A stretch of DNA of 64,000 nt from an uncultured virus (IMG/VR IMGVR_UViG_3300046832_003565) (Duplodnaviria; Heunggongvirae; Uroviricota; Caudoviricetes): IMG/VR virus record IMGVR_UViG_3300046832_003565. One strand, 5' to 3'. Every line of letters begins with the position of its first letter. Within the stretch, counting starts at the first letter, position 1. Below, in pieces: positions 1 to 64,000 of this stretch. Both the position numbers and the translations under genes were made by a program. The notes beneath the pieces were generated by a model. The model was not told where the DNA came from and made no database searches. It saw nothing but the letters and a program-made list of their open reading frames with translations.

Positions 1-230
1 CTGTAAGAAGCTCTACTACTCATTATATATACAAGGACAATCTTATTGCATCAACAAGCAATACTGTATCTGGCACTGCACTTACTTCAAGTCAATTATT
101 TATAGGTGCTGTACCACCAGGAGCTCCTTTTAATGGCAATATTGGTCAAGTGCAAATCTACAACAGAGCCCTCACACAACAAGAAATATTGCAAAATTTC
201 AATGCTACAAGATTTAGATATGGAATATAA
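1..230 (+). CDS. 3' end of LamG/concanavalin-like domain virion protein (partial)
   Basis: Frame 3 reads ...LFIGAVPPGAPFNGNIGQVQIYNRALTQQEILQNFNATRFRYGI* (TAA at 228-230), a typical phage LamG C-terminus; not in the ORF track. Confidence 0.75.
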   Translation, partial: VRSSTTHYIYKDNLIASTSNTVSGTALTSSQLFIGAVPPGAPFNGNIGQVQIYNRALTQQEILQNFNATRFRYGI

Positions 231-314
231 AACAAATTACATTCTATAAAGAAATATTTTATAAGACAAATAGCGAATAAATAAAAGAAAAGAAAAAATT
301 CTTTAGGTTTCTTT

Positions 315-1070
315 ATGGCAGCACTAAATTTCCCAACATCCCCAACACTAAATCAGATTTTTACAGCTAATGGTAAATCTTGGAAATGGGACGGCACTGC
401 ATGGAAATCATTTAATACAATAAGCATTTCTGGAGGTGGCACAGGACTCACCTCAATTATATCAGGAAATGCTTTTTTATCATCTAATCTAGCAGGAACC
501 GCTCTTACATATAGAACATTTACCGCTGGTACAGGAATGGAAATTACTGTTTCAGCAAACGATGTTACATTTGCAGCTACAGGCGTTTCTTCAGGAACAG
601 TAACTGGAACAGGCACTTCAGGATTTGTACCACTATGGACTTCTGCTGGAGTAGCTCTTACTGACTCGATTATGAGCCAGATAAGCAATACAGTGGTTGT
701 AAGTGGATCAATTAAAGCTCTTACTAAAAGCTTTATTATTCCACACCCAATATTTCCAGAAACAAAAAAATTAGAACATGGATCCTTAGAAGGTCCAGAA
801 CACGGAGCATATCAGAGAGGTACTGGAAAAGGCTTAGAAAAAGTAGATATAAAATTGCCAGATTATTGGTCTCATTTAGTGGAAAAAGATTACACAATTT
901 TATTAACTCCCAAATGCAATCACAATCTTTATGTAGCATCCCAGAACCCCGATTCATTCACCGTAAGAAGGATAGGAAGCAATATCTTTAGTAAGAAGTA
1001 TATTGAGTTCGATTATTTTGTAGTCGGTGAGAGAAAAGATATCAAGATCATTACAGAACAAGACAGGTAA
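315..1070 (+). CDS. Short tail fibre-like protein with C-terminal KSF-HP-LEGPE domain
   Basis: N-terminal 'LNFPTSP...WKWDGTAW' phage module, G/T/S-rich body, C-terminal KSFIIPHP...LEHGSLEGPEHGAYQRG...LPDYW shared with 1087 and 6925. Confidence 0.7.
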   Translation: MAALNFPTSPTLNQIFTANGKSWKWDGTAWKSFNTISISGGGTGLTSIISGNAFLSSNLAGTALTYRTFTAGTGMEITVSANDVTFAATGVSSGTVTGTGTSGFVPLWTSAGVALTDSIMSQISNTVVVSGSIKALTKSFIIPHPIFPETKKLEHGSLEGPEHGAYQRGTGKGLEKVDIKLPDYWSHLVEKDYTILLTPKCNHNLYVASQNPDSFTVRRIGSNIFSKKYIEFDYFVVGERKDIKIITEQDR

Positions 1071-1086
1071 TACCAGGAGATCAAAA

Positions 1087-4000
1087 ATGGCAAACGAAGA
1101 ATTTGCAGATAAGGTTATTTCAGCCTTACAGAAATCACAAAAAGCAGTAGATTTAACTGCCTTAGAAACACCAGAAGTTGCACCAGAAGTTCAAGCTCAA
1201 AGCGATATCATTGCATTTGCTGGAGTTACTAATCCTGAAGGTGATGGTCCTACAAGTGGTGGTTTTAAGGATATCCTTATACTACCAAACTATGGTGGTA
1301 CAGCAGCTACTACACCATCTCAGATCAACTTCTACTGGAAATCACCAACAATTCCTGATCAAACAGGTTTTGATACCAATGTAAGAACTACAATTTACAA
1401 TTTTGCTCAAACTACAGGTGTCGGTGTTACACTTCCAGTTCTTGTTTTTGGTGGTTATGATGGAACAAACAATTATTTACCATCAAGAAACTGGGGAGCA
1501 TCTGGTACTGGTACAACTGCTAAAATCTTCCTTGATCCTTTCCGTGGCGATATCACATTAGATTATCTTGAATTAAACTCTGGTATTGCATCTTCAACTA
1601 GACAAGGCAACCTTTGGTATGATTCTCCAGCTGACAAATTAAGATTTGCAATATCCACATCTACAACATCAGGTTTTGCAAAAACTGTAGCATTTACAGA
1701 TGATATCCCTGGTTCAGTTAACATGTTCTTTAACTGGACAGACTCTTTTTCCAATACATCTACCCCTGATGCAGCACAAGACACATTTAATCTTGTTTCA
1801 GGCTTGGGTGTAACTGTATTTATTAACACTGCTACAGACACTGCAACATTTGGCGCAGCAGTAAGATCACTTAATGATACTATCACATCAACACAATATT
1901 TGATAGCTTCTCCTGCAGTTGTAGCATCTGGTACTGCATTATCTTTCCTTACTGATGTTTCTTATGTACCTAGTACAAGAGCTATGACTCTTACTTCTGG
2001 TTCATTGACCGCTAACATAGTCAATGCAAACGTATCAGGTACCGCTGTTACAGCTAACTTCGTTACTGCCAATACTCAGTTTACTGGTTTCTTATCTGGT
2101 AACGTGACTGGAACAGCTGTAACTGCTAACTTTATAACAGCAAATACACAGATTACTGGTTTTCATAGTGGTAATGTCTCAGGTACAGCTATTACAGCTA
2201 ACTTTATAACTGCCAATACTCAATTTGCTGGATTACTTTCTGGTAATGTTTCCGGTAATGTTTCCGGTACTGCTGTTACAGCAAATTTCGTTACAGCTAA
2301 TACCCAGTTTACTGGTTTCTTATCCGGTAACGTAACTGGTACGGCAGTAACTGCTAACTTTGTAACGGCTAACACCCAGTTTACAGGTTTCCTTTCAGGA
2401 AATGTAACTGGAACTGCAGTCACTGCAAACTTCATTACAGCAAATACACAGTTTACTGGTTTCCATAGCGGTAATGTTTCAGGAACAGCAGTTACAGCTA
2501 ACTTTATTACAGCCAATACACAATTCAATGGAACATTAGTCGGAGTAGCATCTACTGCTTCAGCTGTCACTATCGGAGCTGTAGTTGCTGGTACTTATTA
2601 CCCAACATTTGTAAATGTAAATACTGCTGGTTTAGGATTAACCTTAGTCACTGATGCAAATATCAGTTTTGATGCCAATACAAATGTTCTCACTGTCCCA
2701 GCTCTAAGTGGGAATGTTTCAGGTACAGCAATTACAGCTAACTTTGTTACAGCTAACACCCAGTTTACTGGTTTCCATAGTGGTAATGTTTCAGGTACAG
2801 CTGTTACAGCTAACTTCGTTACAGCTAATACCCAGTTTACAGGATTCTTATCAGGAAATGTAACTGGAACAGCAGTAACCGCAAACTTCATTACTGCTAA
2901 TACTCAGATTACTGGTTTCCATAGTGGTAACCTATCTGGTACTGCTGTCACAGCAAACTTCGTTACAGCAAATACCCAGTTTACTGGTTTCTTGTCAGGT
3001 AATGTTTCTGGTACAGCTGTAACTGCTAACTTCATTACAGCCAACACACAATTCAATGGAACATTGGTTGGTGTAGCCAGCACTGCTTCAGCTGTCACTA
3101 TTGGAGCTGTAGTAGCTGGAAATTATTTCCCTACCTTTGTAAACAGTTCATCTGCTGGCTTAGGATTGACCTTAGTCACTGACTCAAACATTAGTTTTGA
3201 TGCTAATACCAATACACTTACTGTACCTATAATATCAGCATTCCATAGTGGCAACTTATCTGGTACTGCAGTTACAGCAAACTTTGTAACAGCTAACACT
3301 CAGTTTACTGGTTTCTTATCAGGTAATGTAACTGGTACTGCTGTAACTGCTAATTTCATTACAGCTAACACCCAGTTTACTGGTTTCCATAGTGGTAATG
3401 TTTCAGGTACAGCTGTAACAGCTAACTTCATTACAGCCAACACACAATTCAGTGGTCCATTGGTTGGTACAGCAACTACTGCACAAAACTTAAACACTGT
3501 TGCTACTGGATCTAATGTAAATCAACATTTCTTGTTGATGTCAAACACAAACGGCGGTTCTGGTGTTGCAGTTTCAAGTGCTGGTTCAGGATTAACATTT
3601 GCTCCTAACACTAACAGACTTTTTGCTGGATCATTCCAAGCAAATGGTGTTGTTGTAGGTAGTGCTGCAAACACTATTGATTTATTATCAGCAGGATCAT
3701 TAACATTAGGCTCTGCCTCTAATGCAGTTATAATCCCTGGTAACTTGACAGTTCAAGGAACTACAATAACAGTTGATTCAACAATATCAACTTTACAAGA
3801 TCCTATCCTTGTGCTTGGCTCAGCAGTTGGTGGCACTCACCTTATGTCTGATGATGGAAAAGACAGAGGTGTTGAGTTTAGATGGTCCACTGGAGGTGGT
3901 AACGCTACTACTGGTTTCTTTGGATTTGATAGATCAACTAGTAGATTTACGTTTATACCAAGCGGTACTAATGTAGGTGAAGTATTCTCCGGTAATTATG

Positions 4001-6564
4001 GAGTTATAGAAGCTAACCTTTCAGGTAATGCTGTTACAGCATCTATTATTCAAGCTACTAGTGGATTCTTTGGAAACTTTACAGGTACTGTTACTGGTAC
4101 AGCTACAACAGCATCTTCCGTGGTAATTGGAGCTGTAGCAACTGGAACTTATTACCCAACATTTGTAAATACAAGTAGCGCATCTATTGGTTTAACCTTA
4201 GTAACTGATGCAAACATCAGTTTCGATGCAAGTACAAATGTTCTTACTGTCCCAGCTCTAAGTGGTAATGTCTCAGGAACTGCAGTTACAGCTAACTTCA
4301 TTACTGCGAATACCCAGTTTACTGGTTTTCATAGTGGTAATGTTTCCGGTACTGCAGTCACTGCAAACTTCATAACTGCTAATACTCAATTTGCTGGATT
4401 ATTGTCAGGTAATGTTTCTGGTAATGTTTCCGGTACTGCTATAACAGCTAACTTTGTAACAGCAAATACCCAGTTTACTGGTTTTCATAGTGGTAACCTA
4501 TCTGGTACTGCAGTTACAGCTAACTTTGTTACAGCCAACACTCAGTTTACTGGTTTCTTATCAGGTAACGTAACTGGCACAGCTGTTACTGCAAACTTTA
4601 TTACAGCTAACACTCAGATCACTGGTTTTCATAGTGGCAACCTATCTGGTACTGCTGTTACTGCTAACTTCATTACAGCCAATACTCAGTTCAATGGAAC
4701 ATTAGCTGGCGTAGCCAGCACAGCTTCAGCTGTTACTATTGGAGCTGTAGTAGCTGGTACTTATTACCCAACATTTGTAAATAGTTCATCTGCAGGTTTA
4801 GGTTTAACCTTAGTCACTGATGCAAACATTAGTTTTGACGCTAATACAAATGTTCTTACTGTTCCAGCTGTAAGTGGTAATGTTTCAGGAACTGCAGTTA
4901 CTGCAAACTTTGTTACTGCTAATACTCAGTTTACTGGTTTCCTTTCAGGAAATGTAACTGGTACAGCTGTTACAGCAAACTTCATAACCGCTAACACTCA
5001 GATTACAGGTTTTCATAGTGGTAATGTTTCCGGTACTGCTATCACAGCTAACTTCATTACAGCTAATACTCAATTTGCTGGATTACTTTCAGGTAATGTT
5101 TCAGGAAATGTTTCAGGTACAGCTGTCACTGCAAACTTTGTCACTGCAAACACTCAGTTTAATGGATTACTTTCAGGTAATGTTTCAGGTAATGTTTCAG
5201 GAACTGCAGTAACAGCTAACTTTATAACAGCTAACACTCAGTTTAATGGAACATTAGCTGGCGTAGCCAGCACAGCTTCAGCTGTTACTATTGGAGCTGT
5301 AGTAGCTGGTACTTATTACCCAACATTTGTAAATAGTTCATCTGCTGGCTTGGGATTAACTTTAGTAACTGATGCAAACATTAGTTTCGATGCAAGTACA
5401 AATGTTCTTACTGTCCCAGCTGTAAGTGGAAATGTTTCAGGTACTGCAGTTACTGCAAACTTCATCACAGCTAACACTCAGTTTACTGGTTTCCATAGTG
5501 GTAATGTCTCTGGTACAGCTGTTACTGCTAACTTTATCACAGCTAATACTCAGATTACTGGGTTCCATAGTGGTAATGTCTCAGGTACAGCTATTACAGC
5601 TAACTTCATTACAGCTAATACACAATTTGCTGGATTATTGTCAGGTAATGTTTCAGGAAATGTTTCAGGAACTGCTGTTACAGCTAACTTCGTTACTGCT
5701 AATACCCAGTTTACTGGTTTCTTATCTGGAAATGTAACTGGTACTGCAGTCACAGCTAACTTCATAACTGCTAACACACAGATTACTGGATTCCATAGTG
5801 GAAACTTGTCAGGTACAGCTGTTACAGCTAACTTCATCACTGCTAATACTCAGTTTAATGGAACACTCGTAGGTTCTGTATCTGGTACTGCTACTACTGC
5901 ACAAAATATCATTGTAGGGAATGCTGCATCACAAAATGCAGCACACGCTATATTGTTCAGTAATCCTGCCACTTCAGCATCAGGTTTAGCAGTTTCAAGT
6001 AATACAAGCCTTAGTTATAATCCATCAACAAACTTGTTGACCACTGGTCTATTAAATATCACTTCGACTACAGCGTTGTCTTCTGGTACATACCTTACAT
6101 TAACTTCAAATGTAACTGATAATAACTCAACAAGTGACTTCTTCATCAGAGCATTGACATCTACTTCTGAATCAAAATTCTCTGTTGATGCAAATGGAAA
6201 CTTGAGAGCAACAACCAAGAGCTTTGATATTCAGCACCCGACTAAACCAGGTATGAGACTTGTGTACGGTGTTCTTGAAGGACCTGAACATGGTGTATAT
6301 CATAGAGGAACAGTTGAAGGTAAGGGAGTTGTCCAAATAAATCTTCCTGATTATTGGCACAAACTTATTGGTGAAAAATACACCATTCAGCTAACTCCAT
6401 GGGGCAACTATAATGTTCATATTGTAGAAAAAACACAAGATTACTTTACAATAAGATTAGTAGGAGATCCAATTTCAAGAGCATTGAAAACAATCAAGGT
6501 TGACTATATTGTTCATGGTTCAAGATTAGATGCACCATTGAAGGTTGAACAAGATTCACAATAA
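1087..6564 (+). CDS. Long repeat-rich tail fibre protein (~1825 aa)
   Basis: Start moved to ATG 1087 behind CAGGAG; about 32 copies of a 24-aa repeat; central 'DRGVEFRW...GFFGFDRS' fibre module; shared C-terminal domain. Confidence 0.8.
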   Translation: MANEEFADKVISALQKSQKAVDLTALETPEVAPEVQAQSDIIAFAGVTNPEGDGPTSGGFKDILILPNYGGTAATTPSQINFYWKSPTIPDQTGFDTNVRTTIYNFAQTTGVGVTLPVLVFGGYDGTNNYLPSRNWGASGTGTTAKIFLDPFRGDITLDYLELNSGIASSTRQGNLWYDSPADKLRFAISTSTTSGFAKTVAFTDDIPGSVNMFFNWTDSFSNTSTPDAAQDTFNLVSGLGVTVFINTATDTATFGAAVRSLNDTITSTQYLIASPAVVASGTALSFLTDVSYVPSTRAMTLTSGSLTANIVNANVSGTAVTANFVTANTQFTGFLSGNVTGTAVTANFITANTQITGFHSGNVSGTAITANFITANTQFAGLLSGNVSGNVSGTAVTANFVTANTQFTGFLSGNVTGTAVTANFVTANTQFTGFLSGNVTGTAVTANFITANTQFTGFHSGNVSGTAVTANFITANTQFNGTLVGVASTASAVTIGAVVAGTYYPTFVNVNTAGLGLTLVTDANISFDANTNVLTVPALSGNVSGTAITANFVTANTQFTGFHSGNVSGTAVTANFVTANTQFTGFLSGNVTGTAVTANFITANTQITGFHSGNLSGTAVTANFVTANTQFTGFLSGNVSGTAVTANFITANTQFNGTLVGVASTASAVTIGAVVAGNYFPTFVNSSSAGLGLTLVTDSNISFDANTNTLTVPIISAFHSGNLSGTAVTANFVTANTQFTGFLSGNVTGTAVTANFITANTQFTGFHSGNVSGTAVTANFITANTQFSGPLVGTATTAQNLNTVATGSNVNQHFLLMSNTNGGSGVAVSSAGSGLTFAPNTNRLFAGSFQANGVVVGSAANTIDLLSAGSLTLGSASNAVIIPGNLTVQGTTITVDSTISTLQDPILVLGSAVGGTHLMSDDGKDRGVEFRWSTGGGNATTGFFGFDRSTSRFTFIPSGTNVGEVFSGNYGVIEANLSGNAVTASIIQATSGFFGNFTGTVTGTATTASSVVIGAVATGTYYPTFVNTSSASIGLTLVTDANISFDASTNVLTVPALSGNVSGTAVTANFITANTQFTGFHSGNVSGTAVTANFITANTQFAGLLSGNVSGNVSGTAITANFVTANTQFTGFHSGNLSGTAVTANFVTANTQFTGFLSGNVTGTAVTANFITANTQITGFHSGNLSGTAVTANFITANTQFNGTLAGVASTASAVTIGAVVAGTYYPTFVNSSSAGLGLTLVTDANISFDANTNVLTVPAVSGNVSGTAVTANFVTANTQFTGFLSGNVTGTAVTANFITANTQITGFHSGNVSGTAITANFITANTQFAGLLSGNVSGNVSGTAVTANFVTANTQFNGLLSGNVSGNVSGTAVTANFITANTQFNGTLAGVASTASAVTIGAVVAGTYYPTFVNSSSAGLGLTLVTDANISFDASTNVLTVPAVSGNVSGTAVTANFITANTQFTGFHSGNVSGTAVTANFITANTQITGFHSGNVSGTAITANFITANTQFAGLLSGNVSGNVSGTAVTANFVTANTQFTGFLSGNVTGTAVTANFITANTQITGFHSGNLSGTAVTANFITANTQFNGTLVGSVSGTATTAQNIIVGNAASQNAAHAILFSNPATSASGLAVSSNTSLSYNPSTNLLTTGLLNITSTTALSSGTYLTLTSNVTDNNSTSDFFIRALTSTSESKFSVDANGNLRATTKSFDIQHPTKPGMRLVYGVLEGPEHGVYHRGTVEGKGVVQINLPDYWHKLIGEKYTIQLTPWGNYNVHIVEKTQDYFTIRLVGDPISRALKTIKVDYIVHGSRLDAPLKVEQDSQ
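2030..5870 (+). repeat. Intragenic 72-bp (24-aa) repeat array SGNV(S/T)GTAVTANF(I/V)TANTQFTGF(L/H), six blocks punctuated by YPTFVN spacer modules and one unique central segment
   Basis: Period 72 nt (e.g. GGTACCGCT 2038 to GGAACAGCT 2110); blocks of 7,5,3,6,5,6 units counted from the translation. Confidence 0.95.
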
Positions 6565-6590
6565 ATCTCTTGGTAATGTAAAAATATATA

Positions 6591-6618
6591 AAGGAAGGTG
6601 CAGAAATGTGCCTTCCTT
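6591..6618 (+). terminator. Hairpin/intrinsic terminator after the long fibre gene
   Basis: AAGGAAGGtgcaGAAAtgtgCCTTCCTT inverted repeat. Confidence 0.7.
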
Positions 6619-6658
6619 GTATTAATAAAAAGTAAGAAGAAGAATTTTCAAATAAATT

Positions 6659-6916
6659 ATGCACAAATTCAGAATATTTCTCAAGACTAATAGAGTAGTA
6701 GACTGGTTAGTAATTGAAGAAGGCAACATCAATATTGAAGAAGGTATAAGATTTATATATACATATTTAGATATTGATCTAAATACTATTGATAGAAAAT
6801 TATTTATTATAAATGGTAATGATTTTGCTGCAATTGGTAGAAGTGGTAAGGACACTAGAATTGCCATCTTAGAATTACTCTTGGATGCTACTGGTGCAAT
6901 TTTAGTGAAGGAATAA
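6659..6916 (+). CDS. Hypothetical protein
   Basis: 85-aa ORF filling the gap between fibre genes. Confidence 0.6.
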   Translation: MHKFRIFLKTNRVVDWLVIEEGNINIEEGIRFIYTYLDIDLNTIDRKLFIINGNDFAAIGRSGKDTRIAILELLLDATGAILVKE

Positions 6917-6924
6917 TTTAGAGA

Positions 6925-9633
6925 ATGCCTACAGATGTCATTATTGATCCATCAAGTGGTCAAATATACTGGAATGATGGCACTGGCTCACCTCAATCAA
7001 TTTCATTAGGTGGTAATGCTCAAGATACTATATCTGTAACTGGATATGGTGCAGTTTTCACTCCTGGTTCTACAGTTGGTGGTACTACTGTACTGGTAAG
7101 ATTCAAAGACTCTGCTCTAGAAACTTTAGCACCAGGAACAAATGGTTATGAATTAGGTTCTTCCACTTTAAGATGGAAATTATTTGCCACTACTGGTAAT
7201 TTTTCAGATTCTACAAATTCAACATCTTTAACAAGTGGTGCATTTCAAATACAAGGCGGTATAGCAGTTTCTGGAAATGCATCTTTTGGTCAGTCAGTAT
7301 TATTTTGGACTCCTGGTGGTGCTAACTATATTGGTTTTAGAGCACCAGCATCTGCGGGAAACACTACATATGTACTTCCTTCTGCTGCGCCTATATCTGG
7401 AGGCACTGGAACATCTGTCTTAAGCTCAGACCAAACAGGCATTTTATCATGGGTTCCAATGGTAGCTGGGGGGGCAGGTGGTGGTTCAAGCACCATTTCA
7501 ATTGTCACAGCAGGCATAAATCCAACACTTCATCCAGTATTATTTACTCCTACACAAGGAACTTCAGCTGCTGCAGCTGTTTCATCTAATACAACATTAT
7601 TATATTCACCCTCTACAGAAACTTTTTATGTTTCGGGCATATTAGTAACATCTACAACAGTTTCAAGCAATCAAGGTACTGGAGCAATATTAATTGCTGG
7701 TGGCATGGGTGTTTCTGGGCAAATTAACGCTGCCTCAATGCAAATTGCTGGTAATGCAGTTATCAGCGGTAACTTAACATTTAATGGTGTTGGAGTATTT
7801 GGAAACGCAACCTCAGACACTATCACTTCCTTAGCCAGATATGCTTCGGATTTATTACCTTCCACAGATAACTCTCATGATTTTGGTACATCTGCATTAG
7901 GATGGAGAAATACTTATTTTTCAGGTATAGGTACTTTCGCTGGAGCATTGAGAGTAACATCAAGTACCACATCTATTTCAACATCTACAGGTGCATTTTC
8001 TGTAACAGGTGGTGTTGGTATAGGTGGTTCATTATATGTTACTACATCTGTTCCATCTAATATATCTGGTTTTTATGTATTCAATGGAGTTCTTTCTGGA
8101 ACAGCAATAACAACCCCTAGTGTAACCGCCACAAATATAAGAACAACTGCAAGTACATTAAATATTGTTGACTCAGGTACTACAAATACTGTTTTGCAAT
8201 ACAATGGTACTAGATTTGGTGTATTGATCGCTGCTAATTCAACAAGTTCAAGTGATGGTGGATTGGTAACTACTGGTGGTGCTGGATTTGGTGGATCTAT
8301 CAATGTTAATGGAAATATAGGTGTAAGATCTGGATTTGAATTAAGAATATTTAATCCTGCTGATAATGCATACACAGGATTTGATTTTACTGGATCTGCG
8401 TCAACTACATATATTTTACCACCTGCTTCACCAGCTATTGGAAACTCTGTACTACAATCAACAACTGGTGGTGTGATGTCTTGGGTGCCAATGGCGACAG
8501 GAAGTGGTTCACCAGCTGGAAACAATACAGAATTGCAATTTAATAATGGTGGTACTTTTGGTGGTGCTACTGGAATAACTTATCAATCAACATCATATCT
8601 AGTTTCTATAGCATCTACTGCAGATCAAAGAGCAGTAACTACTGTAGGCTTAAGATTAGTTAACAATGCTACAGTGTCTGTTGCAGGTGTTCAACAAAGA
8701 TTTTCTCCAGCATTTGAAATTGCCGGTAAAACAGTTACAACACCAGCCACAGAAAATTTTAACAGATTCCTTACTGAAGTCGTAGGCACTATCAATTCGT
8801 ATGGTGCACAACAACAATGGAAATATAGTTTAGATACTGGAACTCCAACATATTCTAACCCAATTTTTGTAATTCATTCTCAAAAAGGTGTAGGTATTGG
8901 ATATTCTGCTATAACATTCCAAAATTTCTTTAGAGCTAGCGCTACTCAAGCAATTGAATTAACATATGTATTACCTGTAGCATACCCAGGCACTGGAACA
9001 TCAGTGTTGAGTTCAAATACCACAGGTGACTTATCTTGGGTACCAATGACAGCTGGTGGTTCTGGAACTCCAGGCGGTTCAAATAGGCAAATTCAATACA
9101 ATAATTCAACTACTTTTGGTGGTGCTTCTGGTTTTGAATATGTGTCTGCTGGTAATGCTGTCACAGTAAATATATTTGCAACCGCTGGTGGTGGTTCAAC
9201 TTCTGGTTTATCAATTAATACAATTAATGGAACTACAACAAGAATAGGTATTGGTCTTACAAATCCAGCATTTGAACTTGAAATTCGTGGTGAACTATCA
9301 GCAACAAACAAAAGCTTTGTAATTGATCACCCGACAAAACCAGGCATGAAGCTTCGATATGGATCATTAGAAGGTCCTGAAAACGGAGTTTATGTAAGAG
9401 GACAATTGCTAGGAACAAATATCATTGAAACTCCTGATTACTGGAGAGGTCTTGTTCATGATGATTCATGTACAATTCATTTAACACCAATTGGGAATTA
9501 TCAGCAACTTTATGTAGAAAAAATACAAGATTATAAAGTTTATGTTGGTACAGCAAGTACTTTTGAAATTAATTGTTTCTATTCAGTATGGGCTGAGAGA
9601 AAAGATATTTCAAAATTAAACGTGGAGTATTAA
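6925..9633 (+). CDS. Tail fibre-like protein with C-terminal KSF-HP-LEGPE domain
   Basis: G/S/T-rich; 'S-T-x-T-G-A-x-x-V-x-GG-x-G-I-GG' fibre repeats; three 'YxLP...SVLxS..G.LSWVPM' modules; RIGIGLTNP...ATNKSFVIDHP. Confidence 0.8.
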   Translation: MPTDVIIDPSSGQIYWNDGTGSPQSISLGGNAQDTISVTGYGAVFTPGSTVGGTTVLVRFKDSALETLAPGTNGYELGSSTLRWKLFATTGNFSDSTNSTSLTSGAFQIQGGIAVSGNASFGQSVLFWTPGGANYIGFRAPASAGNTTYVLPSAAPISGGTGTSVLSSDQTGILSWVPMVAGGAGGGSSTISIVTAGINPTLHPVLFTPTQGTSAAAAVSSNTTLLYSPSTETFYVSGILVTSTTVSSNQGTGAILIAGGMGVSGQINAASMQIAGNAVISGNLTFNGVGVFGNATSDTITSLARYASDLLPSTDNSHDFGTSALGWRNTYFSGIGTFAGALRVTSSTTSISTSTGAFSVTGGVGIGGSLYVTTSVPSNISGFYVFNGVLSGTAITTPSVTATNIRTTASTLNIVDSGTTNTVLQYNGTRFGVLIAANSTSSSDGGLVTTGGAGFGGSINVNGNIGVRSGFELRIFNPADNAYTGFDFTGSASTTYILPPASPAIGNSVLQSTTGGVMSWVPMATGSGSPAGNNTELQFNNGGTFGGATGITYQSTSYLVSIASTADQRAVTTVGLRLVNNATVSVAGVQQRFSPAFEIAGKTVTTPATENFNRFLTEVVGTINSYGAQQQWKYSLDTGTPTYSNPIFVIHSQKGVGIGYSAITFQNFFRASATQAIELTYVLPVAYPGTGTSVLSSNTTGDLSWVPMTAGGSGTPGGSNRQIQYNNSTTFGGASGFEYVSAGNAVTVNIFATAGGGSTSGLSINTINGTTTRIGIGLTNPAFELEIRGELSATNKSFVIDHPTKPGMKLRYGSLEGPENGVYVRGQLLGTNIIETPDYWRGLVHDDSCTIHLTPIGNYQQLYVEKIQDYKVYVGTASTFEINCFYSVWAERKDISKLNVEY

Positions 9634-9634
9634 T

Positions 9635-10321
9635 ATGGGGCAATATTATAATCCAAACATTGTAACATCAGGATTAATTCTAAATATTGACGCTTCTAAT
9701 CGAATATCTTATCCTGGTGCCGGAACCATTATAAATGATATGTCTGGTAGCAATGCTCATGGCACAATTAATGGCTCAGTATCTTTTGTTGGCGTTGGAG
9801 CTTCAAGTTACTGGAATTTTGCCACAGCTTCAAGTGCAAACTATATATCATCTACTTTATCTCAAGCTTATGTTGATTGCACAATAATATTTCAGCCTGA
9901 TTTTACTGTAAATAATAATTCGTCATTAGTTGGGTTAATAGCAGCCTCTAATGATACAACCAACACCGATAAAAGCATGCGTTTTGGAACAGCTAATGGA
10001 ACGGGACCTTGGACGGTAAAATCTTCTGGATTAAATGCAGATGATTGGGGCAACACTTCAACCACTTTTTATGTTAATGGAGTTTCTGTTGCTAATGGTG
10101 CTTCATTGAACGCTGGATGGAATATTTTAGGAGCATACAGAACTAATCAGACAACATTTCCAGCATCATTTGCATATTTTTTAGGGACAGAAGGATTTAG
10201 CGGTGGAGTCAGAGATTTTCAAGGTCGTATTGCTCTTTGCCTAATGTACAACAGGCAATTGTCTGATAGAGAACACGCTAAAAATTATGCAGCATTTAAG
10301 GGAAGGTTTGGTCTAACATAA
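9635..10321 (+). CDS. LamG-like virion protein
   Basis: 'IVTSGLILNIDASN..SYPG.G...DMSG' start and 'MYNRQLS...NY.AFKGRFGL' end. Confidence 0.75.
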   Translation: MGQYYNPNIVTSGLILNIDASNRISYPGAGTIINDMSGSNAHGTINGSVSFVGVGASSYWNFATASSANYISSTLSQAYVDCTIIFQPDFTVNNNSSLVGLIAASNDTTNTDKSMRFGTANGTGPWTVKSSGLNADDWGNTSTTFYVNGVSVANGASLNAGWNILGAYRTNQTTFPASFAYFLGTEGFSGGVRDFQGRIALCLMYNRQLSDREHAKNYAAFKGRFGLT

Positions 10322-10989
10322 TGGGAACAAATAATGGTCCAGTTGGGCAAGGACTTGAAAATGTAGTAATTAGGGTGGATCTTTATGATTCTAAATCTTA
10401 TATTGGCACCGGAAACACTATAAATTCAGTAATAAAATCACAAAATCTTTCATCTTCAGCTATTGGCTATACTAAAGTAGGATCTGAAAAAGCTTTAGTA
10501 TTTAGTGGTGCTGGTTTTGTTACATCTTTTAGTAATACTGGAGTTTCGGCTGCTCAATCCAGAACTATGAGTTGCTGGGTAAAATTTGGATCAAAATCAA
10601 GTCAAGGTTGTGTAGCTACAGGTGCTAACGGTTCCGGCACTGGTATGGCGATAGCAACATCTTCTACTGTTTTTCTATTAGCAACAGGTAATAGCGGCAC
10701 ACTTACTACAGTCACTTATAGTCAAAATCAATGGTATAACCTTACTTATGTAAGTGAATTTGTAACTGGCACAACTCATAGATTAAAATTTTATGTTAAC
10801 GGTGGTATAGCGCATTCTTCAGTAGCAACAAATATCAACTTGACAAATACTACATTAAGAATAGGCATGGATATGTCAGGATTTGGAATGAGTGGTCAAA
10901 TTGCTAGAGTAAATTTTTATGATAAAGCTTTATCTGACAGAGAAATATCCAAAACCTATGCTAACTATAGGTCGAGATTTGGTTTGTAA
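10321..10989 (+). CDS. LamG-like virion protein
   Basis: 'TMSCWVK...WYNLTYV...KFYVNG...FYDKALS...SRFGL'. Confidence 0.8.
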   Translation: MGTNNGPVGQGLENVVIRVDLYDSKSYIGTGNTINSVIKSQNLSSSAIGYTKVGSEKALVFSGAGFVTSFSNTGVSAAQSRTMSCWVKFGSKSSQGCVATGANGSGTGMAIATSSTVFLLATGNSGTLTTVTYSQNQWYNLTYVSEFVTGTTHRLKFYVNGGIAHSSVATNINLTNTTLRIGMDMSGFGMSGQIARVNFYDKALSDREISKTYANYRSRFGL

Positions 10990-11016
10990 AATATTTTATA
11001 ATATAAGAGAAATTAA

Positions 11017-12120
11017 ATGGCAATATCAGATAAAAATATCAGGATAACTAAAAATACAAATACACCTTTGGGAGCTGGAAATGGTCCTAAAATGGTATTT
11101 ACTGGTGCAGCTGCTGGTTCTTCAGTAATTACTCTTGAAGTACTTGATGATAACAGTATATCATTTTCAAGCAATGAAGGTCAAATATTTTCTCTTGATA
11201 GCAATCTTTCTGAAGGTAATATTTATACAGTAAACAATATTTCTGGTACTGCTCTTATATCTGCTTCTGCTGGATCTACTATAGGTTTAGCAAACTTTGG
11301 TGGATTGGTAGGTATAGGTACTGTAGCACCACAGTATAAGCTTCACGTACAAGGTGGAAGTGTTGGAATTGCTACCACTAATGCAGCTGTGCAATTTTTG
11401 TTTGATAATAATTCCGCATCAGGTAGTAATTTTTTAGATGTAAGATTTGCTAATTCAATAAGATTTTTTAATTCTACTAATACTTTTAGCACTGCGTTAA
11501 AAGGTGGAAACAATCCAGCCAACTATACCTTGACTCTACCAATATCATTGCCGGGTGCAGGCGTATCTATTCTGGTTTCTGATAGTACAGGAACAATGTC
11601 ATTTCCAACAATTTCTGGAGTAGGCATTTCTGTTATTGGCTCAGGCACTGCAATCACCTTTTCGCATTCAATTCCCTTGACTACATATTTCTGTTCAGGT
11701 TATACACCTAGTAGCACTGGAGCAGACAGTGTAGTATTTATGGTTCCTTTCAGTGTTGTAGACGGTACTTCTTCTGTCAATTATAACATCAGAAGAGTAC
11801 ATATGAGAGTTGAAACACCATCTGCTGGCACTTCTACTATTAAATTAGAAAAATATGCATTTGCTTCCGGAGCAGGTGTGACTGTATTTAGCAATTCTTC
11901 TAGACCAGCTGTTGGTTCAACAGCAAACATTATGAACCCATTGGGATTAAGTATATCTGGAGCAGCTATAGCGGAAACTTTTGTAACATCTGCATCAATA
12001 GGTTTCTCCACTGGATTTGCTACATGTGTTTCTGGAGATAAATTTAGAGTTAACTTTACTACTCTTAATGCAACTCATGCAAACTTTTCGATTTCTATGA
12101 ATTTGGACTCTGTAAACTAA
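11017..12120 (+). CDS. Tail fibre/tail-associated protein
   Basis: 'SDKNIRIT' N-terminus, 'VGIGTVAPQYKLHV', 'YTLTLP...G.S.LVSDSTG' module as in 6925. Confidence 0.7.
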   Translation: MAISDKNIRITKNTNTPLGAGNGPKMVFTGAAAGSSVITLEVLDDNSISFSSNEGQIFSLDSNLSEGNIYTVNNISGTALISASAGSTIGLANFGGLVGIGTVAPQYKLHVQGGSVGIATTNAAVQFLFDNNSASGSNFLDVRFANSIRFFNSTNTFSTALKGGNNPANYTLTLPISLPGAGVSILVSDSTGTMSFPTISGVGISVIGSGTAITFSHSIPLTTYFCSGYTPSSTGADSVVFMVPFSVVDGTSSVNYNIRRVHMRVETPSAGTSTIKLEKYAFASGAGVTVFSNSSRPAVGSTANIMNPLGLSISGAAIAETFVTSASIGFSTGFATCVSGDKFRVNFTTLNATHANFSISMNLDSVN

Positions 12121-12121
12121 C

Positions 12122-13639
12122 ATGAAAACATGTGTAGTTAGAAGAAGATTTTATTCAACAGAAGCTGATAATGCCACAGTTTCAGTAGAGCTTGAACCTG
12201 GTTTTGGCACTCCCAAAGCTGCAATAATTATATATACCGAAAATAATGCAAACACAGATTCATTCGACACAACTTTAGAATACAAAAATTTTGGTGTAGG
12301 ATTTACTGATGGAACTAATAAAAATTCAATTGATTTTACTTTTAGAGACAATCAGTCTGCATCTGACACACAAGTATCACATTCTAATTCAAATTTTATT
12401 GGTGCAGTAACTTCAGATAGATTAACAACTCATTATAGAGTTGCCACTGTAAGTTTTGTTCAAGATAAAATTAATTTGACATTTACTAATGCTACTCCTC
12501 AAACAAATGGACATCTTGAAGCATTATTTTGGGTTATTTCCGGAGATGATGTATCAGCAGCAGTTGGTTTTTCTTCATATAATACTACAAGTGGACTTTC
12601 AAGAGTATATTCAGGTCTTGCATTTGCACCTGACTTGGTTTTCATTTCAGGTGGTCTGACAACTTTAAACCAATCAGTATCAGCTGATGCTATTTTTTCA
12701 TTAGGCGTAGCAAAAAGGACTACTGGTCAGCAATGTAACACAGCATTTTGGAATGATGATAACGCAGATCCTTTTGCGTTAGCTACTCGTGTAGCAAATA
12801 ATTCAATAAATGCTTATATTAGTGCTGCAGCAAGTGTTGTCTCAGCAACTATAGGTAGTTTTTCCGCAAATGGTTGGACAATGACAAATGTTGGAACATT
12901 TGCAACAGATAGAGTTTATAATTTTTTAGCAATCAAATCAGCAAATCCAGATGGTGATTTTGCTTTATTAACAGATTTTGATACTTTTACAGGCACTGGT
13001 AGAACATTTGTTGGTTTAGGAATTTCAGGTTTCCCCCCAGATACATTATTTGGTAGTCTTTCTTACGCTTCCACAAGAAATGCAATACAAACTACAGTTG
13101 CTACTGGCGCTGCTTCATTGAATTTTTTTGCCGGTACTGCTACATCATATTCAAAACTTTATAACGGCACAGGTACAATTACATATAGCACAGCAAATGC
13201 AACTGTATCGGGCACTGGTACAAGTTTCTTTCAATTTTATCCAGGAGTAAAACTTTTTACACTTGATGGTTCGGAAATTGGTCAAGTTTCTTCAGTCACA
13301 AATGCAACATCCTTAACCTTAACAGCAAACTCTTTAATCACTGGCACAGCGCAAGCTTTTACGCACAGTAACTTTAGACAAAACTCAATATCAATAACTG
13401 AATTTGACGGTGATAATAACAATACTACATCAAATACATTAATTTCTTCACAAATGTTTACAATTCCAACTGTAAGTACAGTTGAATTTCAAGCATACTT
13501 AGATACTCCAAATACTGCACCTGGATTTTTTTATAATGTGACAAATTCTGACGCAACTTCAAGAGTAGGCTGGGTTCTTGCATCAAGTGATAGAAAGAAT
13601 TTAAATAGAAGAAGGTGTCCTAATGTCTGCGCAGATTAA
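12122..13639 (+). CDS. Putative structural (beta-rich) protein
   Basis: T/S/G-rich, 'LAFAPDLV', 'GTITYS..ATVSGTGTSF' motif; lies in the tail cluster. Confidence 0.55.
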   Translation: MKTCVVRRRFYSTEADNATVSVELEPGFGTPKAAIIIYTENNANTDSFDTTLEYKNFGVGFTDGTNKNSIDFTFRDNQSASDTQVSHSNSNFIGAVTSDRLTTHYRVATVSFVQDKINLTFTNATPQTNGHLEALFWVISGDDVSAAVGFSSYNTTSGLSRVYSGLAFAPDLVFISGGLTTLNQSVSADAIFSLGVAKRTTGQQCNTAFWNDDNADPFALATRVANNSINAYISAAASVVSATIGSFSANGWTMTNVGTFATDRVYNFLAIKSANPDGDFALLTDFDTFTGTGRTFVGLGISGFPPDTLFGSLSYASTRNAIQTTVATGAASLNFFAGTATSYSKLYNGTGTITYSTANATVSGTGTSFFQFYPGVKLFTLDGSEIGQVSSVTNATSLTLTANSLITGTAQAFTHSNFRQNSISITEFDGDNNNTTSNTLISSQMFTIPTVSTVEFQAYLDTPNTAPGFFYNVTNSDATSRVGWVLASSDRKNLNRRRCPNVCAD

Positions 13640-14459
13640 AAAAGATATCAAAATATGTGCAGTTCAATTAAACTTAGAAAACTGTAACAATCAAGATCAA
13701 TTCTTAAAATACATTGAATCAGAAGTGTTTTTGAAAAATACAAACGCTGACCTTTTTGTATTTCCAGAAAATATTAACTTCTTGTTATTATTTGCAAAAT
13801 ACAATCTATTTAAATCAAAATCTTTTCGTTCATTTTATGAAAATATAGTTGATAAATTTTTATCAGTTTTAGATTTGTCTTTTGTTTTTAATTATCAAAA
13901 ATTAGATGATCAAAAAAATATAATTCTTGAAACATTTAAACATTTAGCAAAAAAATACAATTGCAACATTACCACTGGAAGTTTTTACGAAAAGAAAAAA
14001 GATGGTATTTACAATTCAATTTATGCTATTGACAGAAGTGGAAATATTATTGGATCTGCTTCAAAAAAAGATTTAGTTGGATTGGAAAAAGCATTTAGAA
14101 TTAAGTCATACAATCAAAATACAGTGGTTGAGTTTGATTGTGCAAAAGTGGGTCTGTGCATTTGCTTTGATGTAAATGATAAAGAATTCTGTTCTAAATT
14201 TGATTGTGATATTTTAGTGGCTCCATCAAATGGATGGAGACCATTTCCTGGATATCCTTTTGATTCTAAAAAAGAAACACCACAAATACAAAGAGCCAAA
14301 GAAAACAATTATGTTGTTATGAGACCTTATTGTGCTGGTTGGTTAGGTCCATTGTATTTTTCTGGAAGAACAATGATTGTTGATAAAGATGGAGATATTT
14401 TATCTCAATCAGTAACTAGAAATAAAACAGAACTAGTTTTTGCCACCATAGTCGTTTGA
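13623..14459 (+). CDS. Carbon-nitrogen hydrolase (nitrilase superfamily)
   Basis: 'KICAVQ', 'DLFVFPE', 'SKKDL', 'GLCICFD' give the E-K-C triad; 'FSGRTMIVD.DG'. Confidence 0.85.
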   Translation: MSAQIKKDIKICAVQLNLENCNNQDQFLKYIESEVFLKNTNADLFVFPENINFLLLFAKYNLFKSKSFRSFYENIVDKFLSVLDLSFVFNYQKLDDQKNIILETFKHLAKKYNCNITTGSFYEKKKDGIYNSIYAIDRSGNIIGSASKKDLVGLEKAFRIKSYNQNTVVEFDCAKVGLCICFDVNDKEFCSKFDCDILVAPSNGWRPFPGYPFDSKKETPQIQRAKENNYVVMRPYCAGWLGPLYFSGRTMIVDKDGDILSQSVTRNKTELVFATIVV

Positions 14460-14657
14460 AAGATAACTTTCCCATTCTTGATTAACAGAATGTTTTTTCA
14501 TATCTTCGTTCTCAATAGTTTCTGTAATTTCAAAGCCTTCAATTTTATCTAAGAATTTCATTATCTCTAAACATTCTTTACCTTGAGTGCCTTTTGGAAT
14601 AACAGTTACTTTTCCGGATTCACTAATTGTAATATGTAATTCAATTTCCTTAGACAT
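14433..14657 (-). CDS. DUF2997-like protein
   Basis: 'IELHITISESGKVTVIPKGTQGKECLE' pattern; adjacent to DUF1257-like gene. Confidence 0.7.
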   Translation of the reverse strand: MSKEIELHITISESGKVTVIPKGTQGKECLEIMKFLDKIEGFEITETIENEDMKKHSVNQEWESYLSNDYGGKN

Positions 14658-15079
14658 TATATTAACTTTCTTGCAACAATATTTAATTCATTAATTGCTC
14701 TTTTTTGCAAATCTTCATTATTGATGTTAACTTTAATTTTGTAGCCTTGTTTTGCCAATGCCTTTTCCAATGCAACTTTAACATAGGCTTGAATTACTCT
14801 TTGATCAACTTTTGATTTTTTGTCATACTCAGAAATAATAAAATCATATTTTTCACCATTCCAGAGAAATCCAATGTCATTGGATGCTCCTGTGAATTTA
14901 TTGTTCAATTCTTCCCTTGAGACCACAATATGAGCTGTTTCTTGTCTTTGGTCACCACGGTATCCAAAAAGATGTCTAGGCTCCACAAATACATCTGTTT
15001 TTAAGCCAAGTAATTCTAAAGCTTCTAGTAATGTGTCTTTGTCAACAATATTGCATTCTATTTTTTTATAAGCAGACAT
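14657..15079 (-). CDS. DUF1257 (Ycf35-like) protein
   Basis: 'MSAY..I...I.D...LL.AL..LG...GYRG...AHIVV...NDIGF.WNG..Y..IISEYD'. Confidence 0.75.
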   Translation of the reverse strand: MSAYKKIECNIVDKDTLLEALELLGLKTDVFVEPRHLFGYRGDQRQETAHIVVSREELNNKFTGASNDIGFLWNGEKYDFIISEYDKKSKVDQRVIQAYVKVALEKALAKQGYKIKVNINNEDLQKRAINELNIVARKLI

Positions 15080-15393
15080 TACAGTTCATCATCCGTTTCC
15101 TCAATTTCCTCAAGTGAGTCTTCATCATCACACAGATTGTTATCGAGCCAAGTTAATGTTTCTTCCAATGCTCCACGCAATCTAATTATCCCAGCAATAG
15201 CAATTCCATGACCTTCATTTACAGTTGTGACGAGATTGTATCCTTCAAGAATAACATCTGTACTCTCATACACTTTGACAAGTCGATCATAAAGCTCATT
15301 TGGCTCAAGATTATTAATATATTCAATATGTTTGATGAGATTTTCTTGAAGTTGAAGTTCTTCTGCGGGGTCAATATTTTTATTAAGTTCCAT
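15079..15393 (-). CDS. Hypothetical acidic protein
   Basis: 104-aa ORF, AAGGA SD, coupled to the downstream gene. Confidence 0.65.
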   Translation of the reverse strand: MELNKNIDPAEELQLQENLIKHIEYINNLEPNELYDRLVKVYESTDVILEGYNLVTTVNEGHGIAIAGIIRLRGALEETLTWLDNNLCDDEDSLEEIEETDDEL

Positions 15394-15449
15394 TTTTCAT
15401 TTCCTTGATGAGATAAGTAACTTGTACAAAACAAATAGAATAAAGAGGT

Positions 15450-15815
15450 ATGAATATGAATAATCTGTTTTTTGTTTTAGGTTTTATAAGTACTTTGGCT
15501 GCTCCTTTGAATAATTACAGCCAACCTGTCCAACCAGTTTTTCAAGTAGAAGAGAAAACTAAAAAAGAGATATTAATTAGCATCAACTCCACTTTTTACA
15601 AAGATCCATCTCAAGTAGTGGAGGGAGTATTTAAGCAGGCAAGAATTTATGATTTTACAATTGATGAAAAAGTAAAAGAAATAAAAAATAAAAACATTCA
15701 GTTCAAAAATAAAACTGTTCAGCAGGCATTAGACATTTTGTCAAAACTTTACAATGTTTCATTCAAAGTTGAAGAAATAGGAAAAGAAAAGTTTTACAGT
15801 GTCGAAACGAGGTAG
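15450..15815 (+). CDS. Secreted protein, possible secretin/TonB N-terminal (STN)-like domain
   Basis: Signal peptide; 'IQFKNKTVQQALDILSKLYNVSFKVE' resembles the STN pattern. Confidence 0.55.
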   Translation: MNMNNLFFVLGFISTLAAPLNNYSQPVQPVFQVEEKTKKEILISINSTFYKDPSQVVEGVFKQARIYDFTIDEKVKEIKNKNIQFKNKTVQQALDILSKLYNVSFKVEEIGKEKFYSVETR

Positions 15816-15817
15816 AA

Positions 15818-16327
15818 ATGAAAAAAATATTCTTTATCATAGCAGTGTTTTGTTTATGCTCTTCATCATTTGCACAATCTAATATAACATTAGAATTAAA
15901 GGATGCTCCAGTTAAGACAACTCTAGAGATGATGTTCAAACAGGCTGGAATTAAAAATTATGTTATTGAAAATTCAGTAACAGGTTTTGTAACAATGAAT
16001 CTTAGTGATCAACCTTTTGAAAATTCTTTGAAACTTGTTATGAGAGCAAACACCCTGCCATTAACATACACAAAAGAAAATGATGTATGGATTGTAAAGT
16101 CAAGAAGAATTAAAATTGAAGCTAATCCTGATCCAAATTATAATTCTGATCCATTGCCTGTGAAATCAAATTCTTTTCAAGTGATAAGATTAAATCATAT
16201 AGATCCATTTGACTTGATGTCAGCGTTGGGTAATATATTATTTGTTAATCAATTTCAAAGATTTCAAGGTGGTATGAATGGAATGAACAATAATAATGGT
16301 GGTTTTGGCGGAGGTAGAAATTTTTGA
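15818..16327 (+). CDS. Secreted secretin N-terminal (STN/N0 + N1-like) domain protein without secretin barrel
   Basis: Signal peptide; 'ITLELKDAPVKTTLEMMFKQAG..YVI...VTG.VTMNL.D.PFE.SL.LVM' and 'VIRLNHIDP.DL...LG'; Gly-rich tail. Confidence 0.75.
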   Translation: MKKIFFIIAVFCLCSSSFAQSNITLELKDAPVKTTLEMMFKQAGIKNYVIENSVTGFVTMNLSDQPFENSLKLVMRANTLPLTYTKENDVWIVKSRRIKIEANPDPNYNSDPLPVKSNSFQVIRLNHIDPFDLMSALGNILFVNQFQRFQGGMNGMNNNNGGFGGGRNF

Positions 16328-16584
16328 GTCATTTTTACTTAAGAAAATCTTACACATTCAAAGAATTAGATGAAAAGTTAGATGATGTGAAATCTGAAAT
16401 CAAAGATTTTGTTCATGAACAATTAAGAACAAGAACAGCAATTATAGATCCAATTCCATTTTCTTATTATGAAATAGAGAAATTATTGCATGAACTTTCA
16501 TATTTAAGGAATCATGTTGAACATCTTTCAAATGAAATTATTAAATTGAAAAACGATAAAGATTACGATGAGCCCACTTTATGA
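16324..16584 (+). CDS. Hypothetical protein
   Basis: TTG start with GGAGG SD, overlapping its neighbours. Confidence 0.6.
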   Translation: MSHFYLRKSYTFKELDEKLDDVKSEIKDFVHEQLRTRTAIIDPIPFSYYEIEKLLHELSYLRNHVEHLSNEIIKLKNDKDYDEPTL

Positions 16585-17126
16585 AAAAATATATTTTATT
16601 TTCACCTAAGGATATTGATCAAAATGATGAGCCTAAAGATAGTGTCTTATGGGAAGTAAAATATAAAGTTCACCAAACAATTTCAGGACTTCCTAAAGAG
16701 GTTTTAGATGCTCTGGATGATTCAAAGTCAACTCCTCTACCATGTAAAAAATGGCATGAGGAGTTTGTTGAATTAGGATTAGAAATGCTATATGACTTTC
16801 CATACATGAAAGAATATGGAATATTAGACGATAATGATGATGCATTATTTACAGCAACAATTTCTGCACTTGATATAAATAAATTCAACAATGAAGTTTT
16901 AGTAAAAATTAAAATTGCCAATGAAATACTTTCTACTATGAATTTGAAGGAAAATGGCTGTATGCATCCAGAAAAATTTCACAACAAAATGATCGAATAT
17001 GTAGATTTGTCAGAAGAAGAATTTATTATAAAAGAAGATGTGTCTAAATATTTATTCGATTTGGAAACACTTTGTGAACGATGTTTGCAGTATGAAAGCA
17101 ACATTGAATGGAAATCTATATCTTAG
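16581..17126 (+). CDS. Hypothetical protein
   Basis: 181-aa ORF, ATGA overlap. Confidence 0.65.
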   Translation: MKKYILFSPKDIDQNDEPKDSVLWEVKYKVHQTISGLPKEVLDALDDSKSTPLPCKKWHEEFVELGLEMLYDFPYMKEYGILDDNDDALFTATISALDINKFNNEVLVKIKIANEILSTMNLKENGCMHPEKFHNKMIEYVDLSEEEFIIKEDVSKYLFDLETLCERCLQYESNIEWKSIS

Positions 17127-17137
17127 AGGGAATTATA

Positions 17138-17584
17138 ATGAGCTGGTACAGAATAGCACAACAAGACAATTGGAATAATATAATTAACACAGGTACTGTC
17201 GGTACTCAATCAAATCCTGATGGAATTAAAGTTTCCATTAGCGATTATAATCTACTTAAAAGTTTTGGATCAGGAAGTAAGCCAGTCACTGTTCTAGACT
17301 TAGACACTAAACAACAAGTTACAGTGGTACATGGTGGATTAGATTCTGAAGGTAACTTTGCTTTTTCTAAAGGCAACAATGAATATGTATATCCTGACAA
17401 TAATCCTAATTGGGCTCAAGAATTAGGTGTTAATCCTAACAGTTATATTGTTTCATGTTATGCTGGTACCGCAAATGCTTCTAATTTTAAAACACCAAAT
17501 TACAAAGGTAAACTCAATCTTCAAATTCCAACTCAAGTTCCTAGTGGCGCGAATGAAGTTAGAATTAATATAGAAGGCGGATAA
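17138..17584 (+). CDS. Hypothetical protein with 'MSWYRIAQ' N-terminus
   Basis: Start moved to ATG 17138 after GAGGG. Confidence 0.6.
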   Translation: MSWYRIAQQDNWNNIINTGTVGTQSNPDGIKVSISDYNLLKSFGSGSKPVTVLDLDTKQQVTVVHGGLDSEGNFAFSKGNNEYVYPDNNPNWAQELGVNPNSYIVSCYAGTANASNFKTPNYKGKLNLQIPTQVPSGANEVRINIEGG

Positions 17585-17585
17585 T

Positions 17586-18266
17586 ATGGAATTTGCAAAT
17601 TCTTTTTTAGATTTGAAGATAGCAAAAAAAAGTGTTGATAAAATCACAGTTGAATATACTTTTGATCTTCAAGATTTGCCTTATGGTTTTTCAGATTTAG
17701 AACCTGTTATTGATGCTACCACTATGCGGGTACATCATGGAAAACACCATAAAAAATATGCAGACAGCATGAATGAGATTTTAGATAAAAATCCAGGTAT
17801 GAAATCTAAAACTTTAGTAGAGCTTTTGCAAAACCCAGGCAAATTATCTGAAGAAGATAAAACCAAATTCTTAAATAATGCTGGTGGACATTTCAATCAC
17901 ACTTTTTTCTGGAGATCTATGACCCCAGAAATGAATCAAAAACCAACAGACAAGCTTGAAGAAGATATCAATAAGCAGTTTGGAAGTTTTGATAAATTCA
18001 AAAAAGAATTTATTGAAACAGGTGTGAAACATTTTGGATCTGGTTGGGTTTGGCTTTGTGTTGATAATGGAAAATTAAAAATACAAGGTTTTGCAAATCA
18101 ATCAAATCCATACATAGAAAAATGTGGTGTTCCTGTTCTAGGATGCGATGTATGGGAACATGCATACTATTTAAAATATCAAAACAATAGGGAAAAATAT
18201 TTGACAAATTGGTTCAAGGTGATAGATTGGTCTTTTGTGTCAAATTTGTATGAGGAAAACAAATGA
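17586..18266 (+). CDS. sodA: Fe/Mn superoxide dismutase (Mn-type signature)
   Basis: HHGKHH, NNAGGHFNH, FGSGWVWL, NQ, DVWEHAYY. Confidence 0.95.
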   Translation: MEFANSFLDLKIAKKSVDKITVEYTFDLQDLPYGFSDLEPVIDATTMRVHHGKHHKKYADSMNEILDKNPGMKSKTLVELLQNPGKLSEEDKTKFLNNAGGHFNHTFFWRSMTPEMNQKPTDKLEEDINKQFGSFDKFKKEFIETGVKHFGSGWVWLCVDNGKLKIQGFANQSNPYIEKCGVPVLGCDVWEHAYYLKYQNNREKYLTNWFKVIDWSFVSNLYEENK

Positions 18267-18637
18267 ATTTCATAACTAATTTATTGACATTACACAATCA
18301 ATTTAAAGTTTATCATTGGCAGACACAGAAGAAAGTTGGATCTTATGCACAACATGTTGCATTTGGTACAGCATATGATGAACTTGGTGAAAAAATAGAC
18401 GATTTTATTGAAATTTATCAAGGTAAACGTGGTGTCATCAAGGGCAGAGATGGTTTTACTTTAAATTTACAGAATTTAGACGACACCCCAACTGTTTTTA
18501 TTGATGAATTTGTTAATTACTTAACTCAGAATGTACCTGAAGCTCTTGACTCTAGTGTTGATACTGATCTGTTAAATATTAGAGATGAAATGCTTGGTAT
18601 CTTAAATCAAACCAAATATAGATTAATGTTAAAATAA
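18263..18637 (+). CDS. Ferritin/Dps-like protein (DUF5856-like)
   Basis: 'QFKVYHWQT...YAQHVAFG..YD.L...ID.FIE.YQGK.G...TDLLNIRDEML..LNQTKY.L'. Confidence 0.75.
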   Translation: MNFITNLLTLHNQFKVYHWQTQKKVGSYAQHVAFGTAYDELGEKIDDFIEIYQGKRGVIKGRDGFTLNLQNLDDTPTVFIDEFVNYLTQNVPEALDSSVDTDLLNIRDEMLGILNQTKYRLMLK

Positions 18638-18643
18638 TTATCT

Positions 18644-18889
18644 GTGAAAGAAAATAACTGGTCTTATATTGATGCTGATGGATTAAAAGCTGAATTGGCA
18701 CAAAGGTTGAGAATTTTAGAATTAAATAGATCGCTGATGCTTACTACTTTGAATATAACATCCACTTTATCTATAAATGATTTAGAAAAAATTTACAACA
18801 ATTTGTCAAAAAATCAAAAGAAAGCAAAAAATGGACTGGCAATATTTGAGTTGATAAAGTTCAAAAAAGAAAAAGAAAATCCAGATTAG
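18644..18889 (+). CDS. Hypothetical protein
   Basis: 81-aa GTG-start ORF. Confidence 0.5.
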   Translation: MKENNWSYIDADGLKAELAQRLRILELNRSLMLTTLNITSTLSINDLEKIYNNLSKNQKKAKNGLAIFELIKFKKEKENPD

Positions 18890-19278
18890 GATTTACAAGA
18901 ACCGCAGCCAGATCCCTCATTTAAGGTATCAATGCTATCTTCAGTTGAGAAACTTTTCCCACATCCACAGCTTTTTGTTGATGTGGGATTTGTAACTTTA
19001 AATCCACCCACTAAACCATTAGTTGAAACATAATCAATAATACAGCCATTTAAATATTTTGCAGATTTTTCTTCCACTGCTATTTTTACATCTTTGCTGT
19101 ACACAATAATTTCATCAATTTCAGGTTCGCCTTCAGAAATTGCAAGTCCATAAGTTAGACCAGAACATCCACCACCTGCAACATAAAAATTCAAATATAG
19201 ACTATCTACTTCCATATCAGCCATAGCATCTTTGATCTGTTGTGCTGCAACATCAGTTATTGTTATTTCAAGTTCCAT
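18886..19278 (-). CDS. iscA: Fe-S cluster assembly A-type carrier (IscA/HesB/ErpA family)
   Basis: 'ITITDVAA', 'GGGCSGLTYGL', 'IDYV...GGFKVTNP...SCGCGKSF'. Confidence 0.92.
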   Translation of the reverse strand: MELEITITDVAAQQIKDAMADMEVDSLYLNFYVAGGGCSGLTYGLAISEGEPEIDEIIVYSKDVKIAVEEKSAKYLNGCIIDYVSTNGLVGGFKVTNPTSTKSCGCGKSFSTEDSIDTLNEGSGCGSCKS

Positions 19279-19280
19279 TT

Positions 19281-20156
19281 TTATTTCAATATTTCAAATC
19301 TAGTAGCGTGAATTACAGGTCTTACTAAAACCAATCCAAGCGTTGTATCAACTAAAACTTGAGCTGTCAAGTCAGTTTCAGGTTCAACAGAATCAGTATG
19401 AACAATTAATCCTAAATTATGCATTCCAACAACAATTTTTTGCGCAAAATAAAGCAATGATGCCTCTTTATTTTCAGCTATTTGAAATTGCTTCAGCCAT
19501 GCACTCACCCAATCTTGTTCAACTATACTGTTATTTTTTTTGACAACCCAGTTTTCAGGATGCAATAAAGCTAAATCATATCGAGTGGAAAGTGATTTTA
19601 CATCTTCCATGTCATCACTGTTTGTAGCTTTAATACAAAGTTCACCATCAAATGAATCAATCAAAGTTTTGATTATTTTTAATGGTTCTTCAATTCTAAC
19701 ATGATAATCATGAAGCATTTCATTAAGTAATGTTTCAGCTTTGCCATAATTTTCATTCTCTAAAGCATCATTAAGTTCATAATGAATATCTAGTGAAGAT
19801 GATAAGTTTTTAAGATAATCTATCACTTCTTGTTCAGAAAGCAATAAAATATCTGAATCTTGAGTTCTGGCTAATTTAGGTTCAATCACTTTGAATTTAT
19901 ATAAATCTTCAATGATGATTTTATAATAGCCCCAAGCTTGATGGTTTATATTCAAAAAACATTCATGAATTAAGTTGCCATCACTTCCAAACACTTCTGT
20001 TGGAACAATTTGCATGAATGAATTGATTTCCGTATCACATAAACCTAGTGATGTAGTTTCAGCACCAAGCCTAATTGCACATTTTACAATTTCTTGATTG
20101 TCTTTTGTCCAAATAGCAATACCAGCTTCTAAAGCATATTCAGGTGTTTTTTCCAT
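19281..20156 (-). CDS. Hypothetical protein
   Basis: 291-aa ORF; TACAAT 6 nt upstream of ATG. Confidence 0.7.
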   Translation of the reverse strand: MEKTPEYALEAGIAIWTKDNQEIVKCAIRLGAETTSLGLCDTEINSFMQIVPTEVFGSDGNLIHECFLNINHQAWGYYKIIIEDLYKFKVIEPKLARTQDSDILLLSEQEVIDYLKNLSSSLDIHYELNDALENENYGKAETLLNEMLHDYHVRIEEPLKIIKTLIDSFDGELCIKATNSDDMEDVKSLSTRYDLALLHPENWVVKKNNSIVEQDWVSAWLKQFQIAENKEASLLYFAQKIVVGMHNLGLIVHTDSVEPETDLTAQVLVDTTLGLVLVRPVIHATRFEILK

Positions 20157-20173
20157 AAATATATTGTACCAGA

Positions 20174-20635
20174 TTAAAATTTAGCTTTAAAATCTAATTG
20201 GTAAATTTGTGTTGCAACGCCTTTGAATTGTGTTTGCAAAGTATCGGATGATTTGAATGAAAAATTCAAGGAACTATTAGGTCTTTGCAATGAATATGAC
20301 AATCCATAAAATTCATTATCTTTTTGGTTGGTAGCAGTTTTACTATTGTAAAAATTAGTGGATATTGTTCCACCAAACAATGATTTTATTCCATACTTGA
20401 CATTAAGATCATGTTCTTCAGCATTTTTTAAATCATTGCCTGCTAATAAACTTTTGAAATCTATTACAAAATTCTTATTTCTTTTAGATTCCAGAGAAGT
20501 ATTGATACTTGTAAGTTGACTGACACCATACTGGTTGAATTTGGGTTGGAAAGAAGGAATTGCAACACCTGGAATTTGTTGAGCATAAGATAATGTTGCC
20601 AAGGATAGTAAACCCAGTGATAATAAAAGTTTCAT
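20174..20635 (-). CDS. Secreted protein, possible outer-membrane beta-strand protein
   Basis: Signal peptide ending SYA; alternating beta pattern; C-terminal YQLDFKAKF; AGGAG SD. Confidence 0.6.
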   Translation of the reverse strand: MKLLLSLGLLSLATLSYAQQIPGVAIPSFQPKFNQYGVSQLTSINTSLESKRNKNFVIDFKSLLAGNDLKNAEEHDLNVKYGIKSLFGGTISTNFYNSKTATNQKDNEFYGLSYSLQRPNSSLNFSFKSSDTLQTQFKGVATQIYQLDFKAKF

Positions 20636-20689
20636 TTTATAGCTCTCCTATTGTATATATTCTGTATGAACAAATAGTTTACTTAAATT

Positions 20690-21446
20690 AAAAAAAGGAA
20701 GGTGAGACTATCCTTCCTTTTGCAATTTCGTTTACAGGATTACATCACTCGCAACATATGATTTGCCTGTTTGTCCACTATTTCTAGTCAAATTGCGCAA
20801 CCGCTTTTGTCTGGTAGCATTTCCAGTCTTATGTTAGTCTTGTTAAACATATGTGAAAGATTAGGTTCTTTTGAACCTGCACAATGTTCAAAGTGGTCGT
20901 TGCATTTACACTTTTTTCTTTTTTGGTTGCTTACAACTAACACGAGATACGTCTGTTTCATGAGTTAGTTATTGCTATCATATCAACGGAGTGCGATCTC
21001 TTTAATAACTATGAACCCGCTCTCTACAAAAGTGTGCGTATCTTGTTGCTCCTGAGTAAGGAATACAACTCACTTTAGTGCCTATTGCTCCACGGAAGCA
21101 GATAGACCTGATTTCAAGATTATAACGGAATAAAATAATTAATAACATCCGCAAAACCTCTCATCATGCTACAAAGCCCTTAATCGTGACTTCTCGGACC
21201 TTGTAACTACCTTTACATCTTAGGCTTCGGTAATGCTGTGCTTTACATATATTCAGCGTATATATGTCTGCTTTCACCTTATACCATAGTTCCAGACTTC
21301 GTTTCTGAAACTCACAGATGCTAGGCTTGCTTAATTGACCCCTGTTGGGCGGGAGCAGTAGAGACTTGCTTTATCCCTTTTTAATTACAGATATCTAACG
21401 ATGTTAAGCCACCGTATTTCTTATTTAGTTTTAAAAGTGCTTGTTA
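20690..21446 (-). ncRNA. Putative large structured non-coding RNA (~750 nt; GOLLD/ROOL size class)
   Basis: No credible ORF, higher GC than flanks, bounded by a sigma70 promoter and terminator, many short and nested stems. Confidence 0.7.
20693..20721 (-). terminator. Intrinsic terminator closing the putative ncRNA
   Basis: AAAAGGAAGG-N9-CCTTCCTTTT hairpin with a T-run on the minus strand. Confidence 0.8.
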
Positions 21447-21452
21447 CTTATT

Positions 21453-21481
21453 ATTATAAAACAAATTTACAATAATATCAA
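21453..21481 (-). promoter_or_regulatory. sigma70-type promoter for the putative ncRNA
   Basis: TTGATA (21481-21476)-N17-TATAAT (21458-21453). Confidence 0.75.
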
Positions 21482-21885
21482 TTAATCTTCCATTTTTTAG
21501 GAAGATAAATTTTTATGATGTCAGAAGCCCACCTTCTGCCTTCTTCACCACCATGCAATTTGTATTCCCAGTGGGTTGGATTCGTTCCTTTTTTGGAATA
21601 ACTGTATCTTTTATCAACTGTATATTCATGAATTTCTAAAATAGAAGATATTTCAAGATAGTTTCTAGTGTGTAATAATCTAGCAATTTCATATTGATTA
21701 TTATTGCCAAATTTTAACTTATCAAATCTTTTATCGTATGCTTCTTTTGCAACATCTTTTACTTCTTGTGGAATGTAAATTCTTTTTTTCAAGATGTCAT
21801 TTTTGTTTGCAATTTTGAATATAGCATCTGATAAATGATAAAGACCCAATCTATCAAGTTTGCAGCAAATCTTTACAAGGCTCAT
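21478..21885 (-). CDS. Hypothetical basic protein with N-terminal shared helical tag
   Basis: 'VKICCKLDRLGLYHLSDAIFKIA'; C-terminal 'YKLHGGEEGRRWA' motif. Confidence 0.7.
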   Translation of the reverse strand: MSLVKICCKLDRLGLYHLSDAIFKIANKNDILKKRIYIPQEVKDVAKEAYDKRFDKLKFGNNNQYEIARLLHTRNYLEISSILEIHEYTVDKRYSYSKKGTNPTHWEYKLHGGEEGRRWASDIIKIYLPKKWKIN

Positions 21886-21946
21886 ATAGTATATTTCTTT
21901 AATTTTCTAGTATATAACCTATATAAAGTGAAGGAGATAAAATAAA

Positions 21947-22585
21947 ATGCCAATTACTTTGAGCGAAGCTCTACAGTTTACGTTGAAATGGGAGGGTGGA
22001 TACACTAACCATCCTAAAGATCCTGGTGGAGCTACTAATTACGGAATTATCCAAGTTAGATATGATGAATATCGTAAATTTAAAGGTTTGCGATTAAATC
22101 CTGTAAAGAATATAACTGTTGCAGAATACATTGAGATATATGATAAATTTTATTGGGATCCTGTAAGAGCACAATATTTAGATGGAACTTTAGGTTTAGC
22201 ACTTTTTGATACAGCTGTAAATATGGGCACAGGTGGTGCTATATCCAGATTGCAAAAAGCATTGAATGTACCCATTACAGGCAAGTGGACTCAGGCTATT
22301 AGTGATGTAATTCATCAATCTGATCAGACGGCAGTTGCTTTAACAATTTGTAAACTTAGAATTGCGAAAAGATATGCAAGAGTTAAACAAAGAGCTGACC
22401 AAGTCGTATTTTTACGTGGTTGGTTAAATCGTGACAATGCATTGATTGCTAAAGTCAAGTCTATGGCTGGAATTCAATCTATGTCGGTTGATGATTTTTC
22501 ATATGATTTTGATGAAGAAGATGTTGTCACATCATATACAGATGAAGAATTAAATGAAGTTGACAAATATGACGAGGACAGATAA
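21947..22585 (+). CDS. Glycoside hydrolase family 108 lysozyme (endolysin) with acidic tail
   Basis: 'WEGGYTNHPKDPGGATNYGI', 'FDTAVNMG', 'FLRGWLNR'. Confidence 0.9.
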   Translation: MPITLSEALQFTLKWEGGYTNHPKDPGGATNYGIIQVRYDEYRKFKGLRLNPVKNITVAEYIEIYDKFYWDPVRAQYLDGTLGLALFDTAVNMGTGGAISRLQKALNVPITGKWTQAISDVIHQSDQTAVALTICKLRIAKRYARVKQRADQVVFLRGWLNRDNALIAKVKSMAGIQSMSVDDFSYDFDEEDVVTSYTDEELNEVDKYDEDR

Positions 22586-23224
22586 ATGAGATTAGAAGAT
22601 ATTCAAGATTTAGCTAATAAACTAGACATAGCTAGTGCTCATAGACATGCTGATGTTATTACAGATATTATGATCAAAGTTGCTGAAGAAAAAGATCATG
22701 AACATGGCATGGTAAGAAGGCAAATTGATAAAGTTGAAGAAGCTCTTGAAAAAATTAAAAAACAAGTTGGAGATGATGAGGGCAACATCAAGGCTTGGGT
22801 TCAATCTTTGATGACTTTAGGAGCTGACTATATTGATACAGTTGCTCATTATCTTTCCAGCGAAAACAAAGATGGCGATGTAAATATTGACATTGATATG
22901 CCTTCTCATCATTCTGATGAAGAAGAAAAGGCTTCAACTGGAGAAAGAACTTCTTTTGCTGCTAAATATCAAGGCAAAACTGTTACACTTAACAAACCTT
23001 TCCGTACTCCTAGTGGACCTAAGAAATTTTCTGTTTATGTCAAAAATGACAAGGGTAATGTTGTTAAAGTTAACTTTGGCGATCCAAATATGAGAATTAA
23101 AGATAACATCCCTGGAAGAAGAAAGAATTTCAGAGCTAGACACAATTGTGAAACTCCAGGTCCAAAAACTAAAGCTCGTTATTGGTCATGCAGACAATGG
23201 AGCAATAGCAAATCTGACATCTAA
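22586..23224 (+). CDS. Putative virion-internal protein with helical tag and C-terminal basic domain (DUF6321-like)
   Basis: 'LANKLDIASAHRHADVIT'; 'KVNFGDPNM.IK...RRKNFRARHNC....KARYWSC'. Confidence 0.65.
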   Translation: MRLEDIQDLANKLDIASAHRHADVITDIMIKVAEEKDHEHGMVRRQIDKVEEALEKIKKQVGDDEGNIKAWVQSLMTLGADYIDTVAHYLSSENKDGDVNIDIDMPSHHSDEEEKASTGERTSFAAKYQGKTVTLNKPFRTPSGPKKFSVYVKNDKGNVVKVNFGDPNMRIKDNIPGRRKNFRARHNCETPGPKTKARYWSCRQWSNSKSDI

Positions 23225-23231
23225 GAGGTAT

Positions 23232-23465
23232 ATGATGGATATTGTTAAATTTTGCGAACATCTTGACAGTATTGGCGATTACATTACAGCTGATTTGATA
23301 ATTGAGAAATATGCTAAAAAATATAATGCACCAAGAACTGGAAATAAGAAAAAAAGATGGTCAACAAAATATAAAAAATCAATAGATTGCAATAACCCAA
23401 AAGGTTTTAGCCAAAAACAATATTGCAAAAGAAAAAGTCGGGGCGGAGATTACAAAACAAAATAG
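23232..23465 (+). CDS. Small basic protein with helical tag
   Basis: Start moved to ATG 23232 after GAGG; 'FCEHLDSIGDYITADLI'; 'WSTKYKKSIDCNNPKGFSQKQYC'. Confidence 0.7.
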   Translation: MMDIVKFCEHLDSIGDYITADLIIEKYAKKYNAPRTGNKKKRWSTKYKKSIDCNNPKGFSQKQYCKRKSRGGDYKTK

Positions 23466-23486
23466 ACCAGAGAAATCTGGTCTATT
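23461..23486. terminator. Terminator hairpin between convergent genes
   Basis: AATAGACCAGA-GAAA-TCTGGTCTATT followed by a T-run. Confidence 0.8.
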
Positions 23487-23491
23487 TTTTA

Positions 23492-23995
23492 TCACACGAT
23501 GTAATATCCCCAATCTTCATTTTCTTCAATAAAGCTTTTAGGAACCATAGCACGAAATGTATGTCTTGGTGATTTGGGTTTACTTGATAATTTTAAACCA
23601 CATTGATCAAGAGTTTTACCAGCTTTAAAATAGTTACATTTTTTGCAAGATGCGACGAGATTGTCCCATGAATGTGTTCCGCCTTTACATCTTGGTAAAA
23701 CATGGTCTAAGGTCAGTTCTGTGTTAGTTTTTCCACAATATTGGCAAGTGAAGTTATCACGAGTATAAATGCCCATTCTACTGACACGATATTCTCGATT
23801 TGATTTTTTTTTGATATTGTAATGCATCTTAATTACTGAAGGAACAATAATTTTTTCACCACTTCCAGTATATACAACAGTGTTGTAATAATGTAATGCT
23901 GATGCTTTCCCTATCAATAAGAGCTTCATTGCTCTTGGCAGCTCACATACATTTAATGGTTCATAATCTATGTTCAATAATAGCACTTTGGACAT
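23492..23995 (-). CDS. HNH endonuclease (McrA-like)
   Basis: 'VLLLN.DYEPL', 'RDNFTCQYCG...LTLDHVLP..KGG..SWDNLV.SC..CN..K'. Confidence 0.92.
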   Translation of the reverse strand: MSKVLLLNIDYEPLNVCELPRAMKLLLIGKASALHYYNTVVYTGSGEKIIVPSVIKMHYNIKKKSNREYRVSRMGIYTRDNFTCQYCGKTNTELTLDHVLPRCKGGTHSWDNLVASCKKCNYFKAGKTLDQCGLKLSSKPKSPRHTFRAMVPKSFIEENEDWGYYIV

Positions 23996-24048
23996 ACAAT
24001 GATTATACCAAACAACAATAATAAATCAAGTTAAATAAAAAACACCCT

Positions 24049-24660
24049 TTAAGGTAGGTGTTTTACAATGTTCATGTCAAGATCCCAGACGCTTTTTAAT
24101 ATCTGTTCATTTTTTGAAAATACACCTAATCCATGACTTTGAGGTCTGACATATTTATGACCATCAATTTCTGAGAAAAATTGCCCCACTGTATTCCAAT
24201 AAGAATATATATCATGAAATAAAATTACTGAATTTTCTTTACAAAGTGGTTGCCAAGTTTCAAAATCATTCTTGACAGCTTCATAAGTGTGTAAACCATC
24301 AATATGTAAAATATCAATAGGTTTATCCCATTTTTTAGCAAGAGTGTTGAAATCTGACATTATGAATTCAACATTATTTACACCAAAATTTTCTTTGACA
24401 TATTGATTTCTATCTTTAACATCTTGATAAGTATCATAGTATCCAGTTTGTTCATCACCCATAAAATGATCAATACCGTATACAGTTCCGGAATTGTAAA
24501 AACCAAATGCAAATGTTGAATAGCCTTTGTGTACTCCTAAATCTACAATTGTTTCAGGCTTCATTACTTTGGCTAATACAGCTGCAAATTTAGCATGATC
24601 AGTCCAAGTGGTACCAACATTTGCTTTTAGATAATCAATATATTTTTTAAGTGTAGACAT
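24049..24660 (-). CDS. Class I SAM-dependent methyltransferase (Methyltransf_24-like)
   Basis: 'VDLGVHKGYS', 'IDILHIDGLHTYEAVKNDF', 'ILFHD'. Confidence 0.85.
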   Translation of the reverse strand: MSTLKKYIDYLKANVGTTWTDHAKFAAVLAKVMKPETIVDLGVHKGYSTFAFGFYNSGTVYGIDHFMGDEQTGYYDTYQDVKDRNQYVKENFGVNNVEFIMSDFNTLAKKWDKPIDILHIDGLHTYEAVKNDFETWQPLCKENSVILFHDIYSYWNTVGQFFSEIDGHKYVRPQSHGLGVFSKNEQILKSVWDLDMNIVKHLP

Positions 24661-24738
24661 TTATTTTTTATACAATAAGGGCATTTGTGTTAGAAATTAG
24701 AACAAATATAATGAAGTCATCATATAAAGGAAAAATCT

Positions 24739-25017
24739 ATGATTAGATCAAGTGTGTTGAGTGTTATAAATCAAATTATTAATGATTTTGAAGATGCAGG
24801 GATGCAAAAAGAAGCATCATTGGTTCACGATATTTATTTGAAGTGTGCTAAAGCAAAATCAAAAACTAAGAAAAATGTTCCCAATAATCCATCTTTATGG
24901 AGTGAATGTAAATCATGGGCAAAAAGAACATTTGACGTATACCCAAGTGCATATGCAAATGGCGCAGCAGCAAAAAGATACAAATCAAAAGGTGGCACTT
25001 GGAGAAAAGAAAAGTAA
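24739..25017 (+). CDS. Small basic protein with helical tag
   Basis: 'INDFEDAGMQKEASLVHDIYLKCA'; 'NPSLW...AK..FDVYPSAYANG.A...YK.KGG.W'. Confidence 0.7.
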   Translation: MIRSSVLSVINQIINDFEDAGMQKEASLVHDIYLKCAKAKSKTKKNVPNNPSLWSECKSWAKRTFDVYPSAYANGAAAKRYKSKGGTWRKEK

Positions 25018-25052
25018 TATAAAATTACTTTTTTGAATGACAGGAGAATAAA

Positions 25053-26168
25053 GTGGCATTTGAATTAATTAGAGAGCTTACTTCAGGCGTTGTAGGAAAT
25101 TATTGGAAAATAAGTTCAGCGTTGGTAGCTTGTACCGATAATCCAATTGTGGGTATCAATTTAGAATTATATCTCACAAGAGATGCTAGACTTGAGGGAA
25201 AGTCTTCAATTCTAAATGAAAATATCACTTTGTCTATCTATGACATTGATATGAGCTATTCCTTTGATTTCAGAGCATGTTTATATGCTGCATTGAGAAA
25301 TATATCACCATGGTCATCTGCAGTTGATGTATTTGATGATCCAAATAAATTGCCTGTTATTGCAGATGCAAGTATATTAACATCATTCAATACAGCTAAA
25401 ACAATTTCTCTTAATTCATGGGATCCTTTTAACTTGCCCTTGACATACAGTGTTGTAGAACAACCAACCAATGGTTTAATTTTTCTAAATGACAAAGAAT
25501 GCACATATACACCAAATGTTGGTTTTTATGGAATAGATTCTGCTAAATTTAAAACAAATAATGGAGAATTTGATTCTTCTATTGCAAATATAAATATCCA
25601 AGTTGAAGATACAAACGAAAGACCCATGTCATTTGATTCTTCTATATCAACATCATTCAATACAGCTAAAACAATTTCTCTTAATTCATGGGATCCTTTC
25701 AACTTGCCTTTAGTATATAGTATTGTAGAACAGCCTACTAATGGTTCAATTGTACTAAATGACAAACAATGTACATATACTCCTAATAATGGTTTTTATG
25801 GCATAGATTCTGCTAAATTTAAAACAAATAATGGAGAATTTGATTCTTCTATTGCAAATATAAATATCCAAGTTGAAGATACAAACGAAAGACCTATTTC
25901 ATTTGATTCTTCTTTATCGTTAGATATGGACAATGATTGTTTGATTAATTTCAATGCTAATGACCCTAATAACTTGCCCTTATCCTATATAATTACAGAA
26001 GGACCATTTAATGGATCAATTCTTGTAAACAATGATATCTACACTTACCGTCCAAATCTAAGTTTTAGTGGTTCTGATTATATAATTTATAAATCTTCAA
26101 ATGGAAATTTTGAAAGCATGTCTGCTAGAATTGATTTTAACATAGCTCCTGGAGAAATAATTGAATAA
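25053..26168 (+). CDS. Ig-like (Big_9/tandem-95-type) repeat protein
   Basis: Three 'LxY.IV..P.NG......YTP..GF.G.D...F..NNG...S..A.I.I.V' units. Confidence 0.8.
   Translation: MAFELIRELTSGVVGNYWKISSALVACTDNPIVGINLELYLTRDARLEGKSSILNENITLSIYDIDMSYSFDFRACLYAALRNISPWSSAVDVFDDPNKLPVIADASILTSFNTAKTISLNSWDPFNLPLTYSVVEQPTNGLIFLNDKECTYTPNVGFYGIDSAKFKTNNGEFDSSIANINIQVEDTNERPMSFDSSISTSFNTAKTISLNSWDPFNLPLVYSIVEQPTNGSIVLNDKQCTYTPNNGFYGIDSAKFKTNNGEFDSSIANINIQVEDTNERPISFDSSLSLDMDNDCLINFNANDPNNLPLSYIITEGPFNGSILVNNDIYTYRPNLSFSGSDYIIYKSSNGNFESMSARIDFNIAPGEIIE
25379..25918 (+). repeat. Recent 270-bp tandem duplication inside the Ig-like gene
   Basis: CATCATTCAATACAGCTAAAACAATTTCTC at 25381 and 25651; long identical stretches. 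Confidence 0.9.
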
Positions 26169-26577
26169 CTTAAATTTTTTATCAGATCTTGCTAATGATT
26201 TAGAATTAAAAGGCTTTTATAAAGAAGCTGAAGTAATACATAATCTTTTTATCAAACAATCAGATGTGTTTAATAAAAATCATTTGGTCGAGTTTCCTTA
26301 TGATTTAGATAAAGCTATTAATAAATTTGATAGAAAAACTTATCAAGTTGATACAGAAGGCGAATGGGAAAATGCTCAACCTATTGGTGATTTCATTGAA
26401 GAATCATCAGACGAATTAATGCATGCTCCTGCTGCAGTGGACAAGAATCATATAGTTTTTGAAAATCCCGAAAACAATAAGATTGAAGTAATGAATGTTA
26501 TAAATGAAAAACATTTACCAACATTACACAATAAAAAAGATCCATCAACAAAATGGATCAAAAGAGCAGAAGATTAA
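26161..26577 (+). CDS. Hypothetical protein with helical tag
   Basis: 'LANDLELKGFYKEAEVIHNLFIKQS'; TTG start with GGAG SD. Confidence 0.65.
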   Translation: MNNLNFLSDLANDLELKGFYKEAEVIHNLFIKQSDVFNKNHLVEFPYDLDKAINKFDRKTYQVDTEGEWENAQPIGDFIEESSDELMHAPAAVDKNHIVFENPENNKIEVMNVINEKHLPTLHNKKDPSTKWIKRAED

Positions 26578-26597
26578 AGGGAGCATATGCTCCCTTT
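26576..26597. terminator. Bidirectional terminator
   Basis: AAAGGGAGCA-TA-TGCTCCCTTT between convergent genes. Confidence 0.8.
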
Positions 26598-26598
26598 T

Positions 26599-27447
26599 TT
26601 ATTTATTCCTAATTAATACTTCTGTTGCTGGCTTTGCTTCAAAACCATCATCAGTTTTCTTTCTTCTTCCAGCAGTATAAGTCACTGGGAATTTATCCAT
26701 GATCAAATTTCTGTTATCATAGAAACCATCTTGGATATCCCTATTACATAAGAATACTGTTGATTCTTTTTGAGAAGTGACAAAATCAACAAGCTTATTT
26801 TGATCCGAGTCTGAAAAATCTTGTCCATAAGAAGTGAATGAACCTCTATACGGTGGATCTAAAAATATGAAATCATCAGGTTGGTCTTTCATATAACTTA
26901 AACCATCAGACCAATCACCAGATAAAATAGATGCAGTTTGCAAATGTTTATTCCACCATTCAACTACCTCTTTGTCGTAAACTTTATCTTTTTGATTTAA
27001 CAAACCTGAGGGAGTGCCATATCTGTTGTTTGTATTTATATTAACTTGATATATACCATTGAAGCCTGTTTTCATCAAGAAATATAAAACTGCAGATTCT
27101 TTTACTTTGTCCCATGATGCATAATCATATGCATGTTTATGTCTCAATGAATAATAATAAACTTTTCTTTCTTCTTTACTTAATGGTAGATATTCCTTAG
27201 ACATTTCATCCATCAAAGATGTGAATTCAGCACAATTGTCTTTGATGGATCTGTAAATTCTTACAATGTCACTATTGATATCATTGATGATTAAGTATTT
27301 TGGGTTATAGTTTTGAACTACATGAATAAACATAGCTCCACCACCAAAAAACGGCTCACAATATGTATTGATTTTTTTTGGCATAAATGGCTTGTAGTGT
27401 TTAAGCATTTTATTTTTACCACCAGCCCATATAAACAACGGTTTCAT
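26599..27447 (-). CDS. dam: DNA adenine methyltransferase (Dam/D12 class)
   Basis: 'WAGGK', 'EPFFGGG', 'NDIN', 'DPPY'; start at MKPLF behind GAGG. Confidence 0.9.
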   Translation of the reverse strand: MKPLFIWAGGKNKMLKHYKPFMPKKINTYCEPFFGGGAMFIHVVQNYNPKYLIINDINSDIVRIYRSIKDNCAEFTSLMDEMSKEYLPLSKEERKVYYYSLRHKHAYDYASWDKVKESAVLYFLMKTGFNGIYQVNINTNNRYGTPSGLLNQKDKVYDKEVVEWWNKHLQTASILSGDWSDGLSYMKDQPDDFIFLDPPYRGSFTSYGQDFSDSDQNKLVDFVTSQKESTVFLCNRDIQDGFYDNRNLIMDKFPVTYTAGRRKKTDDGFEAKPATEVLIRNK

Positions 27448-27547
27448 TAGAAATCCTCTTCTAAACATTATATCGCAAAATTTACATTTTGTAGGTTTAA
27501 TATTTAGTGGTATAGTAATTCTATATTATTACAGATTGTAGGGTAAA

Positions 27548-27970
27548 ATGGGAAAATTTATAAAACTGTCAGCTAAGAAGTATAAAACTATCAAAGAATT
27601 AGCTGAATATCTTGTAGCTAAGAAAAGAACTATCAGTATTGATGAAATTTTTGATGCTATTGACAGTTTTAAAATGCAATATCCTAATTTACTGGATGGA
27701 ATAGAATATGGTTCCAGGCATAAAACTCATACAAATTATATCTTTATGGACAAAAAACATCCAGAAAATTCATTTACAGGCATTAATGCACACAATGCAG
27801 GTAACAAGGGTGGCGTATTTCCTGCATCAGTGAGTCAACTAGCAAGATTCCTTATCAAAGCAGTGGAACTTAGAACATTAAATGGATTATCTGTTGATTC
27901 AGGTCAGCAAGTAAGAAAATCTAATTCTAGATTTAATAAAGTAGTGAATAATAGGTGGATTGTAAAATAA
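27548..27970 (+). CDS. Hypothetical protein, possible HicA-like fold
   Basis: 'GSRH...KHP...INAH...V.PASV.QL'; N-terminal 'KFIKLSA'. Confidence 0.55.
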   Translation: MGKFIKLSAKKYKTIKELAEYLVAKKRTISIDEIFDAIDSFKMQYPNLLDGIEYGSRHKTHTNYIFMDKKHPENSFTGINAHNAGNKGGVFPASVSQLARFLIKAVELRTLNGLSVDSGQQVRKSNSRFNKVVNNRWIVK

Positions 27971-28896
27971 TGGCAAAATTTATAAAGATAGGTCCTGAAA
28001 ATCCTGACGACCATGATGTAGAGGCAGCAAAAAAGAAGAAAAAAAATCATGGTGGATTAGATGATTGGTTTAAAAAAGAAAAATGGGTAAGAGTTGATGC
28101 TCCCAAAAAGAAAGGTAAATTTCAGCCTTGTGGTCGTGGAGATACATCAAAAGGCAAGAAACCTGTTTGTGTTCCAGTAAATAAAGCCAAAAATCTTACA
28201 GAAAAAGAGAGAAAAAATAGAGTGAGACAAAAAAGACAAAAAGAAAAAGAACCTAATCCTGATAAGAAGCCTAACAATACCACTTATTCTCCTGGAGCTG
28301 GTGGAAAATCTAATGTTTCTGAAACACAAAATATTAGATTTGTTGGCAGTATGATTCCTTTATCAGATTTGAGACCAAAGCAATCTAAGTTTATGAAAAT
28401 ATCTGGAGTTGATAACGAAGGTGGCATTGGAAGTGATAATTTTGATAACCCATTAGAAGAAATGGGATATAACAAAAGAAATCCTGGAGAAGAGTATCCC
28501 CCAGAAGAATTAGAAGAATATAAGCCACATTTTATCAACTTATATTTTCAAATGTACAAAAATATGATTCAACAAATACTTAATCCAATGTATGAAGATT
28601 CAAAATACACAAGTATTCATGATTTCAGACCTGCACTGAATCGAAAAGAACCTGAAGCAGTTAAATTATTTATGGATGCCAATAGATATTTAGCAGGAAC
28701 AAGTAAATCAAGAGGTGGCAGCATAGTTGGTCAGATAATTGTTTATAAAATGGCTGCACAGGCAGAAGTATTCCTTGATAATGATATTGACATATTCAAT
28801 TTTCAGGATAAACAAGGTCCAGATATAACAAAAGCTTGGCATTTAGCAAGTACAGGAGCTTTTGCTGATGAAAATATTAAAGAAGAAAATGATTAG
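27970..28896 (+). CDS. Putative virion-internal protein with basic Cys-containing domain
   Basis: Start at MAKFIKIG; 'GGLDDWFKKEKWV...PCGR...KPVCVP..KA'. Confidence 0.65.
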   Translation: MAKFIKIGPENPDDHDVEAAKKKKKNHGGLDDWFKKEKWVRVDAPKKKGKFQPCGRGDTSKGKKPVCVPVNKAKNLTEKERKNRVRQKRQKEKEPNPDKKPNNTTYSPGAGGKSNVSETQNIRFVGSMIPLSDLRPKQSKFMKISGVDNEGGIGSDNFDNPLEEMGYNKRNPGEEYPPEELEEYKPHFINLYFQMYKNMIQQILNPMYEDSKYTSIHDFRPALNRKEPEAVKLFMDANRYLAGTSKSRGGSIVGQIIVYKMAAQAEVFLDNDIDIFNFQDKQGPDITKAWHLASTGAFADENIKEEND

Positions 28897-29324
28897 TATT
28901 TAGAAATATTTATTTTCTTCCCTAGCAATAAATCCCAAATCAGTCTTAATCTTCCTTTTAGGTTAAGGCTGATTTCTTTTTCTAAAAATTCTTCTTTGAC
29001 TTCATCTGTAAGAACATCAAATACATTTTCATTAGCTGGAAAATATTCATTATTTAAGGAATCAGTGATAAATTCAAAATATTTTTGGGATTTTTTGTTT
29101 GATGGAATAAAACAATTCGAAAATTGATCTATTGTGAATGTAAGTAAAACATCTTCTTTTTCATCATATGCAATCCAAGTGTTCTCTGGTACTTCTAAAA
29201 ACACATCTGTATTGGGAATTTTTACCATTTCTGATTGAAAACAAAATCTTGCATCTAAATCACTTGGCAATTTAGGGTTAGCGATATTTTGAAATTGTAA
29301 AAAATAAGTATTTAGATCTTGCAT
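28893..29324 (-). CDS. Hypothetical protein
   Basis: Start moved to MQDLNT, directly after the sigma gene stop. Confidence 0.6.
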   Translation of the reverse strand: MQDLNTYFLQFQNIANPKLPSDLDARFCFQSEMVKIPNTDVFLEVPENTWIAYDEKEDVLLTFTIDQFSNCFIPSNKKSQKYFEFITDSLNNEYFPANENVFDVLTDEVKEEFLEKEISLNLKGRLRLIWDLLLGKKINISKY

Positions 29325-29325
29325 T

Positions 29326-29892
29326 TTATTCTGACTCAGAAGCAAATATTTGCTTAATTTTCTTAATGCCTTTTGAAGCTGCAAAATTAGCAGCTTGTCT
29401 AGAAACATTATACATGATTGCCACTTCATCAAATGTGTATCCTTCTAAATGAATTTTAGTTATGATGTCCTTTTGTCTATCTGTGAGCACTGAAAAATAT
29501 TCAGAAATGTTGATCTTATCGTCAACATTATCGTAAATAACAGGACCAGTGTCACCTGAATTTTCGTACAAAAACTCATTAGATGTTATTTCAGGTTTTT
29601 TCTTTGTAGGATCAGTCATGACTCTTGATGGAATTTTGATGATACCAGTGTCTGCTCTTAAATAGTGGCTTAGATGAAAATTTATGTAGTTATGTAAATG
29701 AGTAATCATCTTACAGTTTCGACTGGGATCAAATTTTCTAAATGCTAAAATGCAACCAACTCTAGCTTCTTGAAGCAAATCATCCAGAGCATATTTTCCA
29801 TTGTAATTTGAATATGTTTTGTATGCTATTTTACAGATGAGCTTTTCGTATTGTTTAAGAATTTTTTCTTCTTCTCTAGATTGTTTGTTCAT
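29326..29892 (-). CDS. sigma70-family RNA polymerase sigma factor
   Basis: Region 2 'DDLLQEARVG..LA..KFDPSR'; region 4 'LTDRQK.II...LEGYTFDEVA..YNVSRQA'. Confidence 0.88.
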   Translation of the reverse strand: MNKQSREEEKILKQYEKLICKIAYKTYSNYNGKYALDDLLQEARVGCILAFRKFDPSRNCKMITHLHNYINFHLSHYLRADTGIIKIPSRVMTDPTKKKPEITSNEFLYENSGDTGPVIYDNVDDKINISEYFSVLTDRQKDIITKIHLEGYTFDEVAIMYNVSRQAANFAASKGIKKIKQIFASESE

Positions 29893-30484
29893 TTTTCTTC
29901 CTTGCATATGATTTCCAAACTTCTAAATCAAAATCAGCAACATTTTTATTATTATTGTTGCACCAATTCAAAAACATATCTTCCCAAAATCTGTATGTCA
30001 AAGGAATGACAGGTGTAGATTTTGGCGCTCTATCATCAATATTTTCTTTGATAAACTTTAAAATATGTGTATCCAATATTGCAATTTTGTCTTTGTAAAA
30101 TATATCAGAATGCAAAAGGAAAAATCTACTTGTCTTCATTCCAACACCAGGGATTTCTTCTAATATTTTTGGTGTCATTCTATTAAGATTGTAATCTTTT
30201 TGAGTGATAAATTTAAATCCAGAATAGATTTTTTTATATTGACCAAGTTTAGCTTTTTTAATTTCTTCAAACAATATGCCATGTTGATCTGCACTTATTA
30301 GACTTTGGAATGGATCAACATGTTCTGGTAACATCAATCTTTCATTTACAGAAAGAAGAAATTCTTCTAATTTCTGTGCTTGAATATAAGCTGTTTTTCC
30401 AGCTACGACAATACAAAAAAGGAGGAATTTTTGCAATTCCCCCTCTGTGCGATTGTAATTAGTAATGTTATAAGGATCAATCAT
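29876..30484 (-). CDS. Helix-hairpin-helix DNA glycosylase-like protein
   Basis: 'LEEIPGVGMKTSRFFL', 'AILDTHILKF', 'DFDLEVW'. Confidence 0.75.
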   Translation of the reverse strand: MIDPYNITNYNRTEGELQKFLLFCIVVAGKTAYIQAQKLEEFLLSVNERLMLPEHVDPFQSLISADQHGILFEEIKKAKLGQYKKIYSGFKFITQKDYNLNRMTPKILEEIPGVGMKTSRFFLLHSDIFYKDKIAILDTHILKFIKENIDDRAPKSTPVIPLTYRFWEDMFLNWCNNNNKNVADFDLEVWKSYARKKNEQTI

Positions 30485-31124
30485 CGTCTTCATCTCTGCT
30501 ACATTCAATTATATCATTGATATCGAAAAAGTCCATCAAAGTGACTTCTTTTTCCCATTCAACAATTTCTTTTTTCGCAGAAATATATTCAGACTCATAA
30601 TCTGGCTCAGGCTGTGGCTTTTGAATTTCATCGGCAAGATCAGAAACTTCGCTCCAAGACAATTTGTTTAAATATACTAAAATTTCATCATTGTCTATTA
30701 GAAATGAATCTTCGTAGTTGATAATAAAATCTTCATCATCCGAATGTTCACAACTATGCTTGTATGCTAAAAGATCCAAAAATTTAATTTGCCAGATGCT
30801 ACCATCATTAAAAGTAATATTGACATCTTTGCACAATGGCTTGTTTTTGTTTTGTTGAAAGTTAACAAAATCTTCAAACCAATTTCCCAAAATGTCAATA
30901 TATTCTTTGCTTTTTAATTCACTCAAGATGTATTCAATAATTAAAATTTTTGAAACATCAAATAAAATATCATAATCCTCATTGTGATGATAATTCGAAC
31001 TATTTGATAAATATTGATGTGTCATAGATGCAACTAAAGATTCAAATGATAATTCAAAACTATTGTTGCCTATTTTAACGTTAGCATATTCAGGAACATC
31101 TGATACATTTTCAGTTGTTGTCAT
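30477..31124 (-). CDS. Hypothetical acidic protein
   Basis: Start moved to MTTTENV; part of a minus-strand operon. Confidence 0.65.
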   Translation of the reverse strand: MTTTENVSDVPEYANVKIGNNSFELSFESLVASMTHQYLSNSSNYHHNEDYDILFDVSKILIIEYILSELKSKEYIDILGNWFEDFVNFQQNKNKPLCKDVNITFNDGSIWQIKFLDLLAYKHSCEHSDDEDFIINYEDSFLIDNDEILVYLNKLSWSEVSDLADEIQKPQPEPDYESEYISAKKEIVEWEKEVTLMDFFDINDIIECSRDEDDD

Positions 31125-31131
31125 TAAAAAC

Positions 31132-31479
31132 CTATTCGCTTGAATCCTTAAGAATTGGTGACTTGCCTTCCAAAACATTTTGAATTTTGAGATAATCTAA
31201 TAAATAAATTTCATGTTCTGGTTCTGCGCCTTCACCATCTACAAATTTCACTTTACCAACCCTAAGACCGATATCTTGCATAAATCTCTTAGGAGTGTGC
31301 CAGACAGTATCATCCTTCTTGACCATAATATCTGGTGAAAAATCTGCATTTGTATCTGCAAAGAATGATGTCCACATGCTCATTTTAGAATCTCTCATGT
31401 AAAGCCATACAGCTAAAAATTCCTCAATCGCTACAGCTTGCGCTTCAGTCAAATTTGCAATCTTAATATCTAATTTCAT
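31132..31479 (-). CDS. Hypothetical protein
   Basis: GGAGG SD; 115 aa. Confidence 0.7.
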   Translation of the reverse strand: MKLDIKIANLTEAQAVAIEEFLAVWLYMRDSKMSMWTSFFADTNADFSPDIMVKKDDTVWHTPKRFMQDIGLRVGKVKFVDGEGAEPEHEIYLLDYLKIQNVLEGKSPILKDSSE

Positions 31480-31505
31480 ATAGTTACCTCCATTTTTTTA
31501 TACAA

Positions 31506-32687
31506 TTAGTTTTCAAACAATCTTCCTGGATCACCAAAAGATATTCTATCTGGTAGATCATAAGATTCAACTAAATCAAAATCTTGCTGAAAATCTAAAT
31601 CAAACAATTGTAAATTAATATCTTCTTGTTTGACAGTACGGGTGAACCTGATGCCAACAATCAATGGGATTTCTTTCAGATTTAGTGTTGGCATACTGTC
31701 CCAAAGTTTTTTTGCAATTATTGTCCAATATTTATAATCTAAAGATGCAATTGCTATTGGAGAAACTTTTTTAAATGTTCCTCTTCTTTTAGTTTCAGTG
31801 TTTCTCCAAGATAAATAAATTGATATTCTTTTAGCCCCTATACGATTTTTATTTAATCTTTCAAGTCCTTTGAACAATAAAGATTCAAACACTTCGTATG
31901 AGCCAAAATCATCCCTTTTTTCAGGTGGCAATACATGTGTATGACCAAAAGATTTAGGTATTTCATTGTTTGATAAACCATAATCGCATTGTAATGAACC
32001 ACGAATCATGTGCCACCATCGAGCGCCAATGATACTACCCCAAGCTTTTTTCAATTTCAATTCATTTAAAGAAAATAAATCTTCAATAGTACGAATTTTA
32101 GATATATTTAATCTAGATTCCATTCTTTCAGCAATACCAGGCAAATCTGTAAGTGAGAGTGTTTTTAGTTTGTCTTCAGTGTCAATGCCAAATGCTGTAA
32201 ATCCATTGGGTTTATTCAAATCAGCTGCTACTTTTGATAAAAAAACGTTACTAGCAACACCAATAGAACAACCTATATGGTCTCCGATAGCATCCATTAG
32301 ATCTATTTTTAGATGAGCAGCAATCATTTCACATTCAAAGTCATCATCTTCATCAATTTCGCATGCCATTTCATCAATGGACAGTATTTGAATGTTTTTG
32401 AAATGTTTATATAAAACTTCAATTATTTTATTGTGTATTTCAACATATCTTTTAGGTCTTGCTTCAGTGACAATTAAATTGGGAATGCGAGATTTTGCAT
32501 CTTTGACTCTTGTTCCAGTTTTTACTTTTAAATGTTTAGCTTCGTAAGATGCTGCAATAGCGCAAGTGTAATCGGAAATACAAGGCACAACAATAACAGG
32601 TTTGCCCCTGTATTCAACATTGTCTTGTTGTTCTACAGAGGCATAAAAAGAATCAAAATCTATAAATAATCGCCTGTATTGTGACAT
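31506..32687 (-). CDS. dinB: Y-family DNA polymerase (DinB/Pol IV-like)
   Basis: 'IDFDSFYASVEQ', 'IAASYEAK', 'SIDE', 'SIGVASN.FLSKVAAD..KPNG'. Confidence 0.92.
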   Translation of the reverse strand: MSQYRRLFIDFDSFYASVEQQDNVEYRGKPVIVVPCISDYTCAIAASYEAKHLKVKTGTRVKDAKSRIPNLIVTEARPKRYVEIHNKIIEVLYKHFKNIQILSIDEMACEIDEDDDFECEMIAAHLKIDLMDAIGDHIGCSIGVASNVFLSKVAADLNKPNGFTAFGIDTEDKLKTLSLTDLPGIAERMESRLNISKIRTIEDLFSLNELKLKKAWGSIIGARWWHMIRGSLQCDYGLSNNEIPKSFGHTHVLPPEKRDDFGSYEVFESLLFKGLERLNKNRIGAKRISIYLSWRNTETKRRGTFKKVSPIAIASLDYKYWTIIAKKLWDSMPTLNLKEIPLIVGIRFTRTVKQEDINLQLFDLDFQQDFDLVESYDLPDRISFGDPGRLFEN

Positions 32688-32699
32688 ACTTATATTATA

Positions 32700-33068
32700 T
32701 CAAATTTCTTCACCATCATCCATAAATTTTACTGCTAAACCTTTTTCAATCAATTCTCTATTTAAATTGATCCATTGTTCCCCATCATGATAAAAAATTC
32801 TACCAAGCCATCTACCGAATTTTTCTTTTGAATCTTTTGATGTAATAATAATTATTTCTTTATCTTGTAATACTTTTTGAACATGAACTGTGGTTTGAGT
32901 TCCAGCTGTTTTTGTATCACCATGAGTTTCAGGAGCATTGATACCAAAAAACCTAAATGTTTGATTTTTTAGGACAATACCAAAGCCCAAATCAATATCT
33001 ACTTTGATTGTGTCGCCATCATGAATGTCCACTACTTTTGCACTGTAATGGTATTTTGTATTTTCCAT
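32700..33068 (-). CDS. Thermonuclease (SNase) family protein
   Basis: 'DGDTIKVDIDLGF', 'RFFGINAPE', 'KFGRWLG'; AAGGAG SD. Confidence 0.9.
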   Translation of the reverse strand: MENTKYHYSAKVVDIHDGDTIKVDIDLGFGIVLKNQTFRFFGINAPETHGDTKTAGTQTTVHVQKVLQDKEIIIITSKDSKEKFGRWLGRIFYHDGEQWINLNRELIEKGLAVKFMDDGEEI

Positions 33069-33085
33069 AAAAATCTCCTTAAACA

Positions 33086-33113
33086 AAATCAAGCCTATTT
33101 CTAGGCTTGATTT
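33086..33113 (-). terminator. Intrinsic terminator
   Basis: AAATCAAGCCT-atttct-AGGCTTGATTT. Confidence 0.75.
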
Positions 33114-33251
33114 CTAATCTAAATATCCTACTAAAACAGCTTCGGCAATCTCAATGTTTTTCTTTAGTTTCTTTACTGCTAAATATGCTAAAATTATAGA
33201 TGCTGCTGTCACAACACTGCCTATGATAATAATTTTATTTGTCTTAGACAT
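33114..33251 (-). CDS. 45-aa single-pass membrane protein (absent from ORF track)
   Basis: MSKTNKIIIIGSVVTAASIILAYLAVKKLKKNIEIAEAVLVGYLD*, strong AGGAGG SD. Confidence 0.7.
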   Translation of the reverse strand: MSKTNKIIIIGSVVTAASIILAYLAVKKLKKNIEIAEAVLVGYLD

Positions 33252-33287
33252 GCATGGGCTTCTCCTCCTGCGCCCATTTATTTTATA

Positions 33288-36100
<2,813 letters not shown>

Positions 36101-36103
36101 ATC

Positions 36104-36805
36104 GTGAACCCACTTTTGATATATATTTGTAGGAGTTACGATGATTACAAAGCATATTCTTTGCAATCAATCCCCTTCGATAAATATTTTATCACATGTG
36201 GATTTGAAGTCAACAGTTACGATGAACGTGACAATTATTCTTTTTTGAATATAAATTTAGAAAAAGATGTTGATTATATAATTATACTCAGGATGGTATT
36301 ATTATTTTCAAATCCATATTATGATGTCATTTTGTTCGATAAAAATAATACATATGATTTTGATTCTTGTAAAAATATTTTAGAATCATTAGATAATATT
36401 TATCAAAAAAATGATCTTTTAGTTGTTACAAGAGAGCATGTAGCAATTAAGGGTTTTGATTTTTCTATTCAAAAAGAAGTAGAAACAAATCCATTAGATT
36501 TTGCTGAACAAATTAATTTAGCATTAAGTGGAGAACCAGTGGAAGATTTGTATTTTGTAAAGGCTCTGAAGGAAATTTTACCAGAATGCAATTACAAGTT
36601 TTCCCAAAATGCAAATAATCTTTCTAATGATATTTCAGGACTAATAAAAAGTATAACAAAACCATCTGCAAATGAAATATCTGTTTATAATAATGAATCA
36701 CCAGAAAAAAATAAAGGATACATCTTATTCACAAATGAAGAAATGTCCAATTATTCTTTCCTGGTGAGAAGATTAGATGGTTTAAAAATGTATCTCTACA
36801 TGTAA
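36104..36805 (+). CDS. Hypothetical protein
   Basis: 233-aa GTG-start ORF, TATAAG 6 nt upstream. Confidence 0.6.
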   Translation: MNPLLIYICRSYDDYKAYSLQSIPFDKYFITCGFEVNSYDERDNYSFLNINLEKDVDYIIILRMVLLFSNPYYDVILFDKNNTYDFDSCKNILESLDNIYQKNDLLVVTREHVAIKGFDFSIQKEVETNPLDFAEQINLALSGEPVEDLYFVKALKEILPECNYKFSQNANNLSNDISGLIKSITKPSANEISVYNNESPEKNKGYILFTNEEMSNYSFLVRRLDGLKMYLYM

Positions 36806-38221
36806 TTATTCAGGTTCAGCAGATCCTTCAAATAATAAACCTTTAGTAGCTGGGTATTTTTCATACCATAAATGCAATACTTCTCTACAATGTTCAGCAT
36901 ATTTGTAATGAGAACCAACTCCAGTACGAAGTTCCATTTCGTATAAGAATTTATCAGCTGTTGTTGAATGTTCAAAATAATATTGATGACCAAGATTAGT
37001 GAAATAAATATATTCTTTCAATCCAGACTTTAATTGTTCTCTCGCATTTTCAGCAGTGTCTTTCATATTGTATGCTGAAACCTTGATAGCAGTGGTGTAA
37101 TCATTTTCTTGTTCAGGAAGCTGATCTAGGGCTGAATAAAATCCTAATGGAACCAGTGGGCAATATTTATTTCCAGTACGGTGGCGATTTAAGTCTCTGA
37201 TTTCACCAAAAGAAATACCAGCCCAACTGAACTTAACATTAGTTCTGCAGATAATATTTCCAAAAGGTGAATACCTATTTACACGATGCTCACATGCAGA
37301 TCTAACAAGTTCATGGTCGTAATATAGATCATCAACATTAAGGAAATTTTGCACCTTTATTTCAGATGTATTTTTATCAGACTCAAAATCAGCATTGGAA
37401 TATGCTACAGATTGCAATAAGCTAAGTTCATTTGAAATATAATTTCTCAAAGAGTCAGTAGCCTTTGCATGTTTTATTAATCTAGGTGCGCCAAGAGCAA
37501 GTTTTTCTGTAATTTTTGCACCAATAGTTTTTAATTCTTTTAAGTAATGAGAATTTAAATGTGAACAAATGGATGCCCATGCTCGTGCAGATTGAATCAT
37601 CATTACACCAGTGGATGCAGAAACAGGAAGATAAATTCTAGTACGATCGAATGCAAAATTTCTTTTCATTCGTGCCACTTGTTTTTTATCTTTTTCTAAA
37701 TCTGAATCTAATAATGATTTGGGGATTTTTGTAAGTTCTGGATTTTCATCTGCAATCTTAGACCAGGATTCTAAACAAGTTCTATATGTTTCAAATGATA
37801 TCTTGTTGTAATGATCAAAATAGGCTCTTTCATTATGGGGAATACCCAAATCTTCAGCGGAAACTAGTCCTGATTCATCTAATTTGATATACCTAGTAGA
37901 ACATTCTTGACCACCTGCAGTGGGTGACAATGTCCAAAGATAATATGCAGCAAAAAGAGAAATATCATCAATAAAAAAAGAAATGGGTGTCATGTCTGCA
38001 ATTGATGCATGACCATAGTCAACCATCTTGAAAATTGAATCAACAGATTTATCTAAATTACTGGGATCGATTTTTTGAACTATGGCATCTAAACCCTCAT
38101 TATTACGAGAATATCGTGCACCAATAGCAGCTAAAAGCTCAGGGGTGAACTCATAGCATCCAGCATCTTTTGCTTGTTGAGTAGGAATTATAGAAACGTA
38201 TTGTACATTCATAGACATCAA
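36806..38221 (-). CDS. thyX: Flavin-dependent thymidylate synthase, long (duplicated-domain) type
   Basis: 'ARYSR', 'YGHASIAD', 'QECSTRY', 'FDRTR.YLP', 'RDLNRHR', 'ELRT..G.H..Y'. Confidence 0.82.
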   Translation of the reverse strand: MMSMNVQYVSIIPTQQAKDAGCYEFTPELLAAIGARYSRNNEGLDAIVQKIDPSNLDKSVDSIFKMVDYGHASIADMTPISFFIDDISLFAAYYLWTLSPTAGGQECSTRYIKLDESGLVSAEDLGIPHNERAYFDHYNKISFETYRTCLESWSKIADENPELTKIPKSLLDSDLEKDKKQVARMKRNFAFDRTRIYLPVSASTGVMMIQSARAWASICSHLNSHYLKELKTIGAKITEKLALGAPRLIKHAKATDSLRNYISNELSLLQSVAYSNADFESDKNTSEIKVQNFLNVDDLYYDHELVRSACEHRVNRYSPFGNIICRTNVKFSWAGISFGEIRDLNRHRTGNKYCPLVPLGFYSALDQLPEQENDYTTAIKVSAYNMKDTAENAREQLKSGLKEYIYFTNLGHQYYFEHSTTADKFLYEMELRTGVGSHYKYAEHCREVLHLWYEKYPATKGLLFEGSAEPE

Positions 38222-38223
38222 AA

Positions 38224-38274
38224 CACTACTAGCAGAGCGCCTTTTCCCTTATATACAAGACGTTACCAGTAGTG
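38224..38274 (-). promoter_or_regulatory. Long 5'-leader hairpin of thyX
   Basis: CACTACTGGTA/TGCTAGTAGTG plus CGTCTT/AAGGCG stems, directly after TTGATT-N16-TAAAAT. Confidence 0.55.
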
Positions 38275-38376
38275 CTACAAGTATTTTACACTGAAACGAC
38301 GAAAAATCAAGCAGATAAGGAAAAAAATACTTTTCATCGAATAATTAATAATAAGTGCAAAATCTAGAGGTGCATA

Positions 38377-39387
38377 ATGGCAGTTGTCTTTTCAAATTAT
38401 AGTGCAGTAATATCACAAACTGTAAGTTCAGGGTATGTAAAAAATGCCACTGACTTATATTTCAACATACCTTGGTATCCAGCAAGTTTAATTGACAGAG
38501 TGAGAATTTGGAACACTTCATCAGTTTCTACAACTTTTACAGAAATGATTATCCTAAACAATGGAGCTCACTTCAGATCAGGATCTCCTACTGCAAAAGA
38601 TCTTACATTTTATCAGGATACAACTACAGTCACACCTTTCGCAGGAAACAATTACACTGCAATTTATTCTATTAATCCAGCGGTTTTTACTGAAGACTTA
38701 TATTCAAGACCTTACATAACAATCAAGATCAAGTTATCTTCTGGATCTGAAGGTGTTTTTTATTGTAATGTTCAAGGCAGAAAAGCCTATGGAACATCAT
38801 ATAAAAATGTAGATAATACTCATGTTAGTTCAATCAAAGACTTTAGAGTGTTGATGGGCAAATCTCAAACTGGTGTTGGATATACCGCTGGAAGCATTAT
38901 TGATTTTTCTAATGTGCAAGCTGGTGTTGCTAATTCTGCTGAGTTTGCATTTACATCTAATACAGATAAGTTGTATGTTGGAAGCAAGAAAAAAATAGAC
39001 CACTGGGAAATTCTACTTAATCAACCTATTTCTGCAAGTGTTGGATTAACTGCAGAATTATGGAATGGGACAGCATGGACTGTATTTACTGCACTGGATA
39101 ACACATCTGCAGGAAGTGCTTTTGTAGATACCATGAAATATTCTGGGATAATTGAAGGTGTTGGTTTAGCGACATCCCAATGGGTTCCTGTTAAGTTTGA
39201 TTTTGATGCTAACTTCAGACTTCCAAAAGATCCACTCACAGAGCTTCAAAAGAAAGTGATGAATGGAACTACTACTCCACAATTATTACCTGAAAATTCT
39301 GAGAGATATTGGGTAAGATTTGGAATTGGAGGCACTGTATATGATGCCTATCTTAAGGGCGTTCTTCCAATAGACGAAATCTATTAA
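38377..39387 (+). CDS. Hypothetical (likely structural, beta-rich) protein
   Basis: GAGGTG SD; 'ELWNGTAWT', 'RYWVRF' motifs seen in virion proteins. Confidence 0.6.
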   Translation: MAVVFSNYSAVISQTVSSGYVKNATDLYFNIPWYPASLIDRVRIWNTSSVSTTFTEMIILNNGAHFRSGSPTAKDLTFYQDTTTVTPFAGNNYTAIYSINPAVFTEDLYSRPYITIKIKLSSGSEGVFYCNVQGRKAYGTSYKNVDNTHVSSIKDFRVLMGKSQTGVGYTAGSIIDFSNVQAGVANSAEFAFTSNTDKLYVGSKKKIDHWEILLNQPISASVGLTAELWNGTAWTVFTALDNTSAGSAFVDTMKYSGIIEGVGLATSQWVPVKFDFDANFRLPKDPLTELQKKVMNGTTTPQLLPENSERYWVRFGIGGTVYDAYLKGVLPIDEIY

Positions 39388-39389
39388 AC

Positions 39390-39415
39390 AAAAACCCCTC
39401 GAACGAGGGGTTTTT
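39390..39415. terminator. Bidirectional terminator
   Basis: AAAAACCCCTCG-AA-CGAGGGGTTTTT. Confidence 0.85.
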
Positions 39416-39417
39416 TA

Positions 39418-40137
39418 TTACCATCCTATTGGAAAAATTGATTCGTCACACCAAACTACTTGATGCAGATCTAAATCTGGAAAACCTGTTTCCATGACAT
39501 GATATCTGCAATTTGAAGTTATAAGAGCAAATTCTCCACCTTTTCCACGATCCATTCTGTAAGTAAAAGGTTCAATAGTTTTCAGATGTTCTGAAGTAGC
39601 CCACCAAAACCATCCTGCATATGTTTTTCGGTTGTCAGGTTCTCCTTCTTTTCTTGATTTTTCATCAGGAGCAAAGAAGAAACATCCGCTAGTGTCATGT
39701 TCTTTGAGAATATCTTGATTTTCTTTCCATTTATTAATCATGAAAAGATCCATATATCTAATCCAGTTTTTTTGTGTTGGCAATTCTGGGTAAGAAAATC
39801 CTTTTGTATGAAAAAATAATACATTGAAATTTTCATCTGTATTTTTATATTTTTCTAACATCAAGTTCAAAGTATCAGATTCATGACCAATTGCAGGATT
39901 AAAGATTTTTATAAGTGTAAGTTTTGAAAAACATTGAGCGATCTCATCAAAAAACTTTTCATTTTTATTATTGACACCATGAGCAACCAGATAAAAATTA
40001 TTCATGGTGTCATATAACCCACAATTTTTCAACTTATTTACTTTTTCAGTAATATAAGAATACAATCTCATTTGAGAAACATAAAACTGTTCATTTCCAG
40101 CCCAGCAATGAAACCAAACATCAATAGGTTTATCCAT
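39418..40137 (-). CDS. Glycosyltransferase-like protein ('HTKG' family)
   Basis: 'VLFFHTKG...W..YM...YAGWFWWA'; paralogue of 55485-56180. Confidence 0.55.
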   Translation of the reverse strand: MDKPIDVWFHCWAGNEQFYVSQMRLYSYITEKVNKLKNCGLYDTMNNFYLVAHGVNNKNEKFFDEIAQCFSKLTLIKIFNPAIGHESDTLNLMLEKYKNTDENFNVLFFHTKGFSYPELPTQKNWIRYMDLFMINKWKENQDILKEHDTSGCFFFAPDEKSRKEGEPDNRKTYAGWFWWATSEHLKTIEPFTYRMDRGKGGEFALITSNCRYHVMETGFPDLDLHQVVWCDESIFPIGW

Positions 40138-40664
40138 TAGACTTTTTCCACTTGTCCAAAATCAAGTTCGACAGGAGTATCACGACCAAACAGATTGATC
40201 ATCACACGAATCTTTTCTTTTTCATCATTGACATCATCAATCTTGCCTGTAAAATCAACAAAAGGTCCATCTGCGATACGAACAATCATATCTTTCATGT
40301 ATTTTTTCTTGGGTTTCAAGCTAAAATTAGGATCTAGTGCATTCAAAATAGCTTGAACTTCACTATCTTTCATGATGATGGGTTTTCCAGCTACGGAAAC
40401 AAAGCTAGTGACCCCTGGTGTACGTTTGATAAAGTTAAAAGATTCATCGTCTAAAATCATATTGATAAGAACATACCCTGGAAGAACCTTGGTTTTCTTT
40501 TCAATTTTTTTACCTTGGACACGTTTTACTTCACTGTCCATAGGAATGACTATTTCAAAAATCTTATCGGTCATACTGTGCTTTATAGTAGTCTTTTCAA
40601 TAAGAGTTTTTACTTTTTGTTCAGACTGTGAAAGTGTATGTACCGCATACCACTTTGCTTTCAT
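40137..40664 (-). CDS. nusG: Transcription elongation/antitermination factor NusG
   Basis: 'WYAVHT.S..E.KVK', 'PGYVL..M', 'TPGVT.FV', KOW 'DGPF.DF.G', 'FGRDTPVELDF.QVEK'. Confidence 0.96.
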   Translation of the reverse strand: MKAKWYAVHTLSQSEQKVKTLIEKTTIKHSMTDKIFEIVIPMDSEVKRVQGKKIEKKTKVLPGYVLINMILDDESFNFIKRTPGVTSFVSVAGKPIIMKDSEVQAILNALDPNFSLKPKKKYMKDMIVRIADGPFVDFTGKIDDVNDEKEKIRVMINLFGRDTPVELDFGQVEKV

Positions 40665-40984
40665 TAACTTGCCTTCTTGCGTGTTCTCTTAGCCTTTGGT
40701 TTGTTCTCAACATATAACCATGTATGAACATACGCACCATTTTTGTCTTCGGAAACCAAGGCATCTTCGTCAATAAAAAATTCTTCATTATCTACAAGAT
40801 TCTCATCCATCTTGCGAATCTTTTCAAATGCTAAAACCTTGTATGCATTTTCAGCTGAGGTCTTCTTATCGTAGTATGTAATTTTCTCTACCAGATTTTT
40901 AGCTTCAACAGACTTACTGGTTTTCAACAGTGACGAGACAAACTTCAACTCATTCTCAGTGAGATAAACATAACCGCTTTTCAT
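40664..40984 (-). CDS. Hypothetical protein
   Basis: 'IDEDALVSE..NGAYV.TWLYV' conserved-looking phage motif. Confidence 0.65.
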   Translation of the reverse strand: MKSGYVYLTENELKFVSSLLKTSKSVEAKNLVEKITYYDKKTSAENAYKVLAFEKIRKMDENLVDNEEFFIDEDALVSEDKNGAYVHTWLYVENKPKAKRTRKKAS

Positions 40985-40990
40985 TTGTAC

Positions 40991-41542
40991 CTACTTTATT
41001 TTAGACCATGGAAGAGAATGTAGTTTTTCAAGGGATGTGCCCCTGTAAAGGACACTCTTGTTTCTTCTATCAGAAATCTTCCAACCGACAATACCATCAT
41101 TTGCAACGATTTGCCTTTCAATATCTTTCAATGTTAAAAGTTGATCCAAAGATGGTCGTGTGAAACACTGAACAAACATAGCACGTCCTGGATTGATAAG
41201 CAACCTAATCACTCCAGAAAAATTCAATAATTCTGATGTGGCAGAAAATTTACCTCTATGATCAGAACCTTCACTTAATAATTTTCTTGCTACATCTTCA
41301 TGATCCACAACTTGACCAGATACTTTTCCGTCACGCAAAATCCAATGTCCATAAATTTTTACATCAGGTACATTTTCAATTGTCATTAAATAGTTAAGGA
41401 AATTATCATTGTCAATATCTATCATTTCTTTGTCAAAAAGCTGTGGATTTTTCAAAACACTTCTTTCTGTCCAATTGCCTTCATAGTAAGAATGAATTTT
41501 TACTAACTTTTTATTTAAAATATCACAAACATCATAATCCAT
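40991..41542 (-). CDS. Hypothetical protein
   Basis: 'GHWILRDG...DHEDVA' motif; TATAAT 6 nt upstream. Confidence 0.65.
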   Translation of the reverse strand: MDYDVCDILNKKLVKIHSYYEGNWTERSVLKNPQLFDKEMIDIDNDNFLNYLMTIENVPDVKIYGHWILRDGKVSGQVVDHEDVARKLLSEGSDHRGKFSATSELLNFSGVIRLLINPGRAMFVQCFTRPSLDQLLTLKDIERQIVANDGIVGWKISDRRNKSVLYRGTSLEKLHSLPWSKIK

Positions 41543-41635
41543 ATATTTATTATACCTTTTTAAATAAAAGGATAGGTTTTAAATGGAAAATAAAATAATA
41601 TAATTTATGTCAGAAGAATAAAGGGGGAAGTTCGG

Positions 41636-41857
41636 ATGATAATAAGCTACATTGCAGCCATCTTTTCGCTGATAGGTATCTGGCTAAACATAAATAAAAA
41701 AGCCACCTGTTGGTACTTTTTCATTGTTAGTGATTCTTTATGGTTTATTTATTCATTGTTTACAAAACAATGGGCAATAACAATTGTTCACACATGTTTT
41801 ATGTTTGTAAACTTTTATGGTTTTTATACTTGGTCAAAAAAAATACCCAAGTCATAA
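41636..41857 (+). CDS. Short PnuC-like membrane protein (3 TM)
   Basis: 'SLIGIWLN..K...W.F.IVS..LW...F.FVNFYGFY.W'. Confidence 0.6.
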   Translation: MIISYIAAIFSLIGIWLNINKKATCWYFFIVSDSLWFIYSLFTKQWAITIVHTCFMFVNFYGFYTWSKKIPKS

Positions 41858-42094
41858 TTCATCAATAAGTTTTCGCATGCTCATAATATAAACAGAAGAA
41901 TATGCAATATTTTCAATCAATCGTTTGATGATTTTTTTCTTCTCTTGAGAATTTTCATCGTTATTGATTAGATTTTCGCTAACAACATCATTGCCAAGCT
42001 CTTGTGTTAAAGCTACTAATTGAATATAAATTTCAAGTAATTCGTTATACTTTGAGTTATATTCATTTTTTTTGGATTTGAAAATTTCATCCAT
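41852..42094 (-). CDS. Hypothetical protein
   Basis: Start moved to MDEIFK; TATAAA 6 nt upstream. Confidence 0.55.
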   Translation of the reverse strand: MDEIFKSKKNEYNSKYNELLEIYIQLVALTQELGNDVVSENLINNDENSQEKKKIIKRLIENIAYSSVYIMSMRKLIDEL

Positions 42095-42168
42095 ACTACA
42101 TTTATACGCAGGAACATAAACTTTATACTTGTAAAAAATAAACATAAGTACTGAAAAAGGATTAAAAA

Positions 42169-42534
42169 ATGTCTGATTTTAAAGAAATATTGTTTGAGAT
42201 GAATAGAATTATCACTTCATTGTCTGAAGTTGGATATGATAAAGAAGCTAGTATTCTTCATGATGAATTTGTAAAACTTTCACAAAAAGCGCCAATGATG
42301 AAATCAAAGCCAGCACCTAAAATGAAGCCTGGTGATATTCCTACAGATCCAGATAGCGAAGATCCATCTATCAATAAGCCAATGCCTAAGAAGCCTACAC
42401 CTAAACCTGTTATGAAGCCAAAACCAGCTCCAAAAAAACCTATGATGCCTGACCCAAATAAAATGACTCAGAAAGAATTGGACAATTTTGAGACTGATTA
42501 CAAGAGTATGAAAAAACCTAGAACTAAAAAGTAA
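42169..42534 (+). CDS. Pro/Lys/Met-rich protein with helical tag
   Basis: 'ITSLSEVGYDKEASILHDEFVKLSQ' then low-complexity KP repeats; AAGGA SD. Confidence 0.7.
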   Translation: MSDFKEILFEMNRIITSLSEVGYDKEASILHDEFVKLSQKAPMMKSKPAPKMKPGDIPTDPDSEDPSINKPMPKKPTPKPVMKPKPAPKKPMMPDPNKMTQKELDNFETDYKSMKKPRTKK

Positions 42535-42539
42535 TAATA

Positions 42540-42564
42540 AAAACCCTTTGAAAGAAGGGTTTTT
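42540..42564 (+). terminator. Intrinsic terminator
   Basis: AAAACCCTTT-GAAA-GAAGGGTTTT plus T-run. Confidence 0.8.
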
Positions 42565-42663
42565 TTATTTAATGTGGTACAATAGATATGAGTGTAAATC
42601 GCTCAGGTGATCTTTTAGACACCTATTATCAAGCGTACCTAATGGGCGCAAATGGAGAAATAT

Positions 42664-43161
42664 ATGGCTAGTATTGATGATGTATTAAATTTTCCTCAGC
42701 GTAGAATTTTAATGCCACAACGTAATATGATCATGGATCAACATGAACAGATTATCAATAAGTTTTTTGACGATTTTTTAGGTAATCGTAAAAACTTTAT
42801 TCATTCCAACACTTCTTATCCAAAAATGGATATCTTTGAAGACGATTTTTATTTCTGTTTGGACTTTGCTGTACCAGGTGTTGAAGAAAAAGATCTTGAC
42901 ATTGAAGTTGTCAAGGAAACAAAACTTCTTACAATTACTGGAAGTTCAAGAATTTTAAGAGAGAAAAGTTATTTCTATCATCTTAAGGAACTGAAACAAT
43001 CTGCTTTTACAAGAACAATTCAATTACCAGATGATCTTGAGGTTGATCCTGAAGTTTGTCATTTAGAGAATGGTATCTTGAAATTAGCTTTCAAAAAGAT
43101 TATTGTTAAAGCTGAAGAACCAAAAGAAACTGTTAAGAAGATTTCAATCAAGAAATCTTAA
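42664..43161 (+). CDS. Small heat-shock protein (Hsp20/alpha-crystallin)
   Basis: 'YPKMDI.E', 'AVPGV...DL.IEV', 'FTRTIQLP', 'LENGILKL'; GGAG SD. Confidence 0.92.
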   Translation: MASIDDVLNFPQRRILMPQRNMIMDQHEQIINKFFDDFLGNRKNFIHSNTSYPKMDIFEDDFYFCLDFAVPGVEEKDLDIEVVKETKLLTITGSSRILREKSYFYHLKELKQSAFTRTIQLPDDLEVDPEVCHLENGILKLAFKKIIVKAEEPKETVKKISIKKS

Positions 43162-43173
43162 TTATTTTTTCAC

Positions 43174-43201
43174 AAAAGGGAAGCAGAAATGCTTCCCTTT
43201 T
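43174..43201 (+). terminator. Intrinsic terminator
   Basis: AAAAGGGAAGCA-GAAA-TGCTTCCCTTTT. Confidence 0.8.
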
Positions 43202-43229
43202 TCATTTAATGCGGTATCATGCATTTGTT

Positions 43230-43829
43230 ATGATTATTCCAACAGTGCTCGAAAAGTCCGCAACTGGCGAACGTGCCTACGATATTTGGTCAAGATTACT
43301 TAAAGACCGTATCGTTTTCTTAGGTCAGGAAGTGGACGACTATGTCATCAACCTTCTCATTGCTCAAATGCTATTCCTCGATAAAGAGGATGGGCATTTG
43401 CCTATTGAATTCTATATTAATAGCCCTGGCGGAAGTGTTTCTGCTGGTCTCGCTTTGTATGATGTTATGCATACTATTAGTGCTCCAGTAAATACCACTT
43501 GTGTAGGTTTAGCTGCATCCATGGGTGCTGTATTATTAGCTGGTGGCACTGGAACCCGTGCATCATTGCCACATTCCAGAATCATGATTCATCAAGTATC
43601 TTCTGGTGCTCGTGGTACATCTGCTGATTTGAGAATTCAAATGGCTGAAACCAATAAATTGGAAAATGTTCTTTTCCAAATATTGGCTGATAAAACTGGC
43701 AAGACTTCAAAACAAATCGCTAAAGATTGTGATCGAGATTATTATATGTCTGCTGAAGAAGCAAAAGCATATGGAATTATTGATGCAGTAATTGAAAGTA
43801 AGAAAAATGGCAGAAATACTCAAGACTAA
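43230..43829 (+). CDS. clpP: ATP-dependent Clp protease proteolytic subunit
   Basis: 'GERAYDIWSRLLKDRIVFL', 'YINSPGGSV', 'AASMG', 'MIHQ', 'DRDYYMSAEEAKAYG.ID'. Confidence 0.96.
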   Translation: MIIPTVLEKSATGERAYDIWSRLLKDRIVFLGQEVDDYVINLLIAQMLFLDKEDGHLPIEFYINSPGGSVSAGLALYDVMHTISAPVNTTCVGLAASMGAVLLAGGTGTRASLPHSRIMIHQVSSGARGTSADLRIQMAETNKLENVLFQILADKTGKTSKQIAKDCDRDYYMSAEEAKAYGIIDAVIESKKNGRNTQD

Positions 43830-44808
43830 ATCTATTTATTACAATGATGTCAATCTTGTAGCTCAGCCTTGTAAAGTCAAGTCTCGAAAAGATATTCCTG
43901 TTGAATTAAACAGGATTATTGTTTCGCCTATGGAAGCTATTGTTGGTAAAACATTTGCTCTTAAAGCTAATGAACTTGGTCTTACAGTTTGCCTTCATCG
44001 TTTCTGTTCTATTGAAGAACAAGTAGAGCTTTATAATTCATTACCTAATAGCAGAAATGTTTTTGTTTCCATTGGTTTGAACGATTGGGACAGAGTTGAT
44101 GCATTATCTGAAGCAGGAGCGACATCTTGGTTGATTGATATGGCAAATGGCTATATGGCTACCGAAATTAGAGATTGTGTAGAAAAACTTTCTGAGAGAG
44201 CAAGAATACATGATTTGATGATGGGCAATGTACACTCCGAACGTGGTTTCCAGATGTTATCGGCAATTAGAACAAATAAAACATTTATGAGATATGTGCG
44301 TGTAGGAATTGCTGGTGGTAGTCCTTGCGCTACAAATGATTCTACTGGGTATAATCGTGGTCCAATTACTGAAATCATGGAAATTGAAGGATCTAACCCT
44401 TGGGATCCATATTTAGATAATAGGCATAAACCATATATTATTGCAGATGGTGGAATTAAGAATTCAGGATATGCTGCTAAGGCATTTGGTGCTGGTGCTG
44501 ATTATGTCATGATGGGTGGATATTTTGCTAAAGCATTAGAAGCAGAAACTCATCAAATTGGGGATGGTACATATTGGGGTGGAGCATCTCATAAGCAACA
44601 AATTCTTTCCACTGGTAAAGTATATAGGCATTCAGAAGGTAAAGAAGTGCCAATTTCTGATGAATTGCGACCACTTGAAGTGCTTGTTGATGAACTTTGG
44701 GGTGGCATTTCTTCTGCTGTGTCGTATAGTGGAAACAAAACACTAAAAGATTTTATTGGCAATGGTGTTTTTGAATTAAAACAAAACTCATTGCCACCTA
44801 AGAGATAA
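43807..44808 (+). CDS. guaC: GMP reductase / IMPDH-family protein
   Basis: 'YNDV.LV', 'DMANGY', 'RVGIAGGSPCAT', 'IIADGGI', 'AGAD.VMMG', 'SEGK', 'SAVSYSG'. Confidence 0.82.
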   Translation: MAEILKTKSIYYNDVNLVAQPCKVKSRKDIPVELNRIIVSPMEAIVGKTFALKANELGLTVCLHRFCSIEEQVELYNSLPNSRNVFVSIGLNDWDRVDALSEAGATSWLIDMANGYMATEIRDCVEKLSERARIHDLMMGNVHSERGFQMLSAIRTNKTFMRYVRVGIAGGSPCATNDSTGYNRGPITEIMEIEGSNPWDPYLDNRHKPYIIADGGIKNSGYAAKAFGAGADYVMMGGYFAKALEAETHQIGDGTYWGGASHKQQILSTGKVYRHSEGKEVPISDELRPLEVLVDELWGGISSAVSYSGNKTLKDFIGNGVFELKQNSLPPKR

Positions 44809-44810
44809 CA

Positions 44811-45341
44811 ATGTCTAGAAATAAATTTTACGATAAAACTATCATTCAATTGAAGGGAATGTTTAAAGATGAAACAGCTTTGAGCATTCTTGACAATATG
44901 CAGAGTGTTTATGAAGCTAAAGATAATGATTATTCTGCTACTGGTCTTCCTATGGGTAACCTACGTAAGTGCGAGGAAGCTGATATTGATGCTTGGCGAG
45001 GATGTTTAGTGAGAATTGGCGATAAAATGTCTCGCCTTGAAAACTTCCTCAAAGAAAAAGAATATCTTGTAATATCAGAAAAAGCAGAAGACACAGTAAT
45101 TGATTTAGCTAATTATTCAATTCTTATGTCTTGTCTAATTGAAGAGATTAAAAAACCTAATTCAGATTATTATTGGAATTTATCTGAAAGAACACAAGAA
45201 AATCTTTTAAGTTTATCTTACTATTGTGTTTTTCAAGCAATGTTGTGGAAGAACAATGATGTTGAAAATGGATTAGTATTTTTAGAAAAGGCATTAAGTT
45301 ACTGGAAGCCTTTGTGCGAATATTCTTTGGAGATGAGCTAG
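44811..45341 (+). CDS. DUF1599 / nucleotide-modification-associated domain protein
   Basis: 'KDNDYS', 'VRIGDKMSRLENFL', 'EDTVIDLANYSIL'. Confidence 0.7.
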   Translation: MSRNKFYDKTIIQLKGMFKDETALSILDNMQSVYEAKDNDYSATGLPMGNLRKCEEADIDAWRGCLVRIGDKMSRLENFLKEKEYLVISEKAEDTVIDLANYSILMSCLIEEIKKPNSDYYWNLSERTQENLLSLSYYCVFQAMLWKNNDVENGLVFLEKALSYWKPLCEYSLEMS

Positions 45342-45896
45342 TTGAACAATAAAGATTTTGATAAGTTTTATAGAACACATAACAGACCAATTTATTCTTA
45401 TATTTATAAATTGACAAAGTATAATCATAATTTATCAAATGATCTTCTTCAAGAGACATTCTTGAAAGCATATAATTATTTGAAAACTGGTAAGTTATAT
45501 CATAATAATGAAAAAACTTGGCTTTGTTCTATTGCAAAAAATTCATTTTTAGATTATATCCGCAGAGAAAAGCATCATTCGAAATCTATTTCATTTGAGC
45601 AACCAATAGATGAAAATTTCACTTTATTGGATTGTCTCAAAGATGATACTAATTATAATAATGTTGACAGCAATATTTATATAGAATCAGAATTTCCCAA
45701 GTCAATGGAAAATCTAAAGATGTATTCTCCTGTATTATATTTAACTTTTTCTACATACATGCAACTTGGCAATTACAAGGATACGGCTGAAGACAATAAT
45801 ATTTTATTAGACACAGTTAAAACTAGGATTTTAAGAGCACGTAAGTTTTTGAAGAAAGATTTACCAGAAGACTTTGTTGCTCTTATTCAAAATTGA
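45342..45896 (+). CDS. ECF-type RNA polymerase sigma factor
   Basis: 'DLLQETFLKAY', 'KTWL.SIAKN.FLDY.RR', 'TVKTRI.RARK.LK'. Confidence 0.88.
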   Translation: MNNKDFDKFYRTHNRPIYSYIYKLTKYNHNLSNDLLQETFLKAYNYLKTGKLYHNNEKTWLCSIAKNSFLDYIRREKHHSKSISFEQPIDENFTLLDCLKDDTNYNNVDSNIYIESEFPKSMENLKMYSPVLYLTFSTYMQLGNYKDTAEDNNILLDTVKTRILRARKFLKKDLPEDFVALIQN

Positions 45897-45938
45897 GGTA
45901 TATTAAGTTACCTCAATTACAAAAAAGGAAAAAATAAA

Positions 45939-46397
45939 ATGAATAAGCTTATTTTAAGTGTTCTTTCAATGCTTTGTTTTGTTAGTGGAGCTATGGCTCA
46001 GGTTACTTCTGTAACCCCGCCTAAGACCACTGATCTTAAGGCACAGTCCTATGATTACCGTGCTACTGCAACAGGTTATGCTGCACAGTGGGTAGGAGAT
46101 GGACGGAATGTTCGAGCTGCCTTCAATATTGGTGGCGGTATGCCAGTTGGTCAGTTCTATGGAAATCTTCCAAAGACTCTTGCTGATTTCCGAATTGTTC
46201 CATTTGTTACTGCAGATGCTAGCAAGACTGGTACTGCTCCACGAGCAACTGTAGCTCTTCTTGCTCCAGAAGTTTATGTAAATAAGTTTCTTGGTGTTCA
46301 ATTTGGCGGTGTATTAAATGGTCTTGATACACGAAATAATTGGAATGCAATCAGTGGTGTTCAACCTTATGTCAAGGTGCAAGTTTATCTAAAGTAA
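45939..46397 (+). CDS. Secreted/outer-membrane protein
   Basis: Signal peptide ending AMA; C-terminal amphipathic strand PYVKVQVYLK; AAGGA SD. Confidence 0.6.
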   Translation: MNKLILSVLSMLCFVSGAMAQVTSVTPPKTTDLKAQSYDYRATATGYAAQWVGDGRNVRAAFNIGGGMPVGQFYGNLPKTLADFRIVPFVTADASKTGTAPRATVALLAPEVYVNKFLGVQFGGVLNGLDTRNNWNAISGVQPYVKVQVYLK

Positions 46398-46409
46398 TAT
46401 AATTTACAT

Positions 46410-46760
46410 ATGAGACTTTTGGATAAAGAATTAAAATCTTATAAGTCTTCTTATGTTAGAAAACCAGAATGGGCACTGTGCAAATACTGCAAAGTGCCTT
46501 TTCTTACATCTACCTTTGATTTAGAGTGTCAAAGATGTAAAGTTTTTGTAAAATATAATATAGAATACTCAGCAAAAGTAATGCTTGTATTTATATTTTT
46601 TGCGTTTATAAATGGATTGACATTAGTATCTACCAATTTATTTATTTATAAGTTCACAAAAAATATTTACCATGTTTCTTTAGTTATGACCCTTGAAACA
46701 CTAATTATTAGTAGTATTTTATGGAAAATAATCAAAAAACTAAAAATAATCGAAGGATGA
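46410..46760 (+). CDS. Zn-ribbon plus two-TM protein
   Basis: CKYC...CQRC then two hydrophobic segments; TATAAT 6 nt upstream. Confidence 0.6.
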   Translation: MRLLDKELKSYKSSYVRKPEWALCKYCKVPFLTSTFDLECQRCKVFVKYNIEYSAKVMLVFIFFAFINGLTLVSTNLFIYKFTKNIYHVSLVMTLETLIISSILWKIIKKLKIIEG

Positions 46761-46821
46761 TATATTTATTCCTAAGAAAAAAATTAATGATTGAAAATAA
46801 AAAACAATCAGGAGTGTTATA

Positions 46822-47400
46822 ATGCCAAGACCTAGAAAAACCGTTGCTGCAGAAAATACCGCAGTATTAGAAGTTTCAGAAGAGCCAATCAAGCCTTTTA
46901 ATCAAACAATACAGGCTCCAATGATAGATGCATCATTAGCTGAATTAACCCTAAGTGGTGATTTCGATATTATTCCTAAAAAAAGTCCATTAATGGAAGA
47001 CCTTGAAGATGTTGAAGATTTAGTTGAAGAAGAATATTCACCTAGATTACAGTACGACGTGTACTCAAATGAAGTATTAGTCGAAACAGTAGATGATGAA
47101 TCTGAGCGATTGTTGTTTTATTTGGGTGAAAACAAAGCTCAACTTCAAAGTTGGGTTGATGAATTATCATTAGCTACTAACAATGAAGAAGATTTAGCAT
47201 TATTCAACACACCAGATAATGGCTTTGTTTATAAAAGTTTGAGACAATATTTTTCACAAAATGGATTAGCTCCAGTAGCACCGAAGGTTACTGACTGGAT
47301 GCAATATTACCTAAGAAAGCACAATCCTATCACTAAAGAAGAAATTGCAATTTTAGTAAAAGGAAACTTAAAATATTCATTCGTGCCTAAAAATATGTAA
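46822..47400 (+). CDS. Hypothetical protein
   Basis: CAGGAG SD; 192 aa. Confidence 0.7.
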   Translation: MPRPRKTVAAENTAVLEVSEEPIKPFNQTIQAPMIDASLAELTLSGDFDIIPKKSPLMEDLEDVEDLVEEEYSPRLQYDVYSNEVLVETVDDESERLLFYLGENKAQLQSWVDELSLATNNEEDLALFNTPDNGFVYKSLRQYFSQNGLAPVAPKVTDWMQYYLRKHNPITKEEIAILVKGNLKYSFVPKNM

Positions 47401-48035
47401 TGAATTATCGTCTGACAATAAATATTGCACATTGTAAAATAATATCTAAAGCACTTCATTTATTGAAAATGATTTATAAAGGTGATCTTACATTTGTATT
47501 AACATTATTAGATGAAAACCAAAAGACGTTAGAACCAGAATATCCTGATTTTTTAGAAAAAACCTCTTTAGCCAAAGATAGATTGAAATCTATCGAATCA
47601 AAATATATACAAAAATATAATAGTATGTTATTGATAGGCGAAAGAGGTTTCAGTCTATCTGCTGTCAAAAAAAAATTCATTGATGCTGGTCTAACAATAA
47701 AATTAAAAAAATATGAAAAATATGAAATAATTGTTTCACAAAATGATCTTGATATAATTATTAATGCTTGTGAATTGTATTGTGATTTACAATGTGGTAA
47801 ATTTACTGAAATATTTTACAAATTCAACGAAGTAAAAAAATATCCTGAAGATTTACTTAATGATTTTGAAGATCTTGAACTTTCCTGGTACAATATCAAA
47901 GTATCTGATGTAAATATAAATAGAAAATCAAAATGGTGTTTCGACATTGGGCAAACACTGAGATACAAAGATAAACATCAAAAATTAATTGGAACTTTAC
48001 CAAGGATAAAGATTATCAAAAATGAGTCAATATAA
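47400..48035 (+). CDS. Hypothetical protein
   Basis: Coupled ORF (TAATG). Confidence 0.65.
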   Translation: MNYRLTINIAHCKIISKALHLLKMIYKGDLTFVLTLLDENQKTLEPEYPDFLEKTSLAKDRLKSIESKYIQKYNSMLLIGERGFSLSAVKKKFIDAGLTIKLKKYEKYEIIVSQNDLDIIINACELYCDLQCGKFTEIFYKFNEVKKYPEDLLNDFEDLELSWYNIKVSDVNINRKSKWCFDIGQTLRYKDKHQKLIGTLPRIKIIKNESI

Positions 48036-48609
48036 ACATTATTTTTGGCGATACGTACCAAGTACAGAAAAACACAAGTCTGAATTCAAATTTGTAGAAA
48101 CATTTGAGACAGATTCTGATGCTGTGCCTGAATTCCACGATCATTATTGCATTGATCATATTGTAAATTTAGAAACAGGACAAATGCGAGTAAAAAATCA
48201 TTCTGCTCCTGAATACTGTGTTAGCAAATACATAGGCTGGTCTTTAGAATTACCACCAGTGGAAAAAGCTAATAAACAAGATATTTACATTGTTGTTCAT
48301 AAAAGCTCATTCTCCCATAAAAGGATTGAATTTGATGAGTTTTTAGAGCCAGAAATGAACCGATATAACCAAGAAGAATGGAATTATCTTTTGTCTGTTA
48401 TAGAAAGTAGATTTAACAAGCAAAAAGAATGGGCAAGAGTAGGCATCAGAACTCCAAGTCAATATGATGATGGCACACAAGTATTTAAAACAGAAAATGA
48501 ATTTCGTGCCTTTTCATTAGGAAGACGTGCTTATTTTCTTTACCATCTTGTCCGCAATTATAACTTTAAACACCTTATTCGTAGATTAAATATAGGATAT
48601 ACCCAATAA
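48022..48609 (+). CDS. Hypothetical protein
   Basis: Overlapping operon ORF. Confidence 0.65.
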   Translation: MSQYKHYFWRYVPSTEKHKSEFKFVETFETDSDAVPEFHDHYCIDHIVNLETGQMRVKNHSAPEYCVSKYIGWSLELPPVEKANKQDIYIVVHKSSFSHKRIEFDEFLEPEMNRYNQEEWNYLLSVIESRFNKQKEWARVGIRTPSQYDDGTQVFKTENEFRAFSLGRRAYFLYHLVRNYNFKHLIRRLNIGYTQ

Positions 48610-48857
48610 TGTTAGTATGTGATGTTTCTGCTATCGACCGTTTGATTGACATGTATGGTGAAAATTTATCTGTAAATTATAAAAATAAAAATTTTGATCT
48701 TTATGATTTACGAGACGAGTTTGTTGATAATAATGTAGAATGTTCCTTAAATAATTACAAAGCATCTCCTCAAGGTATTATTGATGCAGAAGGTCATGTA
48801 TTTGTTTCAATTGATTCGAATCAATTAAATGACAGGGATGATATCGTTGGGCTATGA
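48609..48857 (+). CDS. Hypothetical protein
   Basis: Coupled ORF. Confidence 0.6.
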   Translation: MLVCDVSAIDRLIDMYGENLSVNYKNKNFDLYDLRDEFVDNNVECSLNNYKASPQGIIDAEGHVFVSIDSNQLNDRDDIVGL

Positions 48858-49309
48858 AAGATTCCTTGTCATTATTTCTAGAAAAAATATTTTTATATGA
48901 AAACCATGATCCAAGACTTTTAATTAAAAATAAAGTCCATTTGGATCCAAAAATTAAAAGCACCATTTTGGCTATAAATCAATCAGGGTGGTGTTGGACT
49001 CTTTTTTGTTGTCAAGGACACATAAGAGGAAAACAAAAAGGCTGTATTCCATATGTTGTTTTTATTGTCAAAAATGAATATAAATCTTTGTTATTAGAAA
49101 AAATTTTTAATAACATCCCATTTGATGTTAACATAGATTTCCCTTTGATGAATAATTTTAGAGTTGAAATCTCTCCAGGGTTTAAAGACGAAAAATATTC
49201 GATTATTTCTGCCCATTGGTATTGCAATATGGCATTAAGTGAACTACAATTAGTACAAGATTCAATGGTCAATCTTGGTAGCTCGATTGTAGAGGAAAAA
49301 TATGGATAA
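48854..49309 (+). CDS. Hypothetical protein ('LDPKI...IN...TLFCCQGH' motif)
   Basis: ATGA overlap; conserved-looking Cys/His motif. Confidence 0.6.
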   Translation: MKDSLSLFLEKIFLYENHDPRLLIKNKVHLDPKIKSTILAINQSGWCWTLFCCQGHIRGKQKGCIPYVVFIVKNEYKSLLLEKIFNNIPFDVNIDFPLMNNFRVEISPGFKDEKYSIISAHWYCNMALSELQLVQDSMVNLGSSIVEEKYG

Positions 49310-49577
49310 GATTTACGGAAGTGATTTAGATTTGGCTCTGTCTGATAATCTCAACAAAGCATACTTGAAGTTTGTAGAGTCTTTCACTCCAGTCTTGGAT
49401 GAAGCTGAAAAATACGAGCAAAACATCACTGCAATGAAGTTATTTGCCGACGGTGATGAAATGTCCAATAAAGAACATATTGTCAAAGAAATGGTTGTTA
49501 CATTAACATCTTTTATTCCATTGATGATCAAGTTTACAAATCTGCAAGATCATATGAAAGAGATCGAAAATGGTTGA
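49302..49577 (+). CDS. Hypothetical protein
   Basis: GAGGA SD. Confidence 0.6.
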   Translation: MDKIYGSDLDLALSDNLNKAYLKFVESFTPVLDEAEKYEQNITAMKLFADGDEMSNKEHIVKEMVVTLTSFIPLMIKFTNLQDHMKEIENG

Positions 49578-49621
49578 AATTTAGATTGACATTTTCTGTG
49601 AAAATATATAAGGATAATAAA

Positions 49622-49645
49622 AAAGGCTCCATTTCTGGAGCCTTT
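49622..49645. terminator. Bidirectional terminator
   Basis: AAAGGCTCC-atttct-GGAGCCTTT. Confidence 0.8.
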
Positions 49646-49650
49646 CTTTT

Positions 49651-50409
49651 TTACTTTCTTCCTCGAATAATACCTGACTTTTCATGTCCTACTAGAACAT
49701 CAGGATCAACCCAGATCTTCACACCAGCATCACGCCACTTCCAACACAGACTTACATCTTCGGATGAAAAGTCTTTGGAAATTTCAATTTCATGCATGAT
49801 TGGCTCGAACCAAGGGTATGTAACCTTTTCAATTGTTCCAGATCTACACATCATAAATCCCATTCCAGCATAAAACACTTCAGCTAATCTCTTAGGGGAC
49901 TTTTGAGCAACTTGCTTCAATTCTTCTGGTGTCATGAATGGGAACATGCCTGTTCTTTGGAAGAAATCCAAATCCCAATCCTTGACAATGGTGGAGTGAG
50001 TGCCAGAAGTTGTAAGATAAATACCGCATAAGACATCTAATGACTTATCACGTTCCATGGTTCTAAACAACTTAATAACATCTTGTGGTTCAAAAACAAT
50101 ATCAGAGTCTAACCACATAATATAATCATACTGAACACGTCCCTGAAAAGGAATCTGATGCTTACCAGCTCTGTTGTCAGCACCAAGTAAGTTAGCACGA
50201 CAGTGAAAAATTACTGGAGAATAATGACGTGAAACAACAATATCAAATGGAAGATTTCTACTCAATTCCATGAGCATTTTTGTCCAAGAATCAAAGAATC
50301 CAGGAGTAAATTCTTTTCCAGGAATACAGAAAACAACTACAGGTTTTCTTTGGGGAGCTAGACTTACCTGCTGAGAGGTAGGTACTGATGGCATTGTACT
50401 AAATTTCAT
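49651..50409 (-). CDS. GT-A fold glycosyltransferase
   Basis: 'VVFCIPG', 'YDYIMWLDSDIVF', 'GMGF', 'YPWF', 'SEDVSLC', 'VGHEK'. Confidence 0.8.
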   Translation of the reverse strand: MKFSTMPSVPTSQQVSLAPQRKPVVVFCIPGKEFTPGFFDSWTKMLMELSRNLPFDIVVSRHYSPVIFHCRANLLGADNRAGKHQIPFQGRVQYDYIMWLDSDIVFEPQDVIKLFRTMERDKSLDVLCGIYLTTSGTHSTIVKDWDLDFFQRTGMFPFMTPEELKQVAQKSPKRLAEVFYAGMGFMMCRSGTIEKVTYPWFEPIMHEIEISKDFSSEDVSLCWKWRDAGVKIWVDPDVLVGHEKSGIIRGRK

Positions 50410-50420
50410 ATTTTTATTTC

Positions 50421-51173
50421 CTACAATCTAATAGTGCTAACTTTATCATGCCCGATTAAGGTCTCTGTGTCAACATAAACAAAGATATCCTTCTTAGCAA
50501 GCTTCTTAAATAATGATACATCTTCAAAATCATAATCTACAAAATGAGGACTATCAATCTTGAGATTCTCAAACCATGGATAAGAGATTCTTTCAAAAAC
50601 ATTTTTTTTGAATGCAACAAATCCCATGCCAGGGCACTTCACTTTAACAATTCCATGTTGATGTTTTGTGCCATCCACCAAAAGATCTTCAATAGATGCA
50701 GTTGTGTAGGAATCATTTTCATGTAAAACTTCTGGTGAATCATCAACAATGACAGCTGGCGCACCATTTGCCATTGCGTAAATACCAGATAAAATATTAA
50801 TTTCTTTATTCATCTGAAGCTTCATAAGAATTCTAGCAATATCATGTGGCTCAAATACAACATCCGTGTCTAGCCAAAAAATATAATCATATTCCCACTC
50901 ACCGTCAAATAAAACTTGATACTTGCCTGATGTCTTCTTGCCACCTAAAATTGTGTTTCTACACTGATTGATATTAGATAAATAATAATTTACAATATGA
51001 ATGTCAAGAATCGGGTTTAGATTTAAAAAATATAAAAACTTAGTCCAACTATTGAAAAAACCTTGAGAAAAATCTTTGCCAGGAATACAAAAAACAACCA
51101 CAGGTTTCTTAGGAGCCTCTTGTTGTTCTTGTTCTTCTCTATGGTTGAAAATAACATCTGTATTAAACTTCAT
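50421..51173 (-). CDS. GT-A fold glycosyltransferase (paralogue of neighbour)
   Basis: 'VVFCIPG', 'YDYIFWLDTDVVF', 'GMGF', 'YPWF', 'EDVSL', 'IGHDK'; start at MKFNT. Confidence 0.8.
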   Translation of the reverse strand: MKFNTDVIFNHREEQEQQEAPKKPVVVFCIPGKDFSQGFFNSWTKFLYFLNLNPILDIHIVNYYLSNINQCRNTILGGKKTSGKYQVLFDGEWEYDYIFWLDTDVVFEPHDIARILMKLQMNKEINILSGIYAMANGAPAVIVDDSPEVLHENDSYTTASIEDLLVDGTKHQHGIVKVKCPGMGFVAFKKNVFERISYPWFENLKIDSPHFVDYDFEDVSLFKKLAKKDIFVYVDTETLIGHDKVSTIRL

Positions 51174-51208
51174 GATGATAATATTATACAAAATATTTGA
51201 CAAAAAAC

Positions 51209-51237
51209 TTGACATTCTTTTAAAGCTAGGAGATAAT
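51209..51237 (+). promoter_or_regulatory. sigma70-type promoter of ssb
   Basis: TTGACA-N17-GATAAT followed by a GAGCAG-TTCG-CTGTTC leader hairpin. Confidence 0.7.
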
Positions 51238-51281
51238 ATTAGTGAGCAGTTCGCTGTTCAGATATCTGTAAGGAAATAGAT

Positions 51282-51635
51282 ATGGATAAGCAAAAAGTAA
51301 GCATCACAGGGCGTGTCGTTAAGCAACCCTTCAAGTTCGGTAAAGATTCGTGCAGAATTCGTGTAGGCTGTGAGGGAGAATATTTCTCCATACGTGTAGA
51401 TGGCGATCTACATAAGTATTGCCTTGATAATATCTCAAATGGTGATTTTATCAAAGTATCTGGTAAGCTCAAAAATGATTCGTATATGAGCCGTCAGACT
51501 GGTCAAACTGTCTACACAATCGATGTTGTAGCTGAGAAAGTAAAGATTGTTCAAGCTCAATCAGTTTCTAACAAAAACATTGCAGAGTCAGACGAAGAAC
51601 AAAAATCCAATAATCTAAAAGAAAACTGGATGTAA
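51282..51635 (+). CDS. ssb: Single-stranded DNA-binding protein (OB fold)
   Basis: 'VSITGRVVKQP', 'GDFIKVSGKL.NDSY....GQTVY..DVVAEKV', acidic tail. Confidence 0.78.
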   Translation: MDKQKVSITGRVVKQPFKFGKDSCRIRVGCEGEYFSIRVDGDLHKYCLDNISNGDFIKVSGKLKNDSYMSRQTGQTVYTIDVVAEKVKIVQAQSVSNKNIAESDEEQKSNNLKENWM

Positions 51636-51639
51636 AACG

Positions 51640-51665
51640 AAAAACCTCCCGAAATGGGAGGTTTT
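51640..51665. terminator. Bidirectional terminator
   Basis: AAAAACCTCCC-GAAAT-GGGAGGTTTTT. Confidence 0.85.
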
Positions 51666-51666
51666 T

Positions 51667-52215
51667 TTATACTAATATCATCTCAATTTTTTTGTTTTGA
51701 CAAGTCTTTTCAACCAGACACATTTCATCAAAATAACAACCTTTATAATATAGATTTTCAAGATCGTGAAATATCATTGCCAAGGTTGATGCAGTCCAAT
51801 AATCACATGCAAAGTGTGATTTATCAGTGAATAATTTTGCATTTTCAAATGTGTATTCTGAAATAACTTCAGATTTTATTTTAGAAACATCTATAAAAAT
51901 ATAATCTTCATAAATTTGCTGTTGTCTTGATTCAATAAAAACCATGTGTCTGTGAAATGCATTTGTATAAGTTTTTTCCTTTTCAAAAAATCTACCTTTT
52001 TGCATGTTTTGAATCCATAATGGGACAGAAGGCTCATGACAAATCACATCCACAATGTTTTCTTTTTCACTAAATAATAATGAATTTTCATCTTCCATAC
52101 TATTATTAAATGAACAATATATATCCACATCGTATTTTGACAAAATATTATTTAAAATCGAATAAGTTTTTTCACAATCTTGTAAATGTCCATACAATAA
52201 AACGCAAGTTTTCAT
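51667..52215 (-). CDS. Hypothetical glycosyltransferase-like protein (degenerate)
   Basis: 'KTCVLLYGHLQ...VDIY.S' resembles 54661 'KTALLISGQLR'. Confidence 0.5.
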   Translation of the reverse strand: MKTCVLLYGHLQDCEKTYSILNNILSKYDVDIYCSFNNSMEDENSLLFSEKENIVDVICHEPSVPLWIQNMQKGRFFEKEKTYTNAFHRHMVFIESRQQQIYEDYIFIDVSKIKSEVISEYTFENAKLFTDKSHFACDYWTASTLAMIFHDLENLYYKGCYFDEMCLVEKTCQNKKIEMILV

Positions 52216-52247
52216 AATAATATTTTTACAGTATGTATAAAAAAATC

Positions 52248-52862
52248 ATGGAACATTATTACGAAGAAATTGACGGATGGTTTGATTACGATGGCTTGTA
52301 TGAACAAGTGTTAGATCGACTTGTTGAAGATGCTAAGATTGTTGAGCTAGGCTGTTGGAAAGGCAAAAGTTCAAGTTACTTGGCTGTTCAATCACATAAT
52401 TTAAAAAAGAACTTTGAACTTCATTTTGTGGACACATGGGGAGGCAGTCCTGAACATTTTGAAAGTAAAGAATTTGCAAATGCTATCAATGAAGATAATG
52501 ATTTAATTTATAATCAATTTGTTGAAAATATTTCCAGAGTTGATTATCCATACAATATACACAGAATGACATCGCTGGAAGCTGCAGATTTATTTGAAAA
52601 CAATTCTTTGGATTTTGTTTATTTTGATACAAATCATAGCTTTTCTTATCTTACACAAGAACTTAAGAAATGGTATCCTAAATTGAAAGCAGGCGGAATA
52701 TTAGCTGGACATGATTATAATGGACCAGTAATGTCTGCTGTTAAAGCATTTTTCTCACCTATGAAGATAATCCCATACCAAGGCTGGATGGCTTATTCAT
52801 GGATAACTTACAAACCTGATAATCATTTAGAACCAAAAAGATATGTATACAAACTTTTGTAA
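52248..52862 (+). CDS. Class I SAM-dependent methyltransferase (Methyltransf_24-like)
   Basis: 'IDGWFDY', 'VELGCWKGKSS', 'VDTW.GS.EH', 'DFVYFDTNH', 'GGILAGHDY'. Confidence 0.88.
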   Translation: MEHYYEEIDGWFDYDGLYEQVLDRLVEDAKIVELGCWKGKSSSYLAVQSHNLKKNFELHFVDTWGGSPEHFESKEFANAINEDNDLIYNQFVENISRVDYPYNIHRMTSLEAADLFENNSLDFVYFDTNHSFSYLTQELKKWYPKLKAGGILAGHDYNGPVMSAVKAFFSPMKIIPYQGWMAYSWITYKPDNHLEPKRYVYKLL

Positions 52863-54568
52863 AATGATCTTGAAGTAATTTTCCTAATACTGTAATTAGC
52901 AACTTTTTTCATTCCAGTATTGCTAATTAGATTTTGTACTTTAGGAAGAATGTACTCGTAAATTCTTACCCCATAGTCAATGGTTGAACTTTCGCCAACA
53001 ATGTTATATGGTATTCTAACGATGGCATGATTTGGTGCATTATTGAAAAAATTATTTTTTATTGAATCATAAATTTTTTGACGCACAAAATTCATTCTTC
53101 CCTTGGGCATATAATGTTGCTGTCCATCAAACTCAACTAAGATTGTGGGGTATATTTTTTGATATTTAGGTTTAGGTATCAACAAGAAATCTGGTTTCTT
53201 TTCCAATAAATCAGGGCTAAATAAATGTGAATTCACATTTTCTAATCTGATCTTGTCAGATATAGATTTATCACGATCTTTCAAATAATAATACTTAATA
53301 GCAATGATAGCTTCTAATAGATAAATAAATTTCTTGAAATCAATTCTTTTTGAATCTGTCAACCTAGCAAGATTATTTAGAAGAGATTTTAATTTATTTT
53401 CAAAATTATTTACCTTTTCTACACCATTACCATCCATGAGTTTTATTGCTTTTATAAAAGCAACTTTGGGTCTAATTCTAATGTTCTTAAATGATGGTAT
53501 CTCACCATAATAATCGCTAGTATGCATTAATAAGTTTAAGACTTCTAACTCTTTATTGTCATCTTCAAAAAAAGAATTATTTTGTATGATTTGTGGTAGC
53601 ATTTCAAAATGAATATTGTCATACATTTTAGCTATGATTTGATCACTTTTTTGCAGTTTGAAACCTGTGTCTTTCAATGCATACTGCTGACCATCTACGA
53701 GATTATATATATTTTTTAATTTTCCTAATTCAATTAATTTATTTAATGCTTCTAAGGTTAATAGTTCACCTTTGTAGTTTGATTCTTGCTTAAAGATTTG
53801 TTCAAAAGTTTGACCAGTTTCTTTTTTATAATCTCTGTATGCAGGCATAGGTGGTCTCTCACCATGAATTCCAGTATACTCTGCATACCATTGGATAAAC
53901 TCACTCTTAGTAGTGAAGCCTTCAGGAACATTTAGTTTTAACCACTTAGCTACAGGTTCATTTTCTCTTCTAGGATTAACTTTTAAGAATTTAATAACTT
54001 CATGATGCATTCTTGGTAGTTTATCTGACATAGACCTAGAAAAAAGTTTATATCTAATGCCATTTACAGTTGCAATGGGATTTTTTCTAAGGAAATTGTC
54101 ATAATCACTTATGGATATTAATCCATTTTGAGAAATAAACTCTTTAAAATTATTTATATCTTGAGCTGAAGGTGTATTATTTGAACTCCAAGATTGATTA
54201 ATGATTCCTAAAGATTCAATTAAGCTTTTTCTAAATCTATCAGCAGTCTTTGGAATCTCATAATTAATTCCATTGTATGGAAAACATGTGATTTGTCTAG
54301 TTTCATCTGAACAATCTACAAATGGTGGTTGAGCTTTAATTTTACTTAAGACTGAAAAAAATGTATTTTGTGGTCCTAAATATGGAAATATCAAATCCAT
54401 CAAAGATTTGAATGCACTTTCAGCATTTGCATCAACAGGTCCAGATCCTTCTATAAATGCTTTTGATCTGGCTGTAGGCACTTCATTTATTGTATTTGTT
54501 GAAGTAACGTTTTCGTCTTCAAATGCATAAGATTTATATTTAGGTTTGATGTTTATTTTGTATTTCAT
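52823..54568 (-). CDS. Large protein with C-terminal PD-(D/E)xK (Vsr/DUF559-like) nuclease domain
   Basis: 'PDFLL...LVEFDGQQHY...YD.IKN.F...IVRIPY'. Confidence 0.7.
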   Translation of the reverse strand: MKYKINIKPKYKSYAFEDENVTSTNTINEVPTARSKAFIEGSGPVDANAESAFKSLMDLIFPYLGPQNTFFSVLSKIKAQPPFVDCSDETRQITCFPYNGINYEIPKTADRFRKSLIESLGIINQSWSSNNTPSAQDINNFKEFISQNGLISISDYDNFLRKNPIATVNGIRYKLFSRSMSDKLPRMHHEVIKFLKVNPRRENEPVAKWLKLNVPEGFTTKSEFIQWYAEYTGIHGERPPMPAYRDYKKETGQTFEQIFKQESNYKGELLTLEALNKLIELGKLKNIYNLVDGQQYALKDTGFKLQKSDQIIAKMYDNIHFEMLPQIIQNNSFFEDDNKELEVLNLLMHTSDYYGEIPSFKNIRIRPKVAFIKAIKLMDGNGVEKVNNFENKLKSLLNNLARLTDSKRIDFKKFIYLLEAIIAIKYYYLKDRDKSISDKIRLENVNSHLFSPDLLEKKPDFLLIPKPKYQKIYPTILVEFDGQQHYMPKGRMNFVRQKIYDSIKNNFFNNAPNHAIVRIPYNIVGESSTIDYGVRIYEYILPKVQNLISNTGMKKVANYSIRKITSRSFYKSLYTYLFGSK

Positions 54569-54660
54569 TGAAGTGCCTACTTACTAAATATTTGAAGAAG
54601 TAAATGCTATTTCCTTTTATCTGGGTATTGTTTATATACAAAAAAAGGTATAAATAAGAC

Positions 54661-55488
54661 ATGGACTTTTATTTTAAAACACAATATAAAACCGCATTAT
54701 TGATCTCTGGACAGTTAAGATTAGAAGATAGTCAAGAAACATCACTAAACATTTACAACAATCATACAAAGCATTTTGCACATGATAATTTATATCTTTG
54801 GCTTTGGAAAAATGAATTAGAAAAACATCCTGAACTTGCACAACAAAAACACACAAAAATTATTTCTTACCCTGATGAACAACCAGTTTTATCTGAAGAA
54901 GAAAAAGATATAATCCCAAAAGCATTTCAAAGAACTTGGGATTATTACGAACATATTAAACATGATTATATTTGCAAAACAGTTGAAGAATGCGCTGGAG
55001 TAATTCCAAGTATTTCAAAGCAGTTTTTCCAAATAGGCAAGTTATTTGAAGAAAGCCTTGAAGATAATGATATATTCATTAAGACAAGATATGATTTGCT
55101 CTACAGAAAATCATTTGACATAAACAAAATAAAAGATCTCTTGTTAACTAAAAAACCAGTTGTTTGTGTGCCATATGGCGGAAATACACCTAAAAGAAGA
55201 GGATTAGGGGATTTATTTTATGTCATGAATAGAAGCGCAGCTCTATTGATGAGAGACTATTTAAATACAACACTTCAATATGCTAAAGAAGGTGGACCAA
55301 TTCATCAAGAAAGTGTATTTAGATATCATTTGATAAATAAAAATAATGTGGATGTGTATAGATTTAATTTTCCATTAACTAAATATGCATATGAAAACTT
55401 AGAAATGAATGATTATTTCTATAATTATTATAACACACAAGGAATAGTATTAGACAAAATTCCACATATTTTTGAGCCACAAGATTAA
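54661..55488 (+). CDS. Glycosyltransferase-like protein
   Basis: 'ALLISGQLR', 'IKTRYDL', 'GLGDLF', 'HQE' motifs. Confidence 0.55.
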   Translation: MDFYFKTQYKTALLISGQLRLEDSQETSLNIYNNHTKHFAHDNLYLWLWKNELEKHPELAQQKHTKIISYPDEQPVLSEEEKDIIPKAFQRTWDYYEHIKHDYICKTVEECAGVIPSISKQFFQIGKLFEESLEDNDIFIKTRYDLLYRKSFDINKIKDLLLTKKPVVCVPYGGNTPKRRGLGDLFYVMNRSAALLMRDYLNTTLQYAKEGGPIHQESVFRYHLINKNNVDVYRFNFPLTKYAYENLEMNDYFYNYYNTQGIVLDKIPHIFEPQD

Positions 55489-56180
55489 GAATATTCATCC
55501 TCATCAATAGATTCAAGATAAGAAAGATGATCGCCAAAGCCATTGTATTTTTTTATAAAAACATAGTAAGGTTTAATATTTTCAAATGTTCCTAAATATC
55601 TTTCATAATAAAATCTATCCGATGTCATATCAGGACAATTTTTCTCCAAAAAAAACGAAGTTTTAACCCAGAAAAAGTTTCCAGGAAATATGAAGTTCTT
55701 GTAAGTGATTATTAAATCTTCAAGTGGTTGATTTGAACTTTGCAATACATCCAACAATACACCAGCGCAATTATAATCACTTGTATGAAGTGTATTTATT
55801 AAATGGTTAGCATTGTCAATAGTGAAATACTCCATGCATTTTCGCCATTGAGTCACTGCATCCATATTTTGTTTAGAAATGCCTTTGCTGTGTAAAAAAC
55901 CTATGTATTTATAGCCTTGTAATGACAAAACGTACAAAAGATTGAAACCATATGCTTCGCATCCATAAAAATCATTTGTGAAGTATTTTATTTGAACTCT
56001 ATCTTTATTTTTTATATAATTTTTAAGTTCAATTAAGTTTTCTTTTGGTCCTAATGCTACAATATATATATGACCATTTTCTTTATAATAGTCAGATTGT
56101 AATATCCTATCTATTTGAAGAAAGACAATGTTTCTCCAATCATGTAAAAGATAACAAGAATATACGATTGCAGTTTTCAT
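55485..56180 (-). CDS. Glycosyltransferase-like protein ('HSKG' family)
   Basis: 'FLHSKG...WRKCMEYF...GNFFWVK...DRFYYE'. Confidence 0.55.
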   Translation of the reverse strand: MKTAIVYSCYLLHDWRNIVFLQIDRILQSDYYKENGHIYIVALGPKENLIELKNYIKNKDRVQIKYFTNDFYGCEAYGFNLLYVLSLQGYKYIGFLHSKGISKQNMDAVTQWRKCMEYFTIDNANHLINTLHTSDYNCAGVLLDVLQSSNQPLEDLIITYKNFIFPGNFFWVKTSFFLEKNCPDMTSDRFYYERYLGTFENIKPYYVFIKKYNGFGDHLSYLESIDEDEYS

Positions 56181-56323
56181 ATGATTTATTTTGTTTTACC
56201 CATATTTTATATGGCATATCATTTTTATTTTATTTGATTTTGCATTATTCCTTATAGTTATTTTGAAGGAAAAAAATATAAGGCTTAAGAAATAATACAT
56301 CAGTTCTTACCAAAGGAAAAATT

Positions 56324-56851
56324 ATGAAAAATACCCTCAAGAATCTAATATACGTTGCTGATTATTTTGATTCAGTACAAATGCATGAAGAATCAACCGT
56401 ACTTACTAGAATTGCAAAAAAGATTGTCATTTCCCAAGAAGATGATTTTGATCCTGAAGAAGATCCAATCGATGTTGATATGGCTGACGATTTGAATACC
56501 ATGGATGACGAAATGATCGAACTTCAAAAAATCTTAGATGAGCTTGGACTTAGTGATGACCAAAAACAAGAAATCATGGACATTGTTGAGTCTGTAGACG
56601 AAGAAGATGAAGAAGATGAAGAAGATGAAGATGTAAAAGAGTTTTCATTTGAAGATGACATGCAATCTGAGCAGATGATGGAAAATGCAGACATGCAAAA
56701 TGAGGGAAACCAAGCTGTATTTGAAAATGCAGTACTTGAAGGTGAAGATTCTGATGCAGATATGTCTGATCAATCAGCAAATGATGAGATTGAATCACTT
56801 TTAGCAGATGATCCAGAACTTTTGAAATGGTATAGAAGCTTAGGTCAGTAA
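56324..56851 (+). CDS. Highly acidic protein with helical tag
   Basis: 'VADYFDSVQMHEESTVLTRIAKKIVISQ' followed by a D/E-rich body. Confidence 0.7.
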   Translation: MKNTLKNLIYVADYFDSVQMHEESTVLTRIAKKIVISQEDDFDPEEDPIDVDMADDLNTMDDEMIELQKILDELGLSDDQKQEIMDIVESVDEEDEEDEEDEDVKEFSFEDDMQSEQMMENADMQNEGNQAVFENAVLEGEDSDADMSDQSANDEIESLLADDPELLKWYRSLGQ

Positions 56852-56976
56852 TTCATATTATATTTATCCTTTAAAAAAAGTGCAAGTAACATTGCACTTT
56901 TTCTTTTTTTATAGGTTTTTGATTATAAAATTAGTAAAATATAAGTAGTATTTCAATATTTCCCCTGAGAGACAAT

Positions 56977-59901
56977 ATGTTTAATTATAGATTAGTTATT
57001 GCTGGCATTCAAGATGATATTAAGAAAATATGCGATGCAAAAAAATTAGATCAGAGTCAATTTAAAAGCATATATGAATATGTAAATAAATTTGATGGAA
57101 TTTATAAACTTTTGGCAGCATGGCTTGCTGCAAGAAACATTACTCCTGATGAATATATTTCAACCTTGATGAAATATGAAAATAATAAAAGGTTTGATAA
57201 AACAAAATTAAGTGTCCAACCTACATATGTAATTATGGATGGATTAAAATATGAAGATGGACCTTCCCTGGAAGACGATTTTGCCAGCCTTAAACTGACT
57301 GAGTATATTCACAGCACATATCCAATTTTGAATATTGAGATGAAAGCTGAAAAAAATGATCTTATTCCAGTACTAGAAGGAGATGGAATCAAAATCTATG
57401 AGGTTAACAATGTTCATGAATCTAGAGCTGCAGGAGCAGGAACAACTTGGTGTATAGCATATCCTGCTTCAAATAATCTTTGGCAATCTTATAGAGATTC
57501 TGTGGAAGCTACTTTTTTTATTGTTCATGACGAGAATCCACCTACGCCCGAACAAAGTAGAGTGGCAGTTGACTTTAACAATAGAGAAGTAAGTCTTACA
57601 GATATTCCTAATTCAACAGGTACACGATTATCTAATGGAATGGATTGGAATGAATATAAGGAATATCTCATAAGTAAAAATGTACCTGTAGATGCCACAA
57701 GAATAAATCCAAAAACCAATCAAGAAGAATTAGTTTTAAAAAATAAGCCTTTCACTGATCAAGAATATCTTCAAAAATTAACATTCGAAATGTTAAGTCG
57801 ATACGAAGCCTTAAAATTAGATACTGTCAATCTTTGGAATCAAAACAGATCAATAATAAGAAAAATCACATCGCAAGGAGATCAAGAAAGATATCAAAAA
57901 TTAATTCAAAAATATCCTTTAATAGAAGATAGCAATAATGGCGAAGTTGTCATTAAAAATCCATTTTCAAAATTTTATTTATCTAATTGGATAGGTGTTG
58001 GCAATAAAATATCTGATAAAGTTTTAGATTATATTCTTCAGGCAGCAAATGGAAAAGAACTGTTATTAAAATATGTTAGCACAGGTATTCCGATACCAAA
58101 AGAACATTTTGAAAAAATCTCATTAAATAAAAACTTAGCTAATACATATATTTTCAAATATACTCAAGGGCTTGAATTTAATGGTTATTGGGGATCTGAT
58201 TTTAACAACAATGGAATCATGGATTATTTGATTGCCAATAGAGATGAAAAAAGAATTTTTGATATTTTCGTTAAGGTTGAAAATATCGATGTATCTAGTT
58301 ATCCAGAATTTGTTAAAGATATATATGATAAATCATTGCTCCAAAATGGAGGATTTTACAATCAACATGAAAGATTAAGTTTCGATAATCCTGAGCATAT
58401 TGAATTTATAAATAACAATCAACCTAAAAACAATGTACCATTCTTTCAAATGGTAAGCAGAGATCCGAGATTTATTAAAATACCTAGAATTTTTAGAAGG
58501 TGGATCTATGAAAACTACATTGTAAGTTCCGATATTTTCAATGAAATGTCTGATGTGCAAAGGAAAATTTTCATACTTGGAGGCGGACAAACTTATTATG
58601 AATTAGATGTTATTAATGATTTTATAAAAAATCACATTGATTTATATATGTTTGATGTTGATGAAGTAAATAAATTAGTTTCTGAGATTAAATATGAAAA
58701 TCCAGACTATATTGCAATACTGCAAAAGAATTTAGATGATAGAAATTTATTCCCAGCATATTCAAAAACAGAAAATTTAGAAATACAAGAGGCTGTTCAA
58801 GATTCTAAAATTGGATTCATAGTTAATGACGCTAAAACATTCACTGAGATTTACAAAGTACTAGTGAAAGCTCCATCTGAAAATATAGAAACAGATGACA
58901 CTGAATATAAAAACTATTTAAAAAATGAATTGTTAGATAAATTCAATCTTATGCCATTAATTGCATATATTGGGGACGAGATATTTAAATATTTTCCTGA
59001 ACTAGCAGAAAACAGAGATTTATGGATATCTTGGATAAAAATCGATTGGATTTATTCGCAAAAAAGAAATCAAAAACATGGTTATAAAATAATCACTTTT
59101 ATGCCTGAACGTTTTTATGATGATGATGAAATCCTAAATCTTTTGATAAATCCAGTAAACAAAGATGAAATGATGACTATTCTTTTAACTAAGGATACTT
59201 TTTTCAATCATCCTAAACTCATGCAAAGATTTTTAGATTTCATTGATGGAGATTCTAATTTTTATACCTTAGCAGAAATTCCCTATACAAACAATCATAA
59301 AGAATGGGTAAAAGCTGTTTATAAAAAATTGATGAGTAAAAATCGTGAATATTACAAAGACCTTTACAATCTAGAGTATGTTCAAGATCCAATGATGTAT
59401 TTAGAAGTTTATAAAGAAATTTTTGCTGAAGATGTTGATTCTATATTAGGAGCTATGTCAAGCAATAAAATAGACATATTAAATAAAAAATTATCAATTT
59501 ACAGCATAGATGAACTTTTCACTTCTTATCGTGATGTCATGAAAAAATTGATGACAATAATGCCTTTAAAATTCAATGCATTATTAAGAAAAAGAGCATG
59601 GGAAGAATTTCCTGAATTAAAAGATTCTATCATCGAAAAAGAAAGTCAGAAATATGGTGCGCCTGATTATTTTGATGAAGAATTAGGCGTGGTAGTTCAA
59701 GGATCAAGATTTAAAAAACAAATGCCAGAAATTGATAAACCTGAAATTCTTGAAGAAAATCCTCAAGTGCCAAATGAAGAAAATACTGATGTACTAGCTC
59801 ATTTATCATCTGTTGTTAAAGTGGCTAAAATACTAGATTTGAAAAATAGATATTATTTTGCAGATAAACTTACAAAATATTTAGGTAAATACAATGTTTA
59901 A
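56977..59901 (+). CDS. Large paralogue 1 ('T(T/S)WCIAY' domain) with C-terminal helical tag
   Basis: 'GDGIKIYEV...GTTWCIAY...NLWQSYR...TFFIVHDENPP'; ends KVAKILDLKNRYYFADKLTKYLGKYNV. Confidence 0.8.
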   Translation: MFNYRLVIAGIQDDIKKICDAKKLDQSQFKSIYEYVNKFDGIYKLLAAWLAARNITPDEYISTLMKYENNKRFDKTKLSVQPTYVIMDGLKYEDGPSLEDDFASLKLTEYIHSTYPILNIEMKAEKNDLIPVLEGDGIKIYEVNNVHESRAAGAGTTWCIAYPASNNLWQSYRDSVEATFFIVHDENPPTPEQSRVAVDFNNREVSLTDIPNSTGTRLSNGMDWNEYKEYLISKNVPVDATRINPKTNQEELVLKNKPFTDQEYLQKLTFEMLSRYEALKLDTVNLWNQNRSIIRKITSQGDQERYQKLIQKYPLIEDSNNGEVVIKNPFSKFYLSNWIGVGNKISDKVLDYILQAANGKELLLKYVSTGIPIPKEHFEKISLNKNLANTYIFKYTQGLEFNGYWGSDFNNNGIMDYLIANRDEKRIFDIFVKVENIDVSSYPEFVKDIYDKSLLQNGGFYNQHERLSFDNPEHIEFINNNQPKNNVPFFQMVSRDPRFIKIPRIFRRWIYENYIVSSDIFNEMSDVQRKIFILGGGQTYYELDVINDFIKNHIDLYMFDVDEVNKLVSEIKYENPDYIAILQKNLDDRNLFPAYSKTENLEIQEAVQDSKIGFIVNDAKTFTEIYKVLVKAPSENIETDDTEYKNYLKNELLDKFNLMPLIAYIGDEIFKYFPELAENRDLWISWIKIDWIYSQKRNQKHGYKIITFMPERFYDDDEILNLLINPVNKDEMMTILLTKDTFFNHPKLMQRFLDFIDGDSNFYTLAEIPYTNNHKEWVKAVYKKLMSKNREYYKDLYNLEYVQDPMMYLEVYKEIFAEDVDSILGAMSSNKIDILNKKLSIYSIDELFTSYRDVMKKLMTIMPLKFNALLRKRAWEEFPELKDSIIEKESQKYGAPDYFDEELGVVVQGSRFKKQMPEIDKPEILEENPQVPNEENTDVLAHLSSVVKVAKILDLKNRYYFADKLTKYLGKYNV

Positions 59902-62599
59902 TAATCGCATAGTTACAGCACAAAAAGAATTGTTAACTGCAATATTTAGTCAATTTGGAAAAAATTATAAAGATTATAATAAAATAGTAGATAAATACAA
60001 TTCTATTTTCAAACTTTTAGCTGCCTGGATGTTAGCAAGAGATTCAGATGAATTTGCAATAAATGACGTTGTAAATCATCTCAATGAATATATAAAACGT
60101 AAAAAATTAAGTCCAGACAATATAAAAGTATCCAAATCTAAAATTGACAAATCAATATACGAAGTCACTATTAATGAAAATTCATATGATGACTTGATGG
60201 AATTAATTGAATTCGTTCATGGTGAATTTCCAATAGTAAAACAACAAGAAAATTCAAAACAAATAGATACTGATCGAACTCCTGTTCTTACAGGTGATGG
60301 TATCAAAATATTCAAAGTTGATCAAGCTCAGGATAGTAGACAATTAGCTGGAGATACCTCATGGTGTATAGCATATTCTGGAGCAAACAATTTATGGCAA
60401 AGTTATAGAAGCAATAGAGCCTCTACATTTTATATTGTATGGGATGAAAATCCACCAAATCCTAATCAAAGAAAAGTTGCATTAGATTTTAATAATAGAG
60501 GATCTGAAATCACTGATATTCCAAATAGAACTGGACAAGTTTTATCAAATAATATTTCATTTGAGTATGAAGGCGAAACAGTAACAGGAAATGATATTCC
60601 TACATATCTTACATACTTAAGAAGTAAAGGTGTGGATATTGATGCAAAAACTATAAATCCTGAAACTGGTAAAGAAGAAAAAGTATTACAAAACAAGCCT
60701 TTGTCTGAAGAAGAAATTTTAGCATCAGGATTAAGCAGTTTTGTAATTAATAATCAACATAATATGCGGACAACAGTGGAGGATTTAAAAACTTGGGCTA
60801 CTGGAAATTTTGTTTTAAAGGCACCATCAGAATTTGGATTTATAAAAGAAGAATCAAAAGGCGAGTTTAAAATTTATGAAAAAGGATATGGAGTTGGTAG
60901 AAAATTATCAATTCCTGAAGAAAAAATTTCAGATAGAAAATCATGGACAGATGAATTAGTAAATCCAGATGCAACACATTTTGGAAATCTTTATTCATCT
61001 ATCACACTTCAATCAGATGAATTCAAAACATATCTAACAAAATTTATTGGCATGGGATGGATATTACCAAGCGATATCTTTGAATATTTATTTGATACTC
61101 CTGGTGGTGAAACAGAATTAGTTTTATATGTCAACACTGGATTAGAATTGCCAAAAGAACAAGTCGAAAAAATTCAAACAAAAAAACAATTGTTTAATTC
61201 TTATGTCAAACAGCAATTAACAGCTTTTTCGATGGGTCACAATGATGGGAAAATAATCAAAAATCTAGATCCCGATAAAAAAGAAGATAGAGACAGAGTA
61301 ATCTATGCAATTTCACAAGGCGGAGATCCTCAAAAATTACCAATAGTTTGGATTGAAAAAATACCTCAAATAGGTTTAGTTGCCGCTGATGAACTTGATG
61401 ACTTAAACCTGACAGACCCATTAGCTATTAAATTAGCAATCGCCAAAGGTCTTCACAATGTATACAAAAAATATCCAACCCTCGAAAATACAAGAATTTA
61501 TTTGCAAATCCCTGATGCTATTGAACCTTTAAGAGCTGAAGCATTAGCAAATGACTATCCTGAAAAAATACTAAACAGCCCTGGAACATTATATAAATAT
61601 AAAACCAGATTACATTACGTACCCAAAGAATTTCAAGATTTACCAGAATTCTCAATCTATAAAAATATAAAGAGATTGTTTGATATGGGACAACGAGGTT
61701 TTTTTGATGCTCTGGTAAGTAATAAAATTGATTTATCAAATGAAGATGATTTGCAAATGGCAATGATTTATGCATTGGAATATAATTTGTCAGATTCTTT
61801 GGGAAATGACAAAAGATTTTGGGATTATTTTTTTGAAAACATTGATAGATTTCAAAGCGGAGCATTTCGAAGAATCAATCTTGAAGTTAGAGATTTGCCT
61901 TTAGGCTTTGATGATGGCGAAGATGACGAAATATATTATCCATTTAAAGAAAGTCCTGAATATCAAAAAGATCGCCTTGGGATAATGGTTGCAAAAATCC
62001 CAGCTAGATTTTTATTAGATCCAACAATAGATGAAAATGTAAAAAAATATTTACAAGGTGAAATTTATGTAAGTAAGCTTTTAACTAATAAAGACTTTGA
62101 TAAAGCTAGTCAATACATAAAAAGTTTGGACGATATTCCAATGATGCAAATGCGATATTTATTTGATGTAAAAAATCCTATAATTGATAAATTTATAGAT
62201 GAAAATTTTATTCATAAAATAAGAAATTTTGGATTTTATGATGTCAAAATTATTACCAACTTAATCGAATGGTATCCACAAATAAGACAATATATTACAT
62301 ATAATATATTGTTCAATCTAATTCAAAAAGATTCAAGATATGGATCTTATATGGAACAAAAACTTATTCCAGTTTTGTTAGAATTTTATCCTGATTTCTT
62401 TAAAGAAAATGTTGAAAGACTAAAGATATCTGATGAAACAAAAAACATGATAAGACAAAAATTGTCATTACAAACACCCGAAGAACCTACTATCGCTTCA
62501 CTAAATATAATTGTAAAAATTGCAAAAACATTAGACTTAAAAAAGAAATATATTTTAGCAGACAAGTTGACAAAAATATTAGGAAAATACAATGTTTAA
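59894..62599 (+). CDS. Large paralogue 2 with C-terminal helical tag
   Basis: 'GDGIKIFKV...DTSWCIAY...NLWQSYR'; ends KIAKTLDLKKKYILADKLTKILGKYNV. Confidence 0.8.
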   Translation: MFNNRIVTAQKELLTAIFSQFGKNYKDYNKIVDKYNSIFKLLAAWMLARDSDEFAINDVVNHLNEYIKRKKLSPDNIKVSKSKIDKSIYEVTINENSYDDLMELIEFVHGEFPIVKQQENSKQIDTDRTPVLTGDGIKIFKVDQAQDSRQLAGDTSWCIAYSGANNLWQSYRSNRASTFYIVWDENPPNPNQRKVALDFNNRGSEITDIPNRTGQVLSNNISFEYEGETVTGNDIPTYLTYLRSKGVDIDAKTINPETGKEEKVLQNKPLSEEEILASGLSSFVINNQHNMRTTVEDLKTWATGNFVLKAPSEFGFIKEESKGEFKIYEKGYGVGRKLSIPEEKISDRKSWTDELVNPDATHFGNLYSSITLQSDEFKTYLTKFIGMGWILPSDIFEYLFDTPGGETELVLYVNTGLELPKEQVEKIQTKKQLFNSYVKQQLTAFSMGHNDGKIIKNLDPDKKEDRDRVIYAISQGGDPQKLPIVWIEKIPQIGLVAADELDDLNLTDPLAIKLAIAKGLHNVYKKYPTLENTRIYLQIPDAIEPLRAEALANDYPEKILNSPGTLYKYKTRLHYVPKEFQDLPEFSIYKNIKRLFDMGQRGFFDALVSNKIDLSNEDDLQMAMIYALEYNLSDSLGNDKRFWDYFFENIDRFQSGAFRRINLEVRDLPLGFDDGEDDEIYYPFKESPEYQKDRLGIMVAKIPARFLLDPTIDENVKKYLQGEIYVSKLLTNKDFDKASQYIKSLDDIPMMQMRYLFDVKNPIIDKFIDENFIHKIRNFGFYDVKIITNLIEWYPQIRQYITYNILFNLIQKDSRYGSYMEQKLIPVLLEFYPDFFKENVERLKISDETKNMIRQKLSLQTPEEPTIASLNIIVKIAKTLDLKKKYILADKLTKILGKYNV

Positions 62600-64000
62600 C
62601 AATAGATTGATTTTAGCAAATAAAGATTTATTTATTTCCATTTTTAATACTGTAGGCAAGAATTATAATGATTTCAAACAAGTTGTTAATAATTTTGATC
62701 CGCCAAGTTTAAGACCTTTAGCAGCCTGGTGTCTTGCAAATAATTTCTTAGATACACTTACTGAAAGTATTGTAAGTGATGTTTCTGCATATTTGAAAAA
62801 ATCACCAAAAATTTTATCTGATATTGTAGTAAAAAAAGATAGAGTTGTAATTCTTGGTGAAGAATTTTTGTCCGATCCAAATGATAAAACTTTAGTATTA
62901 AGATTCTCAGAATTCATTCATTCAAAATTTCCAATTGAAAGACAAGTAATTAATTCAACCCCAAGCAATATTGACATGACTCCAGTCCTCACTGGCGATG
63001 GAATTAAGATTTATGAAGTATATAATGTAAATGATGCAAGACAAGCTGGAAATGGAACATCATGGTGTATTGCATATAAAGGTGGAGAAAATCTTTGGCA
63101 AAATTATAGAACAGCTGATGAAGCTACATTTTTTATTGTTCACGATGATAATCCACCAACCCCTGATCAAGCCAAAGTGGCAATTGACTTTAACAAAAGA
63201 GAAGTAAGTCTTACAGATTTACCAAACTGGACAGGTGCGGTTTTGTCAAATGGCATGAATTGGAATGAATACAAGGAATATCTCATAAGAAAAAATGTTA
63301 ATGTGGATGCAAAAAGAATTAATCCTGAAACAAACAATGAAGAATTAATTTTAAAAAATAAACCCTTATCCAAAAAAGAAAAAAAATTAGTTTCAGTAAA
63401 AGATTTATTTCAAAGTAGTCGAAATTATTATGGACTAAAACCATTATCTTTGGAAGAAATTAATAATTTTAGAAAAGGAAAAGTTGTACTTAATTTACCA
63501 AGTCATGTGCAATTTTTAGAATACAAATTATCTTTAGGCACTAATTTAGATTTAGATCATTACCATATAACAGGGACGAATAATAGCGGTAGTAAGGCTT
63601 ATTTTCAATTAGAAGTTGAAAAAGGAACACCAGTTAATTTTCAAAAAACCGAATCGCCTGATGGTAATATAGTTGATTCAGTTTCATTTGAAGATGAAGA
63701 TGCAAAAACATATACATATCAGATGATTGGATTAGGACATCCACTCACAGACGATGCCTTCCTTAATCTATTTGATGTTCCTGGCGGAAATCAAACATTA
63801 GTTCAATATATAAACACTGGATTTGTAATACCTAGATTTCAAGAAAACACATTAGAAAAATATCCCAAATATTACAAATCTTATCTGAGGAAATTATTAC
63901 AGGGTGGTAATTATGAGCATGTCATACTCAACCTCAAGTATGATGAATCAGAAATGATTGATGCTTTATCAATAGAAAATGATGAAGAAACATTAGAATC
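62592..64000 (+). CDS. Large paralogue 3 (runs off window; absent from ORF track)
   Basis: ATG 62592: MFNNRLILANKDLF...GDGIKIYEV...GTSWCIAYKGGENLWQNYR...TFFIVHDDNPP. Confidence 0.8.
   Translation, partial: MFNNRLILANKDLFISIFNTVGKNYNDFKQVVNNFDPPSLRPLAAWCLANNFLDTLTESIVSDVSAYLKKSPKILSDIVVKKDRVVILGEEFLSDPNDKTLVLRFSEFIHSKFPIERQVINSTPSNIDMTPVLTGDGIKIYEVYNVNDARQAGNGTSWCIAYKGGENLWQNYRTADEATFFIVHDDNPPTPDQAKVAIDFNKREVSLTDLPNWTGAVLSNGMNWNEYKEYLIRKNVNVDAKRINPETNNEELILKNKPLSKKEKKLVSVKDLFQSSRNYYGLKPLSLEEINNFRKGKVVLNLPSHVQFLEYKLSLGTNLDLDHYHITGTNNSGSKAYFQLEVEKGTPVNFQKTESPDGNIVDSVSFEDEDAKTYTYQMIGLGHPLTDDAFLNLFDVPGGNQTLVQYINTGFVIPRFQENTLEKYPKYYKSYLRKLLQGGNYEHVILNLKYDESEMIDALSIENDEETLE

Follow-up and report, generated by a model that had tools for sequence, protein, structure and literature searches.

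To our knowledge, very few bacterial or phage RNAs longer than 500 nucleotides (nt) adopt intricate conserved folds: rRNA, RNase P RNA, group I and group II introns, OLE, GOLLD, ROOL, HEARO and raiA. GOLLD and ROOL have reportedly been shown recently to form RNA-only cages that exceed the ribosome in size, with a function that is unknown. These cages are homo-oligomers (14-mers or 8-mers) with kissing loops and A-minor contacts, and many GOLLD and ROOL genes adjoin tRNA genes. According to one report, both RNAs are phage encoded, measure 600–800+ nt, contain multiple pseudoknots and include a linker lacking conservation; their conserved loops proved to be intermolecular contacts, and ROOL is abundant with an unknown function (PMC12286853).

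We analysed a 64-kb stretch of DNA from an uncultured virus (IMG/VR record IMGVR_UViG_3300046832_003565; hereafter the window), in which an initial annotation made from the sequence had singled out a stand-alone gene for a structured non-coding RNA of about 750 nt. Compared with GOLLD as described in that report, this locus is likewise a phage-encoded stand-alone gene of about 750–800 nt with many helices and pseudoknots, a non-conserved internal region, an occurrence in lake metagenomes and an unknown function (PMC12286853). It differs from GOLLD, in which the 3′ half is conserved and the 5′ half varies, in that the 5′ part, core and 3′ domain are all conserved, and also in having no Rfam match and no adjacent tRNA and in being carried by a jumbo-phage clade. 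ROOL, too, is described there as a large RNA of phages or prophages that has several pseudoknots, a linker lacking conservation and conserved loops through which contacts are made, and this RNA resembles it (PMC12286853). ROOL, however, is about 580 nt long, belongs to Firmicutes-type phages and often lies near tRNA islands, whereas this RNA is about 750 nt long, comes from freshwater jumbo phages and has neither a nearby tRNA nor an Rfam match.

Rfam 15, which includes GOLLD, ROOL, RNase P RNA, tmRNA, 6S, SRP RNA, OLE, HEARO and raiA, gave no match in the 64-kb window at the gathering score. At E ≤ 10, the RNAs of the window, L020 and L008 returned only unrelated sub-threshold matches, GOLLD not being among them, and five homologue loci returned none at E ≤ 1. 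Neither ROOL nor group I or group II introns had a covariance-model match in the window RNA or the tested homologues. There was also no covariance-model match to RNase P RNA, tmRNA, 6S, SRP RNA, OLE, HEARO or raiA, no tmRNA by ARAGORN, and no riboswitch or leader family in Rfam that matched the RNA. The remark in the initial annotation that no tRNA is visible beside the RNA agrees with ARAGORN, which found none in the 64-kb window and none in 7 homologue loci. A literature search found no paper on such an RNA in jumbo phages. The motifs of a large survey of viral RNA motifs average 67 nt, and its supplementary tables could hold a fragment of this RNA (PMC10690425). The RNA belongs to an undescribed family that is not a recognisable homologue of GOLLD or ROOL and yet is the same kind of thing. 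The two options offered by the initial annotation were a divergent GOLLD/ROOL-like RNA and a new class, and the evidence favours the latter, no tested member having an Rfam match.

Transcription signals and expression

The RNA gene has a predicted span of 20690..21447 on the minus strand (about 750 nt; 757), with the 5′ end placed about 7 nt past the −10 box and the 3′ end at the T run of the terminator, and homology over its full length is found in 7 other distinct sequences. The flanking open reading frames (ORFs) lie at 20174–20635(−) and 21478–21885(−), in the same orientation as the RNA. Between them we found only chance ORFs of 30–65 amino acids (aa), and reading TAG, TGA or TAA as sense opened no frame across the region. 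One other gap of more than 600 nt separates ORFs of ≥100 aa in the 64-kb window (41542–42169); it is low in GC and contains ORFs of 73 and 97 aa. The description of the RNA region as ORF-free was confirmed, and its higher GC content was likewise borne out, at 0.38–0.40 (20750–21349) versus 0.28–0.31 in the flanks.

TTGATA-N17-TATAAT (21481–21453(−)), read as a promoter in the initial annotation, is the top promoter-like site of the region, with 11/12 matches. Promoter-like sites are overall no more frequent than chance predicts (10, against an expected 10.2); what supports the promoter is the conserved place of the −10 box. Its position is kept in all eight homologues (TATAAT in 7/8, TATAAG in 1/8), and its distance to the first conserved bases of the RNA is fixed even where a different gene lies upstream. 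A −35 element (TTGACA or TTGATA) occurs at the matching position with the same spacing in 4 of the 8 homologues. The 10-bp terminator that had been proposed for the other end is a real stem, in which 8 pairs are 100% paired and 7 of the 8 covary; a simple scan missed it because of its 9-nt loop. These signals, a dedicated sigma-70-type promoter and an intrinsic terminator that covaries, indicate that 20690–21447(−) is an independently transcribed gene. The generic features of an independent structured non-coding RNA gene were all found: promoter, terminator, absence of coding signal and a covarying conserved structure.

Variable alignment columns are spread over the three phases as 164/152/147 in the RNA, versus 149/103/246 in a neighbouring gene, so the RNA has no codon periodicity, and no ORF is conserved across the 8 homologues. 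Antisense ORFs of 64–96 aa occur in some homologues and are not conserved across the 8 sequences.

Metatranscriptome contigs from all four runs, representing four studies, match 20727–21397 at 99–100% identity (0–3 differences); such contigs are blind to ends, strand and abundance, and such libraries can contain DNA. Examples are contigs of 442 nt (20934–21375), 360 nt (20925–21284) and 241 nt (21157–21397), and variant contigs carry an alternative form of insert V1 resembling that of L010/L014. RNA runs of six studies (n = 6) contained 0.32–0.47 of the sampled words. No RNA-library contig fell on 21453–22400, 19800–20060 or 20235–20669, whereas the RNA had coverage, and uncovered contig parts are not evidence of abundance or ends. 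Three contigs from three runs stop at 20925, which we rejected as an RNA end: an A-rich tract starts there, and an assembly break is more likely. Fourteen DNA runs with the stretch were left uncounted, the source sample possibly being among them. We conclude that the RNA is real, expressed, single copy, large and structured.

Homologues and genomic neighbourhood

Relatives of the full-length RNA occupy the same genomic position in 7 other distinct contigs, at 70–80% nucleotide identity; these comprise contigs from metagenomes, two from jumbo phages (316 and 358 kb) and one binned in a metagenome-assembled genome (MAG). The whole ~750 nt was recovered at 72–75% identity in L007, L008, L009, L010 and L012 (blastn, nhmmer), the jumbo-phage contigs L013 and L014 also carry the full RNA, and the match in L020 has an E-value of 9e-177. 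Our alignment of 8 sequences left out L006 (identical to the window RNA, ending after 214 nt), L012 (near-identical to L007) and L011 (too short to reach the RNA), and it represents about 4–5 lineages: (window, L013, L020), L007, (L008, L009) and (L010, L014). RNA identity (70–79%) was no higher than that of the neighbouring 291-aa gene (fam3) in 2 of 4 comparisons.

The RNA is single copy: the window contains it once, as do both near-complete jumbo-phage records (358 kb and 316 kb). Covariance model R1 (20720–20829, covering H19 and the 3′ domain) gave exactly one strong copy per window or jumbo-phage record. Candidate second R1 copies (31841–31940, inside a DNA-polymerase ORF, and in G003) were weak, with E about 0.3, and were taken as noise. 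The RNA had no match among 50,697 phage records (blastn, distant mode), an exact 20-mer of it had 0 matches in viral_contigs, and five motif scans of viral_contigs returned the same two contigs each time and none further. Of the motif scans of genome_contigs, the first was empty and the second returned L020 and L019; L019 contained no RNA by nhmmer, and we attribute its match to chance agreement with a 19-base pattern. L001, a 21-kb relative by its GroEL marker (71% aa identity), has no RNA and is uninformative, being a 6%-complete fragment. The carriers of the family form a clade of uncultured jumbo phages from fresh water, whose genomes measure roughly 350–400 kb.

In 4 of the 8 loci, an inserted DUF3431 gene intervenes between the 135-aa gene (fam1) and the RNA. 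The gene next downstream of the RNA is fam5 in 4 loci; L014 has a different gene there, and in L008 the RNA is followed directly by fam3, fam5 being absent in these two. The 135-aa protein has no relative in viral_contigs, the two flanking proteins had no match among 50,697 phage records (tblastn), and neither the 135-aa nor the 291-aa protein matched Pfam or PHROG. AlphaFold predicts a helical bundle for the 135-aa protein (pLDDT 83.6), without an informative fold match (best Foldseek E-value 1.1; best VIA Z-score 5.2, to a designed protein), and the low-confidence model of the 291-aa protein (pLDDT 66.7) gave no fold match (best Foldseek E-value 0.47).

Conserved fold of the RNA

RNAalifold, applied to 7 sequences, proposed 153 pairs, 61 with a compensatory change. 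Our final model (model C, 8 sequences) comprises 25 helices with 163 pairs. Of its 1301 cells, 97.5% are paired, versus 38.2–41.7% when the partner was slid by 1–3 columns as a control, a comparison in which the model's value is inflated because it was built from the same sequences that were scored. Both sides change in 76 pairs of model C versus 6–15 in the slid controls, although independent compensatory events are far fewer than covarying pairs, since the 8 distinct sequences represent about 4–5 lineages. None of 500 column shuffles reached the observed value. The fold is strand-specific owing to its G–U pairs: 97.5% of cells are paired on the minus strand versus 88.3% on the plus strand, 123 cells are G–U, and 5 pairs are G–U in 8/8 sequences. 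The minimum free energy (MFE) has a z-score of −3.48, and 0 of 20 shuffles were equally stable. Support for the stand-alone structured RNA gene of the initial annotation comes from covariation, from conserved transcription signals at both ends, from the absence of coding signal and from RNA libraries that contain the sequence.

Table 1. Features of the RNA locus, with positions in the window.
Feature	Position	Strand	Description
135-aa gene (fam1), upstream	21478..21885	(-)	17 homologues; 5′ of the RNA in all loci
−35 box TTGATA	21476..21481	(-)	overlaps stop codon of upstream 135-aa gene
−10 box TATAAT	21453..21458	(-)	spacing N17 from TTGATA
Hairpin H1 (CGGUG/CAUCG)	21399..21414	(-)	loop GCUUAA 21404-21409 is PK1 5′ strand
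PK2 5′ strand UCUCUAC	21358..21364	(-)	partner GUAGAGA 21021-21027; 7 pairs, 100% paired
PK1 3′ strand UUAAGC	21329..21334	(-)	pairs with H1 loop; 6 pairs, 8/8 paired
Branched domain A (H4-H9)	21209..21326	(-)	21/32 pairs covary
Hairpin H9 ACAUAUAU/AUAUAUGU	21246-21266	(-)	within domain A; full compensation in L020
Long hairpin H10	21168..21207	(-)	14 pairs, 5 covary
Hairpin H11/H12	21109..21166	(-)	17 pairs, 11 covary
Hairpin H13	21080..21107	(-)	9 pairs, 3 covary; conserved CGUG in loop
Pseudoknotted core	20945..21076	(-)	PK3, H14, H15, PK2 3′ strand, H17
PK3	21071-21076 / 21029-21034	(-)	6 pairs, 100% paired, one compensatory change
Hairpin H14	21045-21069	(-)	9 pairs, 4 covary
H15	21037-21043 / 20945-20951	(-)	7 pairs, 100% paired, one compensatory change
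H17	21014-21018 / 20962-20966	(-)	closes variable insert V1 (20967-21013)
H18	20936-20943 / 20831-20838	(-)	8 pairs, 5 covary
Region within H18	20831..20943	(-)	PK4 5′ strand, A-rich tract, small hairpin, hypervariable insert V2
PK4 5′ strand GCAACC	20925-20930	(-)	inside H18
Small hairpin loop UGCAAC	20899-20904	(-)	invariant; inside H18
Hairpin H19 (CUGG/CCAG)	20811..20826	(-)	4 pairs, 1 covaries
PK4 3′ strand GGUUGC	20797..20802	(-)	6 pairs, 100% paired
3′ domain H20-H23	20722..20796	(-)	20 pairs, 10 covary
Intrinsic terminator	20690..20721	(-)	stem 20712-20719 / 20695-20702, extendable to 10 bp, then T run
153-aa gene (fam5), between RNA and fam3	20174..20635	(-)	in window, L007, L012, L013
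291-aa gene (fam3), downstream	19281..20156	(-)	3′ of RNA in 6/6 loci reaching far enough

The elements of model C are listed in Table 1. Every pair of PK1, PK2, PK3, H15 and PK4 is intact in 8/8 sequences (100%), and each of these helices contains 1–2 compensated pairs; for each pseudoknot, the support consists of one or two lineage-specific double changes. PK1 occurs as GCUUAA/UUAAGC, GCUUGA/UCAAGC and GUUUGA/UCAAAC, PK2 is compensated in L007 (C>U with G>A) and PK4 in L013 (C>U with G>A), and the end pair of PK4 shows R/Y covariation. In the model, four long-range or pseudoknot pairings are predicted to staple the 5′ region, the central core and the 3′ region together. The 5′ leader, of about 35 nt, has no assigned structure.

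Invariant positions that are unpaired in the model number 147. The molecule is most invariant in the joining strands of its core, such as GCACACUU, UAGAGAGCGGG and UAUCUC; the H10 loop motifs CGAGA and UCACG (21185–21196) are also invariant, as is the H23 loop GUUGCGA (20749–20755), which is complementary to the UGCAAC loop. Pairing of CCCGCC with GGCGG or GCGGG, and of UGCAAC with GUUGCG, joins segments that are complementary but invariant and hence invisible to covariation. Two peripheral inserts, V1 and V2, are hypervariable.

Several pairings were discarded. The H2 (AGGGA/UCUCU), H16 and closing helix CCGCC/GGCGG of the RNAalifold solution have no compensatory change and some broken cells, and we replaced them with PK2 and PK4 because the latter show compensatory changes. 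A GCUG/CAGC helix gave way to hairpin H9. A candidate pairing of 250–255 with 686–691 is wobble-rich, and its apparent compensation belongs to H10. By reasoning, pairing of CCCGC with GCGGG is incompatible with PK2, as no linker would remain.

Most of the stems picked out in the initial annotation have a place in this model. The stem ACATATAT/ATATATGT is helix H9, and the TGCT/AGCA hairpin is the inner part of H13. AGATACG/CGTATCT was recovered as H15, whereas AGTTATT/AATAACT, nested inside it, is a lineage-specific extension. The hairpin AGGTTC..GAACCT is kept with compensation, but only in the lineage of the window, L013 and L020. Long-range pairing between two CATATG segments had to be abandoned: neither copy is conserved, and the copy at 20755–20760 is the 5′ strand of H23.

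Candidate modes of action

We are all but certain that this is a real, new, structured RNA gene. As an explanation of the whole, we lean towards an uncatalogued non-coding RNA gene of jumbo phages with a trans-acting architectural function. Host RNA polymerase would transcribe the RNA, probably early in infection, and the transcript would fold into a compact particle locked by pseudoknots. It may then act in trans through its three-dimensional architecture, by self-assembly, by holding a macromolecular partner or by both, as thought for GOLLD and ROOL; neither antisense pairing nor cis-regulation would be its mode. The invariant loops may be tertiary or quaternary contacts. Taken on its own, the architectural, GOLLD/ROOL-like mode of action has nearly even chances in our view. 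A more specific proposal, which we hold only tentatively and think unlikely as it stands, is that this is a third, structurally unrelated class of giant phage RNA forming an RNA-only higher-order assembly, with PK1, PK4 and UGCAAC/GUUGCG as intermolecular contacts, or that a new large ribozyme has its active site in the interlocked invariant core.

Alternatively, the RNA may belong to a ribonucleoprotein, as its subunit or scaffold, or may be a decoy that ties up a protein of the host or the phage, with the always-adjacent 135-aa and 291-aa proteins as possible partners. Sequestration of RNA polymerase by 6S RNA and the partner proteins of OLE RNA are known examples of RNAs bound to proteins. 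Every locus has the 135-aa gene 5′ of the RNA, 6/6 loci of sufficient reach have the 291-aa gene 3′ of it, and the 147 invariant unpaired positions could be protein contacts. However, gene order shared within a narrow clade can reflect simple descent, the DUF3431 gene stands between the RNA and the 135-aa gene in 4/8 loci, and Pfam, PHROG and fold searches linked neither protein to a recognisable RNA-binding family or fold, which leaves a protein-partner role improbable in our view. We give still less credence to a new large ribozyme, RNA-processing or self-modifying, with the PK3/H14/H15/PK2/H17 core as its active site. The core of group I introns is an interlocked P3/P7 pseudoknot, and the strand order here (PK3-5′, hairpin, H15-5′, PK3-3′, hairpin, H15-3′) resembles it: both have an interlocked two-helix pseudoknot, hairpins between its strands and highly conserved joining strands, which in this RNA are its most invariant part. 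Yet a single hairpin, between the PK3 and H15 strands, takes the position of P4–P6, invariant junctions are just as characteristic of architectural RNAs that lack catalysis, and no known ribozyme family, large or small, matches. The RNA also runs from its own promoter to its own terminator between complete, unrelated genes and interrupts or splits no gene, and it differs from group II introns in having neither an Rfam match nor an internal ORF.

A cis-acting role, whether as a long 3′ untranslated region belonging to the 135-aa gene or as a giant leader or riboswitch that serves the genes downstream, would fit the shared orientation of the RNA and both neighbours, and read-through from the upstream gene is possible because the −35 box overlaps its stop codon. 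Against this, the RNA keeps its own −10 box in 8/8 loci, even with the DUF3431 gene upstream, and a covarying, constitutively formed terminator precedes the next gene. The downstream gene itself varies between loci, and no riboswitch or leader family matches, making such a role highly improbable. Were there no functional RNA at all, the region would be a decayed protein gene or a DNA element (a replication origin or packaging site) with palindromes that mimic stems. What speaks for this is only the absence of ORFs, together with the antisense ORFs of 64–96 aa in some homologues, but those ORFs are not conserved and substitutions show no 3-base periodicity. The strand-specific fold, the lack of repeats or iterons tying the region to the rest of the window and the presence of the sequence in RNA-library contigs also oppose it, and we regard it as close to refuted.

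As a new and well-delimited family of about 750 nt, this RNA enlarges the small group of giant structured RNAs that have no known job. Its helix map, testable pseudoknots, defined inserts and presence in metatranscriptomes make it a ready candidate for cryo-EM and biochemistry. The question of what GOLLD and ROOL do thereby broadens into one of why giant structured RNAs arise again and again in the evolution of large phages. If the reading as an RNA-only assembly or a ribozyme is true, the jumbo phages of lakes would constitute a source of giant functional RNAs that has yet to be tapped.

The transcription unit and its homologues

The window belongs to a large phage genome of low GC content, and its PHROG matches include GroEL, a clamp loader, DNA polymerase, thymidylate synthase, methyltransferases, an HNH endonuclease and an endolysin. 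Between the ORFs at 20174-20635(-) and 21478-21885(-), we found an 842-nt stretch containing only chance ORFs of 30-65 aa, and recoding TAG, TGA or TAA as sense opened no frame across it. Its GC content is 0.38-0.40, compared with 0.28-0.31 in the flanks. The initial annotation had called it the single conspicuous ORF-free, GC-rich stretch, which is fair: large ORFs leave just one further long gap, at 41542-42169, and this is low in GC and occupied by ORFs of 73 and 97 aa. The minus-strand RNA had a folding energy of -188.6 kcal/mol, versus -166.1 +/- 6.5 kcal/mol for shuffled sequences (z = -3.48), none of the 20 being equally stable.

The 135-aa protein encoded 5' of the RNA has 17 relatives in a large protein collection, and a metagenome scan with an alignment of its relatives (A1) yielded seven loci. 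Five (L007, L008, L009, L010 and L012) contain the full ~750-nt stretch at 72-75% identity (blastn and nhmmer); L006 is a truncated sequence identical to the window, and L011, too short, ends before the RNA position. Scanning further contigs with conserved RNA blocks as DNA patterns revealed the RNA in two IMG/VR contigs (358,269 and 315,852 nt; estimated 89% and 88% complete) and in one contig, L020, binned in a metagenome-assembled genome (MAG). A second pattern match, L019, lacked the RNA and was regarded as fortuitous. In five scans of viral contigs, no RNA-bearing contig beyond the same two was returned. The distribution of the family looks restricted to a narrow clade of uncultured jumbo phages, and the run labels and loci indicate lakes and rivers. 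By BLAST, the 358-kb record, the 316-kb record and the MAG each contain one copy, and a covariance model (R1) of helix H19 and the 3' domain gave one strong copy per phage record and one in the window. L020 is a 5.8-kb contig bearing the RNA and the 135-aa gene in a MAG labelled Rickettsiaceae; it most likely reflects the binning of a phage contig together with a genome, or else hints at the host.

A -10 box was present in all eight distinct sequences (TATAAT in seven, TATAAG in one) at a constant distance from the first conserved bases, whether the upstream gene was the 135-aa gene or an inserted DUF3431 gene. Half of them also had TTGACA or TTGATA 17 nt upstream of it. The 3' hairpin survives wholesale sequence change (AAGGAAGG/CCUUCCUU versus GGCCAGGA/UCCUGGCC, GGGCUAGG/CCUAGCCC and others), with covariation in seven of the eight pairs of the terminator hairpin.

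Six metatranscriptome runs from six studies contained 0.32-0.47 of the sampled words of 20600-21600, and four of these runs (four studies), compared with 19800-22400, yielded assembled contigs that lie on 20727-21397 and carry 0-3 differences; examples are listed in the table. Variant contigs depart from the window at 21015, 21148 and 21210 and there resemble variable insert V1 of the type seen in L010 and L014. The RNA and its relatives are thus present in RNA-derived libraries from several places, although such libraries can contain DNA and assembled contigs give no RNA ends, strand or level. Contigs from three runs start or stop exactly at 20925, where the A-rich tract in helix H18 has its border. 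The probable cause is an assembly break, with a processing site as a less likely one.

Covariation and architecture of the RNA

RNAalifold on seven sequences gave 153 pairs, 61 with a compensatory double change. In this alignment, 97.3% of cells were paired, compared with 38-42.5% when partners were slid by 1-3 columns; the slid controls had 3-12 double-change pairs, and none of 500 shuffles matched the observed values. Looking for additional complementary runs that pair in every sequence revealed long-range pairings with covariation, which replaced three alifold helices that had none. The final structure, model C, was built on the eight-sequence alignment A4 and has 163 pairs in 25 helices. 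Here 97.5% of cells were paired (slid controls, 38.2-41.7%), both sides changed in 76 pairs (6-15) and the covariation score was 0.388 (0.054-0.088). None of 500 shuffles matched the observed value on four of five measures, and 1 of 500 did so on further pair types. These values come from the same sequences from which the model was derived, eight sequences representing four or five lineages, and the support for each pseudoknot is one or two lineage-specific double changes. The fold is strand-specific: pairing would fall to 88.3% on the opposite strand. G-U accounted for 123 of 1301 paired cells, and five pairs were G-U in all eight sequences.

In model C, the core is predicted to be an interlocked pseudoknot of PK3 and H15. 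Invariant positions make up 297 of 760 in the window, 147 of them unpaired in the model, including UCACG (H10 loop) and GUUGCGA (H23 loop). GUUGCGA complements an invariant UGCAAC loop within H18, making the two a candidate kissing contact. Of the six pairings named in the initial annotation, all but the long-range CATATG/CATATG pairing are confirmed.

Features of the window and its homologues, with predicted helices of model C
Feature	Position	Strand	Remarks
Promoter-like site	21481-21453	-	TTGATA-N17-TATAAT; best of the region, 11/12 matches; 5' of the stretch
5' hairpin H1	21399-21414	-
PK1	H1 loop with 21329-21334	-	three covarying versions: GCUUAA/UUAAGC, GCUUGA/UCAAGC, GUUUGA/UCAAAC
PK2	21358-21364 with 21021-21027	-	UCUCUAC with GUAGAGA, 330 nt apart; both sides changed in L007
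Branched domain A, H4-H9	21209-21326	-	between PK2 strands
Long hairpins H10, H11/12, H13	21080-21207	-	between PK2 strands
Core PK3	21071-21076 / 21029-21034	-	encloses hairpin H14 and 5' strand of H15
Core H15	21037-21043 / 20945-20951	-	3' partner beyond H17 and V1
Variable insert V1	20967-21013	-
H18	20936-20943 / 20831-20838	-	encloses PK4 5' strand, A-rich tract, small hairpin and V2
PK4	20925-20930 with 20797-20802	-	GCAACC on 5' side; both sides changed in jumbo-phage contig L013
Loop of small covarying hairpin in H18	20899-20904	-	invariant loop UGCAAC
Hypervariable insert V2	within H18	-
H19, then four-helix 3' domain, then terminator	20722-20796 (3' domain)	-
Terminator	20690-20721	-	GC-rich hairpin and T run; 3' end of stretch
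Metatranscriptome contig, 442 nt	20934-21375
Metatranscriptome contig, 360 nt	20925-21284
Metatranscriptome contig, 253 nt	20925-21177
Metatranscriptome contig, 241 nt	21157-21397
Metatranscriptome contig, 199 nt	20727-20925
Fe/Mn superoxide dismutase	17586-18266	+
IscA-like Fe-S assembly protein	18886-19278	-
GroEL	33288-34898	-
DUF3431-like copies	L008 754-2809 and 3924-4625		also in L009, L010 and L014
Repeat ORF, 1845 aa	1027-6564	+	largely 72-nt (24-aa) tandem units
Three block-sharing ORFs			974 aa, 901 aa and >469 aa; no PHROG match for any

Gene neighbourhood and other features of the window

The conserved gene order is endolysin (opposite strand), 135-aa gene, RNA, 291-aa gene and IscA-like gene, with a 153-aa gene following the RNA in some loci; the gene 3' of the RNA varies from locus to locus. 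The 135-aa and 291-aa proteins had no family match, and their predicted folds gave no informative match. In four of eight loci, one DUF3431 copy is inserted precisely between the 135-aa gene and the RNA promoter. This DUF3431-like gene (about 235 aa) reaches four copies per locus in some relatives, and the family seems to be expanding and mobile in these phages. Auxiliary genes for superoxide dismutase, an IscA-like protein and a full-length GroEL (PHROG E 1.9e-161) lie close to the RNA locus.

Elsewhere, the repeats of the 1845-aa ORF include a 30-nt core present 34 times and a 300-nt block present 16 times. The C terminus of this ORF and the 902-aa ORF (6925-9633, +) match the same PHROGs of unknown function (phrog_17490 and phrog_28536), and the two look like a pair of highly repetitive fibre or surface proteins. 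The 371-aa ORF at 25053-26168 contains a 270-nt direct tandem duplication (25373-25912; 91% identical). Three consecutive large ORFs are tandem paralogues, because a 300-nt block (57352-57651, 60266-60565 and 62967-63266; 62-74% identity) is common to all three.

Relation to known RNAs and proposed mode of action

Rfam contains GOLLD, ROOL, group I/II introns, RNase P, tmRNA, OLE and HEARO. None of these was among our Rfam matches. The entire 64-kb window had no match at gathering score to the 4227 models of Rfam 15; with permissive filters, the 1.2-kb region gave five unrelated matches only (10-19 bits against gathering scores of 35-80). The L020 and L008 homologues gave other unrelated sub-threshold matches in the same test, no family was shared between the members tested, and five homologue loci had no match at E<=1. 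Neither the window nor any of seven homologue loci had a tRNA or tmRNA by ARAGORN, and blastn of the RNA against 50,697 phage records returned nothing. We found no description in the literature of such an RNA in jumbo phages. A large survey of viral RNA motifs gives an average motif of 67 nt and a requirement for three IMG/VR regions (PMC10690425).

We are highly confident that the stretch is a genuine, new gene for a structured RNA. It runs from promoter to terminator, and its RNA is long, non-coding, strand-specific, heavily paired and pseudoknotted. Variable columns fall evenly by phase (164, 152 and 147 of 254, 253 and 253), compared with 149, 103 and 246 of 292 each in the 291-aa gene, and the longest stop-free stretches in any frame of the eight RNAs (60-118 aa) include none common to all; a decayed gene or DNA element is scarcely credible. 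The RNA gene is kept in place while neighbouring genes change. Its own conserved -10 box, covarying 3' hairpin and variable next gene argue against a 3' UTR, leader or riboswitch, leaving a cis-acting UTR very improbable. A new ribozyme, for which the group-I-like interlocked core speaks, is rather unlikely, and the RNA failed all membership tests for introns, RNase P, tmRNA and riboswitches. An RNA that serves as a ribonucleoprotein scaffold or protein decoy is somewhat less doubtful, yet still unlikely.

GOLLD and ROOL are described as phage-borne RNAs with a non-conserved linker, whose conserved loops make inter-subunit contacts in RNA-only cages (PMC12286853). The window RNA fails membership of either family, having neither a model match nor a tRNA context, but resembles them in being phage-borne with long-range pairings, variable inserts and invariant loops, a functional likeness by analogy only. 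Because this pattern matches, we lean towards the combined claim of a new RNA gene whose product may act in trans as an architectural RNA of the GOLLD/ROOL functional kind. As the promoter is of the sigma-70 type, such an RNA would be transcribed by the host polymerase, probably early. Four long-range pairings would join its 5' part, its centre and its 3' part in a single compact body with V1 and V2 at the periphery, and the invariant loops and junctions could make tertiary, quaternary or partner contacts. We class the RNA as a new family of large ornate phage RNAs, a kind that is already known, and consider it of high interest to RNA structural biologists.
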